Below, piece by piece: positions 1 to 64,000 of a stretch of DNA of 64,000 nt. Within the stretch, counting starts at the first letter, position 1, and the number at the start of each line of letters is the position of its first letter. The position numbers and the translations under genes are program-made. Under the pieces are notes generated by a model. The model was not told the origin of the DNA. It saw only the letters and a list, made by a program, of their open reading frames with translations, and made no database searches. This DNA comes from Rhodospirillales bacterium 70-18 (GTDB lineage: Bacteria > Pseudomonadota > Alphaproteobacteria > Acetobacterales > Acetobacteraceae), in assembly GCA_001899585.1 (NCBI GenBank), contig MKWE01000021.1:2388-66387 (forward strand). Direction: 5' to 3'.

Positions 1-367
1 GCAGATGGTCCACCTGCCCCGTCTGCACCGGCCCACCGTCAGCGGCGGGCAGCATCAGGGTCGAAACCTCCTCGCCGCGCAGCATCCCCACCAGGCCCCA
101 CACCGTATGGTCGTGCACCGGCGTCACCTGCCCGGGTCCCCACACGAAGCTCACGACGCTGAACCGCTCGGCGGGGTCGCAATGCAGCAGATACTGCCGA
201 TACGTCGGCCCTGGCAGCGCGAATTCGTCCGGCAGCCAGTCGTCGTGGCGCACCAGATCCGCCAGCAGCGCCCGCCCGCGCGCCAGCAATTGCCCTTCAT
301 CGGCATCGCTGTCGGCCAGCGCCGTCATCGCCTTCACAAAATCGCGCAGCCGCGTGATGTCCGTCAT
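1..367 (-). CDS. cysteine dioxygenase / 3-mercaptopropionate dioxygenase-like cupin (N-terminal part; gene runs off the window start)
   Basis: Reverse translation from the ATG at 367 (GGAGGA 5 nt upstream) gives MTDITRLRDFVKAM...YRQYLLHCDPAERFSVVSFVWGPGQVTPVHDHTVWGLVGMLRGEE. This is typical of bacterial CDO-family thiol dioxygenases. Not listed in the ORF track. Confidence 0.7.
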   Translation of the reverse strand, partial: MTDITRLRDFVKAMTALADSDADEGQLLARGRALLADLVRHDDWLPDEFALPGPTYRQYLLHCDPAERFSVVSFVWGPGQVTPVHDHTVWGLVGMLRGEEVSTLMLPAADGGPVQTGQVDHL

Positions 368-524
368 CAAATCCTCCCCTGCCGTCCTGGCCCTCCCGGT
401 CGCCCGTCCATTTCGACCGTCTGCTCCACTTCGGTGGCGCGAATCCCGATCTGGATCAATCCTTTTTGCGCCAATCCTCGCAAGTTTTCTTCCGTCTGGC
501 GGCGCAAACGGGCAAGTATGTGTC

Positions 525-2156
525 ATGCGCCTGCCTGCCGCCCTCGCCCCGTTGCGCCATCCGCTGTTCCGCATGCTGTGGACCGCCAACCTGGTGGTCT
601 CGATGGGCGTGTGGATGCAGAACACCGGCGCAGGCTGGCTGATGGCCACCCTGGCGCCGGATGCCTTCACCGTCAGCCTGGTGCAGGCCGCCACCATCCT
701 GCCGGTGTTCCTGCTCGCCCTGCCGGCCGGCGCATTGGCCGACATCATCGACAAGCGCCTGTTCATCATCGGCACGCAAAGCTGGATGCTGGCCGCGGCG
801 GCCCTGCTGGCGGTACTCACCCTGGCCGGGCTCACCGGCATCTGGGGCCTGCTGGCGCTCACCTTCGCCATCGGCGCCGGTGCCGCGATGAACAACCCCG
901 CCTGGGGCTCGGTGATGGCCGAGGTGGTGCCGCGCCAGGACCTGGTGCAGGCGATCGCGCTGAACGGTGTGGGCTTCAACCTGGCCCGCGCGGTCGGCCC
1001 CGCGCTGGCCGGATTCCTGGTGCTGGCCGGCGGGCCGGCGCTGGCCTTCGCGCTCAACGCACTCTCCTATGTCGCGGTCATCGTCGCCCTGCTGTCGTGG
1101 CACCGCCGCCGCCGGCATTCCGCCCTGCCGCGCGAGCACATGCTCTCGGCGATGCGCGCCGGCCTGCGCTTCACCCGGCACACGCCGGCCATGCAGGCGG
1201 CGATGCTGCGTTCGGCCGCCTTTTTCTTCGCCGCCGCCGCCCCCTGGGCGATGCTGCCGCTGGTGGTCAAGGAGCAGTTGCACCTCGGCGCCGGCACCTA
1301 CGGCATCCTGCTCGGCCTGATGGGGGTGGGCGGGGTAACCGCCGGGATGGTGCTGCCGCAGATCCGCGCCCGGCTGTCGCGCGGCAACACCGTGTTCGTC
1401 TCCAGCGTCACCGCCTGCTGCGGCATGGCGATTTTGGCCATGTCCCGCCACTGGCTGCCGGCGGCCCTTGGCATGCTGCTGTTCGGCATCGGCTGGGTCA
1501 CCGCCTCCGCGGTCACGCAGGGCGTCGCCCAGCTCGCTGCGCCGCCCTGGGTGCGCTCCCGCGCGCTGGCGATCTTCCAGTTGGCCTTCAACGGCGCGCT
1601 GATCGCCGGCACCTTCTTCTGGGGCTGGCTCGGCACCAGGCTGGGCCTCACCCCGGCCCTGCTCGCCGCCGCCACCACCGGGCTGGTGCTGGCCCTGGCC
1701 GCCCGCGCCTTCAGCCTCGACGGCGAGCAGCCACACACCCAGTCCAGCACGGATGCCGAGCCGACGCCGCCCGAGGCCGTCGCTCCCGAACTGATCCAGG
1801 TGGTCCACAAGGCCCGCAACCGGGTGCTGGAAAGCCAGCACTACCGGATCGACCCGGCCGATCAGCCCAGCTTTCTGTCGGTGATGGCCGAGGTGCGCGA
1901 CGTCCGCGGCCGCGCCGGCGCGATCGGCTGGCAGCTCTACGAGGATGTCGCCCACGCCGACGGCTGGCTGGAGGTTTGGACCGTCGAGAACTGGACCGAC
2001 CACCTGCGCGAGGCCGCCCGCCTGAGCGCCGCCGACCGCGCCGTGCTGGCCCGCGCGCTGGCCCTGCACCAGGGGCCGCGCCTGCCGCCCAGCCGCTACC
2101 TGGCCATCCCGCCGAGCCGCCTGCCAACGCCCCCGAACCCGGCCGCCAGCCGCTGA
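525..2156 (+). CDS. MFS transporter (MFS_3 / enterobactin-exporter-like) with a C-terminal soluble extension
   Basis: In frame with track ORF 354..2156; start reset to the ATG at 525 (MRLPAALAPLRHPLFRMLWTANLVVSMGVWMQ). There are about 12 hydrophobic segments, then roughly 150 aa of non-membrane tail. Confidence 0.85.
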   Translation: MRLPAALAPLRHPLFRMLWTANLVVSMGVWMQNTGAGWLMATLAPDAFTVSLVQAATILPVFLLALPAGALADIIDKRLFIIGTQSWMLAAAALLAVLTLAGLTGIWGLLALTFAIGAGAAMNNPAWGSVMAEVVPRQDLVQAIALNGVGFNLARAVGPALAGFLVLAGGPALAFALNALSYVAVIVALLSWHRRRRHSALPREHMLSAMRAGLRFTRHTPAMQAAMLRSAAFFFAAAAPWAMLPLVVKEQLHLGAGTYGILLGLMGVGGVTAGMVLPQIRARLSRGNTVFVSSVTACCGMAILAMSRHWLPAALGMLLFGIGWVTASAVTQGVAQLAAPPWVRSRALAIFQLAFNGALIAGTFFWGWLGTRLGLTPALLAAATTGLVLALAARAFSLDGEQPHTQSSTDAEPTPPEAVAPELIQVVHKARNRVLESQHYRIDPADQPSFLSVMAEVRDVRGRAGAIGWQLYEDVAHADGWLEVWTVENWTDHLREAARLSAADRAVLARALALHQGPRLPPSRYLAIPPSRLPTPPNPAASR

Positions 2157-2219
2157 GCGGTGGCAATCAGCCCGCGCGAGCCCATATCCAAATGGCACGC
2201 TACGTAAAGGACGCTCCGA

Positions 2220-2693
2220 ATGAAGACCCTTAACGCATTGGATTCCAACATCCGCACCGCCGCCATCAGCCTGCTCAACGCCCGCGTCGCCGACACGATC
2301 GACCTCGCGCTGGCCACCAAGCAGGCGCACTGGAACCTGCGCGGCCCGCAATTCATCGCCGTGCATGAGATGCTCGACACCCTGCGCACCGAACTCGACG
2401 ACTACGTCGACACCATGGCCGAGCGCGTCACCGCCCTGGGCGGCACCGCGCTGGGCACGCTGCAGGTCACCGCCAAGGTCAGCAGCCTCACCGCCTACCC
2501 CACCAACATCCACGCCATCCCCGACCACCTGAAGGCGCTGTCCGAGCGCCTCGCCGCCCTCGGCACCGCCGTCCGCACCAACATCGACGAGGCGACCGAG
2601 GCCGGCGACGCCGGCACCGCCGACCTGTTCACCGGCATGTCGCGCGGCCTGGACAAATGGCTGTGGTTCCTGGAGGCGCATCAGGGCAGCTAA
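2220..2693 (+). CDS. dps: Dps family DNA starvation/stationary-phase protection protein
   Basis: 157 aa. ...ATKQAHWNLRGPQFIAVHEMLD...YVDTMAERVTALGG is the classic Dps ferroxidase-region pattern. Confidence 0.92.
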   Translation: MKTLNALDSNIRTAAISLLNARVADTIDLALATKQAHWNLRGPQFIAVHEMLDTLRTELDDYVDTMAERVTALGGTALGTLQVTAKVSSLTAYPTNIHAIPDHLKALSERLAALGTAVRTNIDEATEAGDAGTADLFTGMSRGLDKWLWFLEAHQGS

Positions 2694-2761
2694 TCTCCCA
2701 TCGCCGCTTGCCCGGGCGCGGGGGGCATCGCTAAAGTGCCCTCCGACTACGGGAACACACC

Positions 2762-4744
2762 ATGAACGACCTCTTCGGCCAGGGCAAGGCCCCCCGCGAC
2801 GACGCGGAGTATTCCGCCAAGGATATCGAGGTGCTGGAGGGGCTTGAGCCCGTCCGCCGCCGCCCAGGCATGTATATCGGCGGCACCGACGAGGCCGCCC
2901 TGCACCACCTGGCCGCCGAAATCATCGACAACGCGATGGACGAGGCGGTGGCCGGCCATGCCGGTTTCATCGAAGTCACGCTCGAAGCCGGCAACATCCT
3001 CTCCGTGCGCGACAACGGCCGCGGCATCCCGGTCGATCCGCACCCGAAATTCAAGACCCTCAGCGCGCTGGAGGTCATCCTCACCACCCTGCATTCCGGC
3101 GGCAAGTTCGGCGGCAAGGCGTACGACACCTCCGGCGGCCTGCACGGGGTCGGCAGCTCGGTGGTCAACGCCCTCTCCGACATGATGCAGGTCGAGGTCG
3201 CGCGCGACCGCGTGCTGTGGCGCCAGAGCTACGCCCGCGGCAAGCCGACCACCAAACTGGAAAACGCCGGCCCGGTGCAGAACCGCCGCGGCACCATGAT
3301 CCGCTTCCACCCCGACCCGCAGATCTTCAGCGACCTCGCCTTCAGCCCGGCCCGCCTCTACCGCTTCTGCCGCTCCAAGGCCTATCTGTTCCGCGGCGTG
3401 CAGATCCGCTGGTCCTGCGACCCCGCGCTGCTGAAGCCCGGCCGCGACGAGACCCCCGCCGAGGCGGTGCTGCACTTCCCCGGCGGCCTGCGCGACAGCC
3501 TGGAGGCCGACATCGCCGGCAGCCCCACCGTCGCCCCCATCTGGGCCGGCGACGCCGACCTGCCCACCGGTCCCAACGGCGCGCGCACCGGCCGGCTGGA
3601 ATGGGCCATCGCCTGGCAGGAAACCGGCGAGGCCGACATCGCCTCGTACTGCAACACCGTCCCCACCTCCCAGGGCGGCACCCACGAGACCGGCTTTCGC
3701 AACGCCCTGCTGAAGGGCCTGCGCGCCTGGGGCGAGCAGCGCGGCAACCGCCGCGCCGCCGCCGTCACCGCCGAGGACGTGCTGGGCGGCATGGCCGCCA
3801 AGCTCTCCGCCTTCATCCGCGAGCCGCAATTCCAGGGCCAGACCAAGGAGAAGCTCACCAGCCCCGAGGCCACCCGCCTGGTGGAAACCGCGCTGCGCGA
3901 CCGCTTCGACCATTTCCTCGCCGGCGACCCGACCACGGCGGACAACCTGCTCGCCTTCGTCATCGAGCGCGCCGAGGAACGCCTGCGCCGCAAGGAGCTG
4001 AAGGACACCCCGCGCAAATCCGCCACCCGCCGCCTGCGCCTGCCCGGCAAGCTGGCCGACTGCTCGGTGGAAGACGCCGCGCGCACCGAGCTTTTCCTGG
4101 TCGAGGGCGATTCGGCCGGCGGCTCGGCCAAGCAGGCGCGCGACCGCGCCACCCAGGCGGTGCTGCCGCTGCGCGGCAAAATCCTCAACGTCGCCAGCGC
4201 CTCCACCGAAAAGCTGCGCCAGAACCAGGAACTGAAAGACCTGGTCGAAGCCCTCGGCTGCGGCGTCGGCGACCGGTTCGACCGTTCCCGCCTGCGCTAC
4301 GGCCGCGTCATCATCATGACCGACGCCGATGTGGACGGCGCCCATATCGCCAGCCTGTTGATGACCTTCTTCTACCGCGAACTGCCCGAGCTGGTGCGCC
4401 AGGGCCATGTCTACCTCGCCCAGCCGCCGCTCTACCGGCTGACCCAGGGCGCCAAATCGATCTACGCGATGGACGACGCCGACCGCGAGCGCAAGCTCAA
4501 GCAGTTCAAGGCCACCCCGAAGGTCGAGGTCAGCCGCTTCAAGGGCCTCGGCGAAATGCCGCCATCGGCACTGAAGGAAACCACCATGGACCCGGCGAAG
4601 CGCACCCTGCTCAAGGTGGTCGCCGCCGTGGAGGAACGCGCCGCCACCAACGACCTGGTGGAACGCCTGATGGGCCGCCGCCCGGAAGCCCGCTTCGAAT
4701 TCATCCAGGAACACGCCCGCGACGTGGTCGAGCTGGACGTCTGA
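2762..4744 (+). CDS. parE: DNA topoisomerase IV subunit B
   Basis: 660 aa. Has YSAKDIEVLEGLEPVRRRPGMYIGGT, a GHKL ATPase region, a TOPRIM region (ELFLVEGDSAGGSAKQARDR, IIMTDADVDGAHI) and no GyrB-type insertion. The length fits alphaproteobacterial ParE. Confidence 0.9.
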   Translation: MNDLFGQGKAPRDDAEYSAKDIEVLEGLEPVRRRPGMYIGGTDEAALHHLAAEIIDNAMDEAVAGHAGFIEVTLEAGNILSVRDNGRGIPVDPHPKFKTLSALEVILTTLHSGGKFGGKAYDTSGGLHGVGSSVVNALSDMMQVEVARDRVLWRQSYARGKPTTKLENAGPVQNRRGTMIRFHPDPQIFSDLAFSPARLYRFCRSKAYLFRGVQIRWSCDPALLKPGRDETPAEAVLHFPGGLRDSLEADIAGSPTVAPIWAGDADLPTGPNGARTGRLEWAIAWQETGEADIASYCNTVPTSQGGTHETGFRNALLKGLRAWGEQRGNRRAAAVTAEDVLGGMAAKLSAFIREPQFQGQTKEKLTSPEATRLVETALRDRFDHFLAGDPTTADNLLAFVIERAEERLRRKELKDTPRKSATRRLRLPGKLADCSVEDAARTELFLVEGDSAGGSAKQARDRATQAVLPLRGKILNVASASTEKLRQNQELKDLVEALGCGVGDRFDRSRLRYGRVIIMTDADVDGAHIASLLMTFFYRELPELVRQGHVYLAQPPLYRLTQGAKSIYAMDDADRERKLKQFKATPKVEVSRFKGLGEMPPSALKETTMDPAKRTLLKVVAAVEERAATNDLVERLMGRRPEARFEFIQEHARDVVELDV

Positions 4745-4777
4745 GCCGGAGCGAATTCACCCAGGCAAAAAGATCAA

Positions 4778-4845
4778 CATGGAGGCGGGGAGAAGAAAAG
4801 CGAATTCGCCTCGATCTTCCTTCTCCCCGCCTCCCCGCCTCCATG
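4778..4845. terminator. imperfect long inverted repeat between convergent parE and HU genes (putative bidirectional terminator)
   Basis: CATGGAGGCGGGGAGAAG ... CTTCTCCCCGCCTCC(CCGCCTCC)ATG. The arms pair, with an 8-nt duplication in the right arm. Confidence 0.5.
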
Positions 4846-4943
4846 TGATTCTTCTTCGCTGCCCCATGCCCCGTGCCCCATGCCCCGTGCCACGGCACCG
4901 GCGGCCTGCGTCCGGCCTTCATCGCCGGCGCAGGCCACATGGA

Positions 4944-5213
4944 TCAGACCGACTTCTTCAGGGTCGGTGAGGCCTTGAAACGGACTGTCTTGCCCGCCTT
5001 CACCTTGATCGCCTCGCCGGTGCGCGGGTTCAGCCCCTTGCGCGCCTTGGTCTTGCGTACCGTGAAGGTTCCGAAGCTCGGCAGCGTGAACTTGCCGTTC
5101 TTCTTCATTTCCTTGACGATCGCGGCCATCAGGTCGCCCGCGGCGCGATTCGCAGCGGTGCCGGTCAGACTTGCGGAATCCTGCAGCACCGCTGCAATGA
5201 ATGCCTTAGACAT
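4944..5213 (-). CDS. hup: HU family DNA-binding protein
   Basis: 89 aa. ...FGTFTVRKTKARKGLNPRTGEAIKVKAGKTVRFKAS is the HU/IHF arm motif. Confidence 0.93.
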   Translation of the reverse strand: MSKAFIAAVLQDSASLTGTAANRAAGDLMAAIVKEMKKNGKFTLPSFGTFTVRKTKARKGLNPRTGEAIKVKAGKTVRFKASPTLKKSV

Positions 5214-5432
5214 GCGGTTTCCTTTTCTTTTGTAGTGCCGTGCCTGGAATCATGCGCGAATCCGCCGAACGGATCAGCATCATCCCAAAGACGCCGCCTC
5301 CTATCAGCGGATTTCGCCTGTTGCAAAAGATTTCTGTGCCGCATCGCGCCAAATCGCCCATCCGCGCATGCCGGGCTTGATCGCCGCCGCGCCCGGGCGT
5401 TGAGTGGCGCCGGGCATTCAACCGGAACGACC

Positions 5433-6353
5433 ATGCACACTCCGCCGCTCCCCGCCACCGAATCCATCGACCCGCGCTACCAGGATCTCGACGCCTGGCC
5501 CCCCGCCGCCATCCTCGCCGCGATGTGGGAAGGCCAGTTGGCCGCCGTCGCCGCCACCCGCGCGGCGCTGCCCGCCATCGCCGCCGCCGCAGCGGCCGCG
5601 GCCCCGCTGCTGGCCCGCGGCGGCCGGCTGGTCTATGCCGGCGCCGGCACCTCCGGGCGCATCGGCGTGCAGGACGGCGCCGAGTTGCCCCCCACCTTCG
5701 ACTGGCCGCAGGACCGCCTGGTGCTGCTGATGGCCGGCGGCGAGGCCGCCTTCACCCGCTCCATCGAGAACGCCGAGGACGACGGCGCCGCCGCCGAGGC
5801 CGCCATCGCCCGCCACGCCATCGGGCCGGACGACGTGGTGCTCGGCATCGCCGCCAGCGGCGGCACCCCCTTCACCACCGCGGCCATCCGCGCCGCCGCC
5901 GCGCGCGGGGCGCTGACCATCGGCATTTCCAACAGCCCGGGCGGCGCCCTGCTCGCCGCCGCCGCCCACCCCATCCTGGCCGAAACCGGCGCCGAGGCGA
6001 TCGCCGGCTCCACTCGCATGAAGGCTGGCACCGCGCAGAAAGTAGTGCTGAACCTGTTCTCCAGCCTGGTGATGGTACTGCTCGGCCGGGTCCACCAGGG
6101 CCTGATGGTCGACATGCAGGCCCGCAACGAAAAACTGCGCCGCCGCGCCGCACGCATGCTCGCCCACCTCACCGGCGAGGACGACGCGGCCATCCGCGCG
6201 GCGCTCGACGAGGCCGGCGGCAGCGTCAAACTCGCCGTGCTGGTGCTACAAGGGCTGGACCGCGCCGGCGCCCAGGCGCTTCTGGACGACAGCGGCAACA
6301 ATCTGCGCGCGGCCCTGCTGCGGCTGCGCGCCTCACTGGAGATACCGGCATGA
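5433..6353 (+). CDS. murQ: N-acetylmuramic acid 6-phosphate etherase
   Basis: Start reset within track ORF 5235..6353 to the ATG at 5433. SIS domain: GGRLVYAGAGTSGRIGVQDGAELPPTF...LGIAASGGTPF...STRMKAGTAQKVVLN. Confidence 0.88.
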   Translation: MHTPPLPATESIDPRYQDLDAWPPAAILAAMWEGQLAAVAATRAALPAIAAAAAAAAPLLARGGRLVYAGAGTSGRIGVQDGAELPPTFDWPQDRLVLLMAGGEAAFTRSIENAEDDGAAAEAAIARHAIGPDDVVLGIAASGGTPFTTAAIRAAAARGALTIGISNSPGGALLAAAAHPILAETGAEAIAGSTRMKAGTAQKVVLNLFSSLVMVLLGRVHQGLMVDMQARNEKLRRRAARMLAHLTGEDDAAIRAALDEAGGSVKLAVLVLQGLDRAGAQALLDDSGNNLRAALLRLRASLEIPA

Positions 6354-7477
6354 TCGCCATCGGCGCCCAACATATCTTCGACGGCCATGCCTCGCACGGC
6401 GAGGGCGTGGTGGTGGTCGAGGAGGGCCGCATCGTCGCCATCGCCAGCGAAGCCCCCCCCGGCATGCCGTTCGACGAATGGACCGAGGACGTCATCATCG
6501 CCCCCGGCTATATCGACGCCCAGGTGAACGGCGCCGGCGGCGTGCTGCTCAACGCCACCCCCACGCTGGAGGCGATGGCCGCCATCGCCCGCGCCATGGC
6601 CGGCACCGGCACCACCAGCATCCTGCCCACCCTCATCACCGACGCGCCCGGCCGCATGGAACAGGCGCTGGAAGCCGCCCGCGCCGCGCTCGAAGCCGGC
6701 ATCCCCGGCATCGCCGGCCTGCACCTGGAAGGCCCCTTCCTCAGCCCCGCCCGCCACGGCGCCCACCCCAAGGCGATGGTCCGCCGCATGACGCAGGCCG
6801 ACGCCGCCCTGCTGGCCCGGCCCTTCCCCGGCTGCCTGCTGGTCACCCTCGCCCCGGAAGAGACCGACCCGGCGCTGATCCGCGCCCTGGCCGACGCCGG
6901 CGTGCTCCTCTTCGCCGGCCACAGCGACGCCAGTTTCGAGCAGGCGCGCGACGGCCTGGATGCCGGCATCACCGGCTTCACCCACCTCACCAACGCCATG
7001 GCCCCCATCGCCGGCCGCGCCCCCGGCATCGCCGCCGCGGCGCTGTCCGACCCGCGCGCCCGCGCCGGCATCATCGTGGATACCATCCATGTCCACCCCG
7101 CAATGGTCGCCATGGCGCTGCGCCTGATGGGCCCGGACCGCCTGTTCGCCGTCTCCGACGCCATGCCCACCGCCGCCTCGGACATCACCGAGTTCGACCT
7201 CTGCGGCGACCACGTCACCCTGAAGGACGGCCGCCTGACCAACCAGGCCGGCGGCCTCGCCGGCGCCCACGTCACTATGGCCGAATGCGTGCGCAACCTG
7301 GTCAACCATGTCGGCGTGGACTGGGAAACCGCGGTCCAGATGGCCACCGCCACCCCCGCCGCCGTGCTGGGCCTGGACGATCGCGGCCGCATCGCCCCGG
7401 GCATGCGCGCCGATCTGGTCGCACTGGACCCGAATATGAACGTGCTGGCGGTCTGGCAGGGCGGAGTCAGGATGTAG
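6350..7477 (+). CDS. nagA: N-acetylglucosamine-6-phosphate deacetylase
   Basis: ATGA start/stop overlap with murQ. MIAIGAQHIFDG...APGYIDAQVNGAGGV...GLHLEGPFLSP...AGHSDA...THLTNAM. This is the C-terminal part of track ORF 5525..7477. Confidence 0.88.
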   Translation: MIAIGAQHIFDGHASHGEGVVVVEEGRIVAIASEAPPGMPFDEWTEDVIIAPGYIDAQVNGAGGVLLNATPTLEAMAAIARAMAGTGTTSILPTLITDAPGRMEQALEAARAALEAGIPGIAGLHLEGPFLSPARHGAHPKAMVRRMTQADAALLARPFPGCLLVTLAPEETDPALIRALADAGVLLFAGHSDASFEQARDGLDAGITGFTHLTNAMAPIAGRAPGIAAAALSDPRARAGIIVDTIHVHPAMVAMALRLMGPDRLFAVSDAMPTAASDITEFDLCGDHVTLKDGRLTNQAGGLAGAHVTMAECVRNLVNHVGVDWETAVQMATATPAAVLGLDDRGRIAPGMRADLVALDPNMNVLAVWQGGVRM

Positions 7478-7622
7478 AGGCAGGGAAGCAAGCGGATTCA
7501 CAAAGAGACGTAGAGGCGAGAAGAAGAAAAGGCGGAGGGTATACACCCCCCGCCCCACAGCCTCATCGAATAAAGTTTTTTTGCTTCTTTTTGTTCACAA
7601 AAAGAAGCCTTCCTTCCCTACA
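7474..7622. repeat. MITE-like intergenic repeat, copy B (about 145 bp with imperfect terminal inverted repeats and an AT-rich hairpin core)
   Basis: 7572..7613 is identical 42/42 to 12568..12609 (AAAGTTTTTTTGCTTCTTTTTGTTCACAAAAAGAAGCCTTCC). Termini TGTAGAGGCAGGGAAGC / GCCTTCCTTCCCTACA are inverted. It fills the whole nagA-to-aldehyde-dehydrogenase spacer. Confidence 0.7.
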
Positions 7623-9051
7623 GGCTCGCCTGCGTCACAAACTTCGTATTCAGGTAAGCCTCGATCGCCTCAAGCCCGCCCTCGGACCCGTAGCCGGAAT
7701 CCTTGATGCCGCCGAACGGCACTTCCGGCAGCGCCAGCCCGTGGTGGTTGATCGACATCATGCCCGCCTCCACCCGCGCCGCGATGGCGTTGGCGGTCTT
7801 CACCGAGCGGGTATAGGCGTAGGAAGCCAGCCCGAACGGCAGCCGGTTGGCTTCCTCCACCACGTCGTCGAAGCTTTTGAACGGCACCATCAGCGCCAGC
7901 GGGCCGAACGGCTCCTCGTTCATCACCCGCATGTCGCGGTTGAGGTTGGTCAGCACCGTCGGCTCGAAGAAATTGCCCTTGTTGCCGATGCGCTTGCCGC
8001 CGGTCTTCACCTCGGCGCCCTTCTGCACGGCGTCGGCGATGAAGCCCTCCATCGCGCTCACCCGGCGCGGGTTGGCCAGCGGCCCCATGGTGCTGCCGGC
8101 CTCCTGGCCGTCGCCGACCTTGATCTTCTCGGCCAGCGCCACGAAGCGGCCGACGAAATCGTCGAACACCTTCTCCTGCACCAGGAAGCGGGTCGGCGAC
8201 ACGCACACCTGGCCGGCGTTGCGGAACTTGTTGGCCGCCAGGATCTTGCTGGCCACCTCAAGGTCGGCGTCGTCGAACACGATGGCCGGCGCGTGGCCGC
8301 CCAGCTCCATGGTCACCCGCTTCATGTGCAGCCCGGCCAGCGCCGCCAGCTGCTTGCCGACCACGGTGGAGCCGGTGAACGAGATCTTGCGGATCACCGG
8401 ATGCGGGATGAGGTATTCGGAAATCTCGGCGGGCACCCCGAACACCAGGTTCACCACGCCCGCCGGCACGCCGGCATCGGCATAGGCGCGCACCAGTTCG
8501 GCGCAGCTCGCCGGTGTCTCCTCCGGCCCCTTCAGGATCACCGAGCACCCGGCCGCCAGCGCCGCCGAAATCTTGCGCACCGCCTGGTTGATCGGGAAGT
8601 TCCACGGCGTGAAGCAGGCCACCGGCCCCACCGGCTCCTTGATCACCAGCTGGTACACCCCGTCGGCGCGCGCCGGGATGACGCGGCCATAGGCGCGCTT
8701 GGCCTCCTCGGCGAACCAGTCGATCACGTCGCTGGCGACGCCGATCTCGCCCTTCGCCTCGGCCAGCGGCTTGCCCTGCTCCTGGGTCATCAGCCGGGCG
8801 ATGTCGTCGGCGCGGGTGCGGATCAGGTCGGCGGCCTTGCGCATGATCTTGGCGCGGTCATAGGCGGACATCTTGCGCCACACCGCGAAGCCCTTCTCGG
8901 CGGCGGCCAGCGCGCGGTCCAGGTCGGGGATTTCGGCATGCGCCACGGTGCCCAGCTTGTCGCCGGTCGCGGGGTTGATCACGGTCAGCACCTTGCCGGC
9001 GGCACTCGGCCCCCAGGCGCCGTCGATGAACAGCGATACGTCGGAATACAT
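7618..9051 (-). CDS. NAD(P)-dependent aldehyde dehydrogenase (succinate-semialdehyde / 2,5-dioxovalerate dehydrogenase-like)
   Basis: Start reset to [13 protein letters not shown] (ATG at 9051). ALDH motifs [16 protein letters not shown] and EEPFGP are present. Confidence 0.88.
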
Positions 9052-9131
9052 GCGATACCTCTTGGTGTGCGCGGCCGAAGCGGCGTGGTTCCCGGCGCAA
9101 CATAGCGCCAAGCCCCCGCCTGTCGAGTCGG

Positions 9132-10349
9132 CTAGCCTCGCGCCAGGATATCCGCCGCCGCCGCCGCCATCACCTGGCAGCCCAGCACGATGTCCTCGTC
9201 GGCGGTGTTCTCGCTCCAGTGATGGCTGATGCCGCCGATGCTGGGCACGAACAGCATGGCCGCCGGCATCACCCGGGCGAGTTGCTGCGCGTCATGCCCG
9301 GCGCCGCTGGGCATGCGCTGGTGCAGCCCCGGCGCGAACCGCTCGGCCGCCCGGTCGAGTGCGGCGCGGAAGCCTTCGTCCATCATCTTGGGGGTGGAGC
9401 GGGAAAGCGTATGAAGTATAACCTTACAGGGTCCGGAAGCATCCGCCTCCGCAACCAGCGCCTGCAATGCAGCCTCCAGGCGGGCCAGAACCGCCGGATC
9501 GGCGTCGCGGAACTGGAACATCATCTCCGCCCCGCCCGGCACGATGCTGGCCGCACCCGGGTCGAGCAGGATTTTTCCCACCGTCCAGACCGTTTTTTCG
9601 GCACAAATGGTCGGAAATTTCGCCTCGATGGCGGCAAAAAGCCGCATCAAAGCGACCCCGGCATCCTTGCGGATCGCCATCCGGGTGGTGCCGGCGTGGT
9701 TCTGCACCCCCTCGAAATTCACCCGGTACTGCCAGATGCCGACGATGCTGGTGACCACGCCGATCTTCAGCCCGGCGGCCTCCAGCGCGTCGCCCTGCTC
9801 GATATGCGCCTCCAGGAAGCCCTTGTAGCGGCCGGGTTCGAAGTGCAGGCGGGGCTTGCCGGCCAAGCCCGCTTCGGCGAGCGCCTCGCGCAAGGTCTTG
9901 TTCTCATGGCGGTTCCGCGCCGCGTCGATGTCCGCCTCCGACACATCGCCGACATAGGAGCGGCTGCCGAGGAAGGAGCCGTAATGTCCCTCCTCGTCCG
10001 CCCAGGCTACCACGTCGATGCCGCGCCCCACCGCGCGCGCCACCTCCAGCGCGTACATCACCCCCAGCGCGCCATCCAGCCACCCCGCATGCGGCTGTGT
10101 CTCGGTGTGGCTGCCCAGCAACAGCCGCGGCCCGTCGCCGGCGCCGCGGCCGAGGACGTTGCCGATGCCGTCGATCTCCGGTTCCAGCCCGGCGTCGCGC
10201 ATGCGCTCCATCAGCCAGCGGCGGCTGTCCATGTCTACCGGGGAGAAGGTCGGGCGGTGCACCCCGGTCTTGTAGGTGCCGAATTCGCGCAGGCGATAAA
10301 GATCGGCCAGCAACCGCTTGCCGTCGATGGATATATTCGAGCCGGACAC
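9132..10349 (-). CDS. M20-family Zn-dependent amidohydrolase (allantoate amidohydrolase / N-carbamoyl-L-amino-acid hydrolase type)
   Basis: 405 aa. GTG start with GAGGAG 7 nt upstream. ...[10 protein letters not shown]...[10 protein letters not shown]...[19 protein letters not shown]. Confidence 0.85.
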
Positions 10350-10359
10350 TCTACGCTCC

Positions 10360-11871
10360 TCAATTGGCCAGTTTGATGCCCTGGGGACGGATTAGCCCGT
10401 CCGGCACCGGGGTGAAGCCCGAGACCTTGGTGCTGGCCGCGAACAGCCAGGTCTGGTGGAACAGCACCATCATCGGCACGTCGTGCTGGAAGATGGCGTC
10501 GGCCTTGGCGTACAGGGCCTTGCGCTGGCCCATGTCGGTGACCGCGCGGGCCTGGGCCAGCAGGTCGTCGTATTGGGGGTTGTCGTAGTTGCCCCAGTTC
10601 AGGAAGCCTTTCTTGGACAGCCAGATCGACACGTTGCCGTCCGGATCGGCGCGGCCGCTCCAGATCACACCGAAGGCCTGGAAATCGCCCGACTTGGCGG
10701 CGGCGACGCCGGCATTGGCCTCCTCCACCCGCAATTTCACGTCGAACCCGGCCTCTCCGGCCATCGACTGGATCAGTTCGCCCACCTGCTTGGAGTCGGG
10801 CGAGTTGGCGACCAGCAGGCTGACCGGCACGCGCGTCTGGCCGGCTTCCTTCAGCAGCTTCCTGGCGCCTTCCAGGTCGCGCGGCGGAACCGGGAAGGCC
10901 GGGTCCCAATAGGGGGTGTGCGGCGCCTCGAACTGGTTGGAGGGGGTTTGCGCGCCGTCGAACACCACCTGGTTCAGCGCCGCGCGGTCGATCGACTTGG
11001 CGAACGCCTCGCGCACGCGGGCATCCTGGCCGAGCGGGGTCTGGGCGGCCGGGCCGTGGCCGACGTTGAACAGGATCGACTGGTAGGCCACGCCCGGCTG
11101 CGCATAGAGCTTCAGCTTGGGGTTCTTCTTCACCGCCGGCGCGTCGGTGGCGGCCATCCGCTCGATCAGGTCGAGCTGGCCGGATTCCAGGTTCACCAGC
11201 TTCACCGTGGTGTCGGGGATCGGCTGGTAGGTGATGCGGTCGAGGAAGATGTTCTTGGCGTCCCAGTAGCCGGGGAAGCGGTCGAGGGTGATGTGGTCCT
11301 GCGCCACCCGCTCGGTGAGCTTGAAGGGGCCGGCGCAGACCGGATGCTCGAACACCTTGTCGCCATACTGGGCCAGCGCCTTGGGCGAGAGCATCATGCC
11401 GGCGCGATCGGCCAGCACCGCCAGCAGCGGCGCGTCCGGGTGGGACAGGTGCAGCACCACGGTCAGCGGATCGACCACCTCCACCGACTTGACGGCGGCG
11501 ACCTCGCCCTTGCGCAGGCTGTAGGGGGCGGTGCGGTAGCGGTCGATGTTGACCTGCACCGCCCGCGCGTCCATCGGCTCGCCGTCCTGGAACTTCACGC
11601 CTGGGCGCAGGTGCATCGTCAGCGCCAGGTTGTCCTTGGACCATTCCCAGGAGGTGGCGAGCTGCGGCACGAAGGCCAGCTTCGCGTCGATATCGATCAG
11701 CTTGTCGCACATGGCGGCGAACACGATGCGTCCAACATAGGAGCCGGCGCGCGCCGGATCGAGCAAGTCGGGGTCCTCGTTCAGCCCGATCCGCAGCGTG
11801 CCGGCGGCGTGGGCGGCACCGGTGGCGAGCATCATGGCCAACGCGAAGCAGGCGGTGTGGACCTTGCGCAT
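10360..11871 (-). CDS. ABC transporter substrate-binding protein, family 5 (peptide/nickel type)
   Basis: Start reset to MRKVHTACFALAMMLATGAAHAAGTLRIGL (signal peptide) at 11871. The upstream 85 codons of the track ORF are Arg/Pro-rich non-coding-looking sequence. Confidence 0.88.
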   Translation of the reverse strand: MRKVHTACFALAMMLATGAAHAAGTLRIGLNEDPDLLDPARAGSYVGRIVFAAMCDKLIDIDAKLAFVPQLATSWEWSKDNLALTMHLRPGVKFQDGEPMDARAVQVNIDRYRTAPYSLRKGEVAAVKSVEVVDPLTVVLHLSHPDAPLLAVLADRAGMMLSPKALAQYGDKVFEHPVCAGPFKLTERVAQDHITLDRFPGYWDAKNIFLDRITYQPIPDTTVKLVNLESGQLDLIERMAATDAPAVKKNPKLKLYAQPGVAYQSILFNVGHGPAAQTPLGQDARVREAFAKSIDRAALNQVVFDGAQTPSNQFEAPHTPYWDPAFPVPPRDLEGARKLLKEAGQTRVPVSLLVANSPDSKQVGELIQSMAGEAGFDVKLRVEEANAGVAAAKSGDFQAFGVIWSGRADPDGNVSIWLSKKGFLNWGNYDNPQYDDLLAQARAVTDMGQRKALYAKADAIFQHDVPMMVLFHQTWLFAASTKVSGFTPVPDGLIRPQGIKLAN

Positions 11872-11937
11872 GCGGGGCTCCGTGCGGATGGAATGAACCG
11901 AGACCGATAGCCTGCACCGCCGCGCCGCCGGACCCAA

Positions 11938-11967
11938 GCCCAAAAATCTCGTGCCCAAAAATCTCGT
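11938..11967. repeat. perfect tandem duplication of a 15-bp unit (GCCCAAAAATCTCGT x2) in a divergent promoter region
   Basis: Read directly from the sequence. Lies 67-96 bp upstream of the SBP start and just upstream of the yaiI-like gene. Confidence 0.9.
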
Positions 11968-11975
11968 GCGGGGGC

Positions 11976-12479
11976 GTGGAATGCGGCAAACTGGCGCGGC
12001 AATGGCGGGAGCGCGCGCGGGTGACGGAGATCTATGTGGACGGCGATGCCTGCCCGGTGCGCGAGGAGGTGTATCGCGTGGCCGAGCGGCTGGGGCTGGT
12101 GGTGCATGTGGTCGCCAACGGCTCACGCCCGATCCGCCCGCCCGGCCGGCCGAACGTGCGCATGGTGACGGTGGCCGAAGGGGCCGACATCGCCGATGAC
12201 TGGATCGCCGAGCGGATCACGGCGGGGGATGTGTGCATCACCGCCGACATCCCGCTGGCCGCCCGCTGCCTGGCGCGCGGGGCGCGGGCACTGGCGCCGA
12301 ACGGCAAGATATGGACCGGCGACAATATCGGCAACGCGCTGGCCGGGCGCGAGATCGGCCGGCACCTGCGCGAAAGCGGCGTGGTGACCGGCGGGCCACG
12401 GCCACTGACCAAGGCAGACCGGTCGCAGTTCCTGTCGGCCCTGGATACGGCGGTGCGGGCGGCTCAGCGGGTGGGGTAG
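11976..12479 (+). CDS. YaiI/YqxD family protein (UPF0178/DUF188)
   Basis: ...IYVDGDACPVREEVYRVAERL...ADDWIAERITAGDVCITADIPLAARCLARGA.ALAPNG. The start is uncertain; an internal GTG near 12026 is possible. Confidence 0.8.
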   Translation: MECGKLARQWRERARVTEIYVDGDACPVREEVYRVAERLGLVVHVVANGSRPIRPPGRPNVRMVTVAEGADIADDWIAERITAGDVCITADIPLAARCLARGARALAPNGKIWTGDNIGNALAGREIGRHLRESGVVTGGPRPLTKADRSQFLSALDTAVRAAQRVG

Positions 12480-12616
12480 GCGAGGAAGCGGTTCTTTTTT
12501 GGAAAAAAGAACCAAAAAACCTCTATTCGCTGGAGTCTCTCCGGACAGCATCAGGTGCCCAGCGAACAAAGTTTTTTTGCTTCTTTTTGTTCACAAAAAG
12601 AAGCCTTCCCTACCCT
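12473..12616. repeat. MITE-like intergenic repeat, copy C (plus an extra AT-rich palindrome at 12490..12513)
   Basis: Shares the identical 42-bp core (12568..12609) with copy B. Termini GGGTAGGCGAGGAAGC / GCCTTCCCTACCC are inverted. It fills the whole yaiI-to-cysK spacer. Confidence 0.7.
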
Positions 12617-13582
12617 TCACATCCCCGCAAACAACGCCGTGGACAGATAGCGTTCCGCGAAGGACGGCGCGATTGCCACGATCAGTTTGCCGGCGTTTTC
12701 CGGTTCCTGTGCCAGTCCCAGGGCGGCGTGCAGGGCGGCGCCGGAGGAGATGCCGATGGGCAGGCCTTCCAGTTGGGCGCAGCGGCGGGCGGCGGCGATG
12801 GCTTCGCGTTCGCTGACGCGCAGCACGCCGGCCATCAGCCCCATGTCGAGCACGCTGGGTTGGAAGCCCGGGCCGATGCCTTGCAGGCCGTGCGGGCCTG
12901 GTTCGTCGCCGGAGAGGACGGCGCTTTCGGAGGGTTCCACCACGAACACCTGCAGGCCGGGGCGGCGCGGGTGCAGCGCGCGGGCGATGCCGGTGAGGGT
13001 GCCGCCGGTGCCGGCGCCGCCCACCACGATGTCTACCAGGCCGGCCGTGTCGGTCCAGATTTCCTCGGCGGTGGTGGCGGCGTGGATGGCGGGGTTGGCC
13101 GGGTTGTCGAACTGGCGGGGCATCCAGGCGTGCGGGGTGGCGGCCAGGATTGCCTCGGCGCGGGAGATGGCGCCGGCCATGCCCTGGCGGGCGGGGGTGA
13201 GCTGCACCTCGGCGCCCATCAGCCGCAGCATCTTGCGCCGCTCGACCGAGGCGCCCTCGGGCATGCAGACGATGAGGCGGTAGCCGCGCGCGGCGGCGAC
13301 GAAGCCGAGCGCGATGCCGGTGTTGCCGGAGGTGGGTTCCACCAGCACCGAATGGCCGGGGCGGATCAGGCCCTCGGCCTCGGCGGCGTCGATCATGGCC
13401 AGGCCGATGCGGTCCTTGACCGAGCCGAGCGGATTGAAAAATTCCAGCTTCAGCGCCAAGTCGGCCACGGGTCGATCCGCGGCCGCAATGCGTGGCAGCC
13501 GGACCAGGGGCGTGGCGCCGATCGTGTCCAGCACGCTGTCGTAGATGCGCCCGCGTGCCGGCGGCTCGGGTAGGTGTTTCAT
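12617..13582 (-). CDS. cysK: cysteine synthase A (O-acetylserine sulfhydrylase)
   Basis: 321 aa. ...LKLEFFNPLGSVKDRIG...EPTSGNTGIALGFVAAARGY...GTGGTLTG is the PLP fold-type II CysK pattern. Confidence 0.92.
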   Translation of the reverse strand: MKHLPEPPARGRIYDSVLDTIGATPLVRLPRIAAADRPVADLALKLEFFNPLGSVKDRIGLAMIDAAEAEGLIRPGHSVLVEPTSGNTGIALGFVAAARGYRLIVCMPEGASVERRKMLRLMGAEVQLTPARQGMAGAISRAEAILAATPHAWMPRQFDNPANPAIHAATTAEEIWTDTAGLVDIVVGGAGTGGTLTGIARALHPRRPGLQVFVVEPSESAVLSGDEPGPHGLQGIGPGFQPSVLDMGLMAGVLRVSEREAIAAARRCAQLEGLPIGISSGAALHAALGLAQEPENAGKLIVAIAPSFAERYLSTALFAGM

Positions 13583-13670
13583 GGCGGTGGTTTATCACAT
13601 CGCGAGATCGTGGTTTAGTGCCCCCTTGGCACATCCGTCGGGCAGGCGCGCGGATGGCGGGGGAAACGCG

Positions 13671-14135
13671 ATGCTGATCCGCAGGGACCGGGTGATGGTG
13701 GCGGTGACGGTGATGCTGGACATCGCCTTTCATGGCGGGCGGACCGCCACGGTCAGCGCCGCGGACATCGCCGAGCGGCTGGGCCAGGCGCGGCGCGGCA
13801 TGGAGCCGCTGTTGCAGGCGCTGTCGCGCGCCGGGCTGCTGGACAGCGTGCGCGGGCCGCGTGGCGGCTATCGGCTGGGCAGGCCGCGACGGGACATCCA
13901 TCTTTCTGATATCGTGTCGGCGGTGGCCGGCGACGACGGCGAGGCTTCGCCCGAGGCGCCGGCCGCCTCGCCGCCCGGCTCGCTCCAGGCAGCGGTGACG
14001 GACCGGCTGTGGGACGAGCTGGAGGCCGCCGCCCAGGCGCGGCTGGCGGCGCTGACATTGGACGACCTGTTGCGCCGCGCCCAGGCCGCCGGGATGCGCC
14101 GGCCCGCCACCGAGCCCATCAGCTTCACCATCTGA
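13671..14135 (+). CDS. Rrf2 family transcriptional regulator (no Cys ligands; CymR-like rather than IscR/NsrR-like)
   Basis: Start reset to MLIRRDRVMVAVTVMLDIAFHG... at 13671. wHTH ...SAADIAERLGQARRGMEPLLQALSRAGLLDSVRGPRGGYRL. The protein contains no cysteine. Confidence 0.85.
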   Translation: MLIRRDRVMVAVTVMLDIAFHGGRTATVSAADIAERLGQARRGMEPLLQALSRAGLLDSVRGPRGGYRLGRPRRDIHLSDIVSAVAGDDGEASPEAPAASPPGSLQAAVTDRLWDELEAAAQARLAALTLDDLLRRAQAAGMRRPATEPISFTI

Positions 14136-14155
14136 ACCCAGACAGGAACATCGCC

Positions 14156-14797
14156 ATGACCATCCAGCTTGGCCAGATCGCCCCCGACTTCCAGCAGGAC
14201 AGCAGCACCGGCCCGATCAGCTTCCATGCCTGGCTCGGCACTTCCTGGGGCATTCTGTTCAGCCACCCCAGGGACTACACGCCGGTGTGCACCACCGAAC
14301 TGGCCGAGGCGGCGCGGCTGAAGCCGGAATGGGACAAGCGCAATGTGAAGGTGCTCGGCCTGTCGGTCGATTCGGCCGAGAGCCACCGCGCCTGGGACAA
14401 GGACATCGAGGAGACGCAGCACCAGGTGATGAACTTCCCGGTGCTGGCCGATGCCGACCGCAAGGTGTCCACGCTGTACGGCATGGTGCATCCGCTGGCC
14501 GACCCCACCATCACGGTGCGAAGCGTGTTCATCATCGACCCGAACAAGAAGGTGCGGCTGATCATGACCTACCCGCCCAGCACCGGGCGCAACTTCGCCG
14601 AGATTTTGCGGGTGGTGGACAGCCTGCAACTGACCGACGCCAACAAGGTGGCGACCCCGGTGAACTGGACCGACGGGCAGGACGTGATCATCTCGCCGAG
14701 CCTGTCGGACGCCGATGCCAAGGCGCGCTTCCCCAATGGCTGGAAGACGTTGAAGCCGTATCTTCGGATGGTGGCGCAGCCGCCGCTGCCGCGCTGA
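14156..14797 (+). CDS. 1-Cys peroxiredoxin (Prx6-like)
   Basis: MTIQLGQIAPDF...WGILFSHPRDYTPVCTTELA...; start at the ATG at 14156, 21 nt after the Rrf2 stop. Confidence 0.9.
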   Translation: MTIQLGQIAPDFQQDSSTGPISFHAWLGTSWGILFSHPRDYTPVCTTELAEAARLKPEWDKRNVKVLGLSVDSAESHRAWDKDIEETQHQVMNFPVLADADRKVSTLYGMVHPLADPTITVRSVFIIDPNKKVRLIMTYPPSTGRNFAEILRVVDSLQLTDANKVATPVNWTDGQDVIISPSLSDADAKARFPNGWKTLKPYLRMVAQPPLPR

Positions 14798-14871
14798 ACG
14801 GCCGAGGCCAGTGCGCTGACCCATTCGGACGATTCAGCCAACCGGCTGAAATGCCCGCTGGCATCGGACCA

Positions 14872-15096
14872 CTAGGCGCCGGCCGCCAGCGCCACGACGG
14901 TGGTGGCCAGGATGGCGGCGCAGGCCCAGGCGGCTTCGCGCGGCGTGAGCAGGGGGGCGTCCGGGTGGGTCCGGGCGCCCTCGTCGCGTGGGGCGCGGGC
15001 CAAGCCGGGGAGATTGTCGGCGAACGGGGCGGCGGAGACGGCGTGGTCGCCAAAGAATTCCCAATCCTGGCGGCCGCCGTTCTGGTGCGCGTTCAT
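14872..15096 (-). CDS. hypothetical small protein (74 aa) with a C-terminal hydrophobic segment
   Basis: AAGGAG 8 nt upstream of the ATG, high G/C at third codon positions, and C-terminal AAWACAAILATTVVALAAGA. No recognisable family. Confidence 0.45.
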   Translation of the reverse strand: MNAHQNGGRQDWEFFGDHAVSAAPFADNLPGLARAPRDEGARTHPDAPLLTPREAAWACAAILATTVVALAAGA

Positions 15097-15248
15097 GTGT
15101 GGAACTCCTTATTCCACGCTCAATGTGGAGCATTATCCGCCGATATTCAACTGGCGTGATTCGTGAATATTGCTTCCGTGATGGTTATGTGGCATAACCA
15201 ATCCGCCGGCGCCTCGACATCCTGCCCGACCTATCCGGATGGCCCGCG

Positions 15249-15277
15249 CTGTCACGGAAGCTTCATCGAACTGCAAT
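15249..15277 (+). promoter_or_regulatory. Pho-box array (PhoB binding sites) upstream of pstS
   Basis: CTGTCAC-GGAA-GCTTCAT-CGAA-CTGCAAT: 7-nt direct repeats with 11-bp periodicity at 15249, 15260 and 15271. Lies 58-86 bp upstream of the pstS ATG. Matches the CTGTCAT-N4-CTGTCAT consensus type. Confidence 0.65.
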
Positions 15278-15334
15278 CTTGGCGTCTTCATGCCTGCGTA
15301 GGGTCCGCCCCGCACGAGACCCCGAGGAGAGCAC

Positions 15335-16357
15335 ATGAAATTCGTCCCCACCGCGCTGGCCATCACCCTGGCCGGCTTCACCGCCTTCACCGCCCCCGCC
15401 GCGCAGGCGCAGCAGATCACCGGCGCCGGCTCCACCTTCGGCGCGCCGATCTACGGCAAGTGGGGCGAGGGCGCGAAGGCCGCCATCGGCATCACCCTGA
15501 ACTACCAGGCGATCGGCTCGGGTGCGGGCATCAACCAGATCAACAACCGCACCGTTGATTTCGGCGCCTCCGACATGCCGGTGGCCGCCGACCAGCTGGC
15601 CACGCACAAGCTGATGCAGTTCCCGACCGTGATCGGCGGCGTGGTGGTGATCGTCAACATCCCCGGCGTGGAAGCCGACAAGCTGAAGCTGACCGGCGAG
15701 CTGCTGGCCGACATCTACCTGGGCAAGATCACCAAGTGGAACGACGCCAAGCTGGTGGCGCTGAACCCTGGCGTGAAGCTGCCGAACCTGGCGATCGCGC
15801 CGGTCTACCGCGCCGACGGCTCGGGCACGACCTTCGTGTTCACCGACTACCTGTCGATGCTGAGCGCCGAGTGGAAGTCCAAGGTGGGCTCCTCCACCAG
15901 CGTGAAGTGGGCGGCCGGCAACGGCGCCAAGGGCAGCGACGGCGTGTCGGCCACCGTGAAGCAGGTGCGCGGCGGCATCGGCTATGTCGAGAGCGCCTAT
16001 GCGACGCAGAACAAGCTGACCACCACGCTGCTGCGCAACAAGTCGGGCGCGTTCGTGGCGCCGTCGATGGAAGCCTATGCGGCGGCGGCGTCCAATGCCG
16101 ACTGGAGCAAGGTCAAGAACTTCGCCATCGACCTGAACGACCAGCCGGGCGCCAAGAGCTGGCCGATCGAGTCGGCCACCTTCGTGCTGCTGCCGACCGA
16201 CCCGAAGGACGCGGCGCAGAGCGCGGCCGTGCGCAAGTTCTTCGACTGGGGTTTCGCCCACGGCAACGACATGGCGACGCAACTGCTGTATGTGCCGCTG
16301 CCGAAGGCGGTGCAGGACGCGGTGCGCGCCGCCTGGGCCGCCGACTTCAAGGGCTGA
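15335..16357 (+). CDS. pstS: phosphate ABC transporter substrate-binding protein
   Basis: 340 aa. Signal peptide, then ITGAGSTFGAPIYGKW...YQAIGSGAGI...ASD. Confidence 0.93.
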   Translation: MKFVPTALAITLAGFTAFTAPAAQAQQITGAGSTFGAPIYGKWGEGAKAAIGITLNYQAIGSGAGINQINNRTVDFGASDMPVAADQLATHKLMQFPTVIGGVVVIVNIPGVEADKLKLTGELLADIYLGKITKWNDAKLVALNPGVKLPNLAIAPVYRADGSGTTFVFTDYLSMLSAEWKSKVGSSTSVKWAAGNGAKGSDGVSATVKQVRGGIGYVESAYATQNKLTTTLLRNKSGAFVAPSMEAYAAAASNADWSKVKNFAIDLNDQPGAKSWPIESATFVLLPTDPKDAAQSAAVRKFFDWGFAHGNDMATQLLYVPLPKAVQDAVRAAWAADFKG

Positions 16358-16379
16358 GCCTCGCCACGCCACTGTGAAA

Positions 16380-16404
16380 GGGGGCGCCCGGGCTGGGCGC
16401 CCCC
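16380..16404 (+). other. GC-rich intercistronic stem-loop between pstS and pstC
   Basis: GGGGGCGCCC-GGGCT-GGGCGCCCCC with no T-tract. Likely an mRNA-stabilising or attenuating hairpin that uncouples pstS from pstCAB levels. Confidence 0.5.
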
Positions 16405-16460
16405 TCGACACGCCTGCCCCGACGTGCCTGGGCTGTCGTTTTGCCTGACCCGCCATCTTG

Positions 16461-17456
16461 ATGGATGATCCAACGGTGTCCTCGACCGCCGCCCCGCCGC
16501 TCACCGGCGCCCGCAAGATGCCCCTCCGCCGCGCCGGCAGCGGAGCCGTTGGCGACCGCGTTTTCGCGGCGCTGGCCTATGCCGCCGGCATGCTGGTGCT
16601 GGTGCTGCTGGGCGGCATTATCCTCTCCCTGCTGATCGGCGGGCTGCCGGCCTTCCGCGCCTTCGGGCCGCATTTCCTGGTGGATGCCAACTGGGACCCG
16701 GTGCAGCAGCAATACGGTGCGGCGGTGCCGATCTATGGCACGCTGATCACCTCGGTGCTGGCGCTGCTGATCGCGGTGCCGCTGGCCTTCGGCATCGCCT
16801 TCTGGCTGACCGAGCTGGCGCCGGCCTGGCTGCGCCGCCCGGTTGGCACCGCGGTGGAACTGCTGGCGGCGGTACCCTCCATCATTTACGGCATGTGGGG
16901 GTTCTTCATGATCGTGCCCTTCATGTCGAGCTACGTGCAGCCCTTCGTGATCGACGGGCTGGCCGACGTGCCGGTGTTGAGCGACCTGTTCCAGGGCCCG
17001 CCCTTCGGCACCGGCATCGCCACCGCGGCGCTGATCCTGGCGGTGATGGTCATCCCGTTCATCGCGGCGACCATGCGCGACGTGTTCCAGACGGTGCCGG
17101 CGGTGTTCAAGGAATCGGCCTACGGCGTGGGCTGCACCACCTGGGAGGTGATGCGCTCGATCGTCATCCCCTATACCCGCGTGTCGGTGATGGGCGGCAT
17201 CATGCTGGGACTGGGGCGGGCGCTGGGCGAGACGATGGCGGTGACCTTCGTGATCGGCAACACCAACCGCATCTCCCCCAGCCTGTTCGGGCCGGGCAAC
17301 ACCATCGCCTCGCTGGTGGCGCTGGAATTTCCGGAGAGCCCGGCGGGCAGCCTGAAGCTGGCCTCGCTGCTGGCGCTGGGGTTCATCCTGTTCGTGATCT
17401 CGTTTATCGTGCTGGCGATCTCGCGGCTGCTGCTGCGCCCGAGGGCCGGGGCATGA
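16461..17456 (+). CDS. pstC: phosphate ABC transporter permease PstC
   Basis: Multi-pass permease with the EAA-type loop ...[20 protein letters not shown]... The track start at 16458 is TTG; the ATG is at 16461. Confidence 0.9.
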
Positions 17457-18349
17457 GCGCCTCCACGGTTAACCCCGTTGGCAGCCGGGGTCCGGCACGC
17501 GACCCGCGGGTGGCGGCGATGCTGTCGCGCCGGCGGCAGCGGCGCAACATGGTGGCGGCCGGGCTGTGCATGGCGGCCACCACGGTCGGGCTGGCGCTGC
17601 TGGCGCTGATCCTGGCGACGCTGCTGTGGCTGGGCGCCGGGGGCGTGCACTGGTCGGTGTTCGCGCATTCGACGCGCCCGCCAGGCTCCGGCGGCGGGCT
17701 GCTGAACGCCATCGTCGGCAGCCTGATCCAGACCGGGCTGGGGACGGTGATCGGCACGCCGATCGGGTTGCTGGTGGGCACCTACCTGTCGGAATACGCC
17801 GGGAACTCTCGGCTGGGCGGCGCTGTGCGCTTCGTGTCCGACGTGCTGCTGTCGGCACCTTCGATCCTGATCGGGCTGTTCGTCTATGCTGTGCTGGTCA
17901 ACCCGTTCAACGGCTTCTCCGGCATCGCCGGCTCGGTGGCGCTGGCGGTGATCGTGATCCCGATCGTGGTGCGCACCACCGAGGACATGCTGCGGCTGAT
18001 CCCGGTGTCGTTGCGCGAGGCGGCGGTGGCGCTGGGGGCGCCGAAGTGGAAGTCGATCGTGTTCGTCTGCTACCGGGCGGCGCTGGACGGCATCGCCACC
18101 GGAGTGCTGCTGGCGATCGCGCGGGTGGCCGGCGAGACGGCGCCGCTGCTGTTCACCTCGCTTGGCAACCTTAACTGGTCCACCAGCCTGACCCAGCCGA
18201 TGGCGAGCCTGCCGGTGACCATCTACCAGTATGCCGGCTCGGCGTTCGACGACTGGGTGCAGCTTGCCTGGGTCGGCGCGCTGCTGATTACCTTCGGGGT
18301 GCTGGCGCTGAACATCCTCGCCCGCGTCGTCCTGCGGCCCCGCGTGTGA
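17453..18349 (+). CDS. pstA: phosphate ABC transporter permease PstA
   Basis: ATGA overlap with pstC. ...[23 protein letters not shown]...; C-terminal part of track ORF 16895..18349. Confidence 0.9.
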
Positions 18350-18363
18350 ACGGAGCGGAAGCA

Positions 18364-19179
18364 ATGAGCAGCACCATGAACGAGACCAGTGCCCGGATGC
18401 CGGAAGTGGACGCCGCCGTGGCCGACCGCGCGCGCATCTCCATCCGCAACCTCGATTTTTTCTACGGCTCCAACCGGGCGCTGAAGTCGATCTTCCTGGA
18501 CCTGCCGGAAGGCAAGGTGACCGGCATGATCGGCCCCTCCGGCTGCGGCAAGTCCACGCTGCTGCGCGTGCTGAACCGGATGTACGACCTGTATCCCGGC
18601 CAGCGTGCAACCGGCGAGGTGCTGCTGGATGGGGAGAATGTCATCGCGCCGGGCATCGACCTCAACCAGCTGCGCAGCCGTATCGGCATGGTGTTCCAGA
18701 AGCCGACGCCCTTCCCGATGAGCATCTACGAGAACATCAGCTTCGGCGTGAAGCTGCATGAGCGGCTGTCCAAATCGGCGATGGACGAGCGGGTGGAATG
18801 GTCGCTGACCCGCGCCGCGCTGTGGGACGAGGTGAAGGACCGGCTCAACACCTCGGCGGGCGGCCTGTCCGGCGGCCAGCAGCAGCGGCTGTGCATCGCG
18901 CGCACCATCGCCGTCCGCCCCGAGGTGATCCTGCTCGACGAGCCTACCAGCGCGCTGGACCCGATCAGCACGCTGAAGATCGAGGAGCTGATCGACGAGC
19001 TGAAGCGCGACTTCACCATCGTGATCGTCACCCACAACATGCAGCAGGCGGCGCGCATCGCCGACCAGGTGGCCTTCTTCTATCTGGGCGAGATGGTGGA
19101 GGTCGGCGCTGCGGCGCAGATGTTCACCGCGCCCAGCGAGCGCCGCACCCAGGAATACATCACCGGCCGGTTCGGCTGA
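18364..19179 (+). CDS. pstB: phosphate ABC transporter ATP-binding protein
   Basis: Walker [10 protein letters not shown], signature [13 protein letters not shown], Walker [15 protein letters not shown] at 18364 preceded by GGAG; the track start at 18346 is GTG. Confidence 0.92.
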
Positions 19180-19191
19180 ACGGAACCTCCC

Positions 19192-19908
19192 ATGCCCGAG
19201 CACATCGTCAAATCCTACGAGCAGGAACTCAAGCGGCTGTCGGCGCTGATCACCGGCATGGGCGGCATGGTGGAGGCCCAGGTGGCCGCCGCCTGCGAGG
19301 CGATCCTGCACAAGGACGGCGAGGCGGCCAACCGCGCCATCGAGTCCGACCCCAAGGTGGACGCCATGGAGCGCGAGGTGGAGCAGGACGTCATCCGCCT
19401 GCTGGCGCTGCGCCAGCCCATGGCCCAGGACCTGCGCCACATCGTCGCCGGCCTGAAGATCACCGGCGACATGGAGCGCATCGGCGACTACGCCGCCAAT
19501 GTGGCCAAGCGCAGCATCGTGCTGACGCAGTTCAACCTGCCCTTCGCGCTGTCCGGCCTGTCGCACATGGCGCGGCTGGTGCAGGAGAACCTGAAGCTGA
19601 TCGTCGATGCATTCGGCGAGTCGGACACCGACAAGGCGCTGCTGGTCTGGCGCTCGGACGAGGCGATCGACGAGATCTATAACGCCTTGTTCCGCGAGTT
19701 GATCACCTATATGATGGAAGACCCGCGCTACATCACGCCGTGCACGCACCTGCTGTTCATCGCCAAGAACCTGGAGCGCATCGGCGACCACGCCACCAAC
19801 ATCGCCGAGACCATCTACTACGCCGTGCGCGGCATCCCGCTGACCGATGCGCGCCCCAAGGGTGACGTGTCCGCCTATGCGGTGGTGCGCCCGGCGGACG
19901 ACCAGTAA
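19192..19908 (+). CDS. phoU: phosphate signalling complex protein PhoU
   Basis: 238 aa with a duplicated PhoU repeat (...MERIGDYAANVAKR... and ...LERIGDHATNIAE...). Confidence 0.93.
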   Translation: MPEHIVKSYEQELKRLSALITGMGGMVEAQVAAACEAILHKDGEAANRAIESDPKVDAMEREVEQDVIRLLALRQPMAQDLRHIVAGLKITGDMERIGDYAANVAKRSIVLTQFNLPFALSGLSHMARLVQENLKLIVDAFGESDTDKALLVWRSDEAIDEIYNALFRELITYMMEDPRYITPCTHLLFIAKNLERIGDHATNIAETIYYAVRGIPLTDARPKGDVSAYAVVRPADDQ

Positions 19909-19957
19909 GGCCGCCCGCATGATCTCCCCCCGCCCGCACGAAGACCGCGACCCGCGC

Positions 19958-20677
19958 ATGACGGAAGGCCTGTCCAGCCTGGCCCGCCCGCTGGTGCTTG
20001 TGGTGGAGGACGAGGCCGCCCTGGCCACCATGCTGCGCTACAACCTGGAAAAGCAGGGCTATCGCGTCTCCGAGGCCAGCGACGGCCAGGAGGCGTTGAC
20101 CCGGATCGCCGAGGCGCCGCCCGACCTGGTGCTGCTGGACTGGATGCTGCCCACACTGTCGGGCATCGAGGTGTGCCGCCAGATCCGCCGCCGTCCGAAC
20201 ACCCGCGACCTGCCGGTGATCATGGTCACCGCCCGCACCGAGGACCAGGACGCGGTGCGCGCGCTGAACACCGGTGCGGACGACTACATCACCAAGCCGT
20301 TCAACATGGACAGCCTGCTGGCGCGCATCCGCGCCCTGCTGCGCCGCGCCAGCACGGTGCCGACCAAGGGGCGGCTGGCATTCCACGACATCACGATGGA
20401 CCTGGCCGCCCACCGCGTGCAGCGCGACGGCAAGCCGGTCCATCTGGGCCCCACCGAATTCCGCCTGCTGGAGTTCTTCATGCAACACCCCGGCCGGGTG
20501 TTCTCGCGCGAGGAGTTGCTGGACGCGGTGTGGGGGCCGGACATCCATGTGGAGCCGCGCACGGTGGACGTGCATATCCGCCGGCTGCGCAAGTCGATCA
20601 ACGGCGAGGGCGAGTTGCTGGACGTGATCCGCACCGTGCGCGCCGCCGGCTATGCGCTGGACACGGAGGCGCTGTAG
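19958..20677 (+). CDS. phoB: phosphate regulon response regulator PhoB (OmpR family)
   Basis: Receiver domain LVLVVEDE...DLVLLDWMLP...TAR...KPF plus a winged-helix output ...LGPTEFRLLEFFM...TVDVHIRRLRK. The start at 19958 is preferred; 19919 is also in frame. Confidence 0.9.
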   Translation: MTEGLSSLARPLVLVVEDEAALATMLRYNLEKQGYRVSEASDGQEALTRIAEAPPDLVLLDWMLPTLSGIEVCRQIRRRPNTRDLPVIMVTARTEDQDAVRALNTGADDYITKPFNMDSLLARIRALLRRASTVPTKGRLAFHDITMDLAAHRVQRDGKPVHLGPTEFRLLEFFMQHPGRVFSREELLDAVWGPDIHVEPRTVDVHIRRLRKSINGEGELLDVIRTVRAAGYALDTEAL

Positions 20678-20692
20678 CGATACGTCGGCGGG

Positions 20693-21364
20693 ATGTCGCG
20701 CTTCCAGATTGTCATCATCCCGGTCACCCTCTTCCGCCAGAACTGCACCCTGATCTGGGAGACCGACAGCAAGGCCTGCGCCGTGGTCGATCCTGGCGGC
20801 GAGCCGGGGCGCATCCTGGACACCATCGCCAACCTCGGCCTGCGGGTCGAGAAGATCCTGCTGACCCATGGCCACCTGGACCATGCCGGCGGCGCGCTGG
20901 CGCTGAAGGGCGTGCTGGACGAGGCGCGGACGGCGGCCGGCGAGGCGCCGGTGCCGATCCTCGGCCCGGACGAGCGCGACCGCTTCCTGCTGGAACGCAT
21001 CGAGGAGGACGCCCTGCAATTCGGCTTCACCGGGCTGCGCAACGTGCTGCCCGACCAGTGGCTGCACGAGGGCGACGTGGTGGAACTGGGCGCGCTGCGG
21101 TTCGAGGTGCTGCACTGCCCCGGCCATACACCGGGCCATATCGTGTTCGTGGAGAAGGCCGAGCGCTTCGCCCTGGTCGGCGACGTGCTGTTCCACGGCT
21201 CGGTCGGGCGCTGCGATTTCCCCTATGGCGACCCGGTGGCACTGCGCGCCGCCATCCTGGGCAAGCTGCTGCCGCTGGGCGACGACATCGCCTTCATCTG
21301 CGGCCATGGCGGCGGCTCCACCTTCGGCGCCGAGAGGCGAAGCAATCCGTTCCTGCAGGACTGA
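20693..21364 (+). CDS. MBL-fold metallo-hydrolase (glyoxalase II-like)
   Basis: LLTHGHLDHAGGA, ...HCPGHTPGH..., ...GD.LF.GS.GR.DF. Confidence 0.85.
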   Translation: MSRFQIVIIPVTLFRQNCTLIWETDSKACAVVDPGGEPGRILDTIANLGLRVEKILLTHGHLDHAGGALALKGVLDEARTAAGEAPVPILGPDERDRFLLERIEEDALQFGFTGLRNVLPDQWLHEGDVVELGALRFEVLHCPGHTPGHIVFVEKAERFALVGDVLFHGSVGRCDFPYGDPVALRAAILGKLLPLGDDIAFICGHGGGSTFGAERRSNPFLQD

Positions 21365-21390
21365 GCCCGCCACCCGGAGGAGACGCCCGC

Positions 21391-22653
21391 ATGCACCGCG
21401 AACCGCTGATCATGGTCTGCACCTGCGAGATCGCGGGGCGGGTGCGCGGCAAGGGCTTCCCGGCGCGCGAACTGCCGCAGCGGCTGGTCAAGGGCGTCGG
21501 CTGGGTGCCCACCAACACCATGATCTCGGCCTTCGGCACCATCCCGGCCACCCCGTTCGGCACCGGCGGCGACCTGATCCTGGTGCCCGACCCGACCACC
21601 GAGGTGAAGGTGGATTTCGAGGACGGTTCGGCGGGCGAGCATTTCTTCCTGGGCGACCTGCGCCACCTGAACGGCCAGCCGTGGGAGTGCTGCCCGCGCG
21701 ACCTGCTGCGCCGGGCGCTGGCGGCCCTGCACGACGCCGCCCGCGTCACCCTGGTGTCGGCCTTCGAGCATGAATTCGTCTACACCGGCGTCGAGGACCA
21801 GCCCGGCAGCCCGTATTCGCTGGACGCCATGCGCCGGCAGGGCGTGTTCGCCGAGGCGCTGGTGGCCGCCCTGCGCGCCGCCGGCACCGAGCCGGACAGC
21901 TTCATGGCCGAGTTCGGCGCCCAGCAGTTCGAGGTGACCAACGAGGCGGCGGGCGGCATGCGCTCGGCCGACCGTGCCGTGGTGGTGCGCGAGATGGTGC
22001 GCGCCACCGCCCACCGGCTAGGCCAGCGCGCCATCTTCGCGCCGATCCTGGACCCGGAGGGGGTGGGCAACGGCGTGCATATCCATTTCAGCTTCCGCGA
22101 CGCCGAGGGCGGGCCGGCGTTGTACGACCCGTCGGGGCCGTTCGGTCTGTCAGTCATCGGGCGACAGTTCGCCGCCGGCATCCTGCACCACATGCCGGCG
22201 CTGTGCGCGATCACCGCGCCCTCGGTCGTTTCGTATATCCGGCTGCGGCCGAACCGCTGGGCGCCGACTCATGCCACGCTGCAGCAGCAGGACCGCGGCG
22301 CCGCGCTGCGCGTCTGCCCGGTGCTGGCGCTGCCGGGGCTGGACCCGACCCGCCAGTTCAACCTGGAATACCGGGTGGCCGACGCCGCCGCGAGCCCCTA
22401 CCTGGCGCTGGGCGCGCTGGTCTGGGCCGGGGTGGACGGCATCCGCCGCAAGCTCGACCTTCCCGCCGAAGGCCCGCCGCTGCCGGCCACGCTGGGCGCC
22501 GCGCTGGACGCGCTGGAGGCGGACACGCAGGCCCGTGGCTGGTTCGGCGAGACCTATCTGGGCGCCTACCTGCAGCACAAGCGCGGCGAGCTGGCGGAGA
22601 TGGCGGGGCTGGACGAGGCGGCGCAATGCGCCCGCTACGCCCTCACCTACTGA
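21391..22653 (+). CDS. glutamine synthetase family protein (GS-like gamma-glutamyl ligase; substrate unknown)
   Basis: GGAGGA RBS. ...FEHEFVY..., ...EFGAQQFEVT..., ...NGVHIHFS..., ...YIRLRPNRWAP..., ...EYRVADAAASPYLALGALV. C-terminal part of track ORF 20173..22653. Confidence 0.8.
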   Translation: MHREPLIMVCTCEIAGRVRGKGFPARELPQRLVKGVGWVPTNTMISAFGTIPATPFGTGGDLILVPDPTTEVKVDFEDGSAGEHFFLGDLRHLNGQPWECCPRDLLRRALAALHDAARVTLVSAFEHEFVYTGVEDQPGSPYSLDAMRRQGVFAEALVAALRAAGTEPDSFMAEFGAQQFEVTNEAAGGMRSADRAVVVREMVRATAHRLGQRAIFAPILDPEGVGNGVHIHFSFRDAEGGPALYDPSGPFGLSVIGRQFAAGILHHMPALCAITAPSVVSYIRLRPNRWAPTHATLQQQDRGAALRVCPVLALPGLDPTRQFNLEYRVADAAASPYLALGALVWAGVDGIRRKLDLPAEGPPLPATLGAALDALEADTQARGWFGETYLGAYLQHKRGELAEMAGLDEAAQCARYALTY

Positions 22654-23272
22654 GCAGGTCCAGCAGCGCCTCGGTTCCCAGCATCCGGCAATAGCCGGCG
22701 AAGCATTGCAGCGCCGCCGCGTGCCGCGCCTCGGTGTCGGCCATGCAGGCATCGGGGAGGCAGGTGACGTAGTAGCCGCGATCCGCCCCGTCCTTCACCG
22801 TGTGGTCGATGCACTGGTCGGTCAGGAAGCCGGTGACGATCAGGTCCTCGATGCCGATGTTGCGCAGCAGGTAGTCGAGGTTGGTGGAGTTGAACAGGCT
22901 GGACGAGGTTTTCGGGATCACCATCTCGTCCTCGCCCGGCGCCACCGCCGCCAGCACGCGCGCCTCCCACGAGCCGCGGGCGATGAAGATGTCGGAGAGC
23001 TTGTAGTCCAGGCTGCGGTCGCGCCCGTCGGCGGTGGCGTTCTCCATCACGGTGTAGATCACCTCCACCCCCGCCTGGCGGCAGGCGGCGATCAGGCGGG
23101 CGATGTTGGGGATCACGCGGGTGGCGGCGGCGTGGTGGAATTCAGGGCGGATCGCCTGCTGCGCCGCGTTGAAGGTGCCGTTCTGCACGTCAACCACCAG
23201 CAGCGCCGCCCGCCCGGCGCGGATCGGCCGGTCGCGCGTGAGTTTGGCCGCGTCGCCTTGCTTGTCCGCCAT
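22643..23272 (-). CDS. isochorismatase-family cysteine hydrolase (paralog 1)
   Basis: MADKQGD...ALLVVDVQN...IPKTSSSLF...VTGFLTDQCI (D-K-C triad). Start reset to 23272 inside track ORF 22643..23761. Confidence 0.85.
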   Translation of the reverse strand: MADKQGDAAKLTRDRPIRAGRAALLVVDVQNGTFNAAQQAIRPEFHHAAATRVIPNIARLIAACRQAGVEVIYTVMENATADGRDRSLDYKLSDIFIARGSWEARVLAAVAPGEDEMVIPKTSSSLFNSTNLDYLLRNIGIEDLIVTGFLTDQCIDHTVKDGADRGYYVTCLPDACMADTEARHAAALQCFAGYCRMLGTEALLDLLSR

Positions 23273-23314
23273 CGCGCTCTCCTGCACAGTGCCGGCCTCA
23301 GCATAGCGGAAACC

Positions 23315-23965
23315 ATGATGACGCACCCCACCACGCGCGATGTTCCGGTCGTGCCCGCCCATACCACGCTGCTGTTCGTGGACGTGCAGAACTACTGCGC
23401 CCGCCCGGACGGTGCCGAGTTCGCCGCCATGTCGCCCGAGGCGCGCGAGGCCAGGCTGGGCTGGTTCTTCCGCGAGATGGAGGCCCGCGTGCTGCCCAAC
23501 ATGCAGCGCCTGCAGGCCGGCTGCCGCGCCGCCGGGATCGAGGTGATGTACACGCTGATCCGCAACCTCACCCGCGACGGGCGGGACCGCAGCCTGGACT
23601 ACAAGATCACCGGCTTCAGCGTGCCGCCGGATTCGTGGGACGGCCAGGTGCTGGACGCGATCGCCCCCGGCCCGGACGAGATCGTCATCCCCAAGACCTC
23701 CTCCAACGTGTTCGTCTCCACCAATATCGACTACGTGCTGCGCAACCTGGGCACCCGCCATCTGGTGATCTCGGGCATCGTCACCGACCAGTGCGTGGAC
23801 GGCGCGGTGCGCACCGCCTGCGACCTCGGCTACCTAGTCACTCTGGTCACCGACGCTTGCGCCACCTACAGCCAGGAGCGGCACGACGCGACGCTGCGCG
23901 CCAACCAGGGCTATTGCCGCCAGCGCACCACCGAGGCGTTCCTGGCCGAGATCGCCGGCGGGTAG
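23315..23965 (+). CDS. isochorismatase-family cysteine hydrolase (paralog 2)
   Basis: MMTHPTTRD...LLFVDVQN...IPKTSSNVF...ISGIVTDQCV. Shares DGRDRSLDYK and the surrounding blocks with paralog 1. Confidence 0.85.
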   Translation: MMTHPTTRDVPVVPAHTTLLFVDVQNYCARPDGAEFAAMSPEAREARLGWFFREMEARVLPNMQRLQAGCRAAGIEVMYTLIRNLTRDGRDRSLDYKITGFSVPPDSWDGQVLDAIAPGPDEIVIPKTSSNVFVSTNIDYVLRNLGTRHLVISGIVTDQCVDGAVRTACDLGYLVTLVTDACATYSQERHDATLRANQGYCRQRTTEAFLAEIAGG

Positions 23966-24084
23966 GGCACGACCGCGCTGGCGCGGGCATCGACACTTCT
24001 TTACGCTTCGGCGAGCCCACATGCGGCCGGCCAGCCTGTGCCGGCCGTCGGACCGGGGCGCGACGCAAGGCGGTGTGAGCGAGC

Positions 24085-26100
24085 ATGTCCGGCGAGCAGC
24101 TTGCCGAAACCCTGGCCCGGCAGGCGCATCAGGCCGCCGGCCACGACTGGCCACGCGCGGCGGCGCTGGCGGCCGAGTTGCGCGGCCGGTTCCCGGACCA
24201 CCCGGCCGGCTACCAGATCGGCTCGGCCGCCGCGCGGGAGCTGCGGCGGTTCGACGACGCGGCGCTTTTGCTCACCGACGCCACGGCGCGCTTCCCGCGC
24301 CAGGCATGGCCGCTGGTGGAAGCGGCGTGGACCGCCAGGGCACGCGGCGACCTGGACCAGGCCGCGCGGCTGGCCGCCGAGTTGCGCGAGCGGTTCGAGA
24401 CCCTCCCCGCCGGCTACCAGATGGGCGCCGCCGCCGCCCGCCAGCTGGGGCGCCTGGACGAGGCGGCGGCAATCCTCGCCGAGGGTGCGGCGCGCTTCCC
24501 GACGCATCCCTGGGCGCTTGCCGAAGCCGCCCTGACCGCCAGGGCGCGCGGCGAAACCGAAGCCGCGACCCGCCTGGCGGCCGAATTGCGCGATCGCTTC
24601 CCCGCCGATCCCAATGGTTACCACATCGGTTCAGCCACCGCGCGCGACCGCCAGGACTTCGATGCCGCCGTCGCCATCCTCGCCGAGGCGGCGCAGCGCT
24701 TTCCGGCCGCGCCATGGCCGGTGGTCGAAGCAGCCTGGATCGCCCGCGCACGCGGCGACGCCGTGGCGGCAATCCGCCTGGCCACCGAGTTGCGGGACCG
24801 TTTCGCCGATCTTGCCGCCGGATACCAGATCGGCGCGGCGGCCGCCCGCGAGGCCCTGCGGTTCGACGACGCGGCCGCCATCCTCGCGGCGGCGATGGCA
24901 CGGTTTCCCGACGAGTCCTGGCCGCTGGACGGGGCGGCCAAGACCGAAGCGGCGCGTGGCGACATCGCGGCGGCACTGCGTCTGGCCGCCGAGCAGCGCC
25001 GCCGCTTTCCGGACGAGCCGGAGGGCTATCAGACCGGCGCCACGCTGCTGCGCCGGGCCGGCCAGTTGGACGAGGCCGAGGCGCTGATGCGTGCCGCCGC
25101 CGCCCGCTTCCCGACCGAGGCATGGCCGGCCCGCGAGGCCGCGGCGCTCGCCCGGCTGCGCGCCGACCGCACCGAGGCGGCCCATCTGGCGACGGCGTTG
25201 CGCGGCGCCGCCCCCGCTCTGATCGCCGCCGCCACCTGGCCGGCACGCGAGCGCGTCGTCGTCGTGGTCGGCATGCACCGGGCCGGCACATCGCTGTGCA
25301 CGCGCATCGTGCAGCATCTCGGCGTGGCGCTCGGCGGCCCGCTGATGCCGCCCGCGGCCGACAACCCGGACGGCTACCAGGAGCTGGTGCCGATCGTCGA
25401 TTGCCACGAGATGCTGCTCGACGCGCTGGGCGCCCGGTGGGACACGCTGCACCTGCTCCAGCCCGTGCCGCCCTCGTTCTGGCGCGGCGAACCGGCCGCC
25501 GCCGCGCGCGGCCGGCTGAAGCGGATCGTCGCGGAGCAGGTCGCGGCGGCCGGCGGCGCCTGGGCCTTCAAGGACCCCCGCACCGCCCGCTTCCTGCCGC
25601 TGTGGCGGCAGGTGTTCGAGGAACTGGGCATCCAGCCGGTCTGGCTGCTGTCGGTCCGCGATCCGCGCGCCATCGCCGCCTCGCTGCTGGCGCGGGACGG
25701 CATTCCCGCCCCGGTCGGCGCGCTGCTATGGGTGGAGCACTACCTGGACGCGCTGCGCCATCTCGGCCCGGACATCGCCGGGATCGTCCATTACGAACAC
25801 TGGTTCACCGCGCCGGAGTCCCAGGTCGCGCGGCTCGCCGGACTGCTCGGGGACGCGCCAGCCGAAGCGGTGGAAGCCGCCCGGGGCGCCATCCGAGCTG
25901 ATCTGCGCCACAACGCCCCGGCCGGTGACGCGCCCGATGCCCAGCCCGACGGGGCCTCGGACCTCGCGCGTCACCTCCATGCCTGGCTGCTGGCCGCGCC
26001 GCCTGATCTCGCGCGGCTGCAACGGCAGGCCGCCCGGCTGTGGCCCGCCATCACGGCACTGGCCTGCTCGCGCCCGCCCGAGCGCGCGCCGCCGCCCTGA
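24085..26100 (+). CDS. fusion protein: five 68-aa TPR-like helical repeats plus a C-terminal PAPS-type sulfotransferase domain
   Basis: ELRxRF recurs at aa 31, 99, 167, 235 and 303. The C-terminal part has a 5'-PSB-like VVVVGMHRAGTS and a 3'-PB-like SVRDPRAIAAS. Confidence 0.8.
   Translation: MSGEQLAETLARQAHQAAGHDWPRAAALAAELRGRFPDHPAGYQIGSAAARELRRFDDAALLLTDATARFPRQAWPLVEAAWTARARGDLDQAARLAAELRERFETLPAGYQMGAAAARQLGRLDEAAAILAEGAARFPTHPWALAEAALTARARGETEAATRLAAELRDRFPADPNGYHIGSATARDRQDFDAAVAILAEAAQRFPAAPWPVVEAAWIARARGDAVAAIRLATELRDRFADLAAGYQIGAAAAREALRFDDAAAILAAAMARFPDESWPLDGAAKTEAARGDIAAALRLAAEQRRRFPDEPEGYQTGATLLRRAGQLDEAEALMRAAAARFPTEAWPAREAAALARLRADRTEAAHLATALRGAAPALIAAATWPARERVVVVVGMHRAGTSLCTRIVQHLGVALGGPLMPPAADNPDGYQELVPIVDCHEMLLDALGARWDTLHLLQPVPPSFWRGEPAAAARGRLKRIVAEQVAAAGGAWAFKDPRTARFLPLWRQVFEELGIQPVWLLSVRDPRAIAASLLARDGIPAPVGALLWVEHYLDALRHLGPDIAGIVHYEHWFTAPESQVARLAGLLGDAPAEAVEAARGAIRADLRHNAPAGDAPDAQPDGASDLARHLHAWLLAAPPDLARLQRQAARLWPAITALACSRPPERAPPP
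24130..25152 (+). repeat. five tandem, diverged 204-bp coding repeats
   Basis: Exact 68-codon periodicity of ARARGD..A.RLAAELR.RFP..P.GYQIGAAAAR.L.RFDDAAAIL..A.ARFP...WP..EAAW. Confidence 0.85.
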
Positions 26101-26109
26101 AACGGCGCC

Positions 26110-27315
26110 TCAGCCGGCCAGGCCGGCCACCGCCAGAATCGCCGTCAGGCTGGCCGCCATGCCGCGCACGCTCGGCGCGCGGTCCACGTCGATCCATTCC
26201 TCCAGCGAATGCGCCCGCCCGCCGCTGCCGCCGGAGCCGATCTTGATCGCCGGGATGCCCAGCGCCATCGGGATGTTGGCGTCCGTGGAGGAGGCGACGT
26301 GCTTCGGCGCGAAGCCGTGCGCGGTGATCGCCGCGGTGGCCAGCCGCACGATCTCGCTGTCCATCGCCGTGCCGCCGGCCGGGCGGTCGCCGATCAGCGC
26401 CGTCTCGGCGGTGATTTCGCCCTGGGCGATGGAGCGGGCATGGTTCTCCCCCGCCACCGCATAGGCGACGATGGCGTGGAACCGCGCCTCCAGCCGCGCC
26501 AGCTCGGCCGGCGATTCGGAGCGCAAATCGATCTCCATCCAGCACTCATTCGGGATGGCGTTCACCGAGGTGCCACCGCCCGCCACGCTGGCGCTATAGG
26601 TGGTCCTGGGTTTCGCCGGCACCTGCACGCGCGCCAGTTCCACCATCGCCTGCGCCATGGCGTTCATCGGGCTGACCAGCCCGAAGGCGCCGAAACTGTG
26701 CCCGCCCGGCCCGCGGAAGGTCACCCGGTAGCGCTTGGAGCCCACGCCGCCGACCGCGATATTGTCCATCTCCGGGCTGTCGACGGTGAAGAACGCCTTG
26801 ATGCGGTCCTTGTACTTGCCCTCGTGGAACAGGTGCCGCACGCCGCGCAGGTCGCCCAGCCCCTCCTCGCCCACATCGCCCACGAACAATATGTCGCTCT
26901 GCGTGCGGATGCCGGCCGCGTCCATGGCGCGGATGAAGGCCAGCAGCACGGCCAGGCTGCGGGTGTCGTCGCCCACGCCGGGGGCGAACAGCTTGGTCCC
27001 CTCGCGCCGAACCTTCACGTTGGTGCCAGCGGGGAACACCGTGTCCAGATGCGCCGCCACCACGATCATCGGCCCGTTGCCCGAGCCGCGGCGCAGGCCC
27101 ATCACATTGCCGATGCCGTCCTGCTCCACATCCTCCAGCCCATGCGCGCGCAGCATCTCCAGATAGGCGGCCGCGCGCACATGCTCGCCGAATGGCGGCG
27201 ACTCGATCTCGGTCAGCCGGATGATGTCCTCCACCGTGCGGTCGTGCTCGGCGTCCATCACCTCCACCGCCTGGCGATAGGCGGGGCTGGCCATGATCTC
27301 GGCAATCTCGGTCAT
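26110..27315 (-). CDS. M20/M25/M40 family metallopeptidase (tripeptidase/PepT-like)
   Basis: Start reset to MTEIAEIMASPAY at 27315. ...AAHLDTVFP...GVGDDTRSLA...GDVGEEGLGDLRG... Confidence 0.85.
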   Translation of the reverse strand: MTEIAEIMASPAYRQAVEVMDAEHDRTVEDIIRLTEIESPPFGEHVRAAAYLEMLRAHGLEDVEQDGIGNVMGLRRGSGNGPMIVVAAHLDTVFPAGTNVKVRREGTKLFAPGVGDDTRSLAVLLAFIRAMDAAGIRTQSDILFVGDVGEEGLGDLRGVRHLFHEGKYKDRIKAFFTVDSPEMDNIAVGGVGSKRYRVTFRGPGGHSFGAFGLVSPMNAMAQAMVELARVQVPAKPRTTYSASVAGGGTSVNAIPNECWMEIDLRSESPAELARLEARFHAIVAYAVAGENHARSIAQGEITAETALIGDRPAGGTAMDSEIVRLATAAITAHGFAPKHVASSTDANIPMALGIPAIKIGSGGSGGRAHSLEEWIDVDRAPSVRGMAASLTAILAVAGLAG

Positions 27316-27409
27316 CGTCGCGGGTCCTGTGCGGTGCTTCTGCCCCACTATACCGGCCGGGCGCGAAGTTGCCCCATCGGGAGAAGCAAGGCTGGCCCTC
27401 GCCGCGCCA

Positions 27410-28177
27410 TCAGCGGGCGATATAGCCGCCGTCGATGACCATCTCGCTGCCGGTGACGAATTTCGACTCGTCGGAGGCGAGATACAGGATGCCGTAGGCG
27501 ATATCGTCCGGCTCGCCGACATGGCCGATCGGGTGCAGTGCATCCAGGCTCCGGCGGAAGGCGTCCACCCCCTCCGGCGACTGCCGGCCGAGCGCCTCGA
27601 CCAGCGGCGTCCAGATGAAGCCGGGATGCACCGAATTCACCCGAATACGGTCCTTGGCATAGATCAGCGCATCATTCTTGGTCATCAGCCGCACCGCGCC
27701 CTTGGAGGCGTGGTAGGCCGGGATGTCGCCTGCCCCGATGAGGCCGTAGATCGACGACAGGTTGACGATGCTGCCGCCGCCGTTGCGCTGCATGTGGGGA
27801 ATGGCGTGCTTGGTGCAGAGGAACACCCCCTTCACGTTCACATTCATCACCCGGTCCCACTCCGCCACGGTCAGCTCATGGGTCGGCTTGTCCGCGCCGG
27901 CGATGCCGGCATTGTTGACCAGCACGTCCAGCTTGCCGAATTCGGCCACCACGCCAGCCAGCACCGTGGCCACCGCCACTTCGTCGGTGGTGTCCAGCCG
28001 CCAGACCTTCGCCACCCCGCCGGCGGCGCGGATCGCCTCGACGACCGCCTCGCCGGCCGGGTCGATATCGGTCACCGCGACCTTGGCGCCGTGCTCGGCC
28101 AACTTCATGGCGGTGGCGCGGCCAATGCCCATGGCCGCGCCGGTCACCACGGCAACCTTGTCCTGAACCCGCTTCAT
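27410..28177 (-). CDS. SDR family oxidoreductase (classical short-chain dehydrogenase)
   Basis: Start reset to MKRVQDKVAVVTGAAMGIGRA at 28177. NNAG, ...SSIYG...YHASKGAV... Confidence 0.88.
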   Translation of the reverse strand: MKRVQDKVAVVTGAAMGIGRATAMKLAEHGAKVAVTDIDPAGEAVVEAIRAAGGVAKVWRLDTTDEVAVATVLAGVVAEFGKLDVLVNNAGIAGADKPTHELTVAEWDRVMNVNVKGVFLCTKHAIPHMQRNGGGSIVNLSSIYGLIGAGDIPAYHASKGAVRLMTKNDALIYAKDRIRVNSVHPGFIWTPLVEALGRQSPEGVDAFRRSLDALHPIGHVGEPDDIAYGILYLASDESKFVTGSEMVIDGGYIAR

Positions 28178-28257
28178 GGCAGATATCCCTTGCGCCGATG
28201 CGGCCGGGCACAGGCCCTGCACCCGGTGCACCCTAGCCGCGATACACGGATGGCACG

Positions 28258-28271
28258 TTGATCCTGGTCAA
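28258..28271. promoter_or_regulatory. FNR/FixK-type box candidate (TTGATCCTGGTCAA)
   Basis: 9 of 10 matches to TTGAT-N4-ATCAA, centred about 87 bp upstream of the SDR start codon. Confidence 0.35.
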
Positions 28272-28295
28272 TCCGCGCCGTGGCGCCGGCGGCCG

Positions 28296-29474
28296 CTACC
28301 GGCTCAGCTCGCGGGTCATCTCGTCGATGCCGCCCAGGGTCAGCGGGAACATCCGGTCTTCCATCAATTCGCGGATCATCCCCACCGACATCGCGTGCGC
28401 CCAGGCGCGCGGCGGGCGCGGGTTGAGCCAGGCGGAGCGGCGGAAATGGCCGGTCAGCCGGCCGATCCAGGCGCTGCCCGGCTCCTCGTTCCAGTGCTCC
28501 ACGCTGCCGCCGGCATGGCTGACCTCATAGGGGCTCATCGAGGCGTCGCCGACGAAGATCGCCTTGTAGTCCGGCCCATAGGTGCGCAGCACCTCCAGCG
28601 TCGGCACCAGGTTGTCGCGCCGCCGCCGGTTGGTCTTCCACAGATACTCGTAGGGGCAATTATGGAAGTAGAAGTATTCCAGGTGCTTGAACTCGCCGCG
28701 CGCCGCCGAGAACAGCTCCTCGCAAACCCGCACATGCTCGTCCATCGAGCCGCCGATATCCAGGAACAGCAGCACCTTGATGGTATTGTGCCGCTCCGGC
28801 ACCATCTTCAGGTCCAGATGCCCGGCATTGCGCGCCGTGCTGGCGATGGTGTCGGGAATGTCCAGCTCGGTCGGCGCCCCCTGGCGGGCGAAGCGGCGCA
28901 GCCGGCGCAGCGCCAGCTTGATGTTGCGGGTGCCCAGTTCCACGCTGTCGTCCAGGTCGCGGAACTCGCGCCGGTCCCACACCTTCACCGCGCGCCCGTG
29001 CCGGCCTTCCTCCTGGCCGATCCGCACACCCTCGGGGTTGTAGCCCTGCGCGCCGAAGGGCGAGGTGCCGGCGGTGCCGATCCACTTGCTGCCGCCCTGG
29101 TGGCGCCCCTGCTGCTCGGCCAGGCGCTGGCGCAGCGTGTCCATCAGCTTCTCCAAGCCGCCCAGCGCCTCGATCTGCGCCATCTCCTCCGGCGTCAGCA
29201 GCTTCTCGGCCAGCTTGCGCAGCCATTCCTCCGGCAGTTCCTGCGGCGCCACACCCTCCGGCCGCTCCAACCCCTTGAAGCTCTCGCCGAAGATGCGATC
29301 GAACCGGTCCAGGTGGCGCTCGTCCTTCACCAGCGCCGCGCGCGCCAGAAAGTAGAAATCCTCCACGCTGTAATCGGCGACGCCCGCCTTCATCGCGCCC
29401 AGCAGCGCCAGGTATTCGGTGATCGAGGCCGGCACGCCCCCGGCCCGCAGCGCCAGGATGAAATGCGCGAACAC
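28296..29474 (-). CDS. VWA domain-containing protein (CoxE-like)
   Basis: GTG start at 29474, 12 nt after the MoxR stop. ...VLLFLDIGGSMDEH... is the MIDAS-like region. Lower part of track ORF 28296..30029. Confidence 0.82.
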   Translation of the reverse strand: MFAHFILALRAGGVPASITEYLALLGAMKAGVADYSVEDFYFLARAALVKDERHLDRFDRIFGESFKGLERPEGVAPQELPEEWLRKLAEKLLTPEEMAQIEALGGLEKLMDTLRQRLAEQQGRHQGGSKWIGTAGTSPFGAQGYNPEGVRIGQEEGRHGRAVKVWDRREFRDLDDSVELGTRNIKLALRRLRRFARQGAPTELDIPDTIASTARNAGHLDLKMVPERHNTIKVLLFLDIGGSMDEHVRVCEELFSAARGEFKHLEYFYFHNCPYEYLWKTNRRRRDNLVPTLEVLRTYGPDYKAIFVGDASMSPYEVSHAGGSVEHWNEEPGSAWIGRLTGHFRRSAWLNPRPPRAWAHAMSVGMIRELMEDRMFPLTLGGIDEMTRELSR

Positions 29475-29485
29475 CGCCGCCTCCC

Positions 29486-30352
29486 CTATCCCCCGCGCCG
29501 CGACAGGAAGGCCAGGCGCTCGAACAGGTGCACGTCCTGCTCGTTTTTCAGCAGCGCGCCATGCAGCGGCGGGATCACGGTATGGCCGTCCTTGCTGCGC
29601 AGCACCTCGGGCGACAGCTCGTCCACCATCAGCAGCTTCAGCCAGTCCAACAGTTCCGAGGTCGCCGGCTTCTTCTTCAGCCCCGGCACGTCGCGCACCT
29701 TGAAGAACACGTTCAGCGCCTCGCGCGCCAGGTCCTGGCGGATATCTGGGTAATGGGTCTGGACGATCAGCTCCATCGTCTCGCGGTCGGGGAAGCGGAT
29801 GTAGTGGAAGAAGCAGCGGCGCAGGAAGGCGTCCGGCAGCTCCTTCTCGTTGTTGGAGGTGATGATCACGATCGGCCGCTGCCGCGCCACCACGGTCTGG
29901 CGGGTTTCGTAGACAAAGAACTGCATCCGGTCGAGTTCCAGCAGCAGGTCGTTGGGGAACTCGATATCCGCCTTGTCGATCTCGTCGATCAGCACCACCG
30001 ACTGCGCCGGCGAGTCGAAGGCATCCCACAGCTTGCCGCGCACGATGTAGTTGCCGATATCGTGCACCCGCGGGTCGCCAAGCTGGCCGTCGCGCAGGCG
30101 CGAGACGGCGTCGTATTCATACAGCCCCTGCTGGGCCTTGGTGGTGGACTTGATGTGCCATTCGATCAGCGGATGGCCGAGCGCCTTGGCCACCTCATGC
30201 GCCAGCACGGTCTTGCCGGTGCCGGGTTCGCCTTTCACCAGCAGCGGCCGCTGCAACGTCACCGCCGCATTGACCGCGACTTCCAGGTCGCGGGAGGCGA
30301 TGTAGTTCTCGGTGCTCTTGAATCCGGCCACGCCCTGCTCCCTTGCCTTCAA
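29486..30352 (-). CDS. MoxR-family AAA+ ATPase (CoxD-like)
   Basis: 288 aa. Walker A GEPGTGKT, Walker B VVLIDEIDKA, ...IITSNNEKELPDAFLRRC. Confidence 0.9.
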   Translation of the reverse strand: MKAREQGVAGFKSTENYIASRDLEVAVNAAVTLQRPLLVKGEPGTGKTVLAHEVAKALGHPLIEWHIKSTTKAQQGLYEYDAVSRLRDGQLGDPRVHDIGNYIVRGKLWDAFDSPAQSVVLIDEIDKADIEFPNDLLLELDRMQFFVYETRQTVVARQRPIVIITSNNEKELPDAFLRRCFFHYIRFPDRETMELIVQTHYPDIRQDLAREALNVFFKVRDVPGLKKKPATSELLDWLKLLMVDELSPEVLRSKDGHTVIPPLHGALLKNEQDVHLFERLAFLSRRGG

Positions 30353-30431
30353 CCAGGGAGTGTCGGGGGCCGGGCGATGCTTCGCAAGAGGGGGCCGGCA
30401 CGCCGCCGCGGCGGCGGACTGGCGCGGCCGC

Positions 30432-30782
30432 TCAGTTGGAGGGGCTGGCCGCGATCACAAAAGCCGGGACCACATGCGAATTTCGAGACGAAATCCCAGG
30501 AATGCCGACCGGGTCCGCGACCACCCGCACCGGGCACCCGCCATTGGCGGCATTGCCCGACTGGCAGCCCCCGGCGGTGGCGAAGTTCAATGTCTGCATC
30601 ACCGGGGCCATCGTCTGGGACATAAAATTCGTCGCCACCTGGTTCATTCTCTCAGTCAGGCCGGACCCGACCGTCTGGCCGACAAAAGCCGCCGTGCCCA
30701 TAACGATCATCGCGACAATGACGTATTCCATCAATGCGTTGCCGCGCCGGTCGGATACAATGCGGATTTTCAGATCGGCCAT
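30432..30782 (-). CDS. Flp/Fap-like type IVb pilin with a long C-terminal extension (putative)
   Basis: MADLKIRIVSDRRG/NALMEYVIVAMIVMGTAAFVG fits the Flp G/XXXXEY processing motif plus a hydrophobic helix. A roughly 60-aa tail carries a Cys pair (GGCQSGNAANGGC). Codon third positions are visibly less G/C-rich than in neighbours, and the upstream region is AT-rich. Confidence 0.55.
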   Translation of the reverse strand: MADLKIRIVSDRRGNALMEYVIVAMIVMGTAAFVGQTVGSGLTERMNQVATNFMSQTMAPVMQTLNFATAGGCQSGNAANGGCPVRVVADPVGIPGISSRNSHVVPAFVIAASPSN

Positions 30783-31067
30783 CAAAAGACACCCTAATCG
30801 GAAAGTCGTTTCTGAAAGCGCCGAAGGCATCCCGCGATCAGGCGCGGAGGACTAATCCTTCTATGACATTCGATTTATGACTAAATGACGCGCTGCGCAA
30901 TTGCAAATCAAGGGCGTTAACCAATTTTGTGCGGAATTTCTCGATAAAAGTATCATTTTTTAGACAAGCCGCTGACACGAGCGCCATCGCCTTGAGGCGC
31001 AGGCCCACCACACCCTCCGGTGAGTCCGGCGTTCGCCGCTTTCCGCCGGGAACCGGGCCGCCGCCGG

Positions 31068-32351
31068 TCAGCCGGCTTCGGGGGCGCTCCAGGCCGTTGG
31101 GTATCCGAGGTCACGTTGCAGCTCCGCACCTCCCAGTTGGAGGAAGCGCGCCTCAACCTGCTCGCTCCAGTGGCGGCTGCCGTCGGACCGCGCTCCGGAA
31201 TAGGTCTTGGTCGGGTGGCCCACCACCTCGTTCATGAACAGCGAAACCAAGTCCCGGCTGCCACCTACACCGACATGCGCCGCGATCGCCTCCAGCGCCA
31301 GGCGCTGCTCGACCTGGCCCGCATCGCCCATCAGCTCCTCGAACCGGCATACTAGCACACCAGGCTCACCCCGCCAGCCAGCCACCGAGCGCATCATGCC
31401 GATCAGCGGCGAGCCCCACTGGTCCAGGAACGCCGCCAACCTCTCGGGCCCATCCGGCAGTTCCATCCACGTCTTCGGCGCGTCCTCGGCACGGCCCGGC
31501 AGCTCAAAGAACCGCATGAACGACACCAGGGCATCGCGCGCATCGCGGATTTGCAGGATCCGGACCATATTGGCCGTCGCCGCCACGCAGGGCGCCATGT
31601 GTTCAAGATGGCCAACGACGAACTGGCCCGCCGCGGTCAAGCCCGCCGAAACCTCGATCGGGATATGGGTGGTGAACCGACGGTAGTCCGATTGCGCCTC
31701 GGCGATCGACTTATGGCGATAGTCGGTGAAGCCGTGCCGATCGACATGCACCTGGGTATTCACCAGCCCCAACCGCTCCAGCAGCCTGGCGACCATATAG
31801 GTGCCGGCCTTCGGCTGCGTGATCAGGCATACCGGCCCCGGCCCCGGGCCCGGGCCAATGAGCGGGGAAAACGCCAGCGTGCCATCCGCCAGCGGATACA
31901 CCGCCGTGCGCGGAGAGCCCTGGGTCTGCAGATACAGAATGGCCTGGTTGCCTGTACCGGCGGCCACGGTCCGGGCCACCAGGGCGAGTGTCGATGCGGC
32001 GACGGCATCGCGCTGGTCCTGCATCGCCTCCAGGCGCTGCCTCAGCCGCTCCACCTCGCGCAGATGCCCCGCGGCCGCCTCGCCCGCAGCCGCCAGCTCG
32101 GCGCGCAGCACCGCTGCGGCCCGCCCCGACTCCTCGGCCTGCCGCGCGTGCGCATCAGCCTCGTCGCGCGCCAGCGCCAACTCCGCCCGCACGGCCGCCA
32201 AGGCACGATCATGCTCCTCCGTCACCCGCGCCATCGGATCGTCGGCGGCATCGGTCAGCGGACCATCCGCGTCCCGCGGACGCACCGAACCGCCGAAGGC
32301 GAGCCCGAACCGCCGGACCAACCCGCGCGATGCACCCCAGATGTCTGCCAT
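31068..32351 (-). CDS. sulfotransferase domain protein with an N-terminal coiled-coil region
   Basis: 427 aa. Ala/Glu/Arg-rich heptad-like N-terminus, a PGPGPGP linker, 5'-PSB-like ITQPKAGTYM and 3'-PB-like IRDARDALVSF. Confidence 0.75.
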   Translation of the reverse strand: MADIWGASRGLVRRFGLAFGGSVRPRDADGPLTDAADDPMARVTEEHDRALAAVRAELALARDEADAHARQAEESGRAAAVLRAELAAAGEAAAGHLREVERLRQRLEAMQDQRDAVAASTLALVARTVAAGTGNQAILYLQTQGSPRTAVYPLADGTLAFSPLIGPGPGPGPVCLITQPKAGTYMVARLLERLGLVNTQVHVDRHGFTDYRHKSIAEAQSDYRRFTTHIPIEVSAGLTAAGQFVVGHLEHMAPCVAATANMVRILQIRDARDALVSFMRFFELPGRAEDAPKTWMELPDGPERLAAFLDQWGSPLIGMMRSVAGWRGEPGVLVCRFEELMGDAGQVEQRLALEAIAAHVGVGGSRDLVSLFMNEVVGHPTKTYSGARSDGSRHWSEQVEARFLQLGGAELQRDLGYPTAWSAPEAG

Positions 32352-32585
32352 CCTGGCCGGTCTCCTGATCGAGCAAGCACACTCGCGGATGTGCGCCGAC
32401 AGCTAGGTCGTGTCCAGCCTGCCGCCGGCCCATGATAGCCGCCATCGCCGAGGGAGATGCTCGCGCCCCGCAACAAATATGCTAGGGGATGGTCACATCG
32501 CCACTCTTCGGCGCCGCCAGACAGCAGTCACCCCTCCGGAGAGTGGCCGAAACGCCGGGCTTTCATTCGAAACGAAGAGGACGTG

Positions 32586-33017
32586 ATGACGGATGTCGAA
32601 AATGCGAAGGCCGCCGGCTTCCTGGGCTACAGCGGATTTTCCACCATCTACGGCGAATTGACCGCCGAACTGCCCTTCAACCACTGCGACGCCCAGATGT
32701 TCGGCCGCGTCACCACCGGCGCGGGCGCCGTGGTCACCAAGGATGTGGCGCCCTATTCCATCGTCGTCGGCTCGCCCGCCAGGCACATCCGCTACCGCCT
32801 GCCCGAGCCCCTCGCGGCGCAGGTGCTTGCGTCGGAATGGTGGGGCTGGGATCTCAGCGGCATCCCCGGCCAGCGCGACTACACCGACCCGGCGGCCTTC
32901 CTGCGGCGATTCCACGCGGCGCGGGACAGCGGGCGCCTGAACCGGCTCGCGCCGCCCGTCATCACCATCACCGCCCAGCGCCTGTCGGCCAACTCGGCGG
33001 CCATGCTCGCGCCCTAA
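32586..33017 (+). pseudogene. remnant of a hexapeptide-repeat (CatB/Vat-type) acetyltransferase
   Basis: Only the C-terminal block is recognisable (GAGAVVTKDVAPYSIVVGSPARHIRYRLPEPLAAQVLASEWWGWDL). The left-handed beta-helix repeats expected upstream are missing. Confidence 0.5.
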
Positions 33018-33058
33018 GGGGCGGCCGCGCCAGCCTGCCGGTATGCGGGGATAAGGAA

Positions 33059-33133
33059 TGGTGGGCGCGACAGGGATTGAACCTGTGACCCCCTCCGTGT
33101 CAGGGAGGTGCTCTCCCGCTGAGCTACGCGCCC
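33059..33133 (-). tRNA. tRNA-Val (anticodon GAC)
   Basis: The reverse complement folds by hand into a cloverleaf: GGGCGCG-UA-GCUC-AGCGGGA-GAGC-A-CCUCC-CUGACAC-GGAGG-GGGUC-ACAGG-UUCAAUC-CCUGU-CGCGCCC-A-CCA. Confidence 0.93.
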
Positions 33134-33215
33134 ACGAGCCGCGGTGGAGCGCCGTTCCTAGAGAATTGCCGCCGCCTGCGCAAGCCCTCCACGCACGGCC
33201 CCGGCCCGCCCCCGC

Positions 33216-33836
33216 CTACTTGCCGCGCACCATCGCCAGCCCCAGCCCGGCGCCCACCAGCAGCCCGCCGGAGATGCGATTGCGCAGCCGCCCGCGCGCC
33301 GCCAGCACGCCGCGCGCCCGTCCCGCCAGCACCGCCCAGGCGCTGTCCAGCAGCACCGCCACCACCAGGAACGTCGCCGCCAGCACCAGCACCTGCGTCC
33401 CCGCATCGCCGCGCTCCGGGCGCACGAACTGCGGAAAGAACGCGCCATAGAACAGCAGCGTCTTCGGGTTGGTCAGGCTCACCACCACCCCGCGCCACAT
33501 CATCGCCGCCACCGAGCGCGGCTGCGCCCGCACCAGCGTCAGGTCCACCGGGGCCGCCCGCCACTGCCGCACCCCCAGCCACAGGAGATACGCCACGCCC
33601 GCCCAGCGCAGCCACTCGAACACCCCCGCCAGCGTTCCCAACAGCGTGGTCATGCCCAGCCAGGTCAGCCCCAGCTGCACCACCATCGCGGCACTGGTCC
33701 CGGCCACCGTCAGCAGCCCGAACCGCGTGCCATAGGCCATGCTGTTGGCCACGATCAGCGCCACGTTCGGCCCCGGCATCAGGATCAGCAGCGACACCGT
33801 CGCCACGAACGCCAGATACAGCCCCGGATCGACCAT
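33216..33836 (-). CDS. LysE/RhtB family amino-acid exporter
   Basis: 206 aa. ...SLLILMPGPNVALIVANS... plus 5-6 hydrophobic helices. Confidence 0.88.
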   Translation of the reverse strand: MVDPGLYLAFVATVSLLILMPGPNVALIVANSMAYGTRFGLLTVAGTSAAMVVQLGLTWLGMTTLLGTLAGVFEWLRWAGVAYLLWLGVRQWRAAPVDLTLVRAQPRSVAAMMWRGVVVSLTNPKTLLFYGAFFPQFVRPERGDAGTQVLVLAATFLVVAVLLDSAWAVLAGRARGVLAARGRLRNRISGGLLVGAGLGLAMVRGK

Positions 33837-33845
33837 CCCCGCCTC

Positions 33846-35024
33846 CTACAGCAGCCCCCGCTCGGCCAGATTGCGCATCAGCGCCCCCGCCCCGAACCGC
33901 CACGCCTCGCACTGGTCGGTCGGCCGGATGCGGTTTACCAGCCGCCCCAGCCGCGGCGCCGCGATGGTCACGATATCCCCCGCCCGATGCGTGAACCCCT
34001 TGCCCACCGCGCCGCGATCGTCGATCGGCGCGAACATCGTCCCCAGGTACAGCACCGCCCCGTCGGGGAACCGGTGATGCGCGTTCAGCATCTGCGCCGC
34101 CAGGTCGGCCGGGTCGCGGCTGATCCGCGCCATCGAGGAGGCGCCCTCCAGCCGGAAATCATCCTCCCCCTCCACCGTCAGCGACACCACGGCCGCGCGC
34201 ACGTCGTCCATGCCGAACCCGCCGTCGAAGAACCGCACGAACGGCCCCACCGCCGCCGAGCCGTTATTGTCCTTCGCCTTGCTCAGCAGCAGCGCCGACC
34301 GTCCCTCCACGTCGCGCAGGTTCACGTCGTTGCCGAGCGTCGCCCCCACCACCCGCCCGTCGGAGGCCACCACCAGCACCACCTCCGGCTCCGGATTGTT
34401 CCAGGAGGAGCCGGGATGCACCCCGGCATCCATCCCCGTCCCCACCGCCGCCATCGGCTGCGCCTTGGTGAATATCTCCGCGTCCGGCCCGATCCCCACT
34501 TCCAAGTACTGGCTCCACGCCCCCTGGTCGATCAGCACCTGCTTCAGCTTCGCCGCCTCCGCCGAGCCAGGCTTCAGCCGCGCCAGGTCGTCGCCGATCA
34601 GCGCCCGCACCTCCTCGCGCAGCACCGCCGCCGCCGCCAGGTCGCCGCGCGCCCGCTCCTCGATCACCCGCTCCAGCATCGATATCGCGAAGGTCACCCC
34701 GGCGGCCTTGATCGCCTGCAGGTCGATCGGCGCCAGCAGCCACGGCCGGCCGGCGTCGCGGGTATCGGCCGGGGTGTTGGCCAGCACCGACTCCAGGCTG
34801 CCCAGCACCGGCCCGGCCGCCGCCCGCAGCGCCGCCGCCGGGTCGGGCGCCTCGCACAGGTCGCGCATGGTCGGGAAGGCGGCGGAGATGTCCACTACCC
34901 CCTCGGCGCGGATCGCCACCACGCTCGGCCCGTTCACCTCCGGCCGCCACACCCGCCCGGCCAGCGCGCCGGCCACCCCGTCATCCGGCAAGGCCGGCGC
35001 CAACGCATCCTGAAACCGGCTCAT
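33846..35024 (-). CDS. fumarylacetoacetate hydrolase (FAH) family protein, long form
   Basis: 392 aa. ...GNDVNLRDVEGRSALLLSKAKDNN...GTMFAP... Confidence 0.8.
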   Translation of the reverse strand: MSRFQDALAPALPDDGVAGALAGRVWRPEVNGPSVVAIRAEGVVDISAAFPTMRDLCEAPDPAAALRAAAGPVLGSLESVLANTPADTRDAGRPWLLAPIDLQAIKAAGVTFAISMLERVIEERARGDLAAAAVLREEVRALIGDDLARLKPGSAEAAKLKQVLIDQGAWSQYLEVGIGPDAEIFTKAQPMAAVGTGMDAGVHPGSSWNNPEPEVVLVVASDGRVVGATLGNDVNLRDVEGRSALLLSKAKDNNGSAAVGPFVRFFDGGFGMDDVRAAVVSLTVEGEDDFRLEGASSMARISRDPADLAAQMLNAHHRFPDGAVLYLGTMFAPIDDRGAVGKGFTHRAGDIVTIAAPRLGRLVNRIRPTDQCEAWRFGAGALMRNLAERGLL

Positions 35025-35046
35025 CGCCCTCTCCCCACTCTGTTCT

Positions 35047-35988
35047 TCAACGCCCCAGCACGTCGCCCGCGCCGGTCCGCTCCACGATCAGCCCGTAATG
35101 CTCCGGCCGCCGGTGCTTCTCGAAATTGAAGATGCTGGTCTTGTAGCTGGTGCACAGATCCAGGTCGCACCGCGCCACCTGCAACTCGTCGCCCAGCGTC
35201 GTGCACTGCACCATCAGCTCGCCGGAGGGCGCGATCACGCAGGACTGGCCGATCTGGTCCACCCCCTCCTCCACCCCGGCCTTGGCCACCCCCGCCACGA
35301 ACGTCCCGTTCTGGTACGCCCCGGCCTGCATCACCAGCTGGTTGTGGAAATTGCCCAGGTCGTCGGTCTGCGGCATCGCCGGGTTGTGCACCGGGGTGTT
35401 GTAGCCCAGCACCACCAGCTCCACCCCCTGCAGCCCCATCACCCGGTACGCCTCCGGCCAGCGCCGGTCGTTGCACACCATCATGCCGACCCGCCCGCCG
35501 AAGGCGTGCCACACCGGGAACCCCAGGTCGCCGACCTCGAAATACCGCTTCTCCAGGTTCTGGAACGGCTCCCCCGGCCGCGGCTCCACATAGCCCGGCA
35601 GGTGCACCTTGCGGTATTTGCCGATGATCCCGCCATCCTTGCCGACCAGGATCGAGGTATTGAACCGCCGCTTGCGCCCGGTGGAGAAATCCAGCTCCGC
35701 GTAGCCCAGGTGGAACCCGATCCCCAGCCGCGCCGCCGCGTCGAACAGCGGCTGCACCGCCGGGTTCGGCATCGCCCGCTCGAAATACGAGTCGAGCTCC
35801 TCCTCGTCGGTGATCAGCCAGTGCGGGAAAAACGCGGTCAGCGCCGCCTCGGTGTACACCACCAGGTCGCACCCCATCCGCGCCGCGTCCTGCATCAGCG
35901 CGAGCAGCCGCGCCACCACGTCCTGCCGGCTTTCACTGCGCGCGATCGGCCCCATCTGGGCGATCCCGACGGTCACGATACGGCTCAT
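35047..35988 (-). CDS. carbon-nitrogen hydrolase (N-carbamoyl-D-amino-acid hydrolase-like)
   Basis: 313 aa. ...VVYTEAAL..., ...KYRKVHLPG..., ...GMMVCNDRRWPE... gives the nitrilase-superfamily E-K-C triad context. Confidence 0.85.
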   Translation of the reverse strand: MSRIVTVGIAQMGPIARSESRQDVVARLLALMQDAARMGCDLVVYTEAALTAFFPHWLITDEEELDSYFERAMPNPAVQPLFDAAARLGIGFHLGYAELDFSTGRKRRFNTSILVGKDGGIIGKYRKVHLPGYVEPRPGEPFQNLEKRYFEVGDLGFPVWHAFGGRVGMMVCNDRRWPEAYRVMGLQGVELVVLGYNTPVHNPAMPQTDDLGNFHNQLVMQAGAYQNGTFVAGVAKAGVEEGVDQIGQSCVIAPSGELMVQCTTLGDELQVARCDLDLCTSYKTSIFNFEKHRRPEHYGLIVERTGAGDVLGR

Positions 35989-36135
35989 GCGGCCTCCCCT
36001 GGATTGCCGCCCGAGACTGCCACGGGCGGCACGGCCAGACCAGGGGCGACCAAAGCAGGGGGGACGCCCCCCACCCTTGCGTTACGCGCCGGCAGGCGCA
36101 CCCTGCGCCACCCACTCCCGCGCGAGGATCACCCC

Positions 36136-37194
36136 ATGCCCGAATTCCCCCCCGTCCGCTTCGGCATCCTCGGTGCCGCCAACATCGCCCGCCAGTTCAC
36201 CAGCGGCCTCGCCGGCTCCGCCCTGGCGCGGGTCGAGGCGGTGGCCAGCCGCGGCGCCGACAAGGCCGCCGCCTTCGCCGCCGAATGTGTCATCCCGCGC
36301 AGCCACCCCAGCTACGAGGCGCTGCTGGCCGACCCCGAAATCGAGGCCATCTACATCCCGCTGCCCAACCACCTGCACGCCGAATGGGTGTTGCGCTGCC
36401 TCGCCGCCGGCAAGCACGTGCTGTGCGAGAAACCCTTCACCATGACCTCCACCGAGGCCCGCGCCGCCTTCGCCGCAGCCCGCGCGGCCGGGCTGTGCCT
36501 GGCCGAGGCGTATCCCTACATGTCCCAGCCGCAAACCCTGCGCCTGCGCGAGCTGCTCGCCGAGGGCGCCATCGGCCGCGTCCAGCTCGCCACCGCCGCC
36601 TTCGGCTTCGCCATCGCCAGCCCGGAGGGCGCGCCGCTGGTGGACCCGGCCAATATCCGCCTCGACCCGAAGGCCGGCGGCGGCGCGCTGCGCGATGCCG
36701 GCACCTACGCCATGAGCCTGCTGCGCCTGGCCATCGGCGAGGCGCCGCGGCGCGCCCGCGCCACCGGCCGCTTCACCCAGGGCGGCGTGGACCAGACCGT
36801 CGCCGCCACGCTGGAATTCCCCGGCGGCGCCATCGCCCAGCTCACCACCAGCCTCGCCACCGCCGCCCACCGTCACGCCGTGGTGATCGGCGAGCGCGGG
36901 GTGATCGAAACCGGCTACAGCAACCACGGCCCCATCGCCCCCAGCCCCGAAGCCGGCCGCATCAGCCTGCGCATCAAGCGCGGCGCCGCCGGCACGGTGC
37001 CGTTCGCCACCGAGGAACTGCCGGCCGGCAACGGCTTCCTGGCCGAGGCGGACTCCTTCGCCCGCATGGTCCGCCAGGGCCCGGAGCACTGGAACGGCGC
37101 CAGCGAGGCGGAATCCATCGACACCGTCCGCGCCCTGGAAGCCATCGACGCCAGCCTGCACGGCGACGGCGGCTGGGTGGAACTGGCGGCGTAA
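36136..37194 (+). CDS. Gfo/Idh/MocA family oxidoreductase
   Basis: MPEFPPVRFGILGAANIARQF...IYIPLPNHLH...GKHVLCEKP. C-terminal part of track ORF 35098..37194. Confidence 0.88.
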   Translation: MPEFPPVRFGILGAANIARQFTSGLAGSALARVEAVASRGADKAAAFAAECVIPRSHPSYEALLADPEIEAIYIPLPNHLHAEWVLRCLAAGKHVLCEKPFTMTSTEARAAFAAARAAGLCLAEAYPYMSQPQTLRLRELLAEGAIGRVQLATAAFGFAIASPEGAPLVDPANIRLDPKAGGGALRDAGTYAMSLLRLAIGEAPRRARATGRFTQGGVDQTVAATLEFPGGAIAQLTTSLATAAHRHAVVIGERGVIETGYSNHGPIAPSPEAGRISLRIKRGAAGTVPFATEELPAGNGFLAEADSFARMVRQGPEHWNGASEAESIDTVRALEAIDASLHGDGGWVELAA

Positions 37195-37229
37195 CGGGGC
37201 AGGTTGTGGGGGCGGGGCGTCGCTCCGCC

Positions 37230-37823
37230 CTATTCCTGCGGCTTCAGCACCCGCGACACGAGAATATAGCCAAGCCCGGTGCTGACGAAATTCACCCCGA
37301 GCAGAATGCCCAGCACCAGCACCGAGATCCCCGGCCAGCCGGCGGCGATCAGGACCGCCATCACGATGCTGGCGATGCCCGAAAGCAGCATGCCCACCCA
37401 GCCGGCATGCGGGCGCATCTCGAAGGCGAACGCAATCTCGAACGCGCCCTGGAACGTGAAGATCACGCCCAGCATCAGCGTGAGCGCGACGGCGCCGGCG
37501 AGCGGATTGAACAGCAGGAACACCCCCGCGGCGATCGACAGCAGGCCGATCAGCAGCGCTCCGAAGAACGGCCCGGTGCCATGGATGGAGAACGAGCCGA
37601 ACAGCGCGACGGCGCCGGAGATCAGCAGCACCCAGCCAACCAGCAGCGCCGCCACCAGGGTGGAAAACAGCGGAAAGACGATCGCGGCCACCCCCAGCAC
37701 GACCAGCACCACACCGAGCCAGAACAACGTGCCGGATGCGGCCCGGAGGCGGCCATGGAACAAGGTGTCATAGGGTCCATTGCGGGACGAGGTGTCGCTC
37801 ACGGCATGTCTCCTGCGCTGCAT
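37230..37823 (-). CDS. HdeD family (DUF308) acid-resistance membrane protein
   Basis: Six hydrophobic helices in three repeats of the DUF308 pattern. The start is the ATG at 37823, or the GTG at 37802 preceded by AGGAGA. Confidence 0.8.
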   Translation of the reverse strand: MQRRRHAVSDTSSRNGPYDTLFHGRLRAASGTLFWLGVVLVVLGVAAIVFPLFSTLVAALLVGWVLLISGAVALFGSFSIHGTGPFFGALLIGLLSIAAGVFLLFNPLAGAVALTLMLGVIFTFQGAFEIAFAFEMRPHAGWVGMLLSGIASIVMAVLIAAGWPGISVLVLGILLGVNFVSTGLGYILVSRVLKPQE

Positions 37824-38138
37824 GTATCGATCGGGCATCACCCGGGCCACCCGGGCAATCCGCGCCGGCCGGCATTTTCCATTGGCCAATGGTCTGGCCC
37901 GATCCGGGCGGATTCTAGTCGTCATCGAAGCCGGCTGGCAATAAGTCTGTCGATGAAACCTTGACATTCGTCGCATGATTACTGGCGAGAACTGCCGAGC
38001 AGCCTCGGGCGAACCATCGCCCCGGCCCCCGCCCTTGCTTCCCCTCCCCCAGCCAAGCGACACTCCGCCGCAACGCGACCGCTTCCATGCGGGCGCCGTC
38101 CCCGCCGAAACCGCCGCACCGCCCGAGGAGATCGCCGC

Positions 38139-38546
38139 ATGACCGCACCCGCCGCCATCCGCCGCCTGCAGCCGGAGGCCCGGCTGTGCGGCGCCACCGT
38201 CCACGGCGGCACCGTCTACCTCGCCGGCCAGGTCGCCGACGACCCCAGCCAGGACGCCGAGGGCCAGACCGCCGATATCCTGCGCCAGATCGACGCCCTG
38301 CTGGCCGAAGCCGGCACCGACAGGCGCAACCTGCTGATGGTGCAGATCTTCATCGCCGACCTCGCCGATTTCGACGCGATGAACCGCGCCTGGGACGCCT
38401 GGATCGACCCCGCCCACCTGCCCGCCCGCGCCACCGTGCAGGCGAAGCTGCACCATCCGGCCTGGCGCCTGGAGATCACCGCCACCGCCGCCCTGCCCAC
38501 CCCCACCCTGCCCACTCCCACCCTGCCCACTCCCACCCTACCGTGA
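38139..38546 (+). CDS. RidA/YjgF family protein with a C-terminal (LPTPT)n tail
   Basis: ...VYLAGQVADDP...QTADILRQIDALLAEAG...LLMVQIFIADLADFDAMN..W...PARATVQAKL. Confidence 0.85.
   Translation: MTAPAAIRRLQPEARLCGATVHGGTVYLAGQVADDPSQDAEGQTADILRQIDALLAEAGTDRRNLLMVQIFIADLADFDAMNRAWDAWIDPAHLPARATVQAKLHHPAWRLEITATAALPTPTLPTPTLPTPTLP
38493..38543 (+). repeat. 15-bp tandem repeat, about 3.4 copies (CTGCCCAC[C/T]CCCACC)
   Basis: Read directly. Encodes LPTPT LPTPT LPTPT LP at the RidA C-terminus and abuts the GTGA start/stop junction with the next gene. Confidence 0.9.
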
Positions 38547-39460
38547 GCCTGCCCTCCCCGCCCGGCGGGGTGGACCGGCACTGGCTGCACGCGGTCGTGT
38601 TCACCCTGGTGCTGGTCGGCCTCGTGGTGGCCGCCATGGGCGGGGACTGGCCGTTCGCGCTCTCGGCGCTGGCCACCTGCGGCGTGGGCTTCGGCTTCTT
38701 CTACCTGGTGTTCCCCGGCGGCTCGCATTTCGGCGTCACCATGGCCAATAGCGTGGCGCTGTACGCCTGCCTGTTCGTGTTCTTCCGCGACGCCAATTTC
38801 GCCGGCGCCCCGCATGCCTACCAGATCGTGGCCCTGGCGGTGCCGGTCCTCGCCTTCCTGGCTGGCTGCTTCGTCCGCCGCGCCGCCATCGCGGCGGCCA
38901 TCCACGCCCGCCGCCACCACGCCCCCACCCACCTGCCCCGCGTCTCGCGCTGGCTGCCCGGCATCGCCGCGGTCGGCGCGCTGTCCTTCGGCCTGCCCCG
39001 GCTGGGCCTGCCGGCCGAGGCGCAGGGGGCGGCCCTGGTCGGCTCCATGGCGGTGATCGGCCTGATCACCGCGCTGGCGGTGCGCGACGTGGTGCTGCTG
39101 CTGGTGGACATCGCCCTGGTGTTCGAGACGGTGTCCGAGCGGCTGGACCGGCTGGTGATGCCGGTGATGGCCTTCCTCACCTACTACTCGCTGCTGGTGG
39201 TGGTGTTCGCCAGCCTCTACCGCCTCGCCGAGATGTCGCTGGGGACGGGGCAGTTCGTGGTGCGCGGCGCAGTCACCAACATCAGCTTCGCCGACGCGCT
39301 GTATTTCAGCGTCATCACCATCGCCACCGTCGGCTATGGCGACATCACCCCGGTCGGCCCGCTCGTGCGCGGCCTGGCCTCCATCGAGGTGGTCGCCGGC
39401 CTGCTGCTGCTGCTGTTCGGCTTCAGCGAGATCATGCGCACGCGCAACCGACCCGACTGA
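38543..39460 (+). CDS. potassium channel family protein (pore-loop TVGYGD)
   Basis: ...FADALYFSVITIATVGYGDITP is the selectivity filter, with several N-terminal TM helices. The GTG start overlapping the RidA stop is tentative. Confidence 0.78.
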   Translation: MSLPSPPGGVDRHWLHAVVFTLVLVGLVVAAMGGDWPFALSALATCGVGFGFFYLVFPGGSHFGVTMANSVALYACLFVFFRDANFAGAPHAYQIVALAVPVLAFLAGCFVRRAAIAAAIHARRHHAPTHLPRVSRWLPGIAAVGALSFGLPRLGLPAEAQGAALVGSMAVIGLITALAVRDVVLLLVDIALVFETVSERLDRLVMPVMAFLTYYSLLVVVFASLYRLAEMSLGTGQFVVRGAVTNISFADALYFSVITIATVGYGDITPVGPLVRGLASIEVVAGLLLLLFGFSEIMRTRNRPD

Positions 39461-39518
39461 TCGGATTTCCGCCACGATGGGCGTCCACAAAGCGGCCACA
39501 GCGCCACGGGAGCACGGC

Positions 39519-40490
39519 ATGGACTGGACGGGACGCAAGATACTGGTGACCGGCGGCGCCGGCTTCCTGGGCGCCAATCTCTGCCACGCCCTGGCCGCGC
39601 GCGGCGCCAGGGTCACCGCGCTGGACGGCTTCCTCTACGGCGGCGGCGCCAACCCGGCCAACCTGGACGGCGCCGCGGTGGAGTTGGTCCGCGCCGACAT
39701 CCGCGAGACCGACCTGCGGCCGCTCTGCGAGGGCGCGGAGGTGATCTTCAACCTCGCCGCCCAGACCAGCCACATGGGCGGCCAGCGCGACCCGCTGGCC
39801 GATATCGCGGTCAACGCCGTCGCCCAGGTCCGCCTGATCCAGGCGGCGCGCGAGGCCGCGCCCGAGGCGGTGGTGGTGCACGCCTCCACCCGCCAGTTCT
39901 ACGGCAGGCCGCGCTATCTGCCGGTGGACGAAAGCCACCCGGTCAACCCGCCGGACGCCAACGGCGTGTCGAAATTCGCCGGCGAGCAGTACTGGATGAT
40001 CGAGCATCGCACCGCCGGCCGCCCGGTGGTCAGCCTGCGCCTGACCAACTGCTACGGCCCCCGCCTGCGCATCCGCGACGCCCGGCAGACCTTCCTGGGC
40101 ATCTGGCTCCGCTGCGTGCTGGAACGCCGGCCGTTCGAGGTGTGGGGCGGCGAGCAGCTGCGCGACATGACCTATGTGGACGATGTGACGGACGCCTTCC
40201 TGCGTGCCGCCGCCACCCCGGCCTGCCACGGCAACATCTACAACATCGGCGGCCCGCCGCCGGCCAGCCTGCTGGAGATCGCGCGGATCATGGAGAAGCT
40301 GGCGCCGGAGGAGGCGCAGTTCGTCACCCGCGAATTCCCCGCCGACCGCAAGAGCATCGACATCGGCAGCTACCACGCCGACGACAGCGCCTTCCGCGCC
40401 GCCACCGGCTGGGCGCCCGAGGTGTCGCTGGAAGACGGCATCGCCCGCTCGCTGGCCTGGTACCGCACCCGGCTGGCACAATACGTATGA
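39519..40490 (+). CDS. NAD-dependent epimerase/dehydratase family protein (extended SDR, atypical active site)
   Basis: ILVTGGAGFLG Rossmann motif. The position of the canonical YxxxK reads NGVSK (PPDANGVSKFAGE). GGGAG lies 8 nt upstream of the ATG at 39519. Confidence 0.85.
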   Translation: MDWTGRKILVTGGAGFLGANLCHALAARGARVTALDGFLYGGGANPANLDGAAVELVRADIRETDLRPLCEGAEVIFNLAAQTSHMGGQRDPLADIAVNAVAQVRLIQAAREAAPEAVVVHASTRQFYGRPRYLPVDESHPVNPPDANGVSKFAGEQYWMIEHRTAGRPVVSLRLTNCYGPRLRIRDARQTFLGIWLRCVLERRPFEVWGGEQLRDMTYVDDVTDAFLRAAATPACHGNIYNIGGPPPASLLEIARIMEKLAPEEAQFVTREFPADRKSIDIGSYHADDSAFRAATGWAPEVSLEDGIARSLAWYRTRLAQYV

Positions 40491-41647
40491 GACATAACCA
40501 TTCCGGGGAAATCGCCGTGAGCGCAGCCGCCATCACCGTCCCGCAGGCCAGTCCGGGCGCCGGCTATCAGGCCCTGAAAGGCGAGATCGACGCCGCTGTG
40601 GCCCGTGTTTTGGCCTCTGGATGGTATGTTTTGGGGGCTGAATGCCGGGGATTCGAGGCCGAATTCGCCGCCTGGATGGGCCTCTCGCGCGCCGTCGGCG
40701 TGGCCAACGGCACCGACGCCCTAGCCCTGGCCCTGCGCGCGCTCGATGTCGGGCCGGGCTGCGCGGTGGCCACCGTGTCGCATACCGCGGTGGCCACCGT
40801 CGCCGCCATCCAGATGGTCGGCGCCACCCCCGTGCTGATCGACATCGACCCCGCGCACTACACCATGGACCCGGCCGAACTGGCCGCCGTGCTGGACGCA
40901 CCGCCACCCGGCCTGCCGCCGATCCGCGCCGTGATCCCGGTGCATCTTTATGGCCAACCCGTTGATCTTGATCCGATCCGCGCCGCCTGCGCCCGCCACG
41001 GCGTGCCGGTCGTCGAGGATTGCAGCCAGGCCCACGGCGCCACGCTGGGCGGGCGCAAGGTCGGCGGCATGACGCAGGTCTCCTGCTTCAGCCTGTACCC
41101 CACCAAGAACCTGGGGGCGCTGGGCGATGGCGGGGTGATCGCCACCGCCGACGACGCGCTGGCCACCAGGCTGGCGGCGCTGCGGCAATATGGCTGGCAT
41201 CGGCACTACATCTCCGACGAGGCCGGCGTGAACACCCGGCTCGACGAGATGCAGGCGGCCATCCTGCGGGTGAAACTGGCGCATCTGGATGCCGCCAACG
41301 CCCGCCGCCAGGCCATCGCCGCCGCCTATGACGCGGCGCTGACCGGCGAGCTGCGCCCGCCGGCGCGGCGCGCGGGGGCTACGCACGTGTTCCACCAATA
41401 CGTGCTGCGCAGCCCGCAACGCGCTGAACTGCAAGCCAAACTCCGCGCCGAGGGCATCGCCACCGGCATCCACTACCCGATGCCCGTCCACACCCAGCCC
41501 GCCTATGCCGGCCGCATCGCCCTCGGCCCCGCCGCCTGCCGCGCCACCGAGGCCGCCTGTGCCGAGGTGTTCAGCCTGCCGATGTTCCCCGAACTGACCG
41601 ACGCCCAGGTGGCCCAGGTCGCCGCCGCGCTGCGCCGCCTGGGGTGA
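40487..41647 (+). CDS. DegT/DnrJ/EryC1/StrS family sugar aminotransferase
   Basis: ATGA overlap with the SDR gene. ...GVANGTDALALAL..., ...EDCSQAHGA..., PLP-Lys context FSLYPTKNLGALGDGG. Confidence 0.88.
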   Translation: MRHNHSGEIAVSAAAITVPQASPGAGYQALKGEIDAAVARVLASGWYVLGAECRGFEAEFAAWMGLSRAVGVANGTDALALALRALDVGPGCAVATVSHTAVATVAAIQMVGATPVLIDIDPAHYTMDPAELAAVLDAPPPGLPPIRAVIPVHLYGQPVDLDPIRAACARHGVPVVEDCSQAHGATLGGRKVGGMTQVSCFSLYPTKNLGALGDGGVIATADDALATRLAALRQYGWHRHYISDEAGVNTRLDEMQAAILRVKLAHLDAANARRQAIAAAYDAALTGELRPPARRAGATHVFHQYVLRSPQRAELQAKLRAEGIATGIHYPMPVHTQPAYAGRIALGPAACRATEAACAEVFSLPMFPELTDAQVAQVAAALRRLG

Positions 41648-41693
41648 CGTATTGCAGTTGCGAAGGCGGCGCCGCCCGGCGCAGTCTTCGCAC

Positions 41694-44483
41694 ATGCAGC
41701 ATGCCCCTCCGCTCGCCGCCGAACTGCTCGCCCTGACCCGCCGGGTCCGCGAAAGGCTGGACGAGGACCCGTTCGGCAACCCGGTGCTCTCGGTGGCGCT
41801 GGCGATCTCGCGCCGGCTGGACCGGGGCGAGGTGGATTCCGCGGCGCTGGCCGCCCTGGTGCGCCAGTTGCGCGACGCCGCCTTCGCCGACCGCGCGGCG
41901 CGGCTGGGCGCCTATGTCGGCGGCACCGGGATGGCGGACACCCAGGCGGCGCTGCGGAGCCTGGCGGCGCGGCTGGTGCGGCCCGACCCGTCCGACAGCG
42001 CGGTGCCGCTGGCCGCCTTCCGCGCCGCCGTGGAGCGGCCGCGCTTCGCCTGCGTGTTCACCGCCCACCCCACCTTCGCCCTGCCCGCCCCGGTGTTCGC
42101 CGCCCTGGCCGACGCCGCCAGCGGCCGGGCCGGGCCGGGCTTCGCCACCCACCGGGCCACCGGCATGACGCTGGAGGCCGAGTTCGAGCAGGCGGGTGCG
42201 GCCATCACGCGCGGGCGGGACGCGCTGGACCAGTTGGCCGGCGCGCTGCTGGAGCAGGCCGCCGCCGCCTGGCCCGGCCGCTGGGCGGAACTGGCGCCCT
42301 GCCCGGTGATCCTGGCGAGCTGGGTCGGCTACGACACCGACGGGCGGACCGACATCTTCTGGTGGGACACGCTGCGCCTGCGCCTGCGCATGAAGCGGGC
42401 GCAGCTGGCCCGCCTAGCCGGCCAGCTCGCGCCCCTGCCCGCCGCGGCGGCGCTGGCGCGCGCCCAGGCCGCGCTGGCCGCCGTGGAGGCGCAGCTCGCC
42501 GCCTGCCCGGACACCCCGGACCCCGACCGCGTGGCCGCATTCGCGCATGCCCTCGTGGCCGGGCGGGAGGCGGCGTTGGTGACCACCGCGCCGCTCGATG
42601 CCCTGCTGCGCGCGGCGATCGCCGAGGCCGGCGAGGCCGACCGGCTCGGCCTGGCGGTGGCGCGCGCCGGGCTGCTGTCGCACGGCCTGTCGCTCGCGCA
42701 CACCCATGTGCGGCTGAACGCGGCGCAACTGCACAACGCGGTGCGCCAGCGCCTGCTGGCCGCCGACACACGCTTCGCCGACCCGCCGGAGGACCCTTCG
42801 CGCCGCCGCGCCCTGCTGTCGGCGATCAACGCGGCGCTGGACGCGGTGGCGCCGCTGCCGGTGGATTTCGGCGCGCTGCTGGCCGAGCAGGCCTCGGCGG
42901 CGCGGCTGATGATGACGGTGGCGCAGATCGCCAAGCACATCGACGCCGGCAGCCGCGTGCGCTTCCTGATCGCCGAGACCGAGACCGGCTATTCCCTGCT
43001 CGCCGCGCTGTGGCTGGCGCGGCTGTTCGGGGTGGAGCGGCAGGTGGAGATCAGCCCGCTGTTCGAGACCGCCGACGCGCTGGAGCATGGCGCGCGGATC
43101 GTGGAGGAGGCGCTGCGCAGCCCGCATTTCCGCGCCTATCTACGCGCCGCCGGCCGGGTGGCGCTGCAATTCGGCTATTCGGATTCCGGGCGCTATGTCG
43201 GCCAGCTCGCCGCCAGCTACCTGGTGGAGCGGCTGCGGCTGAAGCTGGGCGAGGCGCTGGCGCGGCACGGGCTGGCCGGGGTGGAGGTGGTGCTGTTCGA
43301 CACCCATGGCGAGAGCGTGGGGCGCGGCGCCCATCCGGGGGCGCTGGCCGACCGTCTGGCCTATCTGTCGCCGCCGGCCAGCCGGCATGCGCTGACCGCC
43401 GCCGGGCTGGCGGTGTGCGAGGAATCCGCCTTCCAGGGCGGCGACGGCTACCTGTTGTTCGGCACGCCGGAACTGGCGCTGGCCACGGTGGCGCGGGTGG
43501 CCGAACACGCCTTCGCGCCCGCCGCCGCGACCGCCGACCCGGTGTACGACGATCCGGATTTCGCGGCGGATTTCTTCGGCGCCAGCCGGGCGGCGATGCA
43601 GGAGTTGGTGGAGGACCCCGGCTATGCCGCGCTGCTGGGCGCCTTCGGCCCGGCGCTGCTGGACCCCACCGGCTCCCGCCCCACAACACGGCAGGCCGAC
43701 GGCATGAGCGGGCCGGCGACGATCCGCCACCCGCGCGAGCTGCGGGCGATCCCGAACAACGCGATTTTGCAGCAGCTCGGCTGGATGGCGAACACGCTGC
43801 AGGGGCTGGGTGCGGCGGCGGCGCGCCACCCGGAGGCGTTCGCGGAATTGCGCCAGTCCAGCGCCCGGTTCGGCAACGCGCTGGCGCTGGCGCGGCACGC
43901 GCTGGCCTATTCGGACCTGGACGTGCTGCGCGCGGCGGTGGCCAGCCTGGACCCCGGAAGCTGGCTGGACCGCGCCGCCCACGCCCACATCCCCGGCCGG
44001 CGCGAGGCGCTGGTGGCGGTGGCGCGGGCGCTGGAGCGGCTGGACCTGTGGGCGCCGGCGCAGGCGATGTTCCGGCGCATCCAGGCCGACCACGTGGCGT
44101 TGCGCGCCGCCTGGCCGGACGCGCCGCGCATGACCGACCGGGCGATGCTGCTGCACGCGCTGCGGCTGGCGGTGATCCATCGCATCTGGCTGCTGGCCGC
44201 CGCCATCCCGGATTTCTCGCCGCGCCACGGGGTGACCCGCGCGGCGCTGGAGGGGCGCATCCTGCGGCTGGACATCCCGCCGGCGCTGGCGGTGCTGGCC
44301 GACGTGTTCCCCGCCGCGTCGGACCCGGCGGGCGGGCGGGATTACGGCGAGCCGGCGGCGCCGCGCGCCGGCGACGCCTATGCCCGCGAGCACGCCGAGA
44401 TTTTCGTGCCGATGGCCGGGCTGTTCGCCCTGGCGCGCGAGATCTCGGCGGCGGTGACGCATGAGGTGGGGGCGTTCGGATAA
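41694..44483 (+). CDS. phosphoenolpyruvate carboxylase-family protein (divergent)
   Basis: 929 aa. Has FTAHPTF (compare TAHPTE), QFGYSDSGRY (compare GYSDSxKD) and LFDTHGESVGRGAHPG (compare FHGRGGxxGRGGxP). The C-terminus is EVGAFG rather than NTG. Confidence 0.7.
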   Translation: MQHAPPLAAELLALTRRVRERLDEDPFGNPVLSVALAISRRLDRGEVDSAALAALVRQLRDAAFADRAARLGAYVGGTGMADTQAALRSLAARLVRPDPSDSAVPLAAFRAAVERPRFACVFTAHPTFALPAPVFAALADAASGRAGPGFATHRATGMTLEAEFEQAGAAITRGRDALDQLAGALLEQAAAAWPGRWAELAPCPVILASWVGYDTDGRTDIFWWDTLRLRLRMKRAQLARLAGQLAPLPAAAALARAQAALAAVEAQLAACPDTPDPDRVAAFAHALVAGREAALVTTAPLDALLRAAIAEAGEADRLGLAVARAGLLSHGLSLAHTHVRLNAAQLHNAVRQRLLAADTRFADPPEDPSRRRALLSAINAALDAVAPLPVDFGALLAEQASAARLMMTVAQIAKHIDAGSRVRFLIAETETGYSLLAALWLARLFGVERQVEISPLFETADALEHGARIVEEALRSPHFRAYLRAAGRVALQFGYSDSGRYVGQLAASYLVERLRLKLGEALARHGLAGVEVVLFDTHGESVGRGAHPGALADRLAYLSPPASRHALTAAGLAVCEESAFQGGDGYLLFGTPELALATVARVAEHAFAPAAATADPVYDDPDFAADFFGASRAAMQELVEDPGYAALLGAFGPALLDPTGSRPTTRQADGMSGPATIRHPRELRAIPNNAILQQLGWMANTLQGLGAAAARHPEAFAELRQSSARFGNALALARHALAYSDLDVLRAAVASLDPGSWLDRAAHAHIPGRREALVAVARALERLDLWAPAQAMFRRIQADHVALRAAWPDAPRMTDRAMLLHALRLAVIHRIWLLAAAIPDFSPRHGVTRAALEGRILRLDIPPALAVLADVFPAASDPAGGRDYGEPAAPRAGDAYAREHAEIFVPMAGLFALAREISAAVTHEVGAFG

Positions 44484-44523
44484 CGGCGCGGCGCGGCGGA
44501 CGCAGGCGGCCCGCGACCAGAGC

Positions 44524-44559
44524 GTTATCCGGCCGGATGGACTCACCCGGCCGGATAAC
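44524..44559 (+). terminator. rho-independent-type terminator after the PEPC-like gene
   Basis: Perfect 13-bp stem GTTATCCGGCCGG / CCGGCCGGATAAC with a 10-nt loop, followed by ATTTCTTGTT. Confidence 0.65.
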
Positions 44560-44588
44560 ATTTCTTGTTAAAACAGAACGCCAATGTG

Positions 44589-44616
44589 CGATGACCGCTT
44601 CTTTCAGCGGTCATCG
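44589..44616 (-). terminator. hairpin immediately after the TQ-repeat protein gene
   Basis: CGATGACCGC-TTCTTTCA-GCGGTCATCG, 5 nt from the stop codon. A T-rich stretch follows only after about 15 nt. Confidence 0.45.
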
Positions 44617-44620
44617 GGCT

Positions 44621-45001
44621 TTAGCGTCGCGCCCCACCGCCGGCGCCGCCGCCCGACCCCATACCGCCCCCCGGCCCCATGCCGCCGCCGATGGCCGGCG
44701 GTGCGTCGGGCAGGGTGATGCCGCGCTGCCGCGCCCGCTCCTGCATCGCCTGGTGGTTCTCCGCGCGGATGCGGTTGCGCTCCTCGGCGGTGCGCGCGGT
44801 GCGCATGCGGGTGCGGTAGGTGTTGCGCTCGGCGGGCGTCATCAGCTGGCTGCCGTAGATCTGCTCCTCCGTCTGGGTCTGGGTTCGTGTCTGGGTCTGG
44901 GTCTGGGTCTGGGTCTGGGTCTGGGTTTGCGCCAGGACTCCGGGGGCGGCCATCGGCAGCGCGAGGGCGCCGAGCAGAATGCCGCGCGTCAACAACTTCA
45001 T
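44621..45001 (-). CDS. small secreted protein with a (TQ)n tract and a Gly/Met-rich tail (function unknown)
   Basis: AGGAG RBS. Signal peptide MKLLTRGILLGALALPMAAPGVLA/Q, then QTQTQTQTQTQTQTRTQTQT, then LMTPAERNTYRTRMRTARTAEERNRIRAENHQAMQERARQRGITLP, then GGGMGPGGGMGSGGG. Confidence 0.75.
   Translation of the reverse strand: MKLLTRGILLGALALPMAAPGVLAQTQTQTQTQTQTQTRTQTQTEEQIYGSQLMTPAERNTYRTRMRTARTAEERNRIRAENHQAMQERARQRGITLPDAPPAIGGGMGPGGGMGSGGGAGGGARR
44870..44929. repeat. hexanucleotide microsatellite (GTCTGG)n, about 10 units, 8 perfect
   Basis: Read directly. Encodes the TQ dipeptide tract on the minus strand. Confidence 0.9.
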
Positions 45002-45101
45002 GTCAGGCTCCTGTGAAAGCATCGGCTACGGCCGCCGTGAGAGCGGGGCGCGTCAGCCTCGAACGCGATGGCAGTTATTCCGCGGATCGCACGATCGCGC
45101 T

Positions 45102-45115
45102 TTGATCTGGATCAT
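45102..45115. promoter_or_regulatory. FNR/FixK-type box TTGATCTGGATCAT
   Basis: 9 of 10 matches to TTGAT-N4-ATCAA, with the same half-sites as the box at 55480. Lies in the divergent spacer between the TQ-protein gene (ATG 45001) and the first GT2 gene (ATG 45202). Confidence 0.55.
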
Positions 45116-45201
45116 CGCGGCCAGACGGCATGGGGCCTTGCGCGGAGGTCCGGAGTTGCGCAAACACTCCGGAGGGCCGTTACAGGGCCGGCGGGACCGC
45201 C

Positions 45202-46458
45202 ATGCGGCATGCGGGGAGCGCACGAATTGAGTTGCAGGATGCGACAGCGGCGGCCGCGGCATTGACCGCCGGGCAGCCCGGGACCGTGCTGGTGGACACG
45301 CGCGATGCCGCCCCGCGCGGGCTGTCGGTGATCGTGCCGATGTTCGGCACCGCGGGCTATGTCCGGGCCTGCCTGGACTCCGTCATCGCCGCCGGCAGCG
45401 GCGACATCGAACTGGTGATCGTCGATGACGGCAGCCCCGATGACTGCGCACAGGTCGCCCGCGACTGGATCGCGCGCAGCGGCGCCGCCGCGGTGCTGGT
45501 GGCCCGGCCGAATGGCGGCCTGTCGGCGGCGCGCAACACCGGCCTGCTGCATGCCCGTGGCGACTACCTCACCTTCCTGGACAGCGACGACCTGTTCGAC
45601 GGCGCGACCTATCGCCGCATGCTCGGCCTGGGCCGGGCGCACGGAGCCGACCTGGTGTTCGCCCGTGCCGTCTGCATGGATAGCCAGACCCAGAGCCTCT
45701 CGGCGTTTCCGGGCTGGGCGGTCTGGTGGGCCATCATGGGCGACCGGCCGATGCGGCGGACCACGCTGGCCCGCGAACCACGGCTGATGGGGCTGGAACC
45801 CAGCGCCACCACGCGGCTGTACCGGGCGGCGTTCGCCCGGCGGATCGGGCTGGCATTCCCGGAAGGACTGACATTCGAGGACCTGCCGGCGCATGTGCGC
45901 AGCGTCGCGCGGGCGGGCTGCATCTGCCTGCTGGGCGAGACCGGCCTGCAGTACCGGGTCGGGCGGCCGGGGCAGATCACCGCCACGCGCGGCAGCGGGC
46001 GGCAGGACAGCCTGGCGACCGCCGACATGGCGATCGGCGAGGCGCTGGCCGCGCGGCTCGGCCTGGATGCCGGCGCCTGCGCCTATGGCGGCATCGCGCG
46101 CCTGCTGTTCTGGTGCGCGCAGCACGTGGCGCGCGACGAGCGCCCGGCCTTCCTGGCGCGGGCGGCCGAGGTTCTGCGCCGCAGCCCGCCGGGCTGGGCG
46201 ACCGGCTATGCCTTCCGTTTCGCGCCGGACGAGACGGATCGCATGGCAGCGCTGGCGTTCGCGCGGGCAGACATCGTGCTGCTCGCCGAGATGGCCGAAG
46301 GGGCGGCGCCCGGGCTGCTGCGCCTCGCGGCCCGCGCCGGCCAACCGGGCATGCGCCGCCCGTTCGTGCTGCGCTGCCGTGCGGCGGCGCGCGGCTGGGC
46401 CGGGGCGGCGTGGCGCGAGGTCCGGTCTGGCCGGTTGCCGTGGCGCGGCCGATGCTGA
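45202..46458 (+). CDS. glycosyltransferase family 2 (module A, gene 1)
   Basis: LSVIVPMFG...ELVIVDDGSPDD...NGGLSAARNTGL...FLDSDD. The start at 45202 is tentative within track ORF 45130..46458. Confidence 0.82.
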   Translation: MRHAGSARIELQDATAAAAALTAGQPGTVLVDTRDAAPRGLSVIVPMFGTAGYVRACLDSVIAAGSGDIELVIVDDGSPDDCAQVARDWIARSGAAAVLVARPNGGLSAARNTGLLHARGDYLTFLDSDDLFDGATYRRMLGLGRAHGADLVFARAVCMDSQTQSLSAFPGWAVWWAIMGDRPMRRTTLAREPRLMGLEPSATTRLYRAAFARRIGLAFPEGLTFEDLPAHVRSVARAGCICLLGETGLQYRVGRPGQITATRGSGRQDSLATADMAIGEALAARLGLDAGACAYGGIARLLFWCAQHVARDERPAFLARAAEVLRRSPPGWATGYAFRFAPDETDRMAALAFARADIVLLAEMAEGAAPGLLRLAARAGQPGMRRPFVLRCRAAARGWAGAAWREVRSGRLPWRGRC

Positions 46459-47900
46459 CCCCGCCCTGGCTGCGCGAGGCGCTGAGACGGATGGAGCCCT
46501 ATGCCGGCCGCATGTGCGACGATGACGCCTGGCGGGCGCGGACCGGGTTTTTCGGCCCGGTGCGGCTGCCGCAGGCAGCATGCGGCACGCTGCTGCTGAT
46601 CGGCGCCCGCTCCGGCCTGGAGGCGGTGCTGGCGCGGATGGCCAATCCGGCGAGCCGCATTTTCGTGGTAGAGGCCGATCCGGGGCTGCGGCAGCGCATG
46701 CTGGATCTGACCGACGGGCAGGCGCGGGTGTTCGCCACGCTGGAGGCGGCGATGGCAGGCGACCTGCCGGCCGGGATCGACCTGGCGCGGATCGACCTGG
46801 CGGCGTTCAGCCCCGCCGTCGTGGCAACGCTTGCGGCCGGGCGGCGGGTGGACCATCTGTGCGGCGAGGCCAGCGAACTGGCGATGGATGCCCTGGCGCT
46901 GTACCGGCTGTGCCGGGAGCGGGTGCGCAGCTTCTACTTTCATCTCGCCGAGGCCGGCCATGCGATCGCCGGCGACCGGCCGGCGCCGGCGGTGGAGGTG
47001 TCGGTGGTGGTGCCCGCCTACAACGTCGCCGCCTGGGTGGAGGCGGCGCTGGCCAGCCTGGCGGCGCAGACGCTGCAAAGCCTGGAGGTGATCGTGGTCG
47101 ATGACGGTTCGACCGACGCGACCGGCGCGATCGCCGATGCCTGGGCGGCGCAGGACCCGGCGCGGCGGCGCGTGGTGCATCAGGCGAATGCCGGCTGCGC
47201 GGCGGCGCGCATGGCCGGACTGGCGGCCGCGCGCGGCGAGTATGTCGGCTTCGTGGACGGCGACGACTGGGCGGAGCCGCCGATGTTCGAGGAGCTGTAC
47301 CGCGCGGCGGCGCTGCGTGGCGCCGAGATCGGGCAATGCGGCTTCCATGAGGCGTTCGAGGATGGGTCCCGCCAGGATCATCCCACCGCCTGGGGCGGCG
47401 ACGGGCCCGGCGGCACGACCGGCCGGGTCGCCGATCCGCGCGCGCTGCTGCTGCTCCAGCCGTCGATCTGGCGGCGCATCTACCGGCGCGACTTCCTGCT
47501 GCGCGAGCGCATCCGCTTCCCCGAGCATATCCGCCGCTTCGACGACCTGCCCTTCGCCTTCGTCTCGCTGGCCAGGGCCGGCAGCGTCGGCATCATCCCC
47601 GATTGCTATTATGCGTATCGCCAGGGGCGCCCGGGCCAGGACATCGCCGCCCGCGACGAGCGGCTGTTCGTGCATTTCGAGATATTCGAATGGCTGCACG
47701 CCGAGATCCAGCCCTGGGCGGACGCCACGGTGCGACGGAGCTTCGCGCGGCTGCAGTTGGCGACGCACCGCTTCGCGCTCGGCCGGATCGAGCGGCGGTT
47801 GCGCCGGCGCTATCTGGGGGCGGCGGTGCGACAGATGCATGCGCTTGGCGGCGGCGGCCGGGCCGCGCTGCTGTGGCGGCTGTGGCCGGGCTGGCGCTGA
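46452..47900 (+). CDS. two-domain protein: N-terminal FkbM-like methyltransferase-fold domain (tentative) plus GT2 glycosyltransferase (module A, gene 2)
   Basis: 7-nt overlap with the previous gene. N-terminal ...LLLIGARSGLEAVL...IFVVEADPGL...IDLARIDL. GT2 part VSVVVPAYN...VIVVDDGSTD...VDGDD... Confidence 0.78.
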   Translation: MLTPPWLREALRRMEPYAGRMCDDDAWRARTGFFGPVRLPQAACGTLLLIGARSGLEAVLARMANPASRIFVVEADPGLRQRMLDLTDGQARVFATLEAAMAGDLPAGIDLARIDLAAFSPAVVATLAAGRRVDHLCGEASELAMDALALYRLCRERVRSFYFHLAEAGHAIAGDRPAPAVEVSVVVPAYNVAAWVEAALASLAAQTLQSLEVIVVDDGSTDATGAIADAWAAQDPARRRVVHQANAGCAAARMAGLAAARGEYVGFVDGDDWAEPPMFEELYRAAALRGAEIGQCGFHEAFEDGSRQDHPTAWGGDGPGGTTGRVADPRALLLLQPSIWRRIYRRDFLLRERIRFPEHIRRFDDLPFAFVSLARAGSVGIIPDCYYAYRQGRPGQDIAARDERLFVHFEIFEWLHAEIQPWADATVRRSFARLQLATHRFALGRIERRLRRRYLGAAVRQMHALGGGGRAALLWRLWPGWR

Positions 47901-47910
47901 CCGGAGGCAG

Positions 47911-49065
47911 TCAGCCGAGCGGATCGACGAAGAAGGCCGGCAGGCGGGCGCCCTCGGCCAGCATCCGCACCGCGGCCTCGCCGGCGGCCAGCGCCTCGTG
48001 GATGGTGGCGTCCATGTCCAGATAGCGATAGGTCCCCAGCCGGCCGACGAAGCTTACGCCCTCCGTCTGTCGCGCGAGGGCCACATAGTCGGCCAGGGTG
48101 GCCTGGTCGTGCACCAGGCGCACTGGGTAATACGGGGTATCGGCGGCCAGGCACTCGCGGCTGTATTCGCGGTGGCAGATGGTGTCGGCGAACTGCCCGG
48201 CCTCCCATGGGGCGAAGTGCTTGGCCTCGCTGATGCGGGTGTACGGCACGGCTTCGTCGCAATAGTTCATGACGGCGGTGCCCTGGTAGTCGCCGCTGGT
48301 CCGGAACGCTTCGAAATCCAGCGTACGGTAGCGCAACCGGCCCAGCCGACAGCCGAAATAGCGGTCGATCGGGCCGCTGTAGAACACGTGGCGGAACGGC
48401 TCGGCCAGTTCCTCGAAGCGGCAGCCGAGGCGAAGCTCCACGCCGGGCGCGTCCAGGATTGCGGCGACCAGCGCGGTATAGCCGTGCCGCGGCAGGGCCT
48501 GGAACGGATCGCTGAAATAATTGTCGTCGTAGCTGAAGCGCATCGGCAGCCGCTTGAGGATCGAGGCCGGCAGGTCGCGCGGGTCGATGCCCCATTGCTT
48601 GCGCGTATAGCCGCGGAAGAAGGCGTGGTACAGCTCGGGGCCGACCATCGCCAGGGCCTGCTCCTCGAAGCTGGCCGGCTGGGCGATGTCGTGGCGGCGC
48701 TTGCCGGCCAGGAAGTCCCGCGCCTCGGCCGGGCGCAGGGCGGTGCCGAAGAACTGGTTGATGGTGTGCAGGTTGATCGGCAGGGAATAGACGCGCCCGC
48801 CCACCGTCGCCTTCACGCGGTTGACATAGGGCATCATGGTCGCGAAGCGGTTCACGTAGTCCCACACCCGGACGTGACGGGTGTGGAAGATGTGCGGCCC
48901 GTAGCGGTGCACCATGATGCCGGTGGGCGGGTCGCGCTCGGTGTGGCAGTTGCCGGCGACGTGCGGCCGCTCGTCCAGCACCAGCACCCGATGGCCCGCC
49001 TCGGCCAGCGTGCGGGCCAGGACGGCGCCGCTGAACCCGGCGCCGACGATGCAGATGCGGCTCAC
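47911..49065 (-). CDS. glf: UDP-galactopyranose mutase
   Basis: GTG start with GTGA overlap to the upstream gene. ICIVGAGFSGAVLA...GPHIFHT...YTRKQWG...GRLGTYRYLDMD. Confidence 0.92.
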   Translation of the reverse strand: MSRICIVGAGFSGAVLARTLAEAGHRVLVLDERPHVAGNCHTERDPPTGIMVHRYGPHIFHTRHVRVWDYVNRFATMMPYVNRVKATVGGRVYSLPINLHTINQFFGTALRPAEARDFLAGKRRHDIAQPASFEEQALAMVGPELYHAFFRGYTRKQWGIDPRDLPASILKRLPMRFSYDDNYFSDPFQALPRHGYTALVAAILDAPGVELRLGCRFEELAEPFRHVFYSGPIDRYFGCRLGRLRYRTLDFEAFRTSGDYQGTAVMNYCDEAVPYTRISEAKHFAPWEAGQFADTICHREYSRECLAADTPYYPVRLVHDQATLADYVALARQTEGVSFVGRLGTYRYLDMDATIHEALAAGEAAVRMLAEGARLPAFFVDPLG

Positions 49066-50594
49066 GGGGCGGCCTCGCCGTGCCGCGCCCAGCCGTGGCG
49101 CGCCGCGGCGCCGAGCATGAGCCCGCCCGCCCGCCGCCCCATCCGCGCCGCGATCGCCAAGCACTCGGCCGGCGGCAGGTGCACGCGGTTGGCCAGGAGC
49201 TGGCGCTGGGCCCGCCGGCGGTACTCGGCGCTGAATTGCGGCTCGATGCGGCCCAGCGCCCAGAGATGCGTGTTCAACTCCACCCTCAGCAACTGCCGCT
49301 CGATCGCCGCATCCGCCCAGGTGGAGACGCGCGCGCGCAGCCAGTCGAAAATCTCGAAATGCACGAACAGCCTGTCGTCGCGGGCCAGCACGTCCTGCCC
49401 CACGCGGCCCTGGCGGTAGAAATACCAGGGGTCCGGCAGCACCGCGGTCCGCTTCGCGCGGGCCAGCGCCTCGAACTGGAACGGCAGGTCGTCGAAGCGG
49501 CGGATATGCTCGGGGAAGCGGATGTCGCTGCCCAGCAGGAAGTCGCGCCGGTAAATGCGCCGCCAAATCGTCGGGCGCAGCACCAGCATCTCCCGCACGT
49601 CGCGCACCAGGCCGGTCAGCCCGCCGGGGCCGTCGCCGCCGGCGGCGTCGCGGCAGGGGATATCGACGCCATCGGCGTGGGCCTCGACGAAGCCGCACTG
49701 GGCGATCTCGGCGCCGCCAAGCGTGGCGGCCTGGTACAGCCCCTCGAACATCCGGGCATCCGCCCAGTCGTCGCCGTCCACGAAGCCGACATACTCGCCG
49801 CGCGCAGCCGCCAGCCCGACCATGCGCGCCGAGGCGCAGCCGCCGTTCGGCTTGGCCAGCACCCGTATCCGGCCCGGGTGGCGGGCGGCCCATTCGGCCG
49901 CCCTGGCGCCGGTGTCGTCGGGCGAGCCGTCGTCGACGACGATCACCTCCAGTCGCTCGATCTCCTGGGCGGCTAGGCTGGCAAGGCAGCGGTCGATCTC
50001 GGCGCTCACGCGGTAGGCCGGCACGACGACCGAGACCTCGACCTCGACCGGGCCGGCATCGCCACCGAAGGCCAGGGGGCTGTCAGCCTCGCGCCAGAAG
50101 AAGCTGCGCGCCACCTGGTCGCGGCTGCGCCGGTACAGCGCCAGCGGGTCGATGCGGTCCGGCCGGAACAGGCCGCAGAGATGGCCCACGCCCTGCCGTT
50201 CCAGCAGCGCGAGCAGATCGACGTCGCAGAACGGGGCGTCGATGCGGGCGAAGCCGATGCCGCGCCCGCCGGCCGCCGCCAGCGCCTCCGCCACGGTGGC
50301 GACGACCCTGGCGCCAGCATGCTGGCCCAGCGCATCGGCCAGGGTGCCGCGCAGCCAGGCGTCCGGCTCGACCACCAGCACCGTCGCGGTCGGGCTGCGG
50401 TGCAGGGCGGCCAGCGCCTCCAGCCCCGATCGGCCGCCGACATAGAGCGCCGACGGCGACTCGCCGCCGGCCGCCGCATGCAGCGGGCCGTAGAACCCGG
50501 CGCGCAGCCGGGCCGCATCCTCCGCGGCCAAGCCCGCCGGCAGGGCGGCCGGCAGCGCGCCCAGCGCCGCGCGCAGCCCGCGAGGCTCGATCAT
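49062..50594 (-). CDS. two-domain FkbM-like plus GT2 protein (module B, gene 2; paralog of 46452..47900)
   Basis: Start reset to MIEPRGLRAAL at 50594. Long identical blocks with the paralog, e.g. GLAAARGEYVGFVDGDDWA, IWRRIYRRDFLL, IRFPEHIRRFDDLPF, RLFVHFEIF. Confidence 0.8.
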   Translation of the reverse strand: MIEPRGLRAALGALPAALPAGLAAEDAARLRAGFYGPLHAAAGGESPSALYVGGRSGLEALAALHRSPTATVLVVEPDAWLRGTLADALGQHAGARVVATVAEALAAAGGRGIGFARIDAPFCDVDLLALLERQGVGHLCGLFRPDRIDPLALYRRSRDQVARSFFWREADSPLAFGGDAGPVEVEVSVVVPAYRVSAEIDRCLASLAAQEIERLEVIVVDDGSPDDTGARAAEWAARHPGRIRVLAKPNGGCASARMVGLAAARGEYVGFVDGDDWADARMFEGLYQAATLGGAEIAQCGFVEAHADGVDIPCRDAAGGDGPGGLTGLVRDVREMLVLRPTIWRRIYRRDFLLGSDIRFPEHIRRFDDLPFQFEALARAKRTAVLPDPWYFYRQGRVGQDVLARDDRLFVHFEIFDWLRARVSTWADAAIERQLLRVELNTHLWALGRIEPQFSAEYRRRAQRQLLANRVHLPPAECLAIAARMGRRAGGLMLGAAARHGWARHGEAAP

Positions 50595-51775
50595 GCGTGC
50601 GCGGCTCCCCGCAGTTTCCCGCCGATGCGGCGGGCGGCGCCCAGGGCCGGGCGAGCCAGTGCGCGCAGCCCGAGCTTGACCACCGTCCGCCCCTCCGGGT
50701 GCATCGCCAGCCGCAGCCACGGCCACGGCGCGGGGCGGCGGCGGCCCGCCATGTCGTACAGCACGCGATGCGCGCCGGTGGCGAAGGCGCCAAGCAGCAG
50801 GCGCTCGCGCTCGTCGGTGGAGTAGGCGACGCGCGCCAGTCGCAGGGTTTCCGGCTCCAGCCGCCGCACCACCCCGATCGCCTCGCGCAGGAAGCGCGCG
50901 CGGTCGGCGTTGGTGACATTCTGCGCGCACCAGTAGAGCAGCCGCACCGCCTGCAGCGCGAGGTTGGCGCACGCTTCCCGCGACAGGCCGGCGGCGGCGT
51001 CGATGGCGAGCCCCACGCTGTGGATGGCGTCGAAGCGGCGGGCGCTGCGTTCGTCGGTGATCTTGCCGGGGCGGCCGACGCGGTACCAATAGCCGGTTTC
51101 GTTGAGCAGGCCGACATGCCCCGCCCTGGCCAGGCCGTGCACATGCGGGGCCATGTCCTCGAACAGCAGCCCCTCCGGGAAGGCCAGGCCGACCTGGTGC
51201 AGGAAGCTCCGCCGGATAACCCGGGGGTTGGCGTTCGGCTCCAGCCGCAGCAACCTCGGTTCCTGGTCGAGCGTCACCCGGCGAAAGCGCCGCCCGCCCA
51301 TGATGAGGTCCCAGATATGCGCGTCGTAGAAGCGCGACACGGCAAATGTATTCGATTCGAGGACGACGGAGCGGCACAGCACCACGTCGCAGGCCATGCC
51401 CTCGCCCGCCTCGGCCATCGCCGCCAGCACCGCCACGTCAGCCAGGTCGTCGCTGTCCAGGAAACCGACGAACCGGCCGCGCGCCCGTGCCAGCCCGGCC
51501 ATGCGCGCAGCCGACAGGCCGGCATTGGCCTGGTCGATCACGCAGGCCCGCATCGGGGTGTGGCGGACCCAGTCCACCGCCAGCGCGAGGCTGCCATCCG
51601 CCCCGCCGTCATGGACGATGATCACCTCGACCTGCGATAAGGGGGCGGACACCAGCGAGTCGAGCGCCTGACGCAGGTATGCCCGCGTGTTGAATACAGG
51701 AACCACAATCGACAACGACAAAGAATCGGAATTCAAATCCCAATTACTTGATGTGGCAGAGAATTTATCGAACAT
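50591..51775 (-). CDS. glycosyltransferase family 2 (module B, gene 1; paralog of 45202..46458)
   Basis: ATGA overlap with the downstream gene. SIVVPVFN...FLDSDD...GLAFPEGL.FED...YRVGRPG.IT. The ATG is at 51775; the track start at 51784 is GTG. The 5' end is visibly AT-rich. Confidence 0.8.
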   Translation of the reverse strand: MFDKFSATSSNWDLNSDSLSLSIVVPVFNTRAYLRQALDSLVSAPLSQVEVIIVHDGGADGSLALAVDWVRHTPMRACVIDQANAGLSAARMAGLARARGRFVGFLDSDDLADVAVLAAMAEAGEGMACDVVLCRSVVLESNTFAVSRFYDAHIWDLIMGGRRFRRVTLDQEPRLLRLEPNANPRVIRRSFLHQVGLAFPEGLLFEDMAPHVHGLARAGHVGLLNETGYWYRVGRPGKITDERSARRFDAIHSVGLAIDAAAGLSREACANLALQAVRLLYWCAQNVTNADRARFLREAIGVVRRLEPETLRLARVAYSTDERERLLLGAFATGAHRVLYDMAGRRRPAPWPWLRLAMHPEGRTVVKLGLRALARPALGAARRIGGKLRGAAHA

Positions 51776-51921
51776 TACAACCACCCGAGGCGATCAGTAT
51801 GAGAATTATGGGACAATAATTGATCATTGACGAAAATTTAGTCAAGTGATATTTGATTTCGTAAGATCTGAAACTTACGTGCGCGCAACAATACTTTCAT
51901 CACGTTGTGGACTACACAAAA

Positions 51922-52845
51922 ATGACAGGCGCGACCACTGCCGCAGGGGGGCAGCAGACGAACGCAGGGATATGGGCGGTCGTCGTCGCGTGCAACCGGC
52001 CGGCCGAGTTGGAGCGGCTGCTGGCCGCCATCGCGGCCCAAAGCGTGGCTGTGGATCGCGTCCTGGTGATCGACAACGGCACCAACCCCCTTGTGGCGCA
52101 GGTGGCCGCCGCACGCAGCGCCCAATACCATCGCTCGCTGCGCAACATGGGCGGCGCGGGCGGTTTCGCCCTCGGCATGCTGCTGGCGCTGGCGGGCGGC
52201 GCCAGGACCCTGTGGCTGTGGGACGACGATGGCTGGCCGGAAGGCGAGGACTGCCTGGAACGCCTGCTGGGCTGCATGGCCGCAACCGGCGGGGCCATCG
52301 TGGCGCCCCTGCTGATCAGCGCCGATGCCCCCGGCCGCGCCGCGTTCGGCTACCGGCTGAACGGGCGGACCACCTTCTCCCGCGCGGCGCTGCAACAGCG
52401 CCCCTTGCTGCATGGCATGGCCCATCTGTTCAACGGCACCGTGGTTCCGGCGACGACCGCCGACCGCTTCGGCATCCCCGACATACGGCTGTTCATCCGC
52501 GGCGACGAGGTGGATTTCCTGTATCGTGTCCTGGCCGGCGGCGGCATCGTCGCCACGGTGACGGCGGCGGTCGCGCGCCATCCCTCGGCGGAAGCGGAGA
52601 CACACAGCCTGCTGGGCGGGCGCATTTTCGCCGTGCATCCGGCCGACCCGATGCGCCGGGCGATGCTGTTCCGCAACCGGGGCTACCTGTTCCGGCGGCA
52701 CCGCCGCTGGGGCTTCCTGGCCCTGGATCATGTTCGCTACACGCTGTTCTTCATCGTGCGCCGCCGCCCCGACCTGGCCGGGTTCCGCGCCTGGTTGCGC
52801 CAGACATGGCGCGGCGTGGGCGAAAAGCTCGGTCCACCCCCGTGA
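51922..52845 (+). CDS. glycosyltransferase family 2, possibly a galactofuranosyltransferase (GlfT1-like)
   Basis: ...AVVVACNRP..L..LL..I..Q......VLVIDNGT...RNMGGAGGFALG...WLWDDD. The ATG is at 51922; the GTG at 51907 is also in frame. The Galf-specific assignment is inference from glf proximity. Confidence 0.72.
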   Translation: MTGATTAAGGQQTNAGIWAVVVACNRPAELERLLAAIAAQSVAVDRVLVIDNGTNPLVAQVAAARSAQYHRSLRNMGGAGGFALGMLLALAGGARTLWLWDDDGWPEGEDCLERLLGCMAATGGAIVAPLLISADAPGRAAFGYRLNGRTTFSRAALQQRPLLHGMAHLFNGTVVPATTADRFGIPDIRLFIRGDEVDFLYRVLAGGGIVATVTAAVARHPSAEAETHSLLGGRIFAVHPADPMRRAMLFRNRGYLFRRHRRWGFLALDHVRYTLFFIVRRRPDLAGFRAWLRQTWRGVGEKLGPPP

Positions 52846-52876
52846 GCAGGGGCGCCGGGTCCGGGCGCCCCCGCTC
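52844..52876. terminator. GC-rich hairpin between the convergent GT2 and outer-membrane protein genes
   Basis: GAGCAGGGGCGCC-GGGTCC-GGGCGCCCCCGCTC. Confidence 0.5.
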
Positions 52877-52903
52877 ACGGGGGGGGGGCCGGGCGCCGGC
52901 CGG

Positions 52904-54523
52904 TCAGAACTGCGAACCGAGACGGAAATACACCTCGTTGCGATCATAGCGGGCCAGCGTGACATTGGAATCCCGCAGCGTGTACCGATAATCCACGCCC
53001 AGCGTCACCTTCGGCGTCAACCGGTAGCGCAGCCCCACGGACATGTCGGCGTCGTTGTCCACCCGCGTCGCCTGAATGAAATCGCTACGGCCCCAGGCCA
53101 CGCGGGCGATGCCGGTCAGGTCCTGCGTCAGGCGCTGCTCCACCCGCCCGCCGACCACCGTGTAGATATAGCCCGGGCTGCCGGAGAGCGTCGTCTCCTC
53201 CATCGAGCGGTCGGTATAGAGGATCAGCGCGGTGCCGGAGGTGGCCTGCCACCGCAGGCTGCCATCGAAGCTCGGCGTGGTGGTGGTCTTGAACCGGGAA
53301 TCCTCGGCGTTCCGGCTCATCACGCCGACCGAGAAATCGCCCCGCACGCTGGTGGAGATGCGGAACAGCGCGCCGGCGCTGACGCGGTAACCGTCGGAGC
53401 TGCGGGCATAGCCGAAATCGTCGTACCGGCTGTTGTAGCGGCGGATATCGCCCAGCAGTTCCACGAACGGCCGGAACGCCGGATTCGCCTCGTAGCGGAC
53501 CAGCGTACCGAAGGTATAGCGCGTCCGGTTGCGATCCTGGTTGTTGATGATGCCGTTGGCGCCATCGACATTGCTGAAGGTGAGGTGCTCGATCGCGCCG
53601 CCCAGCCGGATCGAGAAATCACCGTAGCGGTGGATCACGCCGGCATAGCCGTTGCTTTCCATATATGGCGTGGGCGTGATGCCGTTCACCGCGTCGGGCG
53701 AGGAGCGGTCCTCGTGGCTGGCGATCGCGGTGGCGCCGAGCAGGATCTGCGTCTGCTGGCTGGCGTCGATCCGGCCCTCGATGTTGGCGTTCCAGTCCAC
53801 CGTGTTCTCATGCGGCGAGCGGGCATAGCCGGTGAGGTCGGTCTGCACCTCGGCGGTCAGCGAATGCCGCTCCCAGTTCGACTCCACGCTCAGCTTGGGC
53901 GAGATCGTTCCCAGCCAGTCGCTGCGGCGGCTGGTCTTGGTGGCGTAGATGTTGTCGTCGAATATCAGCGCGGACTGGATGTCGGGGTAGATGGTGAACG
54001 ACCCCACGCGGTAGCCGGGACCGCCCAGTTGCGGCGCGCCGGGCGGGGCCAGCGTGGTCTGCGCCGGGGCAGGCGGCAGCGGCCGCACGTCGGCGGCGGC
54101 CATGCGGCCAAGCTCGCTCGCCACCGCCTGGCGCACCGCCTGCGCGCTGGCCGGGGGGGCCGCGGCAGTGATACGGTCGGTGATGCCGCGATAGACCGGC
54201 ACGCTGGCGCCGATGAAGCCGCTGACCGGCGCGCCGGCGACCCGCGCCAGGGCGGCGGCGCGCGCCGGGGTGGAAGCCAGCGCCGGGTTGGCGCGCAGCA
54301 CGTCGTCCAGCGCGCGCAGCAGCGCCGCCGGCCCGTCGGCCGACGCGGTGGTGAGCTGCCGCTCCACCCCGGCATCAACGGGCTGGCCCTGCCCGTAGGC
54401 CGGCGCCAGCGTCGCTACCGCCGCGGCAACCCCGGTGCACACCGCCAGCGCCCGCAGGGCATTGGCGCCGGCGCGACCGGCTTTTCGATCGCAGGGAGTC
54501 GATTTCGTCTTGTAAGCACTCAT
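52904..54523 (-). CDS. outer-membrane beta-barrel protein (putative beta-barrel porin-2 type seen in polysaccharide loci)
   Basis: 539 aa. Signal peptide, an Ala/Pro-rich N-terminal region, then alternating-residue beta-strand patterns, ending ...YFRLGSQF with a terminal aromatic residue. Confidence 0.72.
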   Translation of the reverse strand: MSAYKTKSTPCDRKAGRAGANALRALAVCTGVAAAVATLAPAYGQGQPVDAGVERQLTTASADGPAALLRALDDVLRANPALASTPARAAALARVAGAPVSGFIGASVPVYRGITDRITAAAPPASAQAVRQAVASELGRMAAADVRPLPPAPAQTTLAPPGAPQLGGPGYRVGSFTIYPDIQSALIFDDNIYATKTSRRSDWLGTISPKLSVESNWERHSLTAEVQTDLTGYARSPHENTVDWNANIEGRIDASQQTQILLGATAIASHEDRSSPDAVNGITPTPYMESNGYAGVIHRYGDFSIRLGGAIEHLTFSNVDGANGIINNQDRNRTRYTFGTLVRYEANPAFRPFVELLGDIRRYNSRYDDFGYARSSDGYRVSAGALFRISTSVRGDFSVGVMSRNAEDSRFKTTTTPSFDGSLRWQATSGTALILYTDRSMEETTLSGSPGYIYTVVGGRVEQRLTQDLTGIARVAWGRSDFIQATRVDNDADMSVGLRYRLTPKVTLGVDYRYTLRDSNVTLARYDRNEVYFRLGSQF

Positions 54524-54575
54524 ATTTCACCTGCGAGAGTTGTGCTGCGCACCAGCCGGAGGCATTCGTCTATCA

Positions 54576-55358
54576 ATGTCAAGAACCAATAGACCCGCCG
54601 TGCGGCCGGCGCGAGTGCTGCCGGCCGTTCCGCCGCGCGATTGCGCCCTGTGCGGCGTGCGCCAGCTTGCGCTGTTCCAGTCATTTCCGCCCGACGTGCT
54701 GGGGCGCCTGAGCGTGCTGCGGCGCGGCGTGCGCATGGTGCCGGCCGGCGGGCAGATCGTGCCGCCCGGCCAGCCAGCCGCCGAGGTGTTCACCGTGTTC
54801 CGCGGCTGGGCCTTCAGTTACCGGCTGACCCACGAGGGGCGCCGCCAGATCCTGGACTTCCACCTGCCCGGCGACCTGATCGGCGCGGAGTTCCTCGCCG
54901 CCGCCCCCACCGGCGCCGGGGCCGACGCGCTGACCGCGGTGTCGCTCTGCGCGTTCGACGCCGCGCTCCTGATGCAGGCGGCGGCCGACATGCCGCCGCT
55001 GGCCGCGGCACTCACCTGGATGGTGGCGCGCGAGGAGGCGGTGCTGGCCGAACGCCTGACCGCCGTGGGCCGGCGCAGCGCCGCCGACCGTCTGGGCCAT
55101 CTGCTGCTGGAGATGTGGACGCGCCAGCGCCTGCGCGAGGGCGAGGATGGCGCGGAGTGTCGCTTCCCGCTGACCAACCAGCATATGGCCGACGTGCTGG
55201 GGCTCAGCCCGGAGCATGTCAGCCGCTCGCTGGCGCAATGGCGCCACCGGCAGCTTGCCTTCGTGGACAGCGGCCGCCTGCGCCTGCCGGACGCGGCCCA
55301 ACTGGCCGAGCTGTGCGACTGGACCCCGGGCTACCTGCATCCGCGGCCTATCCTCTAG
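54576..55358 (+). CDS. Crp/Fnr family transcriptional regulator (FNR/FixK-type recognition helix)
   Basis: Start reset to MSRTNRP at 54576. cNMP-like beta-roll. HTH ...MADVLGLSPEHVSRSLAQW carries the E--SR motif. The N-terminus has C-A-L-C but lacks the third N-terminal FNR cysteine. Confidence 0.85.
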   Translation: MSRTNRPAVRPARVLPAVPPRDCALCGVRQLALFQSFPPDVLGRLSVLRRGVRMVPAGGQIVPPGQPAAEVFTVFRGWAFSYRLTHEGRRQILDFHLPGDLIGAEFLAAAPTGAGADALTAVSLCAFDAALLMQAAADMPPLAAALTWMVAREEAVLAERLTAVGRRSAADRLGHLLLEMWTRQRLREGEDGAECRFPLTNQHMADVLGLSPEHVSRSLAQWRHRQLAFVDSGRLRLPDAAQLAELCDWTPGYLHPRPIL

Positions 55359-55479
55359 ATCCGCCACGACGGCCGCCCCTCGTCCTGATCGTCCCGGTAT
55401 CGGGTGTTTCCGTATGCATTTCAAGCCCCTCACCCATGCGCCATTACGACATCGTTAATGCATTATTGGCGATGCAGCA

Positions 55480-55493
55480 TTGATTTAGATCAT
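55480..55493 (+). promoter_or_regulatory. FNR/FixK-type box TTGATTTAGATCAT with class-II-like geometry
   Basis: 9 of 10 matches to TTGAT-N4-ATCAA. GATTAT at 55517..55522 lies about 33 bp from the box centre, as for a -41.5 activator site. Lies 100 bp upstream of the ATG at 55593. Confidence 0.6.
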
Positions 55494-55592
55494 GGCGACG
55501 TGACCATGAAACACCCGATTATGCTTCCAACAGAGCGGCAAAGTTTTGGCTTCGCCGTCACCATATGAATACGACTCGCCAGTAGGTAATCA

Positions 55593-56054
55593 ATGTTACC
55601 GCATCGCGACGCCCGACGCCCGATCCACCGCCTCGCCGCCATGGCGCTCGTCCTGACGGCCGGAATCGGGGGCACGGCGCACGGCAGCACACCGCCCCTC
55701 ACCGCTGCCACGTGGTGCGCCGACTACCGGCCGGGCGCGCTGGGCGCGCGGCAGCGATTGGAGGGCGAGAACCTGACACGGTTGCAGGCGACCCAGGCGT
55801 TCCTGGCGCCCGGCTTCGCCGCCGGACAATCCCGGACCGGGATCGCCATGCTGGCGGACTACCAGGAGGAGATGGACCGGCCGCACCCCGACCGTGAGGC
55901 GGCGGCCGCCTATCTGGCCACCGCCAGCACGGTGCACATCACGCTCGACGTGGTTGGCATGGTCAACCGCACGCTGTGCGTGGCGGCCGGGCAGGCGACG
56001 GCGCAGGCAATCGCCACCGCGGCCGAGGCGGCGCGGGCCGAGATGGCGCGCTGA
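55593..56054 (+). CDS. hypothetical secreted protein (153 aa)
   Basis: N-terminal signal-like RRPIHRLAAMALVLTAGIGGTAHG, G/C-rich third positions, and a stop 2 nt before the next ATG. No recognisable family. Confidence 0.65.
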   Translation: MLPHRDARRPIHRLAAMALVLTAGIGGTAHGSTPPLTAATWCADYRPGALGARQRLEGENLTRLQATQAFLAPGFAAGQSRTGIAMLADYQEEMDRPHPDREAAAAYLATASTVHITLDVVGMVNRTLCVAAGQATAQAIATAAEAARAEMAR

Positions 56055-56056
56055 GC

Positions 56057-56680
56057 ATGGTCGACAAGCAAGGGATGCAGCAGATGGATGGGTTTCCGAC
56101 ACGCACCGCGGCACGGCGAACCAGTCTGACGCGGCGTGGCCTTGCCGCCACGCTGGCCGGCGGCTTGGCGACAATCCTGCTCGGCGGCGTCGCCATGGCC
56201 CAGGGGCACACCTCGGGCGGCGGCACCGACTCCGGGCACGGTTCCGGCGGCGGCGGTTCCGGTGGCGGAACCGACTCCGGGCACAGCTCCGGCGGTGGCA
56301 GTTCCGGCGGCGGTGACGAAGGCAGCGGCGGGCATACCTCCGGTGGCGGTGACGAAGGCGGCCGTAAGGGCGCCGGTCGCGGCCCACAGCAGCGCGCGGT
56401 CCGCCATCGTGCCCGCACCGGCCAAACCCTGGGCGGCGGCGAGTCCGGCGGCGGCCATAGCGGCGGCGGCCATGGCGGTGGCGGCCATGGCGGTGGCGGC
56501 CATGGCGAAGGCGAGGAAAATGAAGGCGGCACCGATACGGCGGGCACCACCCCGGGCGCCGCGCCCGCCATCACCGGCCTGAGCGAAGGCTCGGTGTCTG
56601 GCGGCGCTACCGGGGCCGAGCACTTCGTCCATGACAGCCCCAGCTATTGGGGCGCGGACGGCAAGGTGCTCCGCCGCTGA
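56057..56680 (+). CDS. Tat-signal Gly/His/Ser-rich low-complexity secreted protein (hypothetical)
   Basis: TRRGLAATLAGGLATILLGGVAMA/QG is a twin-arginine-like signal. Then GGGTDSGH(G/S)SGGG x2, GGHTSGGGDEG x2 and GGGHGGGGHGGGGHG. This frame has the best G/C third-position bias of the overlapping frames. Confidence 0.6.
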   Translation: MVDKQGMQQMDGFPTRTAARRTSLTRRGLAATLAGGLATILLGGVAMAQGHTSGGGTDSGHGSGGGGSGGGTDSGHSSGGGSSGGGDEGSGGHTSGGGDEGGRKGAGRGPQQRAVRHRARTGQTLGGGESGGGHSGGGHGGGGHGGGGHGEGEENEGGTDTAGTTPGAAPAITGLSEGSVSGGATGAEHFVHDSPSYWGADGKVLRR

Positions 56681-56813
56681 CGAGATCGCTGCCGCATATC
56701 GGCCCCTGAACGACCGGTCCGACGGCGGCGGGCGTACTGCGGAGTGCTGAACGCTGCGTCCGCAGCCGTTCCGCGTTCCGGCTACAAAGGTTCAACCCGA
56801 GGAGAACTTCCAA

Positions 56814-57701
56814 ATGACATCGATCAACACCCCCCGCCCCGCCTTGCGCAAGATCCTCAACGGGTCGGTCGCGCTTGGCATGGCGCTTGCTTTCGCGGCC
56901 GCCCCGCTCCCCGCAGCGACCGGCCTCGGCGGCGCCGCATTCGCCCAGGGCCAGGGCCAGGGCCAGGGTCAGGGTCAGGGCAAAGGTCAGGGCCAGGGCA
57001 CTGTCCGTCAGCCCGGCGCCGGTGGCGGTGCCACCTCGGGTGGCCAGATGGGCAAGGGCGGCAGCAGCGGCACCGGCAGCGGCACCACCGAAGGTGAGAC
57101 CGACTCCGACAAGAAAGGCCCGCAATTCGGCGGTGGCACCAACACCCGCAAGCCCGCGCCGGGCACCAGCGGCGGCAAGCCGGTCTGGGCGCAGGAAGGC
57201 ATTCCCGCGGTCGAGCTGGGCCGCCTGAGCGTCGCCCGCGCCCCGGCCCATGTGATCGAGAAGGCGGCGGCCGAGGCCCTCTCCAACTGGACCACCATGG
57301 GCACCACCGTGCTGACGCTGGCCGCCGAAGGGCAGCCGACGCTGACCATGACCGTGGCGCAGCTCTACTCCCTGCCCGCGCTCCAGTTCGCGAACATCGT
57401 GATGACCTACTATCCCTCGCTCGTTCGGATCGACTCGCCGCTGGAGAATCTCGGCCTGCTGCAGATCCTCGGCAAGACCGGCACCTCGCCGCTCCCCGGG
57501 GTCACGCCGGCCAGCAACATCGACCTCGCCGCGATCTTCCTCGCGTCGGCGTCGGACAAGACCCTGGCGATCAGCGTCGATACCGTGATCGCCATGAACA
57601 CGCTGCTCGGCCTGCCGTCGATGACGGTGGAGCAGGCGACCCAGCTGGCGACCGATGCCGAAGCGGTGCGCCTGGCCATCCTGATCGGCCACGACGGCTG
57701 A
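56814..57701 (+). CDS. secreted protein with a (GQ)n tract, a Gly/Ser/Thr-rich linker and a roughly 170-aa C-terminal domain of unknown function
   Basis: GAGGAG RBS. Signal peptide ...LGGAAFA/QGQGQGQGQGQGKGQGQG. The C-terminal domain (...VELGRLSVARAPAHVIEKAAAEAL...) is not recognised. A rho-independent terminator follows. Confidence 0.75.
   Translation: MTSINTPRPALRKILNGSVALGMALAFAAAPLPAATGLGGAAFAQGQGQGQGQGQGKGQGQGTVRQPGAGGGATSGGQMGKGGSSGTGSGTTEGETDSDKKGPQFGGGTNTRKPAPGTSGGKPVWAQEGIPAVELGRLSVARAPAHVIEKAAAEALSNWTTMGTTVLTLAAEGQPTLTMTVAQLYSLPALQFANIVMTYYPSLVRIDSPLENLGLLQILGKTGTSPLPGVTPASNIDLAAIFLASASDKTLAISVDTVIAMNTLLGLPSMTVEQATQLATDAEAVRLAILIGHDG
56946..56999. repeat. hexanucleotide microsatellite (CAGGGY)n, 9 units
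   Basis: Read directly. Encodes the GQ dipeptide tract. Confidence 0.9.
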
Positions 57702-57748
57702 TCCGGCGGCGCCCGGCCGGCGCGCAGACGGCCCGGGCGCCACGCGAG

Positions 57749-57779
57749 AGGCCGCTCCCTTCGGGGGGCGGCCTTTTTC
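57749..57779 (+). terminator. rho-independent terminator
   Basis: AGGCCGC-TCCCTTCGGGG-GCGGCCT followed by TTTTT. Confidence 0.8.
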
Positions 57780-57821
57780 GCGTCCGACGCCCCGTCCGCA
57801 TCGCCAGTCAGGCCGCCGGCA

Positions 57822-58681
57822 TCATCCGCGGTAATGCTGGTGCCGGCGCAGCCGCGCCGCCAGGCTGTCGCGCGGGCCGGTGAGCAGGCTGGCCGTCCAC
57901 AGCCCGCCCGCCGTCAGCACGATCGCCGGGCCGGCGGGGATGTTGGCGTGGTAGGACAGCAGCAGCCCGCACACCGAGGACAGCAGCGCCAGCGCCACCG
58001 CGGCGCGCACCTGCCCGGCCAGTTCGGCGGCCCAGTGGCGGGCGGCGACCGCCGGCAGCATCATCAGGCCGATCGACATCAGCGTGCCCAGCGCCGCGAA
58101 GCCGCCGACCACGCACAGCACCACCAGCGCCATGAACGCCAGGTGCCAGGCGCCGCCGCGCCCGCCGACCGCCTGCATGAAGCCGGGGTCGAAGCTCTCC
58201 AGGATCAGCGGCCGCCAGATCACCGCCAGCCCCGGCAGCGCGATGCTGGCGACGCCGGCCATCAGCAGCAGCGCGGTGTTGTCCACCGCCAGCACGCTGC
58301 CGAACAGCAGATGCCCAAGGTCGATGCCGCGCGTGGCCGAGACGATGGCCACGCCCCCGGCCAGCGCGATCAGGTAGACGCCGGCAAGCTGGCTGTCCTC
58401 CCGCCCGCCGGTGGCCCGCGCCAGCCAGCCGGCCAGCAGCGCCACCGCCAACCCGGCCAGGAAGCCGCCGAACCCCATCGCCCACAGCGACAGCCCGCCG
58501 AACAGCGCCCCCAGCGCGATGCCGGGCAGGATGCCGTGTTGCAGCACGTCGCTGGTCAGGCTCATCCGCCGCAGCACCAGCAACACGCCGAGCGGCGGCC
58601 CGGCCAGCGACAGCGCGACGCAGCCGGCCAGCGCCCGGCGCATGAAGGCCATGGCGAAGGGTTCGATCAGCAGGGCGTGGA

Positions 58682-58685
<4 letters not shown>
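57822..58685 (-). CDS. znuB: metal (zinc-type) ABC transporter permease
   Basis: Start reset to MIHALLIEPFAMAFMRRAL at 58685. ABC-3 family pattern with 8-9 helices. ATGA overlap with the upstream ATPase gene. Confidence 0.8.
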
Positions 58686-59424
<739 letters not shown>

Positions 59425-59428
<4 letters not shown>

Positions 59429-59526
59429 ATCGCCCACCACACGCCGAGCCAGACGAGGGCGACCAGCACGAGCGCCAGCGCCAGCCGCGCGCCAAGCCCG
59501 GAAGCCAGGGAAAGGGGGTCCTGCAT
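59425..59526 (-). CDS. unannotated 33-aa single-pass membrane ORF translationally coupled to znuC (putative)
   Basis: MQDPLSLASGLGARLALALVLVALVWLGVWWAI. 29 of 33 third positions are G/C. Its stop overlaps the znuC start (ATATGA). No SD is present, and the ATG lies 1-2 nt from the Zur-like box. Too short for the ORF track. Confidence 0.45.
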
Positions 59527-59527
59527 T

Positions 59528-59540
59528 GTTATAGTATAAC
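59528..59540. promoter_or_regulatory. Zur-box-like palindrome GTTATAGTATAAC
   Basis: Perfect 6-1-6 palindrome of the TGTTATA-N-TATAACA type, in the spacer between the znu operon and the divergent DUF445 gene. Confidence 0.6.
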
Positions 59541-59590
59541 GTCACCCCCCCTTGCCGGTAAACCGGGACCGCGTGATAGCCTGCCATGCA

Positions 59591-60871
59591 ATGACATCCC
59601 TCCCCCCTCCCGACCCCGACCACGCGGCCCGCCGCACCCTGGCCCGCCACCGCGCCTTCGCGACCGGCCTGCTGCTGCTGATGGCCTGCCTGACCATCGG
59701 CACCTACTGGCTGCCGCCAGGGGTGTGGACCGAGGTGCTGCAGGCCGCCGCCAAGGCCGGCTTCGTCGGCGGCATCGCCGACTGGTTCGCGGTGACGGCG
59801 CTGTTCCGCCACCCGCTGGGCCTGCCGATCCCGCATACCGCCATCATCCCGGCACAGAAGGCCCGGCTGGGCCGCGCCCTGGGGCGGTTCGTGGCCAACC
59901 ACGTGTTCACCGAGGCGGAGCTGGCGCGCACCATGGCGCGGCTGGACCTGGCCGGGATCGTGGCGCGCTACCTGTCGGACCCGGCCACCGCCCGGCCGGC
60001 GGCGCGCGCGCTGGCCGCCCTGCTGCCCAAGCTGCTGGCCACGGTGGAGGACGGGCGGGCGCGCCGGCTGCTGACCCGGCTGCTGCCGCGCGTGCTTGGC
60101 GGGCCGGAGGCCGGGCGGGTGGTGGCGCGGGCGCTGCGCCAGCTGATGGCGGGCGGGCGACACCAGGAGGTGTTCGGCTACGTGCTGGGCCAGTTCAAGG
60201 GCCTGCTGGCCAGCCGGGAGGAGGCGCTGCGCCTGGCCATCGAGGAGCGGGTGCGCGAGCAAGGTGGCCGGCTGGTCGGCTGGGCGCTGGGTGCCACCGT
60301 GGCCCGCCGGGCGCTGGCGGTGATCAACACCGAGCTGGACAAGATGGAACCCGACGGCAGCGAGCTGCGTGCCGCCTTCGACGAATGGATGGCCCGCGAG
60401 ATCGCCGCCATGGAGCACGACCCCGCCCGCGCCGCCGAATTGGGCCGCGCGGTCGGCCGGGTGCTGGGGCACGAGACGGTGCGGGTGTGGTTCTGGGACA
60501 TCTGGTCGCGCGTGCGCATCGCCATGGAGGCGGATGCGGCGAAGCCGAACGGGCGGACGGTGGCGTTCCTGGAGGACGCGCTGGGCAATCTCGGGCTGCT
60601 GCTGCAAAGCGACCCCGGCGCCAAGGCCCGGCTGCAACGCGCCGCCGAAGGGGTGATCAGCGGGCTGCTGCCGGCCGGGCAGGCGCAGATCGCCGATTTC
60701 ATCGCCGAGGCGGTAGCCGGCTGGGACGCCGGCACCATCACCGACCGGCTGGAACTGCGGGTGGGGCGCGACCTGCAATACGTGCGCATCAACGGCACGC
60801 TGGTGGGATTCCTGGTCGGCGGACTTGTCTACGCGGTGTTGCGTGCGACATTCGGGGTGGTGGCGTTCTGA
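59591..60871 (+). CDS. DUF445 family membrane protein
   Basis: ...AAKAGFVGGIADWFAVTALFRHPLGLPIPHTAIIP..K..LG..LG.FV..., C-terminal ...LQYVRINGTLVGFLVG. ATG at 59591; the track start at 59552 is TTG. Confidence 0.8.
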   Translation: MTSLPPPDPDHAARRTLARHRAFATGLLLLMACLTIGTYWLPPGVWTEVLQAAAKAGFVGGIADWFAVTALFRHPLGLPIPHTAIIPAQKARLGRALGRFVANHVFTEAELARTMARLDLAGIVARYLSDPATARPAARALAALLPKLLATVEDGRARRLLTRLLPRVLGGPEAGRVVARALRQLMAGGRHQEVFGYVLGQFKGLLASREEALRLAIEERVREQGGRLVGWALGATVARRALAVINTELDKMEPDGSELRAAFDEWMAREIAAMEHDPARAAELGRAVGRVLGHETVRVWFWDIWSRVRIAMEADAAKPNGRTVAFLEDALGNLGLLLQSDPGAKARLQRAAEGVISGLLPAGQAQIADFIAEAVAGWDAGTITDRLELRVGRDLQYVRINGTLVGFLVGGLVYAVLRATFGVVAF

Positions 60872-60884
60872 AGGGGCCCTAGCG

Positions 60885-61910
60885 ATGCGTCTGTCCGTGC
60901 TCGACCAGTCCACCGTGGTGTCCGGCCGCTCGCCCGATGTCTCGATCCGCGAAAGCCTGGCCTTGGCGAAGCATGCCGAGGCGCTGGGCTATCACCGTTA
61001 CTGGGTGGCCGAGCACCACAACTCGGCCTCGATCGCAGGCTCCGCGCCGGAAATCCTGATCGCGGCGATCGCGGCGACCACGCAGCGCATCCGGGTGGGC
61101 AGCGCCGGGGTGATGCTGCCGCACTATTCCGCCCTGAAGGTGGCCGAGCAGTTCCGCGTGCTGGAGGCGATCGCCCCCGGCCGGATCGACGTCGGGCTGG
61201 GCCGCGCGCCGGGCTCGGACGGGCTGACGGCGCATGCGCTGAACCCGAACGCGGCGGTGGCGGCCGAGCATTTCCCGGCGGCGGTGCGCGACCTGCTGGC
61301 GTGGATGGCCGGGGAACCGCTGGTGGAGCGGCATCCCTTCGCCAGCATCACCGCCCAGCCGCAGGGGCCGACGGTGCCGGAGACGTGGATTCTCGGCAGT
61401 TCGGAGTATGGGGCGCAGGTGGCGGCGCATTTCGGACTGCCGTACTGCTTCGCGCATTTCATCACCGATGGGGCCGGATGTGCCGAGGCATTGTCGCTTT
61501 ATCAGGCCGGATTCCGGCCAAATGCCCGCCATTCGGCGCCGTTAGGGGCGGTTTGCGTGTGGGCCTTGGCCGCCGAGACGCAGGCGGAGGCGGAGCGGCT
61601 GGTCTCCAGCCGGGTGCTGGCGCGGCTGTGGCGCGACCGGGGGGTGTTCGCGCCGCTGCCCTCGCCGGAGGAAGTTATGTCGCATCACTATAGCGACTCC
61701 GACACGGCCCGGATGGCGCGCATCCGCGAGCGGGCGATCTACGGCACGCCGGACGTGGTGGCCGCCAGGCTGCGGGCGCTGGCCGCCGAGTTGCAGGTGG
61801 AGGAGGTGGCGGTGCTGACCGCGACCCACGACCCCGAGGCGCGACGGCGCAGCTACACGCTGCTGGCGCGCGCGTTCGGACTGAGCGAGGTGGCGCTGGC
61901 GGCGGAGTAG
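60885..61910 (+). CDS. LLM-class flavin-dependent oxidoreductase (luciferase-like, MsnO8 type)
   Basis: MRLSVLDQS...LA..AE.LGYHRYWVAEHHN...GSAGVMLPHYS.LKVAEQF..LE...PGRIDVGLGRAPG. Confidence 0.88.
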   Translation: MRLSVLDQSTVVSGRSPDVSIRESLALAKHAEALGYHRYWVAEHHNSASIAGSAPEILIAAIAATTQRIRVGSAGVMLPHYSALKVAEQFRVLEAIAPGRIDVGLGRAPGSDGLTAHALNPNAAVAAEHFPAAVRDLLAWMAGEPLVERHPFASITAQPQGPTVPETWILGSSEYGAQVAAHFGLPYCFAHFITDGAGCAEALSLYQAGFRPNARHSAPLGAVCVWALAAETQAEAERLVSSRVLARLWRDRGVFAPLPSPEEVMSHHYSDSDTARMARIRERAIYGTPDVVAARLRALAAELQVEEVAVLTATHDPEARRRSYTLLARAFGLSEVALAAE

Positions 61911-62037
61911 CTTCGCCCTTTATCTTGCCGCGTGATTCAGACCTCCGGTGATCCCACCTCCAGTCATCACGCTTAAGCGCATGGCAGGGCTGCGCGGCTT
62001 GTGCGGGGGCGGGGGGCGCACCAGATCGGGGCGGAAC

Positions 62038-62051
62038 GTTCGATATCGAAC
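62038..62051. promoter_or_regulatory. perfect 14-bp palindrome GTTCGATATCGAAC upstream of the pirin gene (operator candidate)
   Basis: Read directly. Lies 36 bp upstream of the pirin ATG. Confidence 0.35.
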
Positions 62052-62086
62052 TATCATCCGTCATACCTATCGCACAGGAGCAGCCC

Positions 62087-62794
62087 ATGATCAGCGTGCA
62101 ACCCTTCGACCGGCTGGGCAAATTCCGTAACGAGTGGCTGAACGCCCGGCATCACTTCAGCTTCGGCCAGTACCACGACCCCGCGCGCATGGGCGCCGGC
62201 GGGCTGCGGGTGTGGAACGACGACGAGATCGCCCCCGGCACCGGCTTCGACCCGCATCCGCACCGGGACATGGAGATCGTGACCTATGTGCGCGCCGGCG
62301 CCATCACCCACCGCGACGGCCTGGGCAACGAGGGCCGCACCGAGGCGGGCGACGTGCAGGTGATGCATGCCGGCACCGGCATCGTGCATGCCGAATACAA
62401 CGAGGAGGCGGTGCCGACGCGGCTGTTCCAGATCTGGATCCAGCCTTCCCGCCGCGGCGTGGCGCCTGGCTGGGGCACGCGGCAATTCCCCAAGGGCGAG
62501 GCGACCGACGGGCGGCTGGTGGCGCTGGCCGACGGGCGGGCGGCGGCCGATGGCGCGGCGCTGCCGCTGCATGCCGATGCGGCGGTGCTGGCCGGCACGG
62601 TGCGCGCCGGGCAGACGGTGCGCCACACGCTGGGCGCCGGGCGGGTGGGCTACCTGGTGCCCTCGACCGGGACGGTGACGGTGAACGGCGTGGCGGTGAA
62701 CACCCGCGACGGCGCGACCATCACCGGCGAGGACGTGGTGGCCATCACCGCCACCGAGGACGCCGAACTGGTGCTGGTGGACGTGGCGGCCTGA
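62087..62794 (+). CDS. pirin family protein
   Basis: ...HHFSFGQYHDP..MG.G.LRVWNDD.I.PG.GF..HPHRDMEIVTYV..G...H.D..GN. Confidence 0.9.
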   Translation: MISVQPFDRLGKFRNEWLNARHHFSFGQYHDPARMGAGGLRVWNDDEIAPGTGFDPHPHRDMEIVTYVRAGAITHRDGLGNEGRTEAGDVQVMHAGTGIVHAEYNEEAVPTRLFQIWIQPSRRGVAPGWGTRQFPKGEATDGRLVALADGRAAADGAALPLHADAAVLAGTVRAGQTVRHTLGAGRVGYLVPSTGTVTVNGVAVNTRDGATITGEDVVAITATEDAELVLVDVAA

Positions 62795-62803
62795 GGCCGC
62801 CAA

Positions 62804-62864
62804 GGGAAGCCAGGTCACAAAGAGAGGTAGAGGCGATGAGAAGGCGGGAGCGGCCTGCCTTCCC
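62804..62864. repeat. intergenic repeat, copy D (hairpin-flanked; shares a 22-mer with copy B)
   Basis: 62815..62836 TCACAAAGAGAGGTAGAGGCGA versus 7498..7519 TCACAAAGAGACGTAGAGGCGA (21/22). Flanked by GGGAAGCCAGG / CCTGCCTTCCC. Confidence 0.6.
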
Positions 62865-62957
62865 ATTGTTTCCGGTGAATGCTTCCCGCCGGGTGGTGCG
62901 CGCCGCCGCCCGGCCGACGCATCGATTGACGCCGTGACGGCCGCGTCCTATCGATTG

Positions 62958-63010
62958 ACGAGGGGATGGAGTCCCCCTTGAACCGCCGCAGAGGCTGATG
63001 ACTCCTGTCG
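62958..63010 (+). ncRNA. fluoride riboswitch (crcB motif)
   Basis: GAGGGGAUGGAGUCCCCCUUGAACCGCCGCAGAGGCUGAUGACUCCUGU. Shows GGxGAUGG...AACCGCC...GCUGAUGAxUCCU with pseudoknot partners GGAGU/ACUCC. Lies upstream of crcB, and a TTGACG -35-like hexamer sits just 5' of it. Confidence 0.8.
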
Positions 63011-63137
63011 CGCATGGCCGGTCCATGGCGGCGGGGGTATGCCCGGACGGTTCGCCGGTCCGATGATGCCCCTCTCGCCCGGCCTGCGCATGAATGGGAC
63101 TGCGCATCAACGGGTCTGGCGCGGAAGGAGGCACGAC

Positions 63138-63545
63138 ATGGACTACGCCTGGGTTGCCATCGGCAGCGCGATCGGGGGCATGGGCCGCTATTGGGTGGCC
63201 ACGGCGATGGCGCGGCTGACCGGGCCGCAATTCCCCTGGGGCACTATTCTCATCAACATCGTCGGCTCGTTCGTCATCGGGCTGGTGGCGGCGGCGACGG
63301 CGCCGGGCGGGCGGTTCGCGGCGCCGCAGGAGTTGCGGCTGTTCGTGATGGTGGGGGTCTGCGGCGGCTTCACCACCTTCTCCTCGTTCAGCCTGCAGAC
63401 GCTGGAACTGCTGCGCGACGGCCGGCCGGGCGAGGCGCTGGGCAATATCGTGCTGTCGGTGGGGCTGTGCGTGGCCGGCGTGGCGGTGGGCTATTATGGC
63501 GGGACGGCGCTGCACGCGGCGCGGGCGCTGGGGCAGCAGGGGTGA
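63138..63545 (+). CDS. crcB: fluoride efflux transporter CrcB
   Basis: GGAAGGAGG RBS. MDYAWVAIGSAIGGMGRYWV...PWGTILINIVGSFVIG...GVCGGFTTFSSFSLQT. Confidence 0.9.
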   Translation: MDYAWVAIGSAIGGMGRYWVATAMARLTGPQFPWGTILINIVGSFVIGLVAAATAPGGRFAAPQELRLFVMVGVCGGFTTFSSFSLQTLELLRDGRPGEALGNIVLSVGLCVAGVAVGYYGGTALHAARALGQQG

Positions 63546-63550
63546 CGGGC

Positions 63551-64000
63551 ATGACCGCGGTGATCCTGGTGGTGCTGGAACGACAGGCCGACGCGCCCTC
63601 GCTGCTGGCGGCGGCCGGGCGCCTCGCCGGGTTGCTGGGCGGCACGCGGGTGACGGCGCTGGCCGTGCGGGTGCCGGCCGAGGCCACCATCATGCCGACC
63701 GAGGAGATCCTGACCGACCGCTACCGGCAGGCATGGGACTCCGCCGAGGCCACCCGGCTGGCGGTGCTGGGCGACGCCCATGCGCGATGGCGGGCCGAGG
63801 GCGGCGAGGCGGCCCGGCGCAGCGAACTGCGCATCGAGCAGGGCGACCCGGAGGCGCTGGTGGCCACGCATGGCCGGGCCGCCGACTATCTGGTCGTGGC
63901 CCGGCCGAGCGACGCGGGCGGCGGGGCGGCGCGCGAGATGGCCCATGCGGCGCTGTTCGATACCGGCCGGCCGGTGTTGCTGGTGCCGCCGGGGTTTGCC
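63551..64000 (+). CDS. universal stress protein (UspA family), truncated by the window end
   Basis: MTAVILVVLERQADAPSLLAAAGRLAG...DYLVVARPS...AHAALFDTGRPVLLVP. Confidence 0.7.
   Translation, partial: MTAVILVVLERQADAPSLLAAAGRLAGLLGGTRVTALAVRVPAEATIMPTEEILTDRYRQAWDSAEATRLAVLGDAHARWRAEGGEAARRSELRIEQGDPEALVATHGRAADYLVVARPSDAGGGAAREMAHAALFDTGRPVLLVPPGFA

Follow-up and report, generated by a model that had tools for sequence, protein, structure and literature searches.

A probably composite envelope locus in an Acetobacteraceae contig: a conserved exported-protein module with predicted FNR-type sites and a galactofuranose-glycan island

In Rhodopseudomonas palustris, the pioABC system combines an outer-membrane (OM) barrel with periplasmic partners and is anaerobically expressed, under a FixK-type regulator that acts via TTGAT-N4-ATCAA boxes (PMC3050613); it thus offers a precedent for FixK control of such a combination. 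Members of the barrel family PF10082 are described in the literature from EPS clusters, as with epsL of Herbaspirillum and aceG of the acetan cluster. In the curli (CsgG/E/F, CsgA/B) and Fap (FapF, FapA-E) systems, a dedicated OM protein is co-encoded with several proteins of low complexity that are Sec-exported and rich in Gly and Gln, while Spy, CpxP and ZraP (LTXXQ, PF07813) are small exported helical proteins, and galactofuranans are made by mycobacterial Glf/GlfT1/GlfT2 and, in Klebsiella galactan-I, by WbbM/N/O with Glf. We compared these systems with a 13-kb region of a 64,000-nucleotide window (the whole stretch of DNA that was analysed), which a sequence-only reading had taken for a single FNR-controlled cell-surface locus. 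The gene inventory of that reading was borne out by Pfam and translations: glf, five GT2 genes, an OM barrel, an FNR-type regulator and four exported proteins (TQ133, p153, p207 and p295) are all present. The region as a whole, jointly with the mechanism proposed below, is probably a composite of three elements: a five-gene envelope module, a Crp/FNR paralog specific to one clade, and a glf/GT2 galactofuranose-glycan island.

A conserved module of exported proteins and a barrel

Outside the island, the region contains the following features.

44524..44627, no strand: two hairpins (inverted repeats) at the 5' boundary, between a PEPcase-like gene and the TQ133 gene
44621..45022, minus strand: TQ133, with signal peptide, (TQ)n tract, charged helical core and Gly/Met tail; module member
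45102..45115, no strand: FNR-type box 1, TTGATCTGGATCAT, whose centre lies upstream of TQ133 by 86 nt, or by 107 nt counted from Met8
52904..54523, minus strand: OM barrel, BBP2_2/PF10082 (Pfam E 1e-103); module member
54576..55358, plus strand: Crp/FNR-family regulator (Pfam cNMP_binding and HTH_Crp_2)
55480..55493, no strand: FNR-type box 2, TTGATTTAGATCAT, centred 106 nt upstream of p153
55593..56054, plus strand: p153, exported, with a domain of ~115 aa and two invariant Cys (alignment); module member
56057..56680, plus strand: p207, Gly/His-rich and disordered, with an RR (Tat-like) leader and conserved short motifs; module member
56814..57701, plus strand: p295, with signal peptide, (GQ)n/Gly-rich disordered tract (residues ~30-122) and helical domain (residues 123-295); module anchor
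57756..57778, plus strand: terminator-like hairpin and T-run 3' of p295

Terminators had been placed at both ends of the region; the 3' hairpin with its T-run agrees with this, whereas the two strong 5' hairpins, at 44524-44559 (inverted repeat of 16 nt, 94% complementary) and 44578-44627 (22 nt, 82%), both lack a clean T-run directly after the stem.

The claim that the exported proteins belong to no recognisable family held for all four, none of which matches Pfam or NCBIfam, and neither database has a family for p295, p153 or TQ proteins across their members. All four have an N-terminal hydrophobic segment (weak in p153) and share a design, p153 of the window excepted, in which a small conserved domain or motif is joined to a long Gly-rich disordered tract; p153 homologues of beta- and gammaproteobacteria do have such a tract. 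As had been noticed, the repeat tracts begin at the signal peptide's end, immediately behind its AQ, and they correspond to DNA tandem repeats: (GTCTGG)x9.3 at 44871-44926 in TQ133, (CCAGGG)x9.2 at 56945-56999 in p295, and units of 45 and 15 nt in p207 (56216-56507), whose tract is 44% Gly and 6% His. Conserved motifs read RxRHRxRTGxTLGGG and EHFVHDS...LRR in p207, and GGxPxW...LGRLxVxRxP, invariant, in p295. AF2 models the p295 domain confidently, all 10-residue blocks between residues 131 and 295 having a pLDDT >90, and nothing in the PDB matches it at E<1; TQ133 and p153 match nothing there either. More than 655 p295 homologues were found. Each of the 562 representatives at 50% identity stands alone as a protein of 79-389 aa (240-340 in most cases); the shortest resemble fragments, and none is long enough for a second domain. 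TQ133 is like Spy/CpxP/ZraP in being small, exported and helical with a Gly/Met-rich tail, but the likeness stops at the design: with E as high as 10, LTXXQ and Metal_resist are matched neither by TQ133 nor by any of seven homologues.

The barrel is predicted by AF2 (pLDDT 84.9) to consist of a signal peptide, a periplasmic helical domain (residues 51-144), a disordered linker and an 18-strand barrel (residues 176-538). Foldseek matches the model best to 18-strand barrels of the OccK/OprD and AlgE types, with a TM on target of about 0.5. OprE (OccK8), of the OprD/Occ group, is an anaerobically induced porin. Despite the common strand number, there is no sequence relationship with OprD/Occ or AlgE, and the window barrel adds a periplasmic helical domain of 95 residues and has the conserved loop EHEDRxSPDAVxGxTPTPY. 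It is a clear PF10082 member like EpsL, AceG and the TIGR03016 proteins of EPS and PEP-CTERM loci, but its subfamily is syntenic with exported Gly-rich proteins and not with polysaccharide genes, its loci have FNR boxes, and its scores are 22.7 against the 275-bit EpsL cutoff and 57 against the 90.9-bit TIGR03016 cutoff. The module differs from pioABC in its barrel family and in having no haem-binding motifs.

We then compared 80 species-level loci encoding p295, the 295-aa protein. An OM barrel accompanies p295 in 64 of them: 44 have a PF10082 barrel and 20 a small one of PF13505 (the two never occur together at one p295 locus), the small barrel being the partner in Rhodobacteraceae and Rhizobiales. 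By clustering, p153 is present in 37/80 loci. Among the 84 loci fetched, four of which are duplicate fetches, at least 35 have the p207 motifs placed between p153 and p295. TQ-type proteins were found in at least 13 p295 loci: nine were recognised by a core match, with genes that adjoin p295/p153 or the barrel, and four of the same design are in Acidocella-type loci. TQ-type genes lie directly 3' of p295/p153 in Rhodospirillales and Burkholderiales loci; the order in Pandoraea is barrel, p295, a GH-rich p153 and TQ. In Acidocella-type loci the TQ-type gene directly follows the barrel with nothing between. Conservation of the gene set and its order, suggested earlier as a check, therefore stands for the four exported proteins and the barrel, syntenic in many genera, whereas none of the 80 related loci has glf and only two species have GT2 matches. 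The module of an OM pore and four exported Gly-rich proteins is apparently widely conserved and undescribed: we found no published description of it in the literature searched, and the statement that the combination matches no named system agrees with exported proteins that have no Pfam/NCBIfam family, PDB relative or description there.

FNR-type boxes and the local regulator

Both TTGAT-N4-ATCAT boxes, reported at 45102 and 55480, were confirmed; neither is a perfect palindrome. Exact TTGATN4ATCA has three matches in the 64 kb, two of which are boxes 1 and 2, and with at most one mismatch 15 matches are observed against 3.3 expected. Box 1 has a counterpart before the TQ-type gene of Acidocella-type loci, and the position of box 2 is likewise boxed in related loci. 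Within the 800 nt that precede the conserved domains, 50/80 loci have a strict TTGA[TC]N4[GA]TCAA palindrome, or 60/80 when one end base is relaxed, and a recognisable box is missing in 20-30 of the 80. This places 60 of 79 boxes within 7.7% of the sequence, a 38-fold enrichment (Poisson P 2e-71), in loci that span alpha-, beta- and gammaproteobacteria. FNR-type control of the secreted-protein genes, as first suggested, is thus backed by predicted sites in most related loci, and the frequency of FNR/FixK-type palindromes indicates that the predicted low-oxygen control belongs to the module family and is not tied to the local regulator. The barrel gene has no FNR box in front of it in the window. 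A GATTAT lies ~30 nt downstream of box 2, and box 1 may act on the divergent GT2A gene as well.

The regulator's recognition helix, described as E--SR, indeed reads EHVSR. An alignment of the clade's paralogs shows a CxxC and two further conserved Cys, and matches to the NCBIfam models FixK, FnrL and Fnr all fall below cutoff. This Crp/FNR paralog is an insertion between barrel and p153 that is specific to one clade: it was found in the window, in three loci of the same arrangement and, as a more distant homologue on the opposite strand, in one further locus.

The glf/GT2 island

Between the barrel and the unit of box 1 and TQ133 lies a 7.8-kb block (45116-52903) with six genes.

45130-46458 (start may be 45202), plus strand: GT2A, Pfam PF00535 (E 2e-27); left arm
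46455-47900, plus strand: GT2B, Pfam PF00535 (E 3e-32); left arm
47911..49065, minus strand: glf, UDP-galactopyranose mutase, Pfam GLF (E 1e-70)
49062-50594, minus strand: GT2B', Pfam Glycos_transf_2; mirror-image paralog of GT2B
50591-51775, minus strand: GT2A', Pfam Glycos_transf_2; mirror-image paralog of GT2A
51922..52845, plus strand: GlfT1-like galactofuranosyltransferase (GT2), Pfam PF00535 and NCBIfam NF050113

The glf gene has a 384-aa public gene call and 71-76% DNA identity to annotated glf genes, and the GlfT1-like enzyme matches NF050113 with E 5e-71 and 239 bits, under the 330-bit cutoff. The N-terminal part of GT2B appears FkbM-like by inspection of the sequence, with no tool match. 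The combination of glf, a GlfT1-like GT2 and four further GT2 genes recalls galactofuranan biosynthesis, but here GT2 genes form mirror-image paralog pairs (GT2B' 55% and GT2A' 42% identical to their left-arm counterparts), and no Wzm/Wzt, flippase, polymerase or priming transferase was found in the region or among the other window genes scanned. The reported lack of Wzx/Wzy, Wza/Wzc, a glycan ABC exporter and a priming transferase was likewise upheld for the 13 kb and for that scanned subset. The ABC system adjoining the region is of the ABC-3 metal type.

Since the TQ-type gene abuts the barrel in Acidocella-type relatives, the island interrupts the module here; it is a lineage-specific block inside the module and outside the conserved system. 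The single locus as originally drawn thus survives for the exported proteins and barrel and not for the glf/GT2 genes, and the idea that the secreted proteins are glycan acceptors finds no comparative support among the 80 loci, though it may apply to this one organism. It had been proposed that the association would fail if homologues of the secreted proteins never co-occurred with glf/GT2 genes or the regulator; among the loci compared with the window, co-occurrence was nil for glf, limited to two species for GT2 and to one clade for the regulator. Elsewhere, different glycosyltransferases and methyltransferases flank the module of Neoroseomonas alkaliterrae on both sides, and a dTDP-sugar cluster adjoins that of one MAG locus (L087).

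Proposed function and alternatives

The best explanation, a best guess that together with the composite reading we judge somewhat more probable than not, is a hypoxia-induced OM channel with periplasmic or surface partners. Oxygen limitation would act through an activator of the FNR/FixK type, which in the window is probably the local paralog, on the TTGAT-N4-ATCA boxes, and TQ133 and the p153-p207-p295 operon would be switched on. Their products would reach the periplasm, three by Sec-type leaders and p207 by its Tat-like RR leader, and act at the outer membrane jointly with the barrel: the folded domains may dock on the barrel or its periplasmic domain, the Gly-rich tracts may be flexible tethers or thread through the pore, and TQ133 may be a Spy/ZraP-like periplasmic helper, a role for which the LTXXQ protein at locus L030 (below) is a lead. 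Envelope or channel adaptation to hypoxia is the most likely physiological role.

Were the region one functional locus, the Thr/Gln/Gly-rich secreted proteins would carry, or be assembled with, a Galf glycan produced by glf and the five GT2 enzymes, and this glycan would leave via the barrel under FNR control. The island does lie physically within the module, between two boxed genes, sugar-related genes neighbour the module in N. alkaliterrae and L087, and PF10082 barrels elsewhere are components of EPS loci, for which reasons the module may be functionally tied to glycans in some lineages; moreover, Ser/Thr-rich disordered tracts are typical substrates of O-glycosylation. We nevertheless regard this reading as quite unlikely, given the rarity of glf and GT2 genes in related loci, the contiguity of TQ-type gene and barrel in Acidocella-type loci, the want of any oligosaccharyltransferase, flippase or exporter in the region, and GT2 enzymes (GT2A, GT2B and the others) that have no transmembrane segments. 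The closest Crp-type relative, Roseomonas sp. HF4 (barrel|Crp-p160-p194-p284), also has no glycosyltransferase nearby. Least probable among the alternatives is that the barrel is an EpsL/AceG-type porin for a polysaccharide made elsewhere, with the four proteins as periplasmic accessory or scaffold factors: PF10082 membership, the weak TIGR03016 and EpsL matches, the fold similarity to AlgE and the literature on EpsL and AceG speak for it, but the scores lie far under both cutoffs, almost all module loci are without polysaccharide genes, and p295 of Rhodobacteraceae and Rhizobiales pairs with a small non-porin barrel.

The foremost alternative, still unlikely, is an export system of the curli/Fap kind, in which the barrel would be the OM conduit for Gly-rich proteins that, during hypoxia, assemble into a layer at the surface or in a matrix. 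The coupling of p295 to some OM barrel in 64/80 loci, the long tracts rich in Gly, Gln, Ser and Thr in the partners (for p153, in beta/gamma homologues and not here) and a barrel with periplasmic N-domain and disordered linker (AF2) all speak for it. The layout of this N-domain and linker loosely resembles FapF, and linear polymers can go through 18-strand pores such as AlgE. However, the compact folded domains of p295 and p153 would not pass such a pore, 20 loci use a PF13505 barrel that, at about 260 aa, is probably too small for a protein conduit, and the module has neither Csg or Fap homology nor the imperfect repeats of amyloid architecture.

Placed between curli/Fap-like export and the single Galf locus in probability, and also unlikely, is periplasmic handling of Cu, Zn or Ni, in which the Gly/His and Gly/Met tracts would bind metal, the barrel would be the OM passage, and induction would occur as low oxygen alters Cu(I)/Fe(II) chemistry. 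The tracts are only modestly and unevenly enriched in His and Met: His makes up just 4-6% overall, reaches at least 8% in 12 of the 126 family members with a Gly-rich tract, and is nearly absent from acidophile p207 proteins, while Tyr replaces Met in one TQ-type protein. The flanking genes differ from locus to locus, with no metal gene conserved beside the module. Metal buffering is therefore only a lead, to which (GGGH)n in the window p207 and beta-proteobacterial p153-type proteins and (GGGM)n in most TQ-type tails point, as do the ABC-3 neighbour in the window, a TonB-dependent receptor and a PepSY-like membrane protein in Pandoraea (by eye from translations), and a P-type ATPase, a ferritin and a CzcB-like RND adaptor in locus L086. 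A further pointer is locus L030, where the TQ slot beside the barrel is filled by a protein of the LTXXQ (Spy/CpxP/ZraP) family that has a Gly/Met tract.

Gene content of the region and its four exported proteins

As the GC content of the window is about 70%, genes were called by codon-position GC, and the calls were cross-checked with those publicly available for identical contigs; such contigs are present in several metagenomes. The region 44621-57779 holds 12 genes, with a PEPcase-like gene at its left and an ABC-3 metal transporter at its right.

Genes of the region (coordinates, strand, product)
44621-45022, -, TQ133, exported protein
45130-46458, +, GT2A, GT2 glycosyltransferase
46455-47900, +, GT2B, GT2
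47911-49065, -, glf, UDP-galactopyranose mutase
49062-50594, -, GT2B', GT2
50591-51775, -, GT2A', GT2
51922-52845, +, GlfT1-like GT2
52904-54523, -, PF10082 barrel
54576-55358, +, Crp/FNR regulator
55593-56054, +, p153, exported protein
56057-56680, +, p207, exported protein
56814-57701, +, p295, exported protein

Pfam and NCBIfam matches support the assignment of enzymes, barrel and regulator alike. TQ133, p153, p207 and p295 (the numbers are lengths in amino acids) gave zero matches in Pfam, in NCBIfam and in sequence searches of the PDB, both singly and as family alignments. On the left flank, the 943-aa protein encoded at 41652-44483 (+) matched the PEP carboxylase model only at residues 342-564 (E 1e-18; profile positions 401-624 of 919) and is PEPcase-like but either atypical or highly diverged; DegT and epimerase genes directly precede it. 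On the right, an ABC-3 permease and ATPase of the Znu/Mnt/Tro metal-transporter type (57822-59545, -) directly follow, with no solute-binding protein gene adjoining the pair, and DUF445, luciferase-like and pirin genes lie beyond.

A sequence-only reading of this DNA had noticed repeat tracts at the predicted cleavage sites of the secreted proteins. We confirmed this: the AQ of the signal peptide is immediately followed by the (TQ)n, (GQ)n or Gly/His tract, and the tracts are tandem repeats in the DNA. The glycine-rich tracts contain 36-44% Gly, together with Ser, Thr, Gln and Ala, and only 4-6% His. A p295 variant from another metagenome (P0001, 99% identical) lacks exactly one GQ unit relative to 56945-56999 of the window; thus, the repeats slip in length between strains. 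More than 655 homologs of p295 were found; every one is annotated 'hypothetical' and lacks a Pfam domain. A full HMM scan of 1.84 billion representatives returned 562 relatives. Each of the matches listed stands alone as a protein of 79-389 aa, in most cases 240-340 aa (the shortest being fragment-like), and none is long enough for a second domain. p295 itself is disordered over residues 30-122 and has, besides an invariant GGxPxW...LGRLxVxRxP motif, a helical domain, in the model of which every 10-residue block from residue 131 has a pLDDT above 90; Foldseek against the PDB returned nothing below E 1 for this model. Three protein families of the module are without a Pfam or NCBIfam model, one of them having a confident predicted fold with no PDB match.

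p153 is a domain of about 115 residues with two invariant cysteines, preceded in beta- and gammaproteobacterial members by long (GGGH)n-type tracts. A word-indexed homolog search with p153 found the source MAG's own protein only, and the family was assembled from the relatives' loci described in the next section. Three p153 homologs of a Roseomonas-like clade (in loci L031, L035 and L039) have lipobox-like signal peptides (LLGAC, VTSC and LASC) and may therefore be lipoproteins; the p153 of the window has no such cysteine. The core of TQ133 (IYGSQLMTxxERxxYRxRMRxAxTxxERxxIRxEHHxxMQERAxxRGxxLPDxPP) is followed by a Gly/Met tail. Membership of the Spy/CpxP/ZraP group was rejected, since TQ133 and seven homologs gave no LTXXQ (PF07813) or Metal_resist match at E values up to 10; the likeness to Spy/ZraP-type helpers is one of design only. 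An LTXXQ match (27.2 bits) came only from the positional counterpart in one locus, L030, where an LTXXQ (Spy/CpxP/ZraP) protein with an N-terminal Gly/Met-rich tract is encoded beside the barrel (6121-6873, -), in what is elsewhere the TQ slot; it may be a non-orthologous replacement of the TQ-type gene. The exported proteins were also rejected as PEP-CTERM substrates, their C-termini being ...GGGARR, ...EMAR, ...KVLRR and ...IGHDG with no exosortase among the region's genes, and the region's 12 proteins gave no CsgG, FapF or amyloid-subunit Pfam matches that would place them in a curli or Fap secretion system.

A conserved outer-membrane barrel with exported partners

The barrel of the region belongs to PF10082 (BBP2_2; 347.6 bits, E 1e-103, residues 169-538, gathering cutoff 23.7). 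PF10082 barrels are known from EPS loci, for example epsL and aceG. In contrast to EpsL/AceG-type barrels, this subfamily scores far below their models (22.7 bits with EpsL TIGR03014, cutoff 275; 57.1 bits with TIGR03016, cutoff 90.85) and keeps different gene company. In its model (pLDDT 84.9), the signal peptide is followed by a periplasmic helical domain (51-144), which a disordered linker (146-163) joins to 18 strands (176-538); for this model Foldseek found only generic 18-strand channels (OccK/OprD, AlgE, MOMP and chitoporin), a result that is not discriminating.

Using the family alignment of p295, we fetched 80 species-level loci with 10-kb flanks each from Acetobacteraceae, other Rhodospirillales, Rhodobacteraceae, Rhizobiales, Burkholderiales (Pandoraea, Bordetella and Polaromonas) and Gammaproteobacteria. 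Co-occurrence was counted by tblastn with the window's proteins and by all-against-all ORF clustering, and neighbour statistics were restricted to homology clusters, since quick gene calls were unreliable (antisense ORFs in high-GC loci). The PF10082 barrel is present in 44 of the 80 loci, and in 20 further loci a small barrel lies directly downstream of p295; of 13 such small barrels tested, 11 belong to PF13505, and the small barrel is unrelated to PF10082. None of the 80 loci holds both, and p295 is accompanied by either outer-membrane barrel in 64. p153 occurs in 37 of the 80. p207, the complexity of which is too low for ordinary BLAST, was traced by its two conserved motifs; at least 35 of 84 fetched loci, among which four are duplicate fetches of the set of 84, have them in the interval from p153 to p295. 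A TQ133-type gene immediately follows p295/p153 in nine loci, and the gene order in Pandoraea cepalis is barrel, p295, a GH-rich p153-type protein and TQ. In four Acidocella-type loci, a protein of TQ133 design (signal peptide, TQ/DQ repeats, charged helix, GGM tail) is encoded directly after the barrel, on the same strand and with its own FNR box. The window has this Acidocella-type arrangement with 7.8 kb of glf/GT2 genes between the barrel stop codon and the unit formed by the box and TQ133. Beyond these genes, ORF clustering over all loci showed no neighbour to be conserved; what recurs is limited to generic ABC ATPases and response regulators. These comparisons show that one outer-membrane barrel and its exported partners are encoded by a conserved, co-located and co-oriented gene set, and that its FNR-type sites are conserved as well.

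The glycan genes do not share this conservation: glf was found in none of the 80 loci and GT2 matches in two species. The earlier proposal that glf, the GT2 genes and the secreted proteins form one system is thus not supported, and the Galf/GT2 genes are best read as a lineage-specific island outside the conserved system. What survives of that interpretation is a module with FNR-type control, broader than had been proposed. No description of the module was found in the literature searched (including on PF10082 and on FixK-linked glycine-rich proteins), and in the plasmid collection a protein-level search yielded no p295 relative, while DNA matches were confined to glf. Tandem duplicates of p295 occur in eight loci, mostly of Rhodobacteraceae (L029, L033, L045, L055, L070, L072, L076 and L080), and a distant p295 paralog (31-35% identity) lies ahead of the main copy in L037, L044 and L050.

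FNR-type sites, the Crp/FNR regulator and readings of the module

The two FNR-type boxes of the sequence-only reading, TTGATCTGGATCAT at 45102 before TQ133 (box 1) and TTGATTTAGATCAT at 55480 before p153 (box 2), are both present at these positions. They are predicted sites with 9 of the 10 bases of the TTGAT-N4-ATCAA consensus, and two of the three exact TTGATN4ATCA sites in the 64 kb. The box centre lies 86 nt from the TQ133 start codon (107 nt from Met8) and 106 nt from that of p153; a GATTAT, read from the sequence, stands about 30 nt downstream of box 2. If GT2A starts at 45202, box 1 could also face GT2A, and the left GT2 pair could be under FNR control. The third exact site (7748-7760) is probably within a coding region, and a near-palindrome, TTGATCCTGGTCA, lies at 28258-28270, just upstream of a (-) gene ending at 28231; both may be further FNR-type targets.

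Most related loci have an FNR/FixK palindrome just upstream of the first module gene (p153 in Acetobacteraceae, p295 elsewhere), and it is usually the sole one in 20 kb. In Burkholderiales the box lies between barrel and p295, and in Acetobacteraceae there are often two in the divergent barrel/p153 spacer. With a strict box defined as TTGA[TC]N4[GA]TCAA and a zone extending at most 800 nt upstream of the conserved domains, 50 of the 80 loci have a strict box in the zone, and 60 when one end base is relaxed. Sixty of 79 sites fall within 7.7% of the sequence (38-fold enrichment, Poisson P ~2e-71); the enrichment is 47-fold under a stricter zone definition. Because FNR/FixK palindromes are enriched upstream of the module across loci, low-oxygen control is predicted to be one of its conserved properties. 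The FNR control suggested earlier for the region thus holds at the level of sites, beyond the window's lineage, and does not depend on a local regulator: a Crp/FNR homolog occurs in 4 of the 80 loci, three of which share the window's arrangement, and most module genomes would have to encode the regulator elsewhere.

The regulator of the region is a member of the Crp/FNR superfamily (PF00027, E 3e-9; PF13545, HTH_Crp_2, E 3e-14) with EHVSR in its recognition helix, which is of the E--SR type; it scores 64-76 bits with NCBIfam FnrL, Fnr and FixK, against cutoffs of 228-300. Four paralogs conserve a CxxC, the central cysteine of LLCAF and a fourth cysteine (CxFP); as FNR's third N-terminal cysteine is absent, an Fe-S sensor is possible only. 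In the Roseomonas-like clade (the window and loci L031, L035/L088 and L039/L003), a dedicated paralog is inserted between barrel and p153, and the boxes end in ATCAT or ATCAG instead of ATCAA.

From its sequences, the locus would be a PF10082 barrel re-partnered with exported disordered proteins under FNR-type control. Hypoxia would induce the partners, which would be exported and work jointly with the barrel at the outer membrane; the main argument is that p295 is tightly coupled to some outer-membrane barrel in 64/80 loci. pioABC (PMC3050613) is a precedent for an outer-membrane barrel and periplasmic partners that are controlled by FixK; the module differs from it by its lack of haem motifs and of homology. 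The tracts might instead buffer metals, but their enrichment in His and Met is weak and inconsistent, which argues against metal binding as a general tract property. A glycan link of the module would fit the company in which PF10082 barrels are otherwise found, and has against it the absence of glf and the scarcity of GT2 genes in the related loci. Export or threading of the disordered tracts is a further alternative. Carried furthest, it would make the barrel with p153, p207, p295 and TQ133 an unrecognised hypoxia-induced proteobacterial envelope machine, a new kind of outer-membrane system, which we consider rather unlikely; its 18-strand channel would export, thread or anchor glycine-rich disordered proteins, so that the system would translocate proteins or span the periplasm.

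Few bacterial regulons have been studied as thoroughly as those of FNR/FixK. FNR-type boxes accompany the module in alpha-, beta- and gammaproteobacteria, yet four of its five proteins are without a family model or a solved relative. Until now the PF10082 barrel has been regarded as a protein of polysaccharide loci; here it is uncoupled from polysaccharide genes and tied to exported disordered proteins. The re-partnered barrel offers a testable entry point to remodelling of the outer membrane and periplasm at oxygen exhaustion, with Acidocella aminolytica, Neoroseomonas alkaliterrae and Pandoraea cepalis as cultivable carriers. For annotation, the glycan genes interleaved with the module are a warning, since they reflect the island's position and not a conserved shared function.

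Structure of the glycan island

The glf product is a UDP-galactopyranose mutase by its PF03275 (GLF, E 1e-70) and N-terminal FAD/NAD-binding PF13450 (E 2e-20) matches. The GlfT1-like GT2 matches NF050113 over its full length (239 bits, E 5e-71), short of the equivalog cutoff of 330 bits, and is classed by this score as a homolog of GlfT1, not an equivalog. Neither Wzx/Wzy, Wzm/Wzt nor a multi-pass GT2 synthase, and no other glycan export or priming gene, was found among the region's 12 genes or ten other window genes scanned, in agreement with the earlier remark on the region; its description of the region's content is borne out by the gene map, boxes, tracts and these negatives. Apart from two borderline segments in the GlfT1-like protein, no stretch of 19 residues in the GT2 enzymes has a Kyte-Doolittle value of 1.6 or more; these enzymes therefore do not form a synthase-type system.

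The island has the GC content of the genome, and a search of its borders for repeats, direct or inverted, and for a change in GC found neither; it is thus not a recent, scarred insertion. Its genes from 45130 to 51775 form a mirror image about glf, GT2A-GT2B (+) / glf (-) / GT2B'-GT2A' (-), with 42% identity between GT2A and GT2A' and 55% between GT2B and GT2B', which suggests that a cassette of two glycosyltransferase genes was duplicated in inverted orientation long ago. Read by eye, GT2B and GT2B' have an FkbM-like methyltransferase-type N-terminal part. The 130-nt spacer of the divergent GT2A' and GlfT1-like genes (in 51600-51900) has no FNR box; GC falls there to about 45%, against 70% for the genome, and the region's only sigma-70-like promoter matches lie in it. 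Between the convergent GlfT1-like and barrel genes, in the 58-nt spacer 52846-52903, ten consecutive G follow a strong GC hairpin (GTGAGCAGGGGCGCC...GGCGCCCCCGCTCAC); this element is probably a bidirectional terminator at the island's right border.

What the first reader, a model, noticed from the sequence alone, without database searches (positions are those of the whole stretch)
45202..51775. Mirror-image duplication of a two-gene glycosyltransferase module converging on glf
Module A on the plus strand (GT2 then FkbM-like-GT2 fusion, overlapping by 7 nt) and module B on the minus strand (GT2 then FkbM-like-GT2 fusion, ATGA-coupled, then GTGA-coupled glf) are paralogous gene for gene. The fusion proteins share long identical blocks, such as GLAAARGEYVGFVDGDDWA, IWRRIYRRDFLL and IRFPEHIRRFDDLPF. 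The gene 1 pair is more diverged. This suggests an old inverted duplication followed by specialisation, for example two linkages or two sugars in a repeating Galf-containing polymer.
Basis: partly seen in the sequence, partly recalled or inferred. Interest (0 to 1): 0.6.

Follow-up and report, generated by a model that had tools for sequence, protein, structure and literature searches.

The report
Two WbmVW-like glycosyltransferase cassettes flanking glf
Two diverged copies of a mobile two-enzyme sugar-polymer cassette, related to the pair that builds the Klebsiella O2c antigen, face each other across one galactofuranose-supply gene; the layout is real but is an ordinary variation on a known surface-glycan pathway, not a recent duplication.

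Summary
A1 (45202-46458,+) and A2 (46452-47900,+) converge on glf (47911-49065,-), which is coupled to B2 (49062-50594,-) and B1 (50591-51775,-). A2/B2 share 55% identity and A1/B1 share 42%. The quoted identical blocks exist, but they are motifs conserved across the whole family.

The pair [~400-aa GT2 + ~500-aa GT2 with an extra N-terminal domain] is a rare cassette with a patchy distribution. It usually travels with glf and a GlfT1-like GT2. One member is the K. pneumoniae wbmV-wbmW-wbmX locus, which makes the O2c antigen.

Trees of both genes agree. A1/A2 fall in the clade that contains WbmW, and B1/B2 fall in a clade with Rhodovarius. An AU test rejects A2+B2 as sisters (p=1.5e-6). The split is therefore ancient. 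The two modules were most likely acquired separately, or the doubled state was lost everywhere else.

The N-terminal domain has a class-I methyltransferase-like fold with a conserved Gly-loop and Glu. It matches no Pfam family, lacks the FkbM signature residues, and occurs only in this GT family.

Most likely function: two heteromeric polymerase pairs, each making a Galf-containing disaccharide repeat. Export would use an unlinked Wzm/Wzt transporter.

The parts
45102..45115 (.). FNR/FixK-type box TTGATCTGGATCAT, about 87 nt upstream of the A1 start codon, in the intergenic region shared with a divergent small ORF
   Evidence: One mismatch to TTGAT-N4-ATCAA. The window has 13 near-matches against 4.7 expected; sequence. 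It is a consensus match only, so function is inferred.
45202..46458 (+). A1: GT2 (GT-A) glycosyltransferase, 418 aa, WbmV-like 'gene 1' of module A
   Evidence: PF00535 1.4e-27. 42% identical to B1. 34% over 330 aa to the WbmV-position gene of L098. In the tree it groups with gene-1 proteins from loci of the A2/WbmW clade. LDSDD and FEDLP motifs are present.
46452..47900 (+). A2: 482-aa protein with an N-terminal methyltransferase-fold domain (~1-178) and a GT2 domain plus helical C-terminus; WbmW-like
   Evidence: PF00535 3.4e-32 at residues 184-311. 55% identical to B2. 43% over 436 aa to K. pneumoniae WbmW (P0088). Same clade as WbmW.
47911..49065 (-). glf: UDP-galactopyranose mutase, last gene of the B operon and convergent with A2
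   Evidence: PF03275 1.2e-70. TIGR00031 1e-90, 304.5 bits against a 303.75 cut-off. 58-66% identical to cassette-linked glf genes of K. aerogenes, L100 and Rhodovarius, but only 40-48% to glf of same-family genomes.
49062..50594 (-). B2: 510-aa protein with an N-terminal methyltransferase-fold domain (~1-182) and a GT2 domain plus helical C-terminus; WbmW-like
   Evidence: PF00535 1.3e-29. AF2 model with pLDDT 94.1. The GT-A part matches GalT1, TarS, RmlT and TarP. 72% identical to P0007, 52-53% to Rhodovarius P0020.
50591..51775 (-). B1: GT2 (GT-A) glycosyltransferase, 394 aa, WbmV-like 'gene 1' of module B
   Evidence: PF00535 2.3e-23. 51-53% identical to gene 1 of Rhodovarius (L087) and of G222 (L097). 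In the B-type clade of the gene-1 tree.
51776..51906 (.). AT-rich divergent intergenic region between B1 and the GlfT1-like gene, carrying sigma-70-like promoter sites for the B1-B2-glf operon
   Evidence: Sequence. GC is 0.36-0.56 in a roughly 70% GC genome. Two promoter-like sites lie on the minus strand at 51845-51805, against 0.3 expected.
51907..52845 (+). GT2c: GlfT1-like galactofuranosyltransferase, 312 aa, the probable primer or adaptor enzyme; a regular companion of the cassette
   Evidence: NCBIfam NF050113 GlfT1 5.3e-71 across the full model length, but below the equivalog cut-off. Homologues sit directly upstream of gene 1 in L087, L088 and L097. A divergently transcribed 263-aa gene occupies the same position in L105, but its homology was not tested.

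Best explanation
The region is an accessory locus for a galactofuranose-containing surface glycan, probably an O-antigen-type polymer of the ABC-transporter-dependent kind. It carries two anciently diverged versions of one mobile two-gene cassette.

Each cassette encodes two enzymes. One is a WbmV-like GT-A transferase (A1, B1). The other is a WbmW-like GT-A transferase with a family-specific N-terminal domain that has a methyltransferase fold (A2, B2).

By homology with K. pneumoniae WbmV/WbmW, each pair is inferred to act as a heteromeric polymerase. The pair would alternately add Galf and a second sugar to build a disaccharide-repeat glycan in the cytoplasm. From my own recollection of the literature, which is not in the held texts, WbmW is the UDP-Galf-dependent enzyme. 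On that basis A2 and B2 would be the Galf transferases, and A1 and B1 would add the second sugar.

The single glf supplies UDP-Galf to both pairs. The neighbouring GlfT1-like GT2 probably lays the Galf primer. The second enzymes, A1 and B1, are the more diverged pair at 42% identity. They probably differ in donor or linkage, so the two pairs would make two different repeats. These could be two glycans, or two domains of one chain as in Klebsiella O2a+O2c.

The transporter (Wzm/Wzt on contig C25), an initiating transferase and ligase-family genes are all encoded elsewhere in the genome.

The mirror layout did not arise by recent duplication. A-type and B-type cassettes separated long ago and exist singly in other taxa. 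The most economical history is that a second cassette type arrived beside a resident [GlfT1-like | B1-B2-glf] unit.

Shown here: gene structure, paralogy, family membership, phylogeny, distribution and fold. Inferred: enzyme specificities, polymer structure, history of acquisition and regulation.
For: 1. Gene models, coupling and paralogy.

2. The cassette is a conserved unit.
- Rhodovarius has GT2c-g1-fusion-glf-wzm-wzt.
- A metagenomic contig, L088, has GT2c-g1-fusion.
- K. aerogenes carries the pair in an rfb-type locus next to his, with wzm-wzt-glf.
- L100 and L101 have the pair with glf.
- The closest relative of B2 has B1-B2-glf preceded by a divergently transcribed upstream gene, like the window's GT2c|B1-B2-glf layout.

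3. Link to wbmVWX. In L098 the fusion homologue P0088 belongs to a cluster from the K. pneumoniae complex. It lies between a 438-aa GT2 and a pyruvyltransferase. The N-terminal part of that pyruvyltransferase, about its first 68 residues, reproduces the 'Kp WbmX' fragments printed in the SI of PMC10629545, apart from one D/N difference and one extra D that may be a transcription artefact. PMC10629545 and PMC9176290 state that wbmV and wbmW build the O2c backbone [->3)-b-GlcNAc-(1->5)-b-Galf-(1->] on top of O2a.

4. Identities to the Klebsiella genes: A2-WbmW 43% over 436 aa, B2-WbmW 41% over 471 aa, A1-WbmV 34%, B1-WbmV 32%.

5. Trees.
- A2 lies in the clade that contains WbmW: SH-aLRT 98 in the quick tree and 87/96 in the careful tree.
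- B2 lies with P0007 and Rhodovarius, and an AU test rejects A2+B2 as sisters at p=1.5e-6.
- The gene-1 tree is congruent.

6. Natural single-chain fusions of about 880 aa have the order gene 1, N-domain, GT2. This supports the two proteins working together.

7. Rarity.
- 4 of 401 family genomes carry the cassette.
- Only the window's own genome carries it among 401 phylum-sample genomes.
- Only this genome has two copies.

8. glf is closer to cassette-linked glf genes of distant taxa than to glf of relatives.

9. Unlinked machinery is present in the genome.
- Wzm/Wzt, with Wzm 43% identical to the Rhodovarius cassette-linked Wzm.
- Two Wzy_C-family genes.
- Two PF00953-family genes.

10. The two modules have different upstream regions.
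Against: - No enzyme activity, glycan structure or expression data exist for this organism.
- The assignment of Galf transfer to the WbmW-like proteins rests on my recollection of Kelly et al. 2019 (JBC 294:10863), which was not readable here.
- L098 was identified as wbmVWX through WbmX fragments and gene order, not through the WbmV or WbmW reference sequences (GenBank MG602074.1 could not be fetched).
- Deep branches of the fusion tree are weakly supported. The A-type clade drops to 87/96 in the careful tree, where P0014 joins it.
- Compositional bias is flagged for both window proteins.
- Four transferases could equally build a single tetrasaccharide repeat.
- No transporter, ligase or initiating enzyme is linked to the locus, so the fate of the glycan (LPS, capsule or other) is not established.
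Confidence: 0.68

Rival explanations
1. Old inverted duplication inside this lineage. One cassette was duplicated in inverted orientation next to glf. The A copy then evolved faster and specialised.
For: - The modules are adjacent, mirror-oriented and gene-for-gene paralogous.
- By raw identity A2's closest sequences are P0014 (about 57%) and then B2 at 54-55%; typical A-clade members score 51-53%.
- Both modules have native-looking GC3 of about 0.9.
- A1 and A2 sit on fairly long branches.
Against: - By bit score A2 matches at least ten foreign proteins better than B2 (454-464 bits against 365-370).
- A1 has two better hits than B1.
- Both gene trees put A and B in separate, congruent clades that include Klebsiella and metagenomic sequences.
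- The AU test rejects A2+B2 as sisters at p=1.5e-6.
- The 72%-identical B relative and three family genomes show only B-type genes where enough sequence is available.
- An in-lineage duplication would have to predate the spread of both clades and then be lost everywhere else.
Confidence: 0.15
2. All four transferases, plus the GlfT1-like enzyme, cooperate on one polymer with a tetrasaccharide repeat that contains two Galf residues. In this view they are not two separate disaccharide polymerases.
For: - One glf, one locus and no second transporter in the genome.
- Glycan loci often hold several paralogous GT2 genes.
- All four proteins keep DxD and (E/D)D motifs.
Against: - A single pair accompanies glf in every other locus examined, and one pair is reported to suffice for the O2c backbone (PMC10629545).
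- The two modules are separate transcription units with different upstream signals.
Confidence: 0.2
3. A2 and B2 are true bifunctional methyltransferase-glycosyltransferases. The N-terminal domain binds SAM and O-methylates the glycan, for example as a chain-terminating cap of the kind used in other ABC-transporter-dependent O-antigen pathways.
For: - The AF2 model of the N-domain has pLDDT 93.5 and the full class-I methyltransferase strand order.
- All 50 top Foldseek hits in the PDB are SAM-dependent methyltransferases.
- G53 is invariant, and G57 and E76 are at least 90% conserved. They lie where motif I and the ribose-binding acidic residue lie in such enzymes.
- hhalign pairs exactly this stretch with the FkbM DAGA...FEP motif.
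Against: - The Foldseek matches are weak: E about 1e-3, TM 0.33-0.49, rmsd 5-9 A.
- No Pfam hit even at E<=10 for ten diverse members.
- PF05050 finds six other genes in this genome but not A2 or B2.
- The FkbM Asp of DxGA and the EGxE of KxDxEGxE are absent.
- The published O2c repeat made by WbmVW lists no methyl group, and its terminal modification is reported as pyruvate (PMC9176290, PMC10629545).
- In the ~880-aa single-chain fusions the domain lies between two GT modules, as a scaffold would.
Confidence: 0.2

Closest known systems
Klebsiella pneumoniae WbmV/WbmW (wbmVWX locus, O2c antigen)
   Same: - Two adjacent GT-A/GT2 genes of the same sizes and order.
- The second gene carries the same N-terminal extra domain.
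- A2 is 43% identical to WbmW and lies in its clade; A1 is 34% identical to WbmV.
- Both depend on a glf gene.
- Export by Wzm/Wzt is inferred.
- The cassette is mobile: it is plasmid-borne and lies next to prophage genes in Klebsiella.
   Different: - Two cassettes are present instead of one, arranged convergently around glf.
- No WbmX-type pyruvyltransferase was found among the neighbouring genes.
- No O2a-type base-glycan genes (wbbMNO) are present. A GlfT1-like GT2 is adjacent instead.
- The host is a high-GC Acetobacteraceae bacterium.
- The sugars and linkages are unknown.
Single-cassette loci in Rhodovarius crocodyli and related Acetobacteraceae (GT2c-g1-fusion-glf-wzm-wzt)
   Same: - B1, B2, GT2c and glf are 49-66% identical to the Rhodovarius genes.
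- The gene set is the same, and B1-B2-glf are translationally coupled.
   Different: - In the window GT2c is inverted relative to B1.
- wzm/wzt are on another contig.
- A second, A-type cassette has been added.
Mycobacterial galactan synthesis (Glf, GlfT1, GlfT2)
   Same: - UDP-Galf is supplied by Glf.
- A GlfT1-like GT2 enzyme is present as a probable primer.
- Further GT-A enzymes polymerise in the cytoplasm on a lipid carrier.
   Different: - Here polymerisation is by two-protein pairs that probably alternate Galf with another sugar. There is no single bifunctional GlfT2 making a Galf homopolymer.
- No GlfT2-type protein is present in the window.
FkbM-family methyltransferases (Pfam PF05050, Methyltransf_21)
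   Same: - Class-I methyltransferase-type fold.
- A G-A-x-x-G loop after strand 1.
- An acidic residue followed by Pro/Asp after strand 2 (VVEPD against AFEPxP).
- An (R/K)-x-D motif on strand 4.
   Different: - No HMM match.
- hhalign probability is 2.7%.
- The conserved Asp before the glycine loop and the EGxE motif are missing.
- The domain occurs only fused to this GT family.

Membership tests
WbmV/WbmW-type GT-A pair (K. pneumoniae O2c polymerase cassette) | Two adjacent GT2 genes: gene 1 of about 390-440 aa, gene 2 of about 480-520 aa with an extra N-terminal domain | tested here: met
   Both modules have this architecture. The same architecture is seen in L098, where wbmV is 438 aa and wbmW is 487 aa.
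WbmV/WbmW-type GT-A pair (K. pneumoniae O2c polymerase cassette) | Full-length sequence homology to WbmW and WbmV | tested here: met
   A2-WbmW 43% over 436 aa (6e-133). B2-WbmW 41% over 471 aa. A1-WbmV 34% over 330 aa (1e-64). B1-WbmV 32% over 365 aa. Caveat: L098 was identified as wbmVWX from WbmX fragments printed in the SI of PMC10629545 and from gene order, not from the deposited V and W sequences.
WbmV/WbmW-type GT-A pair (K. pneumoniae O2c polymerase cassette) | UDP-Galf dependence (a linked or available glf gene) | tested here: met
   glf is translationally coupled to B2 and reaches the TIGR00031 cut-off. Actual use of the donor was not tested.
WbmV/WbmW-type GT-A pair (K. pneumoniae O2c polymerase cassette) | Works within an ABC-transporter-dependent (Wzm/Wzt) pathway | tested here: inconclusive
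   The window has no transporter. A single wzm/wzt pair lies on contig C25, with Wzm 43% identical to the Rhodovarius cassette-linked Wzm. A functional link is not shown.
WbmV/WbmW-type GT-A pair (K. pneumoniae O2c polymerase cassette) | Alternating GlcNAc and Galf transfer that gives the O2c repeat; the two proteins interact | not testable with these tools
   This needs enzymology and glycan structure work. Indirect support for partnership comes from natural single-chain fusions of the two genes.
Glycosyltransferase family 2 (GT-A fold, PF00535) | HMM match above the curated cut-off, a DxD motif and a GT-A fold | tested here: met
   PF00535 scores 83-112 bits against a 23.3 cut-off for all four proteins. 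LDSDD or VDGDD motifs are present. The B2 model matches GalT1, TarS, RmlT and TarP at E 1e-17 to 1e-14.
FkbM methyltransferase family (PF05050) | Profile HMM match | tested here: not met
   No hit at E<=0.01 for the full proteins or at E<=10 for ten N-domains. A six-frame search of the genome with PF05050 finds six other loci but not A2 or B2.
FkbM methyltransferase family (PF05050) | Signature residues: Asp of DxGAxxG and KxDxEGxE | tested here: not met
   The N-domain consensus is LxxGARSG (no Asp) and VRVDxxxF (no EGxE). hhalign aligns only 38 columns, at 2.7% probability.
Class-I SAM-dependent methyltransferase fold | Seven-stranded Rossmann-like topology with a glycine-rich loop after strand 1 and an acidic residue after strand 2 | tested here: inconclusive
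   The AF2 model (pLDDT 93.5) has the expected order of strands and helices. All top 50 PDB matches are methyltransferases, but at E about 1e-3 and TM 0.33-0.49. G53, G57 and E76 are conserved. SAM binding was not tested.
Recent in-situ (inverted) gene duplication | The paralogues are each other's closest relatives | tested here: not met
   Bit-score ranking, the trees and the AU test at p=1.5e-6.
UDP-galactopyranose mutase (Glf) | Equivalog HMM at or above its cut-off, and an FAD-binding N-terminus | tested here: met
   TIGR00031 304.5 bits against 303.75. PF03275 1.2e-70. NAD_binding_8 1.6e-20.

The most novel reading that the evidence does not exclude
The locus makes a two-domain (block) Galf glycan in which the A pair conditionally caps or extends the polymer made by the B pair. 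The switch would be an FNR/FixK-type regulator acting through the box upstream of A1, a low-oxygen counterpart of the thermoregulated O2a-to-O2ac conversion in Klebsiella. In addition, the family-specific methyltransferase-fold domain would be a previously undescribed module. It would be either a docking scaffold that assembles the two GT-A enzymes into a heteromeric polymerase, or an active SAM-dependent enzyme.
Probability: 0.15. Interest if true: 0.55.

Novelty: new member of a known kind. Interest (0 to 1): 0.3.

Why it matters
It connects an uncharacterised Acetobacteraceae glycan locus, and a rare protein family, to the experimentally studied Klebsiella O2c polymerase pair WbmV/WbmW. The N-domain search found only 23 clusters among 1.84 billion representative proteins.

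It also shows that this pair is a mobile cassette that usually travels with glf across Proteobacteria.

A genome carrying two diverged cassettes offers a natural comparison for mapping what sets donor and linkage specificity in the WbmV-like partner. It could also help test the role of the conserved methyltransferase-fold domain of WbmW-like enzymes.

Beyond that, this is a routine example of diversification in a surface-glycan locus.

Tried and rejected
- The pattern scan of genome contigs with B2 was dominated by the generic GT2 motif EVIVVDDG. It returned unrelated GT2 genes and was useless for synteny. Contexts were obtained with the look-up of encoding contigs and the genome search instead.
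- Kelly et al. 2019 (JBC), which assigns the WbmV and WbmW activities, is not held. No held paper states the individual activities.
- dN/dS (NG86) gave dS of 0.65-0.92. Third-position identity is 0.48-0.58 against 0.40-0.42 expected by chance at about 90% GC3. The values are biased and near saturation, so I did not interpret them.
- I considered gene conversion between A2 and B2 because of the 77-83% identical DNA blocks. I set it aside because those blocks coincide with motifs conserved across the family and the trees separate A2 from B2.
- The 943-aa upstream protein is not related to the 814-aa protein upstream of the Rhodovarius cassette.
- WbmW has no match in the phage genome collection, although in L098 it lies beside portal and terminase genes.
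- Sequence search of the PDB finds nothing for the N-domain.

Full report
**Observation**

The window has about 70% GC, so many spurious ORFs appear. Third-position GC frame analysis and translations resolve five real genes in 45202-51775.

| Gene | Coordinates | Strand | Length | Junction |
|---|---|---|---|---|
| A1 | 45202-46458 | + | 418 aa | |
| A2 | 46452-47900 | + | 482 aa | 7-nt overlap with A1 |
| glf | 47911-49065 | - | 384 aa | |
| B2 | 49062-50594 | - | 510 aa | GTGA junction with glf |
| B1 | 50591-51775 | - | 394 aa | ATGA junction with B2 |

The stop codons of A2 and glf are 10 nt apart, and no terminator-like hairpin lies between them.

All four transferases match PF00535 far above its cut-off. 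glf reaches the TIGR00031 equivalog cut-off. A2 and B2 are 55% identical over 449 aa, and A1 and B1 are 42% identical over 370 aa. Only the 'FkbM-like' label is not backed by sequence.

**Setting**

A BBP2_2 outer-membrane barrel gene lies at 52904-54367, which points to a Gram-negative organism. One family-level relative has a contig of the same length (654,452 bases) as the Rhodovarius crocodyli contig found through the protein database. That places the genome in the Acetobacteraceae.

The neighbouring genes are:
- a 4,6-dehydratase/epimerase at 39477-40490;
- a PseC/ArnB-like aminotransferase at about 40676-41647;
- an odd 943-aa protein at 41652-44483 that resembles only the centre of PEP carboxylase;
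- a small repeat-encoded ORF at 44621-45022;
- a GlfT1-like GT2 at 51907-52845 (NF050113, 5.3e-71, full model length but below the cut-off);
- a Crp/FNR-family regulator at 54615-55358.

The window has no transporter, initiating transferase or ligase. The genome does carry a single wzm/wzt pair on contig C25, with Wzm 43% identical to the Wzm that follows glf in Rhodovarius. It also has two Wzy_C-family genes and two PF00953-family genes elsewhere.

**The pair is a conserved, mobile cassette**

B2 has about 100 full-length homologues of roughly 500 aa, which cover the N-terminal domain as well. They come from Acetobacteraceae, Betaproteobacteria, Dyella, Serratia and Klebsiella. In seven of the eight other loci examined, the fusion gene is immediately preceded by a gene-1 homologue.

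| Locus | Source | Layout |
|---|---|---|
| L087 | Rhodovarius | GT2c-g1-fusion-glf-wzm-wzt |
| L088 | metagenome | GT2c-g1-fusion |
| L090 | K. aerogenes, rfb-type locus next to his | wzm-wzt-glf-...-g1-fusion |
| L096, L097 | two other family genomes | g1-fusion (L097 also GT2c; L096 also glf nearby) |
| L100, L101 | metagenomes | pair with glf |
| L105 | 72%-identical relative of B2 | B1-B2-glf preceded by a divergently transcribed gene, as in the window; homology of the upstream genes was not checked |

In some bacteria the two genes are fused into one protein of about 880 aa, in the order gene 1, N-domain, GT2. This is classic evidence that the two products act together.

The family is rare and patchy:
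- 4 of 401 genomes of the family carry it;
- among 401 genomes sampled across the phylum, only the window's own genome carries it;
- neither of the two same-genus genomes carries it;
- only this genome has two copies.

The window's glf is 58-66% identical to cassette-linked glf genes of Rhodovarius, L100 and Klebsiella. It is only 40-48% identical to the glf genes of ten same-family genomes. glf therefore appears to travel with the cassette.

**Link to a characterised system**

In locus L098 the fusion homologue P0088 belongs to a 122-member cluster from the K. pneumoniae complex, K. michiganensis and Raoultella. It sits between a 438-aa GT2 and a PS_pyruv_trans gene, and portal and terminase genes lie beside it.

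The pyruvyltransferase begins MKINLVGAVGGGNFGDEFILNCCIAEHIKNKDAKVS...FSVENHSLNFFNILDNLRQ. This reproduces the 'Kp WbmX' fragments printed in the alignment of the SI of PMC10629545. There is one D/N difference and one extra D in the printed text that may come from PDF extraction.

That paper describes a three-gene locus, wbmVWX, in which WbmV and WbmW are the glycosyltransferases needed for the O2c backbone. PMC9176290 gives the repeat as [->3)-b-D-GlcpNAc-(1->5)-b-D-Galf-(1->], attached to the end of O2a, and notes that the genes lie outside the rfb locus. The 487-aa middle gene is therefore WbmW and the 438-aa gene is WbmV.

The same wbmW is found at >=99% identity on 19 Klebsiella plasmids.

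From my own knowledge of Kelly et al. 2019 (JBC 294:10863), which could not be read here, WbmV is the GlcNAc transferase, WbmW is the UDP-Galf-dependent enzyme, and the two interact.

**Age and origin of the two modules**

By bit score, at least ten foreign proteins match A2 better than B2 does (454-464 bits against 365-370). Two foreign proteins match A1 better than B1 does.

- In a 98-sequence maximum-likelihood tree, A2 falls in a 13-member clade with WbmW (SH-aLRT 98). B2 falls in a different 13-member clade with P0007 and Rhodovarius (SH-aLRT 97).
- A careful 48-sequence tree keeps the separation, with the A2 clade at 87/96.
- An AU test rejects A2+B2 as sisters (delta lnL 136, p=1.5e-6).
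- The gene-1 tree is congruent. A1 groups with gene-1 proteins of loci of the A2/WbmW clade (83/93). B1 groups with those of B-type loci (91/96).

The cassette therefore diverged as a unit, long before the present genome existed. The B side is the canonical arrangement seen elsewhere. The A side is the addition.

The quoted identical blocks, and the DNA inverted repeats at 77-83% identity, coincide with motifs conserved across the whole family. They say nothing about recency. Synonymous sites are near saturation under about 90% GC3, so dN/dS is not usable.

**The N-terminal domain**

The full B2 model has pLDDT 94.1 and pTM 0.93. Its GT-A part matches GalT1, TarS, RmlT and TarP.

The N-domain modelled alone has pLDDT 93.5. 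It shows the full class-I methyltransferase order of strands and helices. All top 50 PDB matches are SAM-dependent methyltransferases, but the matches are weak (E about 1e-3, TM 0.33-0.49).

G53 is invariant, and G57 and E76 are at least 90% conserved. They lie where motif I and the ribose-binding acidic residue are expected.

Against a true methyltransferase assignment:
- No Pfam family matches, even at E<=10.
- PF05050 finds six other genes in this genome but not A2 or B2.
- hhalign against those FkbM proteins aligns only the motif I to strand 2 stretch, at 2.7% probability.
- The FkbM signature Asp and the EGxE motif are missing.

A phmmer search of 1.84 billion representative proteins finds only 23 proteins with this domain. 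All but two are 420-590-aa proteins with the domain at the N-terminus; the others are a 956-aa protein with it internal, as in the single-chain fusions, and a marginal 725-aa hit.

The published O2c repeat is not methylated. In the single-chain fusions the domain lies between the two GT modules. I therefore favour a structural or docking role, possibly with residual nucleotide binding, over active methylation. This remains open.

**Mechanism proposed**

A GlfT1-like enzyme primes a lipid-linked acceptor with Galf. B1+B2 then polymerise a Galf-containing disaccharide repeat. A1+A2 make a second, different repeat, because the more diverged gene-1 partners probably differ in donor or linkage. The upstream amino-sugar genes may supply A1's donor, although this is speculative. 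Both pairs draw UDP-Galf from the shared glf. The product is exported by the unlinked Wzm/Wzt.

The two modules are separate transcription units.
- B1-B2-glf lies behind an AT-rich region with sigma-70-like sites.
- A1-A2 lies behind an FNR-type box at 45102-45115.

Conditional expression of one repeat is therefore possible, in the way O2ac is conditionally expressed in Klebsiella (PMC9176290). Everything beyond homology, context and fold is inference.

**Verdict**

The mirrored arrangement is real, and the old paralogy is real. It is better described as two anciently diverged WbmVW-type cassettes sharing one glf than as a duplication in this genome. It is a new member of a known kind, with modest interest.

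Noticed in passing
window 41652-44483 (+): A 943-aa protein matches only the central ~220 residues of PEP carboxylase (Pfam 1e-18, NCBIfam 1.8e-20, PDB 1fiy 3e-11). It lies directly after a sugar 4,6-dehydratase/epimerase and a PseC/ArnB-like aminotransferase. This is an unusual neighbour for a glycan locus. It is unrelated to the 814-aa protein upstream of the Rhodovarius cassette.
   Followed up: partly
window 44621-45022 (-): A small ORF contains a (TCTGGG)n hexanucleotide array at 44860-44937. It has no Pfam or NCBIfam match and is divergent from A1.
   Followed up: no
window 45102-45115 and 55480-55493: FNR/FixK-type boxes (TTGAT-N4-ATCAT), each with one mismatch to the consensus. The window holds 13 near-matches against 4.7 expected. 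One box lies upstream of A1, none lies upstream of B1, and a Crp/FNR-family regulator gene is at 54615-55358.
   Followed up: partly
window 51700-51906: A strikingly AT-rich patch (GC down to about 0.36) covers the first codons of B1 and the B1|GT2c intergenic region, in a roughly 70% GC genome. It has two sigma-70-like promoter matches on the minus strand.
   Followed up: partly
P0095, P0102, P0111 (Allorhizobium sonneratiae), P0112, P0304: Natural single-chain fusions of 876-956 aa join a gene-1-type GT2, the methyltransferase-fold domain and the second GT2. These are Rosetta-stone evidence that the two cassette genes work together.
   Followed up: partly
L098 1130-5093; plasmid hits H1-H12: The K. 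pneumoniae-complex wbmV-wbmW-wbmX locus lies directly beside P2-like phage portal and terminase genes. wbmW also occurs at >=99% identity on 19 Klebsiella plasmids. No match was found in the phage genome collection.
   Followed up: partly
G000 C25:7356-9061 (-): The genome's only detected wzm/wzt pair stands alone, between a monooxygenase gene and a small lipoprotein-like gene, with no other glycan genes nearby. Wzt is short (257 aa) and has no extra C-terminal domain.
   Followed up: partly
L090 (K. aerogenes) 2184-11485: An rfb-type locus next to the his operon contains wzm-wzt-glf, a GT2, a GT1 and a GlfT2_N-like 584-aa protein, followed by a gene-1/fusion pair. This suggests a two-polymerase Galf O-antigen in K. 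aerogenes too.
   Followed up: no

Follow-up and report, generated by a model that had tools for sequence, protein, structure and literature searches.

A conserved cassette of predicted exported proteins and an outer-membrane barrel, apparently part of the FNR/FixK regulon

FNR and FixK regulons are among the best-studied bacterial responses, and the boxes of this class are also read by paralogs that respond to NO, redox state, or other signals. The locus described here resembles the class II promoters of such regulons (E. coli FNR, rhizobial FixK/FixK2, and Rhodobacter FnrL) in its palindromic box, placed one helical turn upstream of a weak −10 element and with no −35, in the conservation of the box position across species, and in the adjacent gene for a Crp/FNR-family regulator; it differs from the known regulons in that the predicted targets are envelope proteins and not respiratory or heme-synthesis genes. 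In combining a pore gene with adjacent or divergently transcribed genes of small exported proteins, two of them paralogs, and with Gly/Gln-rich low-complexity stretches, the cassette also recalls curli (CsgG with CsgA/B/E/F) and Fap (FapF with FapA-E). We found, however, no sequence or fold relationship to either; the pore here would be a BBP2_2 barrel and/or an 8-stranded barrel, and one of the partners is predicted to use Tat. BBP2_2 barrels, in turn, are annotated with EpsL/PEP-CTERM-type polysaccharide systems. The barrel studied here is a clear member of BBP2_2 and lies beside glycosyltransferase genes, but its subfamily has a conserved helical N-terminal region of its own and accompanies the genes of the cassette, not those of polysaccharide systems. 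Finally, one protein of the cassette carries GGGH(S/G)GGG repeats similar to those of His/Gly-rich metal binders (the prion octarepeat PHGGGWGQ, Hpn, the HypB His stretch, and the ZnuA loop); the resemblance is one of composition only, with no homology, and the glycine-rich tails found elsewhere in the cassette are mostly not His rich.

The window analyzed is a stretch of 64,000 nucleotides from Rhodospirillales bacterium 70-18. Within it, at 55593–57701, three genes that we call g1, g2, and g3 lie on the same (+) strand and encode proteins of 153, 207, and 295 amino acids. The initial annotation had proposed that they form an operon of secreted proteins with no recognizable family, and all parts of this proposal hold up, export and operon both as predictions. 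An export signal is seen in each of the three sequences; the genes are codirectional and tightly spaced, with a low-GC, promoter-like 5′ region and one strong terminator, and the g1-g2-g3 block is kept in at least 22 loci; and none of the proteins has a match among curated families or solved structures. That first reading was incomplete rather than wrong: the families are conserved, g1 and g3 are paralogs, and the unit includes a divergent barrel gene and, here, also the gene for a local FNR-like regulator. The features are as follows.

52904–54523, − strand: bbp, outer-membrane beta-barrel protein of 539 aa (Pfam PF10082 BBP2_2, E = 1e-103)
54576–55358 (ORF open from 54540), + strand: Crp/FNR-family regulator (Pfam HTH_Crp_2, 3e-14; cNMP_binding, 3e-9)
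55480–55493, no strand assigned: FNR/FixK-type box TTGATttagATCAT, 9/10 consensus positions
55517–55522, + strand: −10-like hexamer GATTAT, 23 nt after the FNR box
55593–56054, + strand: g1, exported 153-aa protein, predicted from sequence
56057–56680, + strand: g2, 207-aa protein with a predicted twin-arginine signal, mostly low complexity
56216–56507, + strand: tandem DNA repeats in g2 with 45-nt and 15-nt units, encoding GGG(T/S)DSGH and GGGH repeats
56799–56804, + strand: GAGGAG, putative ribosome-binding site of g3, 9 nt before the ATG
56814–57701, + strand: g3, exported 295-aa protein, predicted from sequence
56945–56999, + strand: hexanucleotide repeat CCAGGG, 9.2 copies, encoding the (QG)9 tract of g3
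57746–57779, + strand: predicted rho-independent terminator with a 14-bp stem, UUCG loop, and U5 tail

The coding statistics of the region speak for the sense strand. GC3 is 0.90 in the frame of g1, 0.78 in that of g2, and 0.895 in that of g3, a signature that the antisense ORFs across the region lack, and dN/dS against the orthologous cassette of another locus (L005) is 0.20, 0.40, and 0.26, respectively, the value for g2 having been computed on the C-terminal 64 aligned codons. The ratios indicate that purifying selection acts on all three frames. Because GC3 and dN/dS both favor the sense frames, we take g1–g3 to be real; the initial annotation had allowed for the opposite-strand ORFs being the ones in use, and these measures support the sense frames instead. 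It had likewise allowed for clear homology of all three proteins to characterized families, and searches of Pfam, NCBIfam, and PDB found none: g1, g2, and g3 gave nothing usable against Pfam and NCBIfam at E-values up to 1 and no PDB sequence match. An exhaustive search collected 530 cluster representatives of the g3 family from Alpha-, Beta-, and Gammaproteobacteria, and the module is present in 180 of the reference genomes scanned; g1, g2, and g3 are conserved protein families and not orphans. The homologs are all named “hypothetical protein” in the databases, and no source searched annotates the module; the literature searched offered nothing relevant on PF10082/BBP2_2/DUF2320, on Tat-dependent proteins rich in both His and Gly, or on FixK-linked Gly-rich outer-membrane proteins. 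A search for plasmid carriage of the cassette gave no match. Two remote long homologs (P0292 and P0295) showed no Pfam domain and gave no functional lead, and the locus of the latter has neither barrel nor FNR box.

The g1 protein begins with a basic n-region and a hydrophobic stretch, LAAMALVLTAGIGG, followed by TAHG/S, in agreement with the signal peptide called initially for this 153-residue product of 55593–56054. Behind it lies a five-helix domain of ~112 aa (mean AF2 pLDDT 84.6) with two invariant cysteines, C42 and C129, which suggest a periplasmic disulfide. Aligned to the g3 family with hhalign, g1 scores a probability of 95% (E = 3.4e-8), and the merger of the two profiles was upheld when retested on clean alignments, for which the Ala-rich N terminus of bbp served as compositional control and scored <1%. 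By this profile evidence, g1 is a shortened paralog of the g3 domain. Its apparent status as an orphan, from a word-index search that returned only g1 itself, was overturned by the neighbors of g3 homologs and by the profile search. The g2 profile also merged with those of g1 and g3 in HMM iteration; this was a Gly-rich composition artifact and was discarded, and the bbp N-terminal region was rejected as a third copy of the domain on its hhalign score.

In g3, the initial annotation had listed a GAGGAG ribosome-binding site, a signal peptide, a (GQ)9 tract, and a C-terminal domain of roughly 170 aa that could not be placed, and each of these is found in the sequence. The signal ends in AFA/QG, with the A-x-A at least 90% conserved; the tract reads (QG)6-KG-(QG)2; and the tail as a whole, ~75–80 aa rich in Gly, Gln, Ser, and Thr, has an AF2 pLDDT mostly <50. 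Past the tail comes the invariant motif GGxPVWAxEGIPxVELGRLxVARxP, and the C-terminal helical domain, ~160–175 aa in length, is modeled at pLDDT >90 over residues ~140–295 and holds a series of invariant polar residues (W, R, R, E, D, S, N, D, K, T, and H). The structural comparison that the initial annotation had proposed was run on g1 and g3, and neither model matches a PDB fold: the best Foldseek E-values are 3.9 for g1 and 1.7 for g3, with TM-scores ≤0.31 for both. Profile searches against PDB likewise returned nothing significant for the g3, g1, and bbp alignments or for g2 alone; the best E-values for the g1 and g3 domains were 0.45 and 0.08.

The predicted g2 start, ATG at 56057, lies 2 nt past the g1 stop at 56054, just as first read, and other in-frame ATGs at 56075 and 56084 are possible, the latter with AAGGG 9 nt upstream. 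The twin-arginine-like signal and the Gly/His/Ser repeats of the first reading recur in LTRRGLAATLAGG...AMA/QG and the repeats behind it, and the twin arginine is present in 20/20 full-length homologs read, usually as RRRLL; with RR before a weakly hydrophobic h-region and an A-x-A site, g2 is a predicted Tat substrate. The protein is 39% Gly and 7% His. Two motifs are conserved, a basic RAVRHRxRTGxTLGGGE and a C-terminal GAEHFVHDSPSYWGADGKVLRR, and g2 homologs sit between g1 and g3 in at least 22 loci. Across g2 and its homologs, His makes up 5–7% of residues, with GGGH(S/D/E)GGG repeats and an EHFVH motif. An ATCUN-type X-X-His Cu/Ni motif on mature g2 (QGH...) was set aside: it occurs only in the window and in L005 and is absent from the other homologs.

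What the three-gene reading had left out is the divergent BBP2_2 barrel gene, which the comparison of loci marks as a conserved partner of the cassette. The match of bbp to PF10082 reaches 347.6 bits (cutoff 23.7) and covers profile positions 6–377 of 378; a signal peptide, a conserved helical N-terminal region of ~100 aa, and a Pro-rich linker precede the barrel. Homologs of bbp adjoin g3 homologs in 44 of ~80 loci, and the order bbp(−)|g1 g2 g3(+) recurs in at least 22 loci with differing outer flanks. The order is bbp-g3-[Gly/His tail + g1 domain]-[tail + g1 domain] in Burkholderiales, while in Rhodobacterales and Rhizobiales, g3 is paired with a small 8-stranded OMP_b-brl barrel. Hyphomicrobiales and gammaproteobacterial MAGs have a single ORF of 832–949 aa that holds both OMP_b-brl and BBP2_2, beside g3 homologs, and some g3 homologs, for example in Yoonia, stand alone with no adjacent barrel gene.

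The FNR-type box with class II spacing reported initially is TTGATttagATCAT, and the position of GATTAT, 23 nt after the box, gives the class II spacing and a predicted transcription start at ~55528–55530. A simple sigma-70 scan found no full −35/−10 promoter, which is expected, as the promoter would be activator dependent. The window contains four such FNR sites against 0.26 expected; at 45102, a second FNR-like box is found on the side of a glycosyltransferase cluster that is distal to bbp. Upstream of the cassette, a box of this kind is present in 24/26 related alphaproteobacterial loci, and a TTGAT-N4-ATCAA box in 45/80 loci overall, at a density 26-fold that found elsewhere in the same loci; it is usually the sole box in ~12 kb, and in most loci, a TAnnnT-like hexamer follows 22–24 nt after it. 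Burkholderiales loci showed no FNR box in the interval scanned. The cassette is apparently a conserved member of the FNR/FixK regulon. At the other end, the clean terminator of the first reading is a 14-bp stem with a UUCG loop and U5, with a dG of −36.3 kcal/mol (z = −4.95 against shuffles). The regulator encoded between bbp and g1 has an E-x-x-S-R recognition helix and cysteines at the positions of E. coli FNR C20, C23, and C122, but, unlike E. coli FNR, no equivalent of C29, which is replaced by Ala in all four local regulators aligned (those of the window, L033, L037, and L041). With three of the four cluster-ligand cysteines, it is not FNR proper on that test, and it scores below every cutoff of the NCBIfam FixK, FnrL, and Fnr models. 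Since boxes of this class serve paralogs for other signals too, the inducing signal could be other than O2.

The explanation that we favor, tentatively and short of an even chance, is that g1, g2, g3, and the outer-membrane barrel form a conserved envelope module switched on by an FNR/FixK-type activator, likely at low oxygen. A regulator of the FNR class, either a global one or the paralog encoded between bbp and g1, would bind the TTGAT-N4-ATCAT box, centered ~41.5 nt upstream of the transcription start, and activation would yield a single g1-g2-g3 transcript ending at the terminator. The g1 and g3 proteins would cross the inner membrane via Sec and g2 via Tat; in the periplasm, g1, as a disulfide-bearing five-helix domain, and g3, as an enlarged g1-type domain on a glycine-rich tail of ~80 residues, would work with the barrel, and g2, disordered, rich in Gly, His, and Glu, and bearing two fixed docking-type motifs, would join g1, g3, and the barrel. 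We infer the low-oxygen induction, as well as where the proteins reside and that they associate physically with the barrel. A role of g2 in capturing divalent metal cations is a guess from its repeats, and we think it rather improbable. The idea is weak, as His is only marginally enriched in the g3 tails of the family (median 3%) and the tail of g3 in the window has zero His. Among 251 neighbors (the two nearest genes on each side in ~73 loci), no recurrent metal theme appeared; znuBC-like genes adjoin the cassette here but are not conserved neighbors elsewhere.

The barrel could also be read, by curli/Fap logic, as a dedicated secretion pore, with g3, and possibly g1 and g2, as its cargo, which would come to lie on the cell surface or within a biofilm or pellicle matrix produced at low oxygen. 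We consider this unlikely. The disordered glycine-rich tails, long, rich in Gly, Gln, and Ser, and without hydrophobic residues, would allow threading through the barrel, but the conserved parts of g1 and g3 are modeled as compact helical domains, not as amyloid repeats, and a disulfide between the two invariant cysteines of g1 would make it hard for the protein to pass a narrow barrel. The close linkage of barrel genes to those of small exported paralogs, in divergent or tandem operons, speaks for a pore, as do the periplasmic helical N terminus and Pro-rich linker of the barrel, a layout also found in FapF; Pfam and PDB profile searches, however, showed no homology to CsgG, FapF, or TpsB. 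That bbp abuts the glycosyltransferase cluster in the window would suit a secreted matrix, while the predicted use of Tat by g2 would not.

Alternatively, g1–g3 may be structural or gating accessories of the barrels with no metal role, which we judge unlikely as well. The helical domains would then attach to peptidoglycan or to the barrel on its periplasmic side, and the glycine-rich tails, as flexible spacers or as a gel, would change the permeability or stiffness of the envelope at low oxygen. Such a role is consistent with the pairing of the cassette with two unrelated barrel types and with the ORFs that hold both barrel domains, and the many invariant polar residues of the g3 domain point to a specific binding site, though no resemblance to known domains that bind peptidoglycan or plug porins was detected with Pfam or Foldseek. 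The tails of the g3 family, mainly Gly, Ser, Gln, and Thr and not His, also speak for it, yet this reading leaves the His-rich repeats and fixed motifs of g2 without explanation.

We find it very improbable that the cassette is an accessory of exopolysaccharide export, as the company of other BBP2_2 barrels might suggest. In the window, GT2 genes and a UDP-galactopyranose mutase-like gene at ~45.1–52.8 kb adjoin bbp, with the second FNR-like box at the far end of this cluster; in the first batch of loci scanned, however, only 4/127 flanking genes were GT2 genes, and in many carriers g3 occurs without polysaccharide genes, either beside a small barrel or by itself. The weak matches of bbp to TIGR03016 (57.1 vs. 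90.85 bits) and EpsL (TIGR03014; 22.7 vs. 275 bits) are far below the cutoffs, and the C-termini of g1–g3 (...AEAARAEMAR, ...WGADGKVLRR, and ...LAILIGHDG) contain no hydrophobic helix and no PEP-CTERM-type end. As for g1–g3 having arisen by chance as ORFs in GC-rich DNA, or being unrelated neighbors, long spurious ORFs are indeed common in such DNA and several antisense ORFs cross the region, but the idea is barely credible when GC3 and dN/dS back the sense frames, the block is conserved while its outer flanks differ, invariant residues and motifs span three proteobacterial classes, and a Burkholderiales protein joins a g2-like Gly/His tail with a g1 domain.

Read as an envelope module under FNR/FixK-type control, the locus has wider implications. 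It is possible, though we doubt it, that the g1/g3 domains, g2, and the barrels constitute an unrecognized proteobacterial envelope machine, built on a fold with no solved relative and wired to FNR/FixK in three classes; its candidate roles would be a barrel-dependent route of surface display or secretion, or cation capture for oxygen-limited life. Should the linkage with the barrel prove physical, it would represent a new kind of partner for the outer-membrane barrels of Alphaproteobacteria and would explain the ORFs with two barrel domains; if it is not, there would still be three new conserved protein families and a cleaner core low-oxygen regulon. In either case, g1 and g3 contribute two confidently modeled domains with no solved structural relative, and the cassette offers a testable unit with a defined promoter, a three- or four-gene set, invariant residues to mutate, and cultured carriers, among them Acidocella aminolytica DSM 11237, Neoroseomonas alkaliterrae DSM 25895, Pandoraea cepalis LMG 31106, and Jannaschia faecimaris DSM 100420.

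Both low-complexity proteins are encoded by repetitive DNA. The tandem repeats of g2 form two blocks, 56216–56313 and 56432–56507, and of the two matches to Rfam, both subthreshold, the one to Prion_pknot at 56470–56500 falls within g2 and reflects its octarepeat-like coding sequence. In g3, the length of the CCAGGG repeat is polymorphic, a 99%-identical variant (P0001) having one QG unit less.

The finding of the initial annotation, a predicted operon of three secreted proteins, is real and its interpretation is supported, and the unit is larger than was stated there, as it travels with outer-membrane barrel genes.

Elements of the g1–g2–g3 cassette (55593-57701) and its surroundings; the three cassette genes are taken from the ORF list and the sequence
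52904-54523 (-): barrel gene, BBP2_2 outer-membrane barrel (Pfam E = 1e-103)
54576-55358 (+): Crp/FNR-family gene, the local regulator
55480-55493: FNR/FixK-type box, TTGATttagATCAT
55593-56054 (+): g1, 153 aa
56057-56680 (+): g2, 207 aa
56814-57701 (+): g3, 295 aa
57746-57779: terminator hairpin, 14-bp stem and U5 tail, -36.3 kcal/mol, z = -4.95

The initial description was borne out. The signal peptide of the 153-residue g1 product is visible as a basic n-region and a hydrophobic stretch (LAAMALVLTAGIGG), followed by TAHG/S; g2 does start 2 nt past the g1 stop (ATG 56057, stop 56054), with alternative in-frame ATGs at 56075 and 56084, the latter preceded at 9 nt by AAGGG. The g2 signal runs LTRRGLAATLAGG...AMA/QG, and the Gly/His/Ser repeats described after it correspond to tandem DNA repeats with 45-nt and 15-nt units. 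The GAGGAG said to precede g3 lies 9 nt before its ATG, and the g3 signal ends in AFA/QG. The (GQ)9 tract is present as 9.2 copies of CCAGGG, with one unit reading KG, not QG, in (QG)6-KG-(QG)2; the Gly-rich tail and C-terminal domain follow as described. The length of the tract (56945-56999) differs among near-identical genomes, and the lack of one QG unit in P0001, a protein 99% identical to g3, fits slippage of the CCAGGG repeat. The rho-independent terminator was likewise found, and the cassette itself turned up on 20 contigs.

GC3 is 0.90 in g1, 0.895 in g3 and 0.78 in g2, where it is lowered by the Gly codons. This signature of the sense frames is absent from the long antisense ORFs across the region, and the opposite-strand reading that the initial annotation had set against its own is thus not favoured. 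Comparison with the orthologous cassette of locus L005, whose g3 is 68% identical to that of the window, gave a dN/dS of 0.20 (g1), 0.40 (g2 C-terminus) and 0.26 (g3 domain), showing that purifying selection acts on all three frames.

The claim that the proteins have no recognisable family stands only in part. Pfam and NCBIfam scans of g1, g2 and g3 gave nothing even at E = 1, and the profile and Foldseek searches suggested in the initial annotation found no characterised family or PDB fold (g3 and g1 models against the PDB: best E 1.7 and 3.9, TM-scores ≤0.31). By homology, all three are nevertheless members of conserved but unannotated families. For g3, all 655 word-index matches are named 'hypothetical protein'; exhaustive profile searching with its trimmed domain gave 530 cluster representatives (clusters of 50% identity) at E ≤1e-3 (78 at E ≤1e-30), nearly all of 230-340 aa with the domain C-terminal. 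A scan of one genome per species gave 180 carriers, including Acidocella, Roseomonas/Neoroseomonas and Elioraea, many Rhodobacterales (Yoonia, Jannaschia, Sulfitobacter) and Rhizobiales (Hoeflea, Ciceribacter, Oricola), and further Burkholderiales (Pandoraea, Bordetella, Polaromonas), gammaproteobacterial MAGs and Thiogranum. Across the family about 30 positions do not vary, and many of these are polar; its signature opens with GGxPVWAxEGIPxVELGRLxVARxP and continues through IDSPLENL, GSASDKTIP(I/V)(S/T)xDTV and AEAVRxAIxxGH. In the AlphaFold2 model of g3, which like that of g1 is confident, residues ~140-295 (pLDDT >90) form nine helices and one hairpin.

Among remote relatives of the g3 domain, P0292 (765 aa) and P0295 (793 aa) have lipoprotein-type signals and two copies each of an enlarged domain, and P0294 (451 aa) has a tail rich in GGGHDSG. 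At the P0295 locus (L090 10001-13996), the next gene encodes a lipoprotein of 509 aa for which no Pfam domain is recorded, and neither a barrel gene nor an FNR box is present. In P0084 (454 aa), a member of the g3 alignment, a g3 domain follows a g2-like N-terminal part (RHRRRTGRTLGGGE ... GGEHFVHHSP), and the sequence diverges close to the C-terminus; a frameshift or assembly artefact is the probable explanation, a g2-g3 fusion a possible one.

A first search with g1 returned itself as the sole match; g1 and g2 orthologues are clear in L005 and many other loci, as neighbours of g3 homologues, and g1 is no orphan. Its domain of ~112 aa has two invariant cysteines, C42 and C129, a pair which argues for a periplasmic, disulfide-bonded protein. 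Profile-profile comparison matched the g1 family to the g3 domain family over the last ~56 residues (95% probability, E = 3.4e-8), and an HMM built from g1 C-termini alone matches g3 proteins directly in many loci; an Ala-rich composition control, the N-terminal region of the barrel protein, scored <1% against both families. The profiles thus identify g1 and g3 as paralogues. The g1 model has five helices (mean pLDDT 84.6), whose order suggests that g1 may be the g3 domain minus a central insertion. As modelled, the paralogue fold has no solved relative.

The twin-arginine signal attributed to g2 is conserved in 20/20 full-length homologues, usually as RRRLL. The homologues also share Gly/His/Glu/Ser repeats, the basic motif G(R/K)TPxxRAxRHRxRTGRTLGGGE and the C-terminal motif GPIGGxxGGEHF(V/I)HxGxGxWGxDxKVLR. 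Burkholderiales have fusions of a g1 domain to a g2-like Gly/His tail that contains the motif RYWGGW, implying that g2 and g1 are functionally linked. Gly makes up 39% and His 7% of mature g2 (family median His 5%). Binding of divalent cations by its His/acidic repeats is a guess we consider improbable, weakened by the His-poor g3 tails (family medians 34% Gly and 3% His; no His in the window) and by a conserved neighbourhood without metal genes. The likeness of the repeats to His/Gly metal-binding segments, the prion octarepeat among them, is one of composition, not ancestry. A sub-threshold match to the Rfam prion mRNA pseudoknot at 56470-56500 (+) (27.6 bits, gathering score 39) was rejected as an RNA element, as the GGGH repeats share the GGC/GGT/CAT codon pattern of that octarepeat.

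When all ORFs in ~80 non-redundant loci were clustered, the sole recurrent neighbours of the cassette were outer-membrane barrels, and no other recurrent theme emerged when the products of the two genes closest to the cluster on either side (251 proteins) were scanned with Pfam. Homologues of the window BBP2_2 protein adjoin the cassette in 44 loci, divergent from g1 in Acetobacteraceae and Rhodospirillales and directly upstream on the same strand in Burkholderiales. In Rhodobacterales and Rhizobiales, a small 8-stranded OMP_b-brl barrel instead lies before or after g3, which is present in one copy or two tandem copies; in some carriers g3 is alone. In a Hyphomicrobiales MAG and gamma MAGs, a single ORF of 832-949 aa beside g3 homologues has both barrel domains, which would be an unusual architecture; the two that were Pfam-scanned, L039 and L092, combine an OmpA-like 8-stranded domain with a BBP2_2 domain.

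ORFs of 832-949 aa adjoining g3 homologues
L092 7189-9687 (-)
L039 1471-4086
L052 639-3329
L081 2478-5327

The FNR-type box with class-II spacing, also part of the initial claim, proved to be conserved. Sites within one mismatch of the consensus, this box among them, number 4 in 64 kb (0.26 expected). In 24/26 alphaproteobacterial loci, the interval from the barrel gene to g1 contains a box that matches TTGAT-N4-ATCAA at ≥9/10 positions, often in two copies; one precedes the first cluster gene in 45/80 loci, including Rhodobacterales, Rhizobiales and gamma MAGs, and box density in these promoter windows, 1.10 per kb, exceeds that in the remainder of those loci, 0.043 per kb, by 26-fold. The TAnnnT-like hexamer found 22-24 nt past the box in most loci (GATTAT at 23 nt in the window) indicates class II geometry, a textbook match to class II FNR/FixK sites. 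A simple sigma-70 scan found no -35/-10 pair, as expected of an activator-dependent promoter; the 234 nt before g1 are 52% GC, the window overall 71%. The cassette has a conserved class II FNR-type promoter, and the whole set is predicted to be under FNR/FixK-type control, conserved across three classes of proteobacteria.

In the window, as in three Roseomonas-type loci, a Crp/FNR gene separates the barrel gene from g1.

Local regulator genes
window 54576-55358
L033 3619-4404
L037 3630-4481
L041 3516-4424

The regulator has an E-x-x-S/N-R recognition helix, misses all cut-offs of the NCBIfam equivalog models, and has cysteines aligning with what we take to be C20, C23 and C122, not C29, of E. 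coli FNR. In loci with this gene the right half-site is ATCAT or ATCAG, not ATCAA, a hint that the regulator may have its own preferred site.

The genes, their export signals, the purifying selection, g1-g3 paralogy, the barrel linkage and the FNR-type promoter are established, and we class the system among regulated outer-membrane barrels that have exported partners. An FNR-class activator would turn on a single g1-g2-g3 transcript at low oxygen or a related signal, g1 and g3 would be exported by Sec and g2 by Tat, and all three would act at or together with the barrel. Secretion of g3 through the barrel, to the surface or matrix, is a less probable reading; curli and Fap have a similar layout, a pore with small exported paralogous Gly/Gln-rich proteins, but no homology, and the conserved parts of the cassette proteins are helical domains. 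That the proteins have a structural or gating function at the barrel or peptidoglycan seems equally doubtful. An accessory role in polysaccharide export is considerably more remote; compared with EpsL/PEP-CTERM systems, the window barrel is a BBP2_2 member but misses both models. Chance adjacency of three ORFs is scarcely credible; in at least 22 loci a g2 homologue is flanked by g1 and g3. Family membership, g1-g3 paralogy, barrel linkage and the predicted conserved FNR/FixK-type control are all new relative to the initial annotation, and the function of the cassette is directly testable in cultured carriers.

Some features around the cassette are recorded here. Directly downstream, a Zn/Mn-type ABC permease (Pfam ABC-3) and an ATPase are encoded (57825-59431, -), with no adjacent ZnuA gene; this adjacency is not conserved in other loci, and a znuABC set lies near P0295 (L090 5098-7661). 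Other one-mismatch FNR-type boxes lie at 7748-7761 and 28258-28271. A second small exported low-complexity protein (44621-45022, -; 133 aa) has a signal peptide, a (TQ)9 tract (VLA/QTQTQ...) and a Gly-rich C-terminus, with no significant Pfam match. Its start is ~80 nt from an FNR-like box, TTGATCTGGATCAT (45102-45115), which also faces the divergent GT2 gene 45130-46455, the first of a glycosyltransferase cluster reaching the barrel gene.
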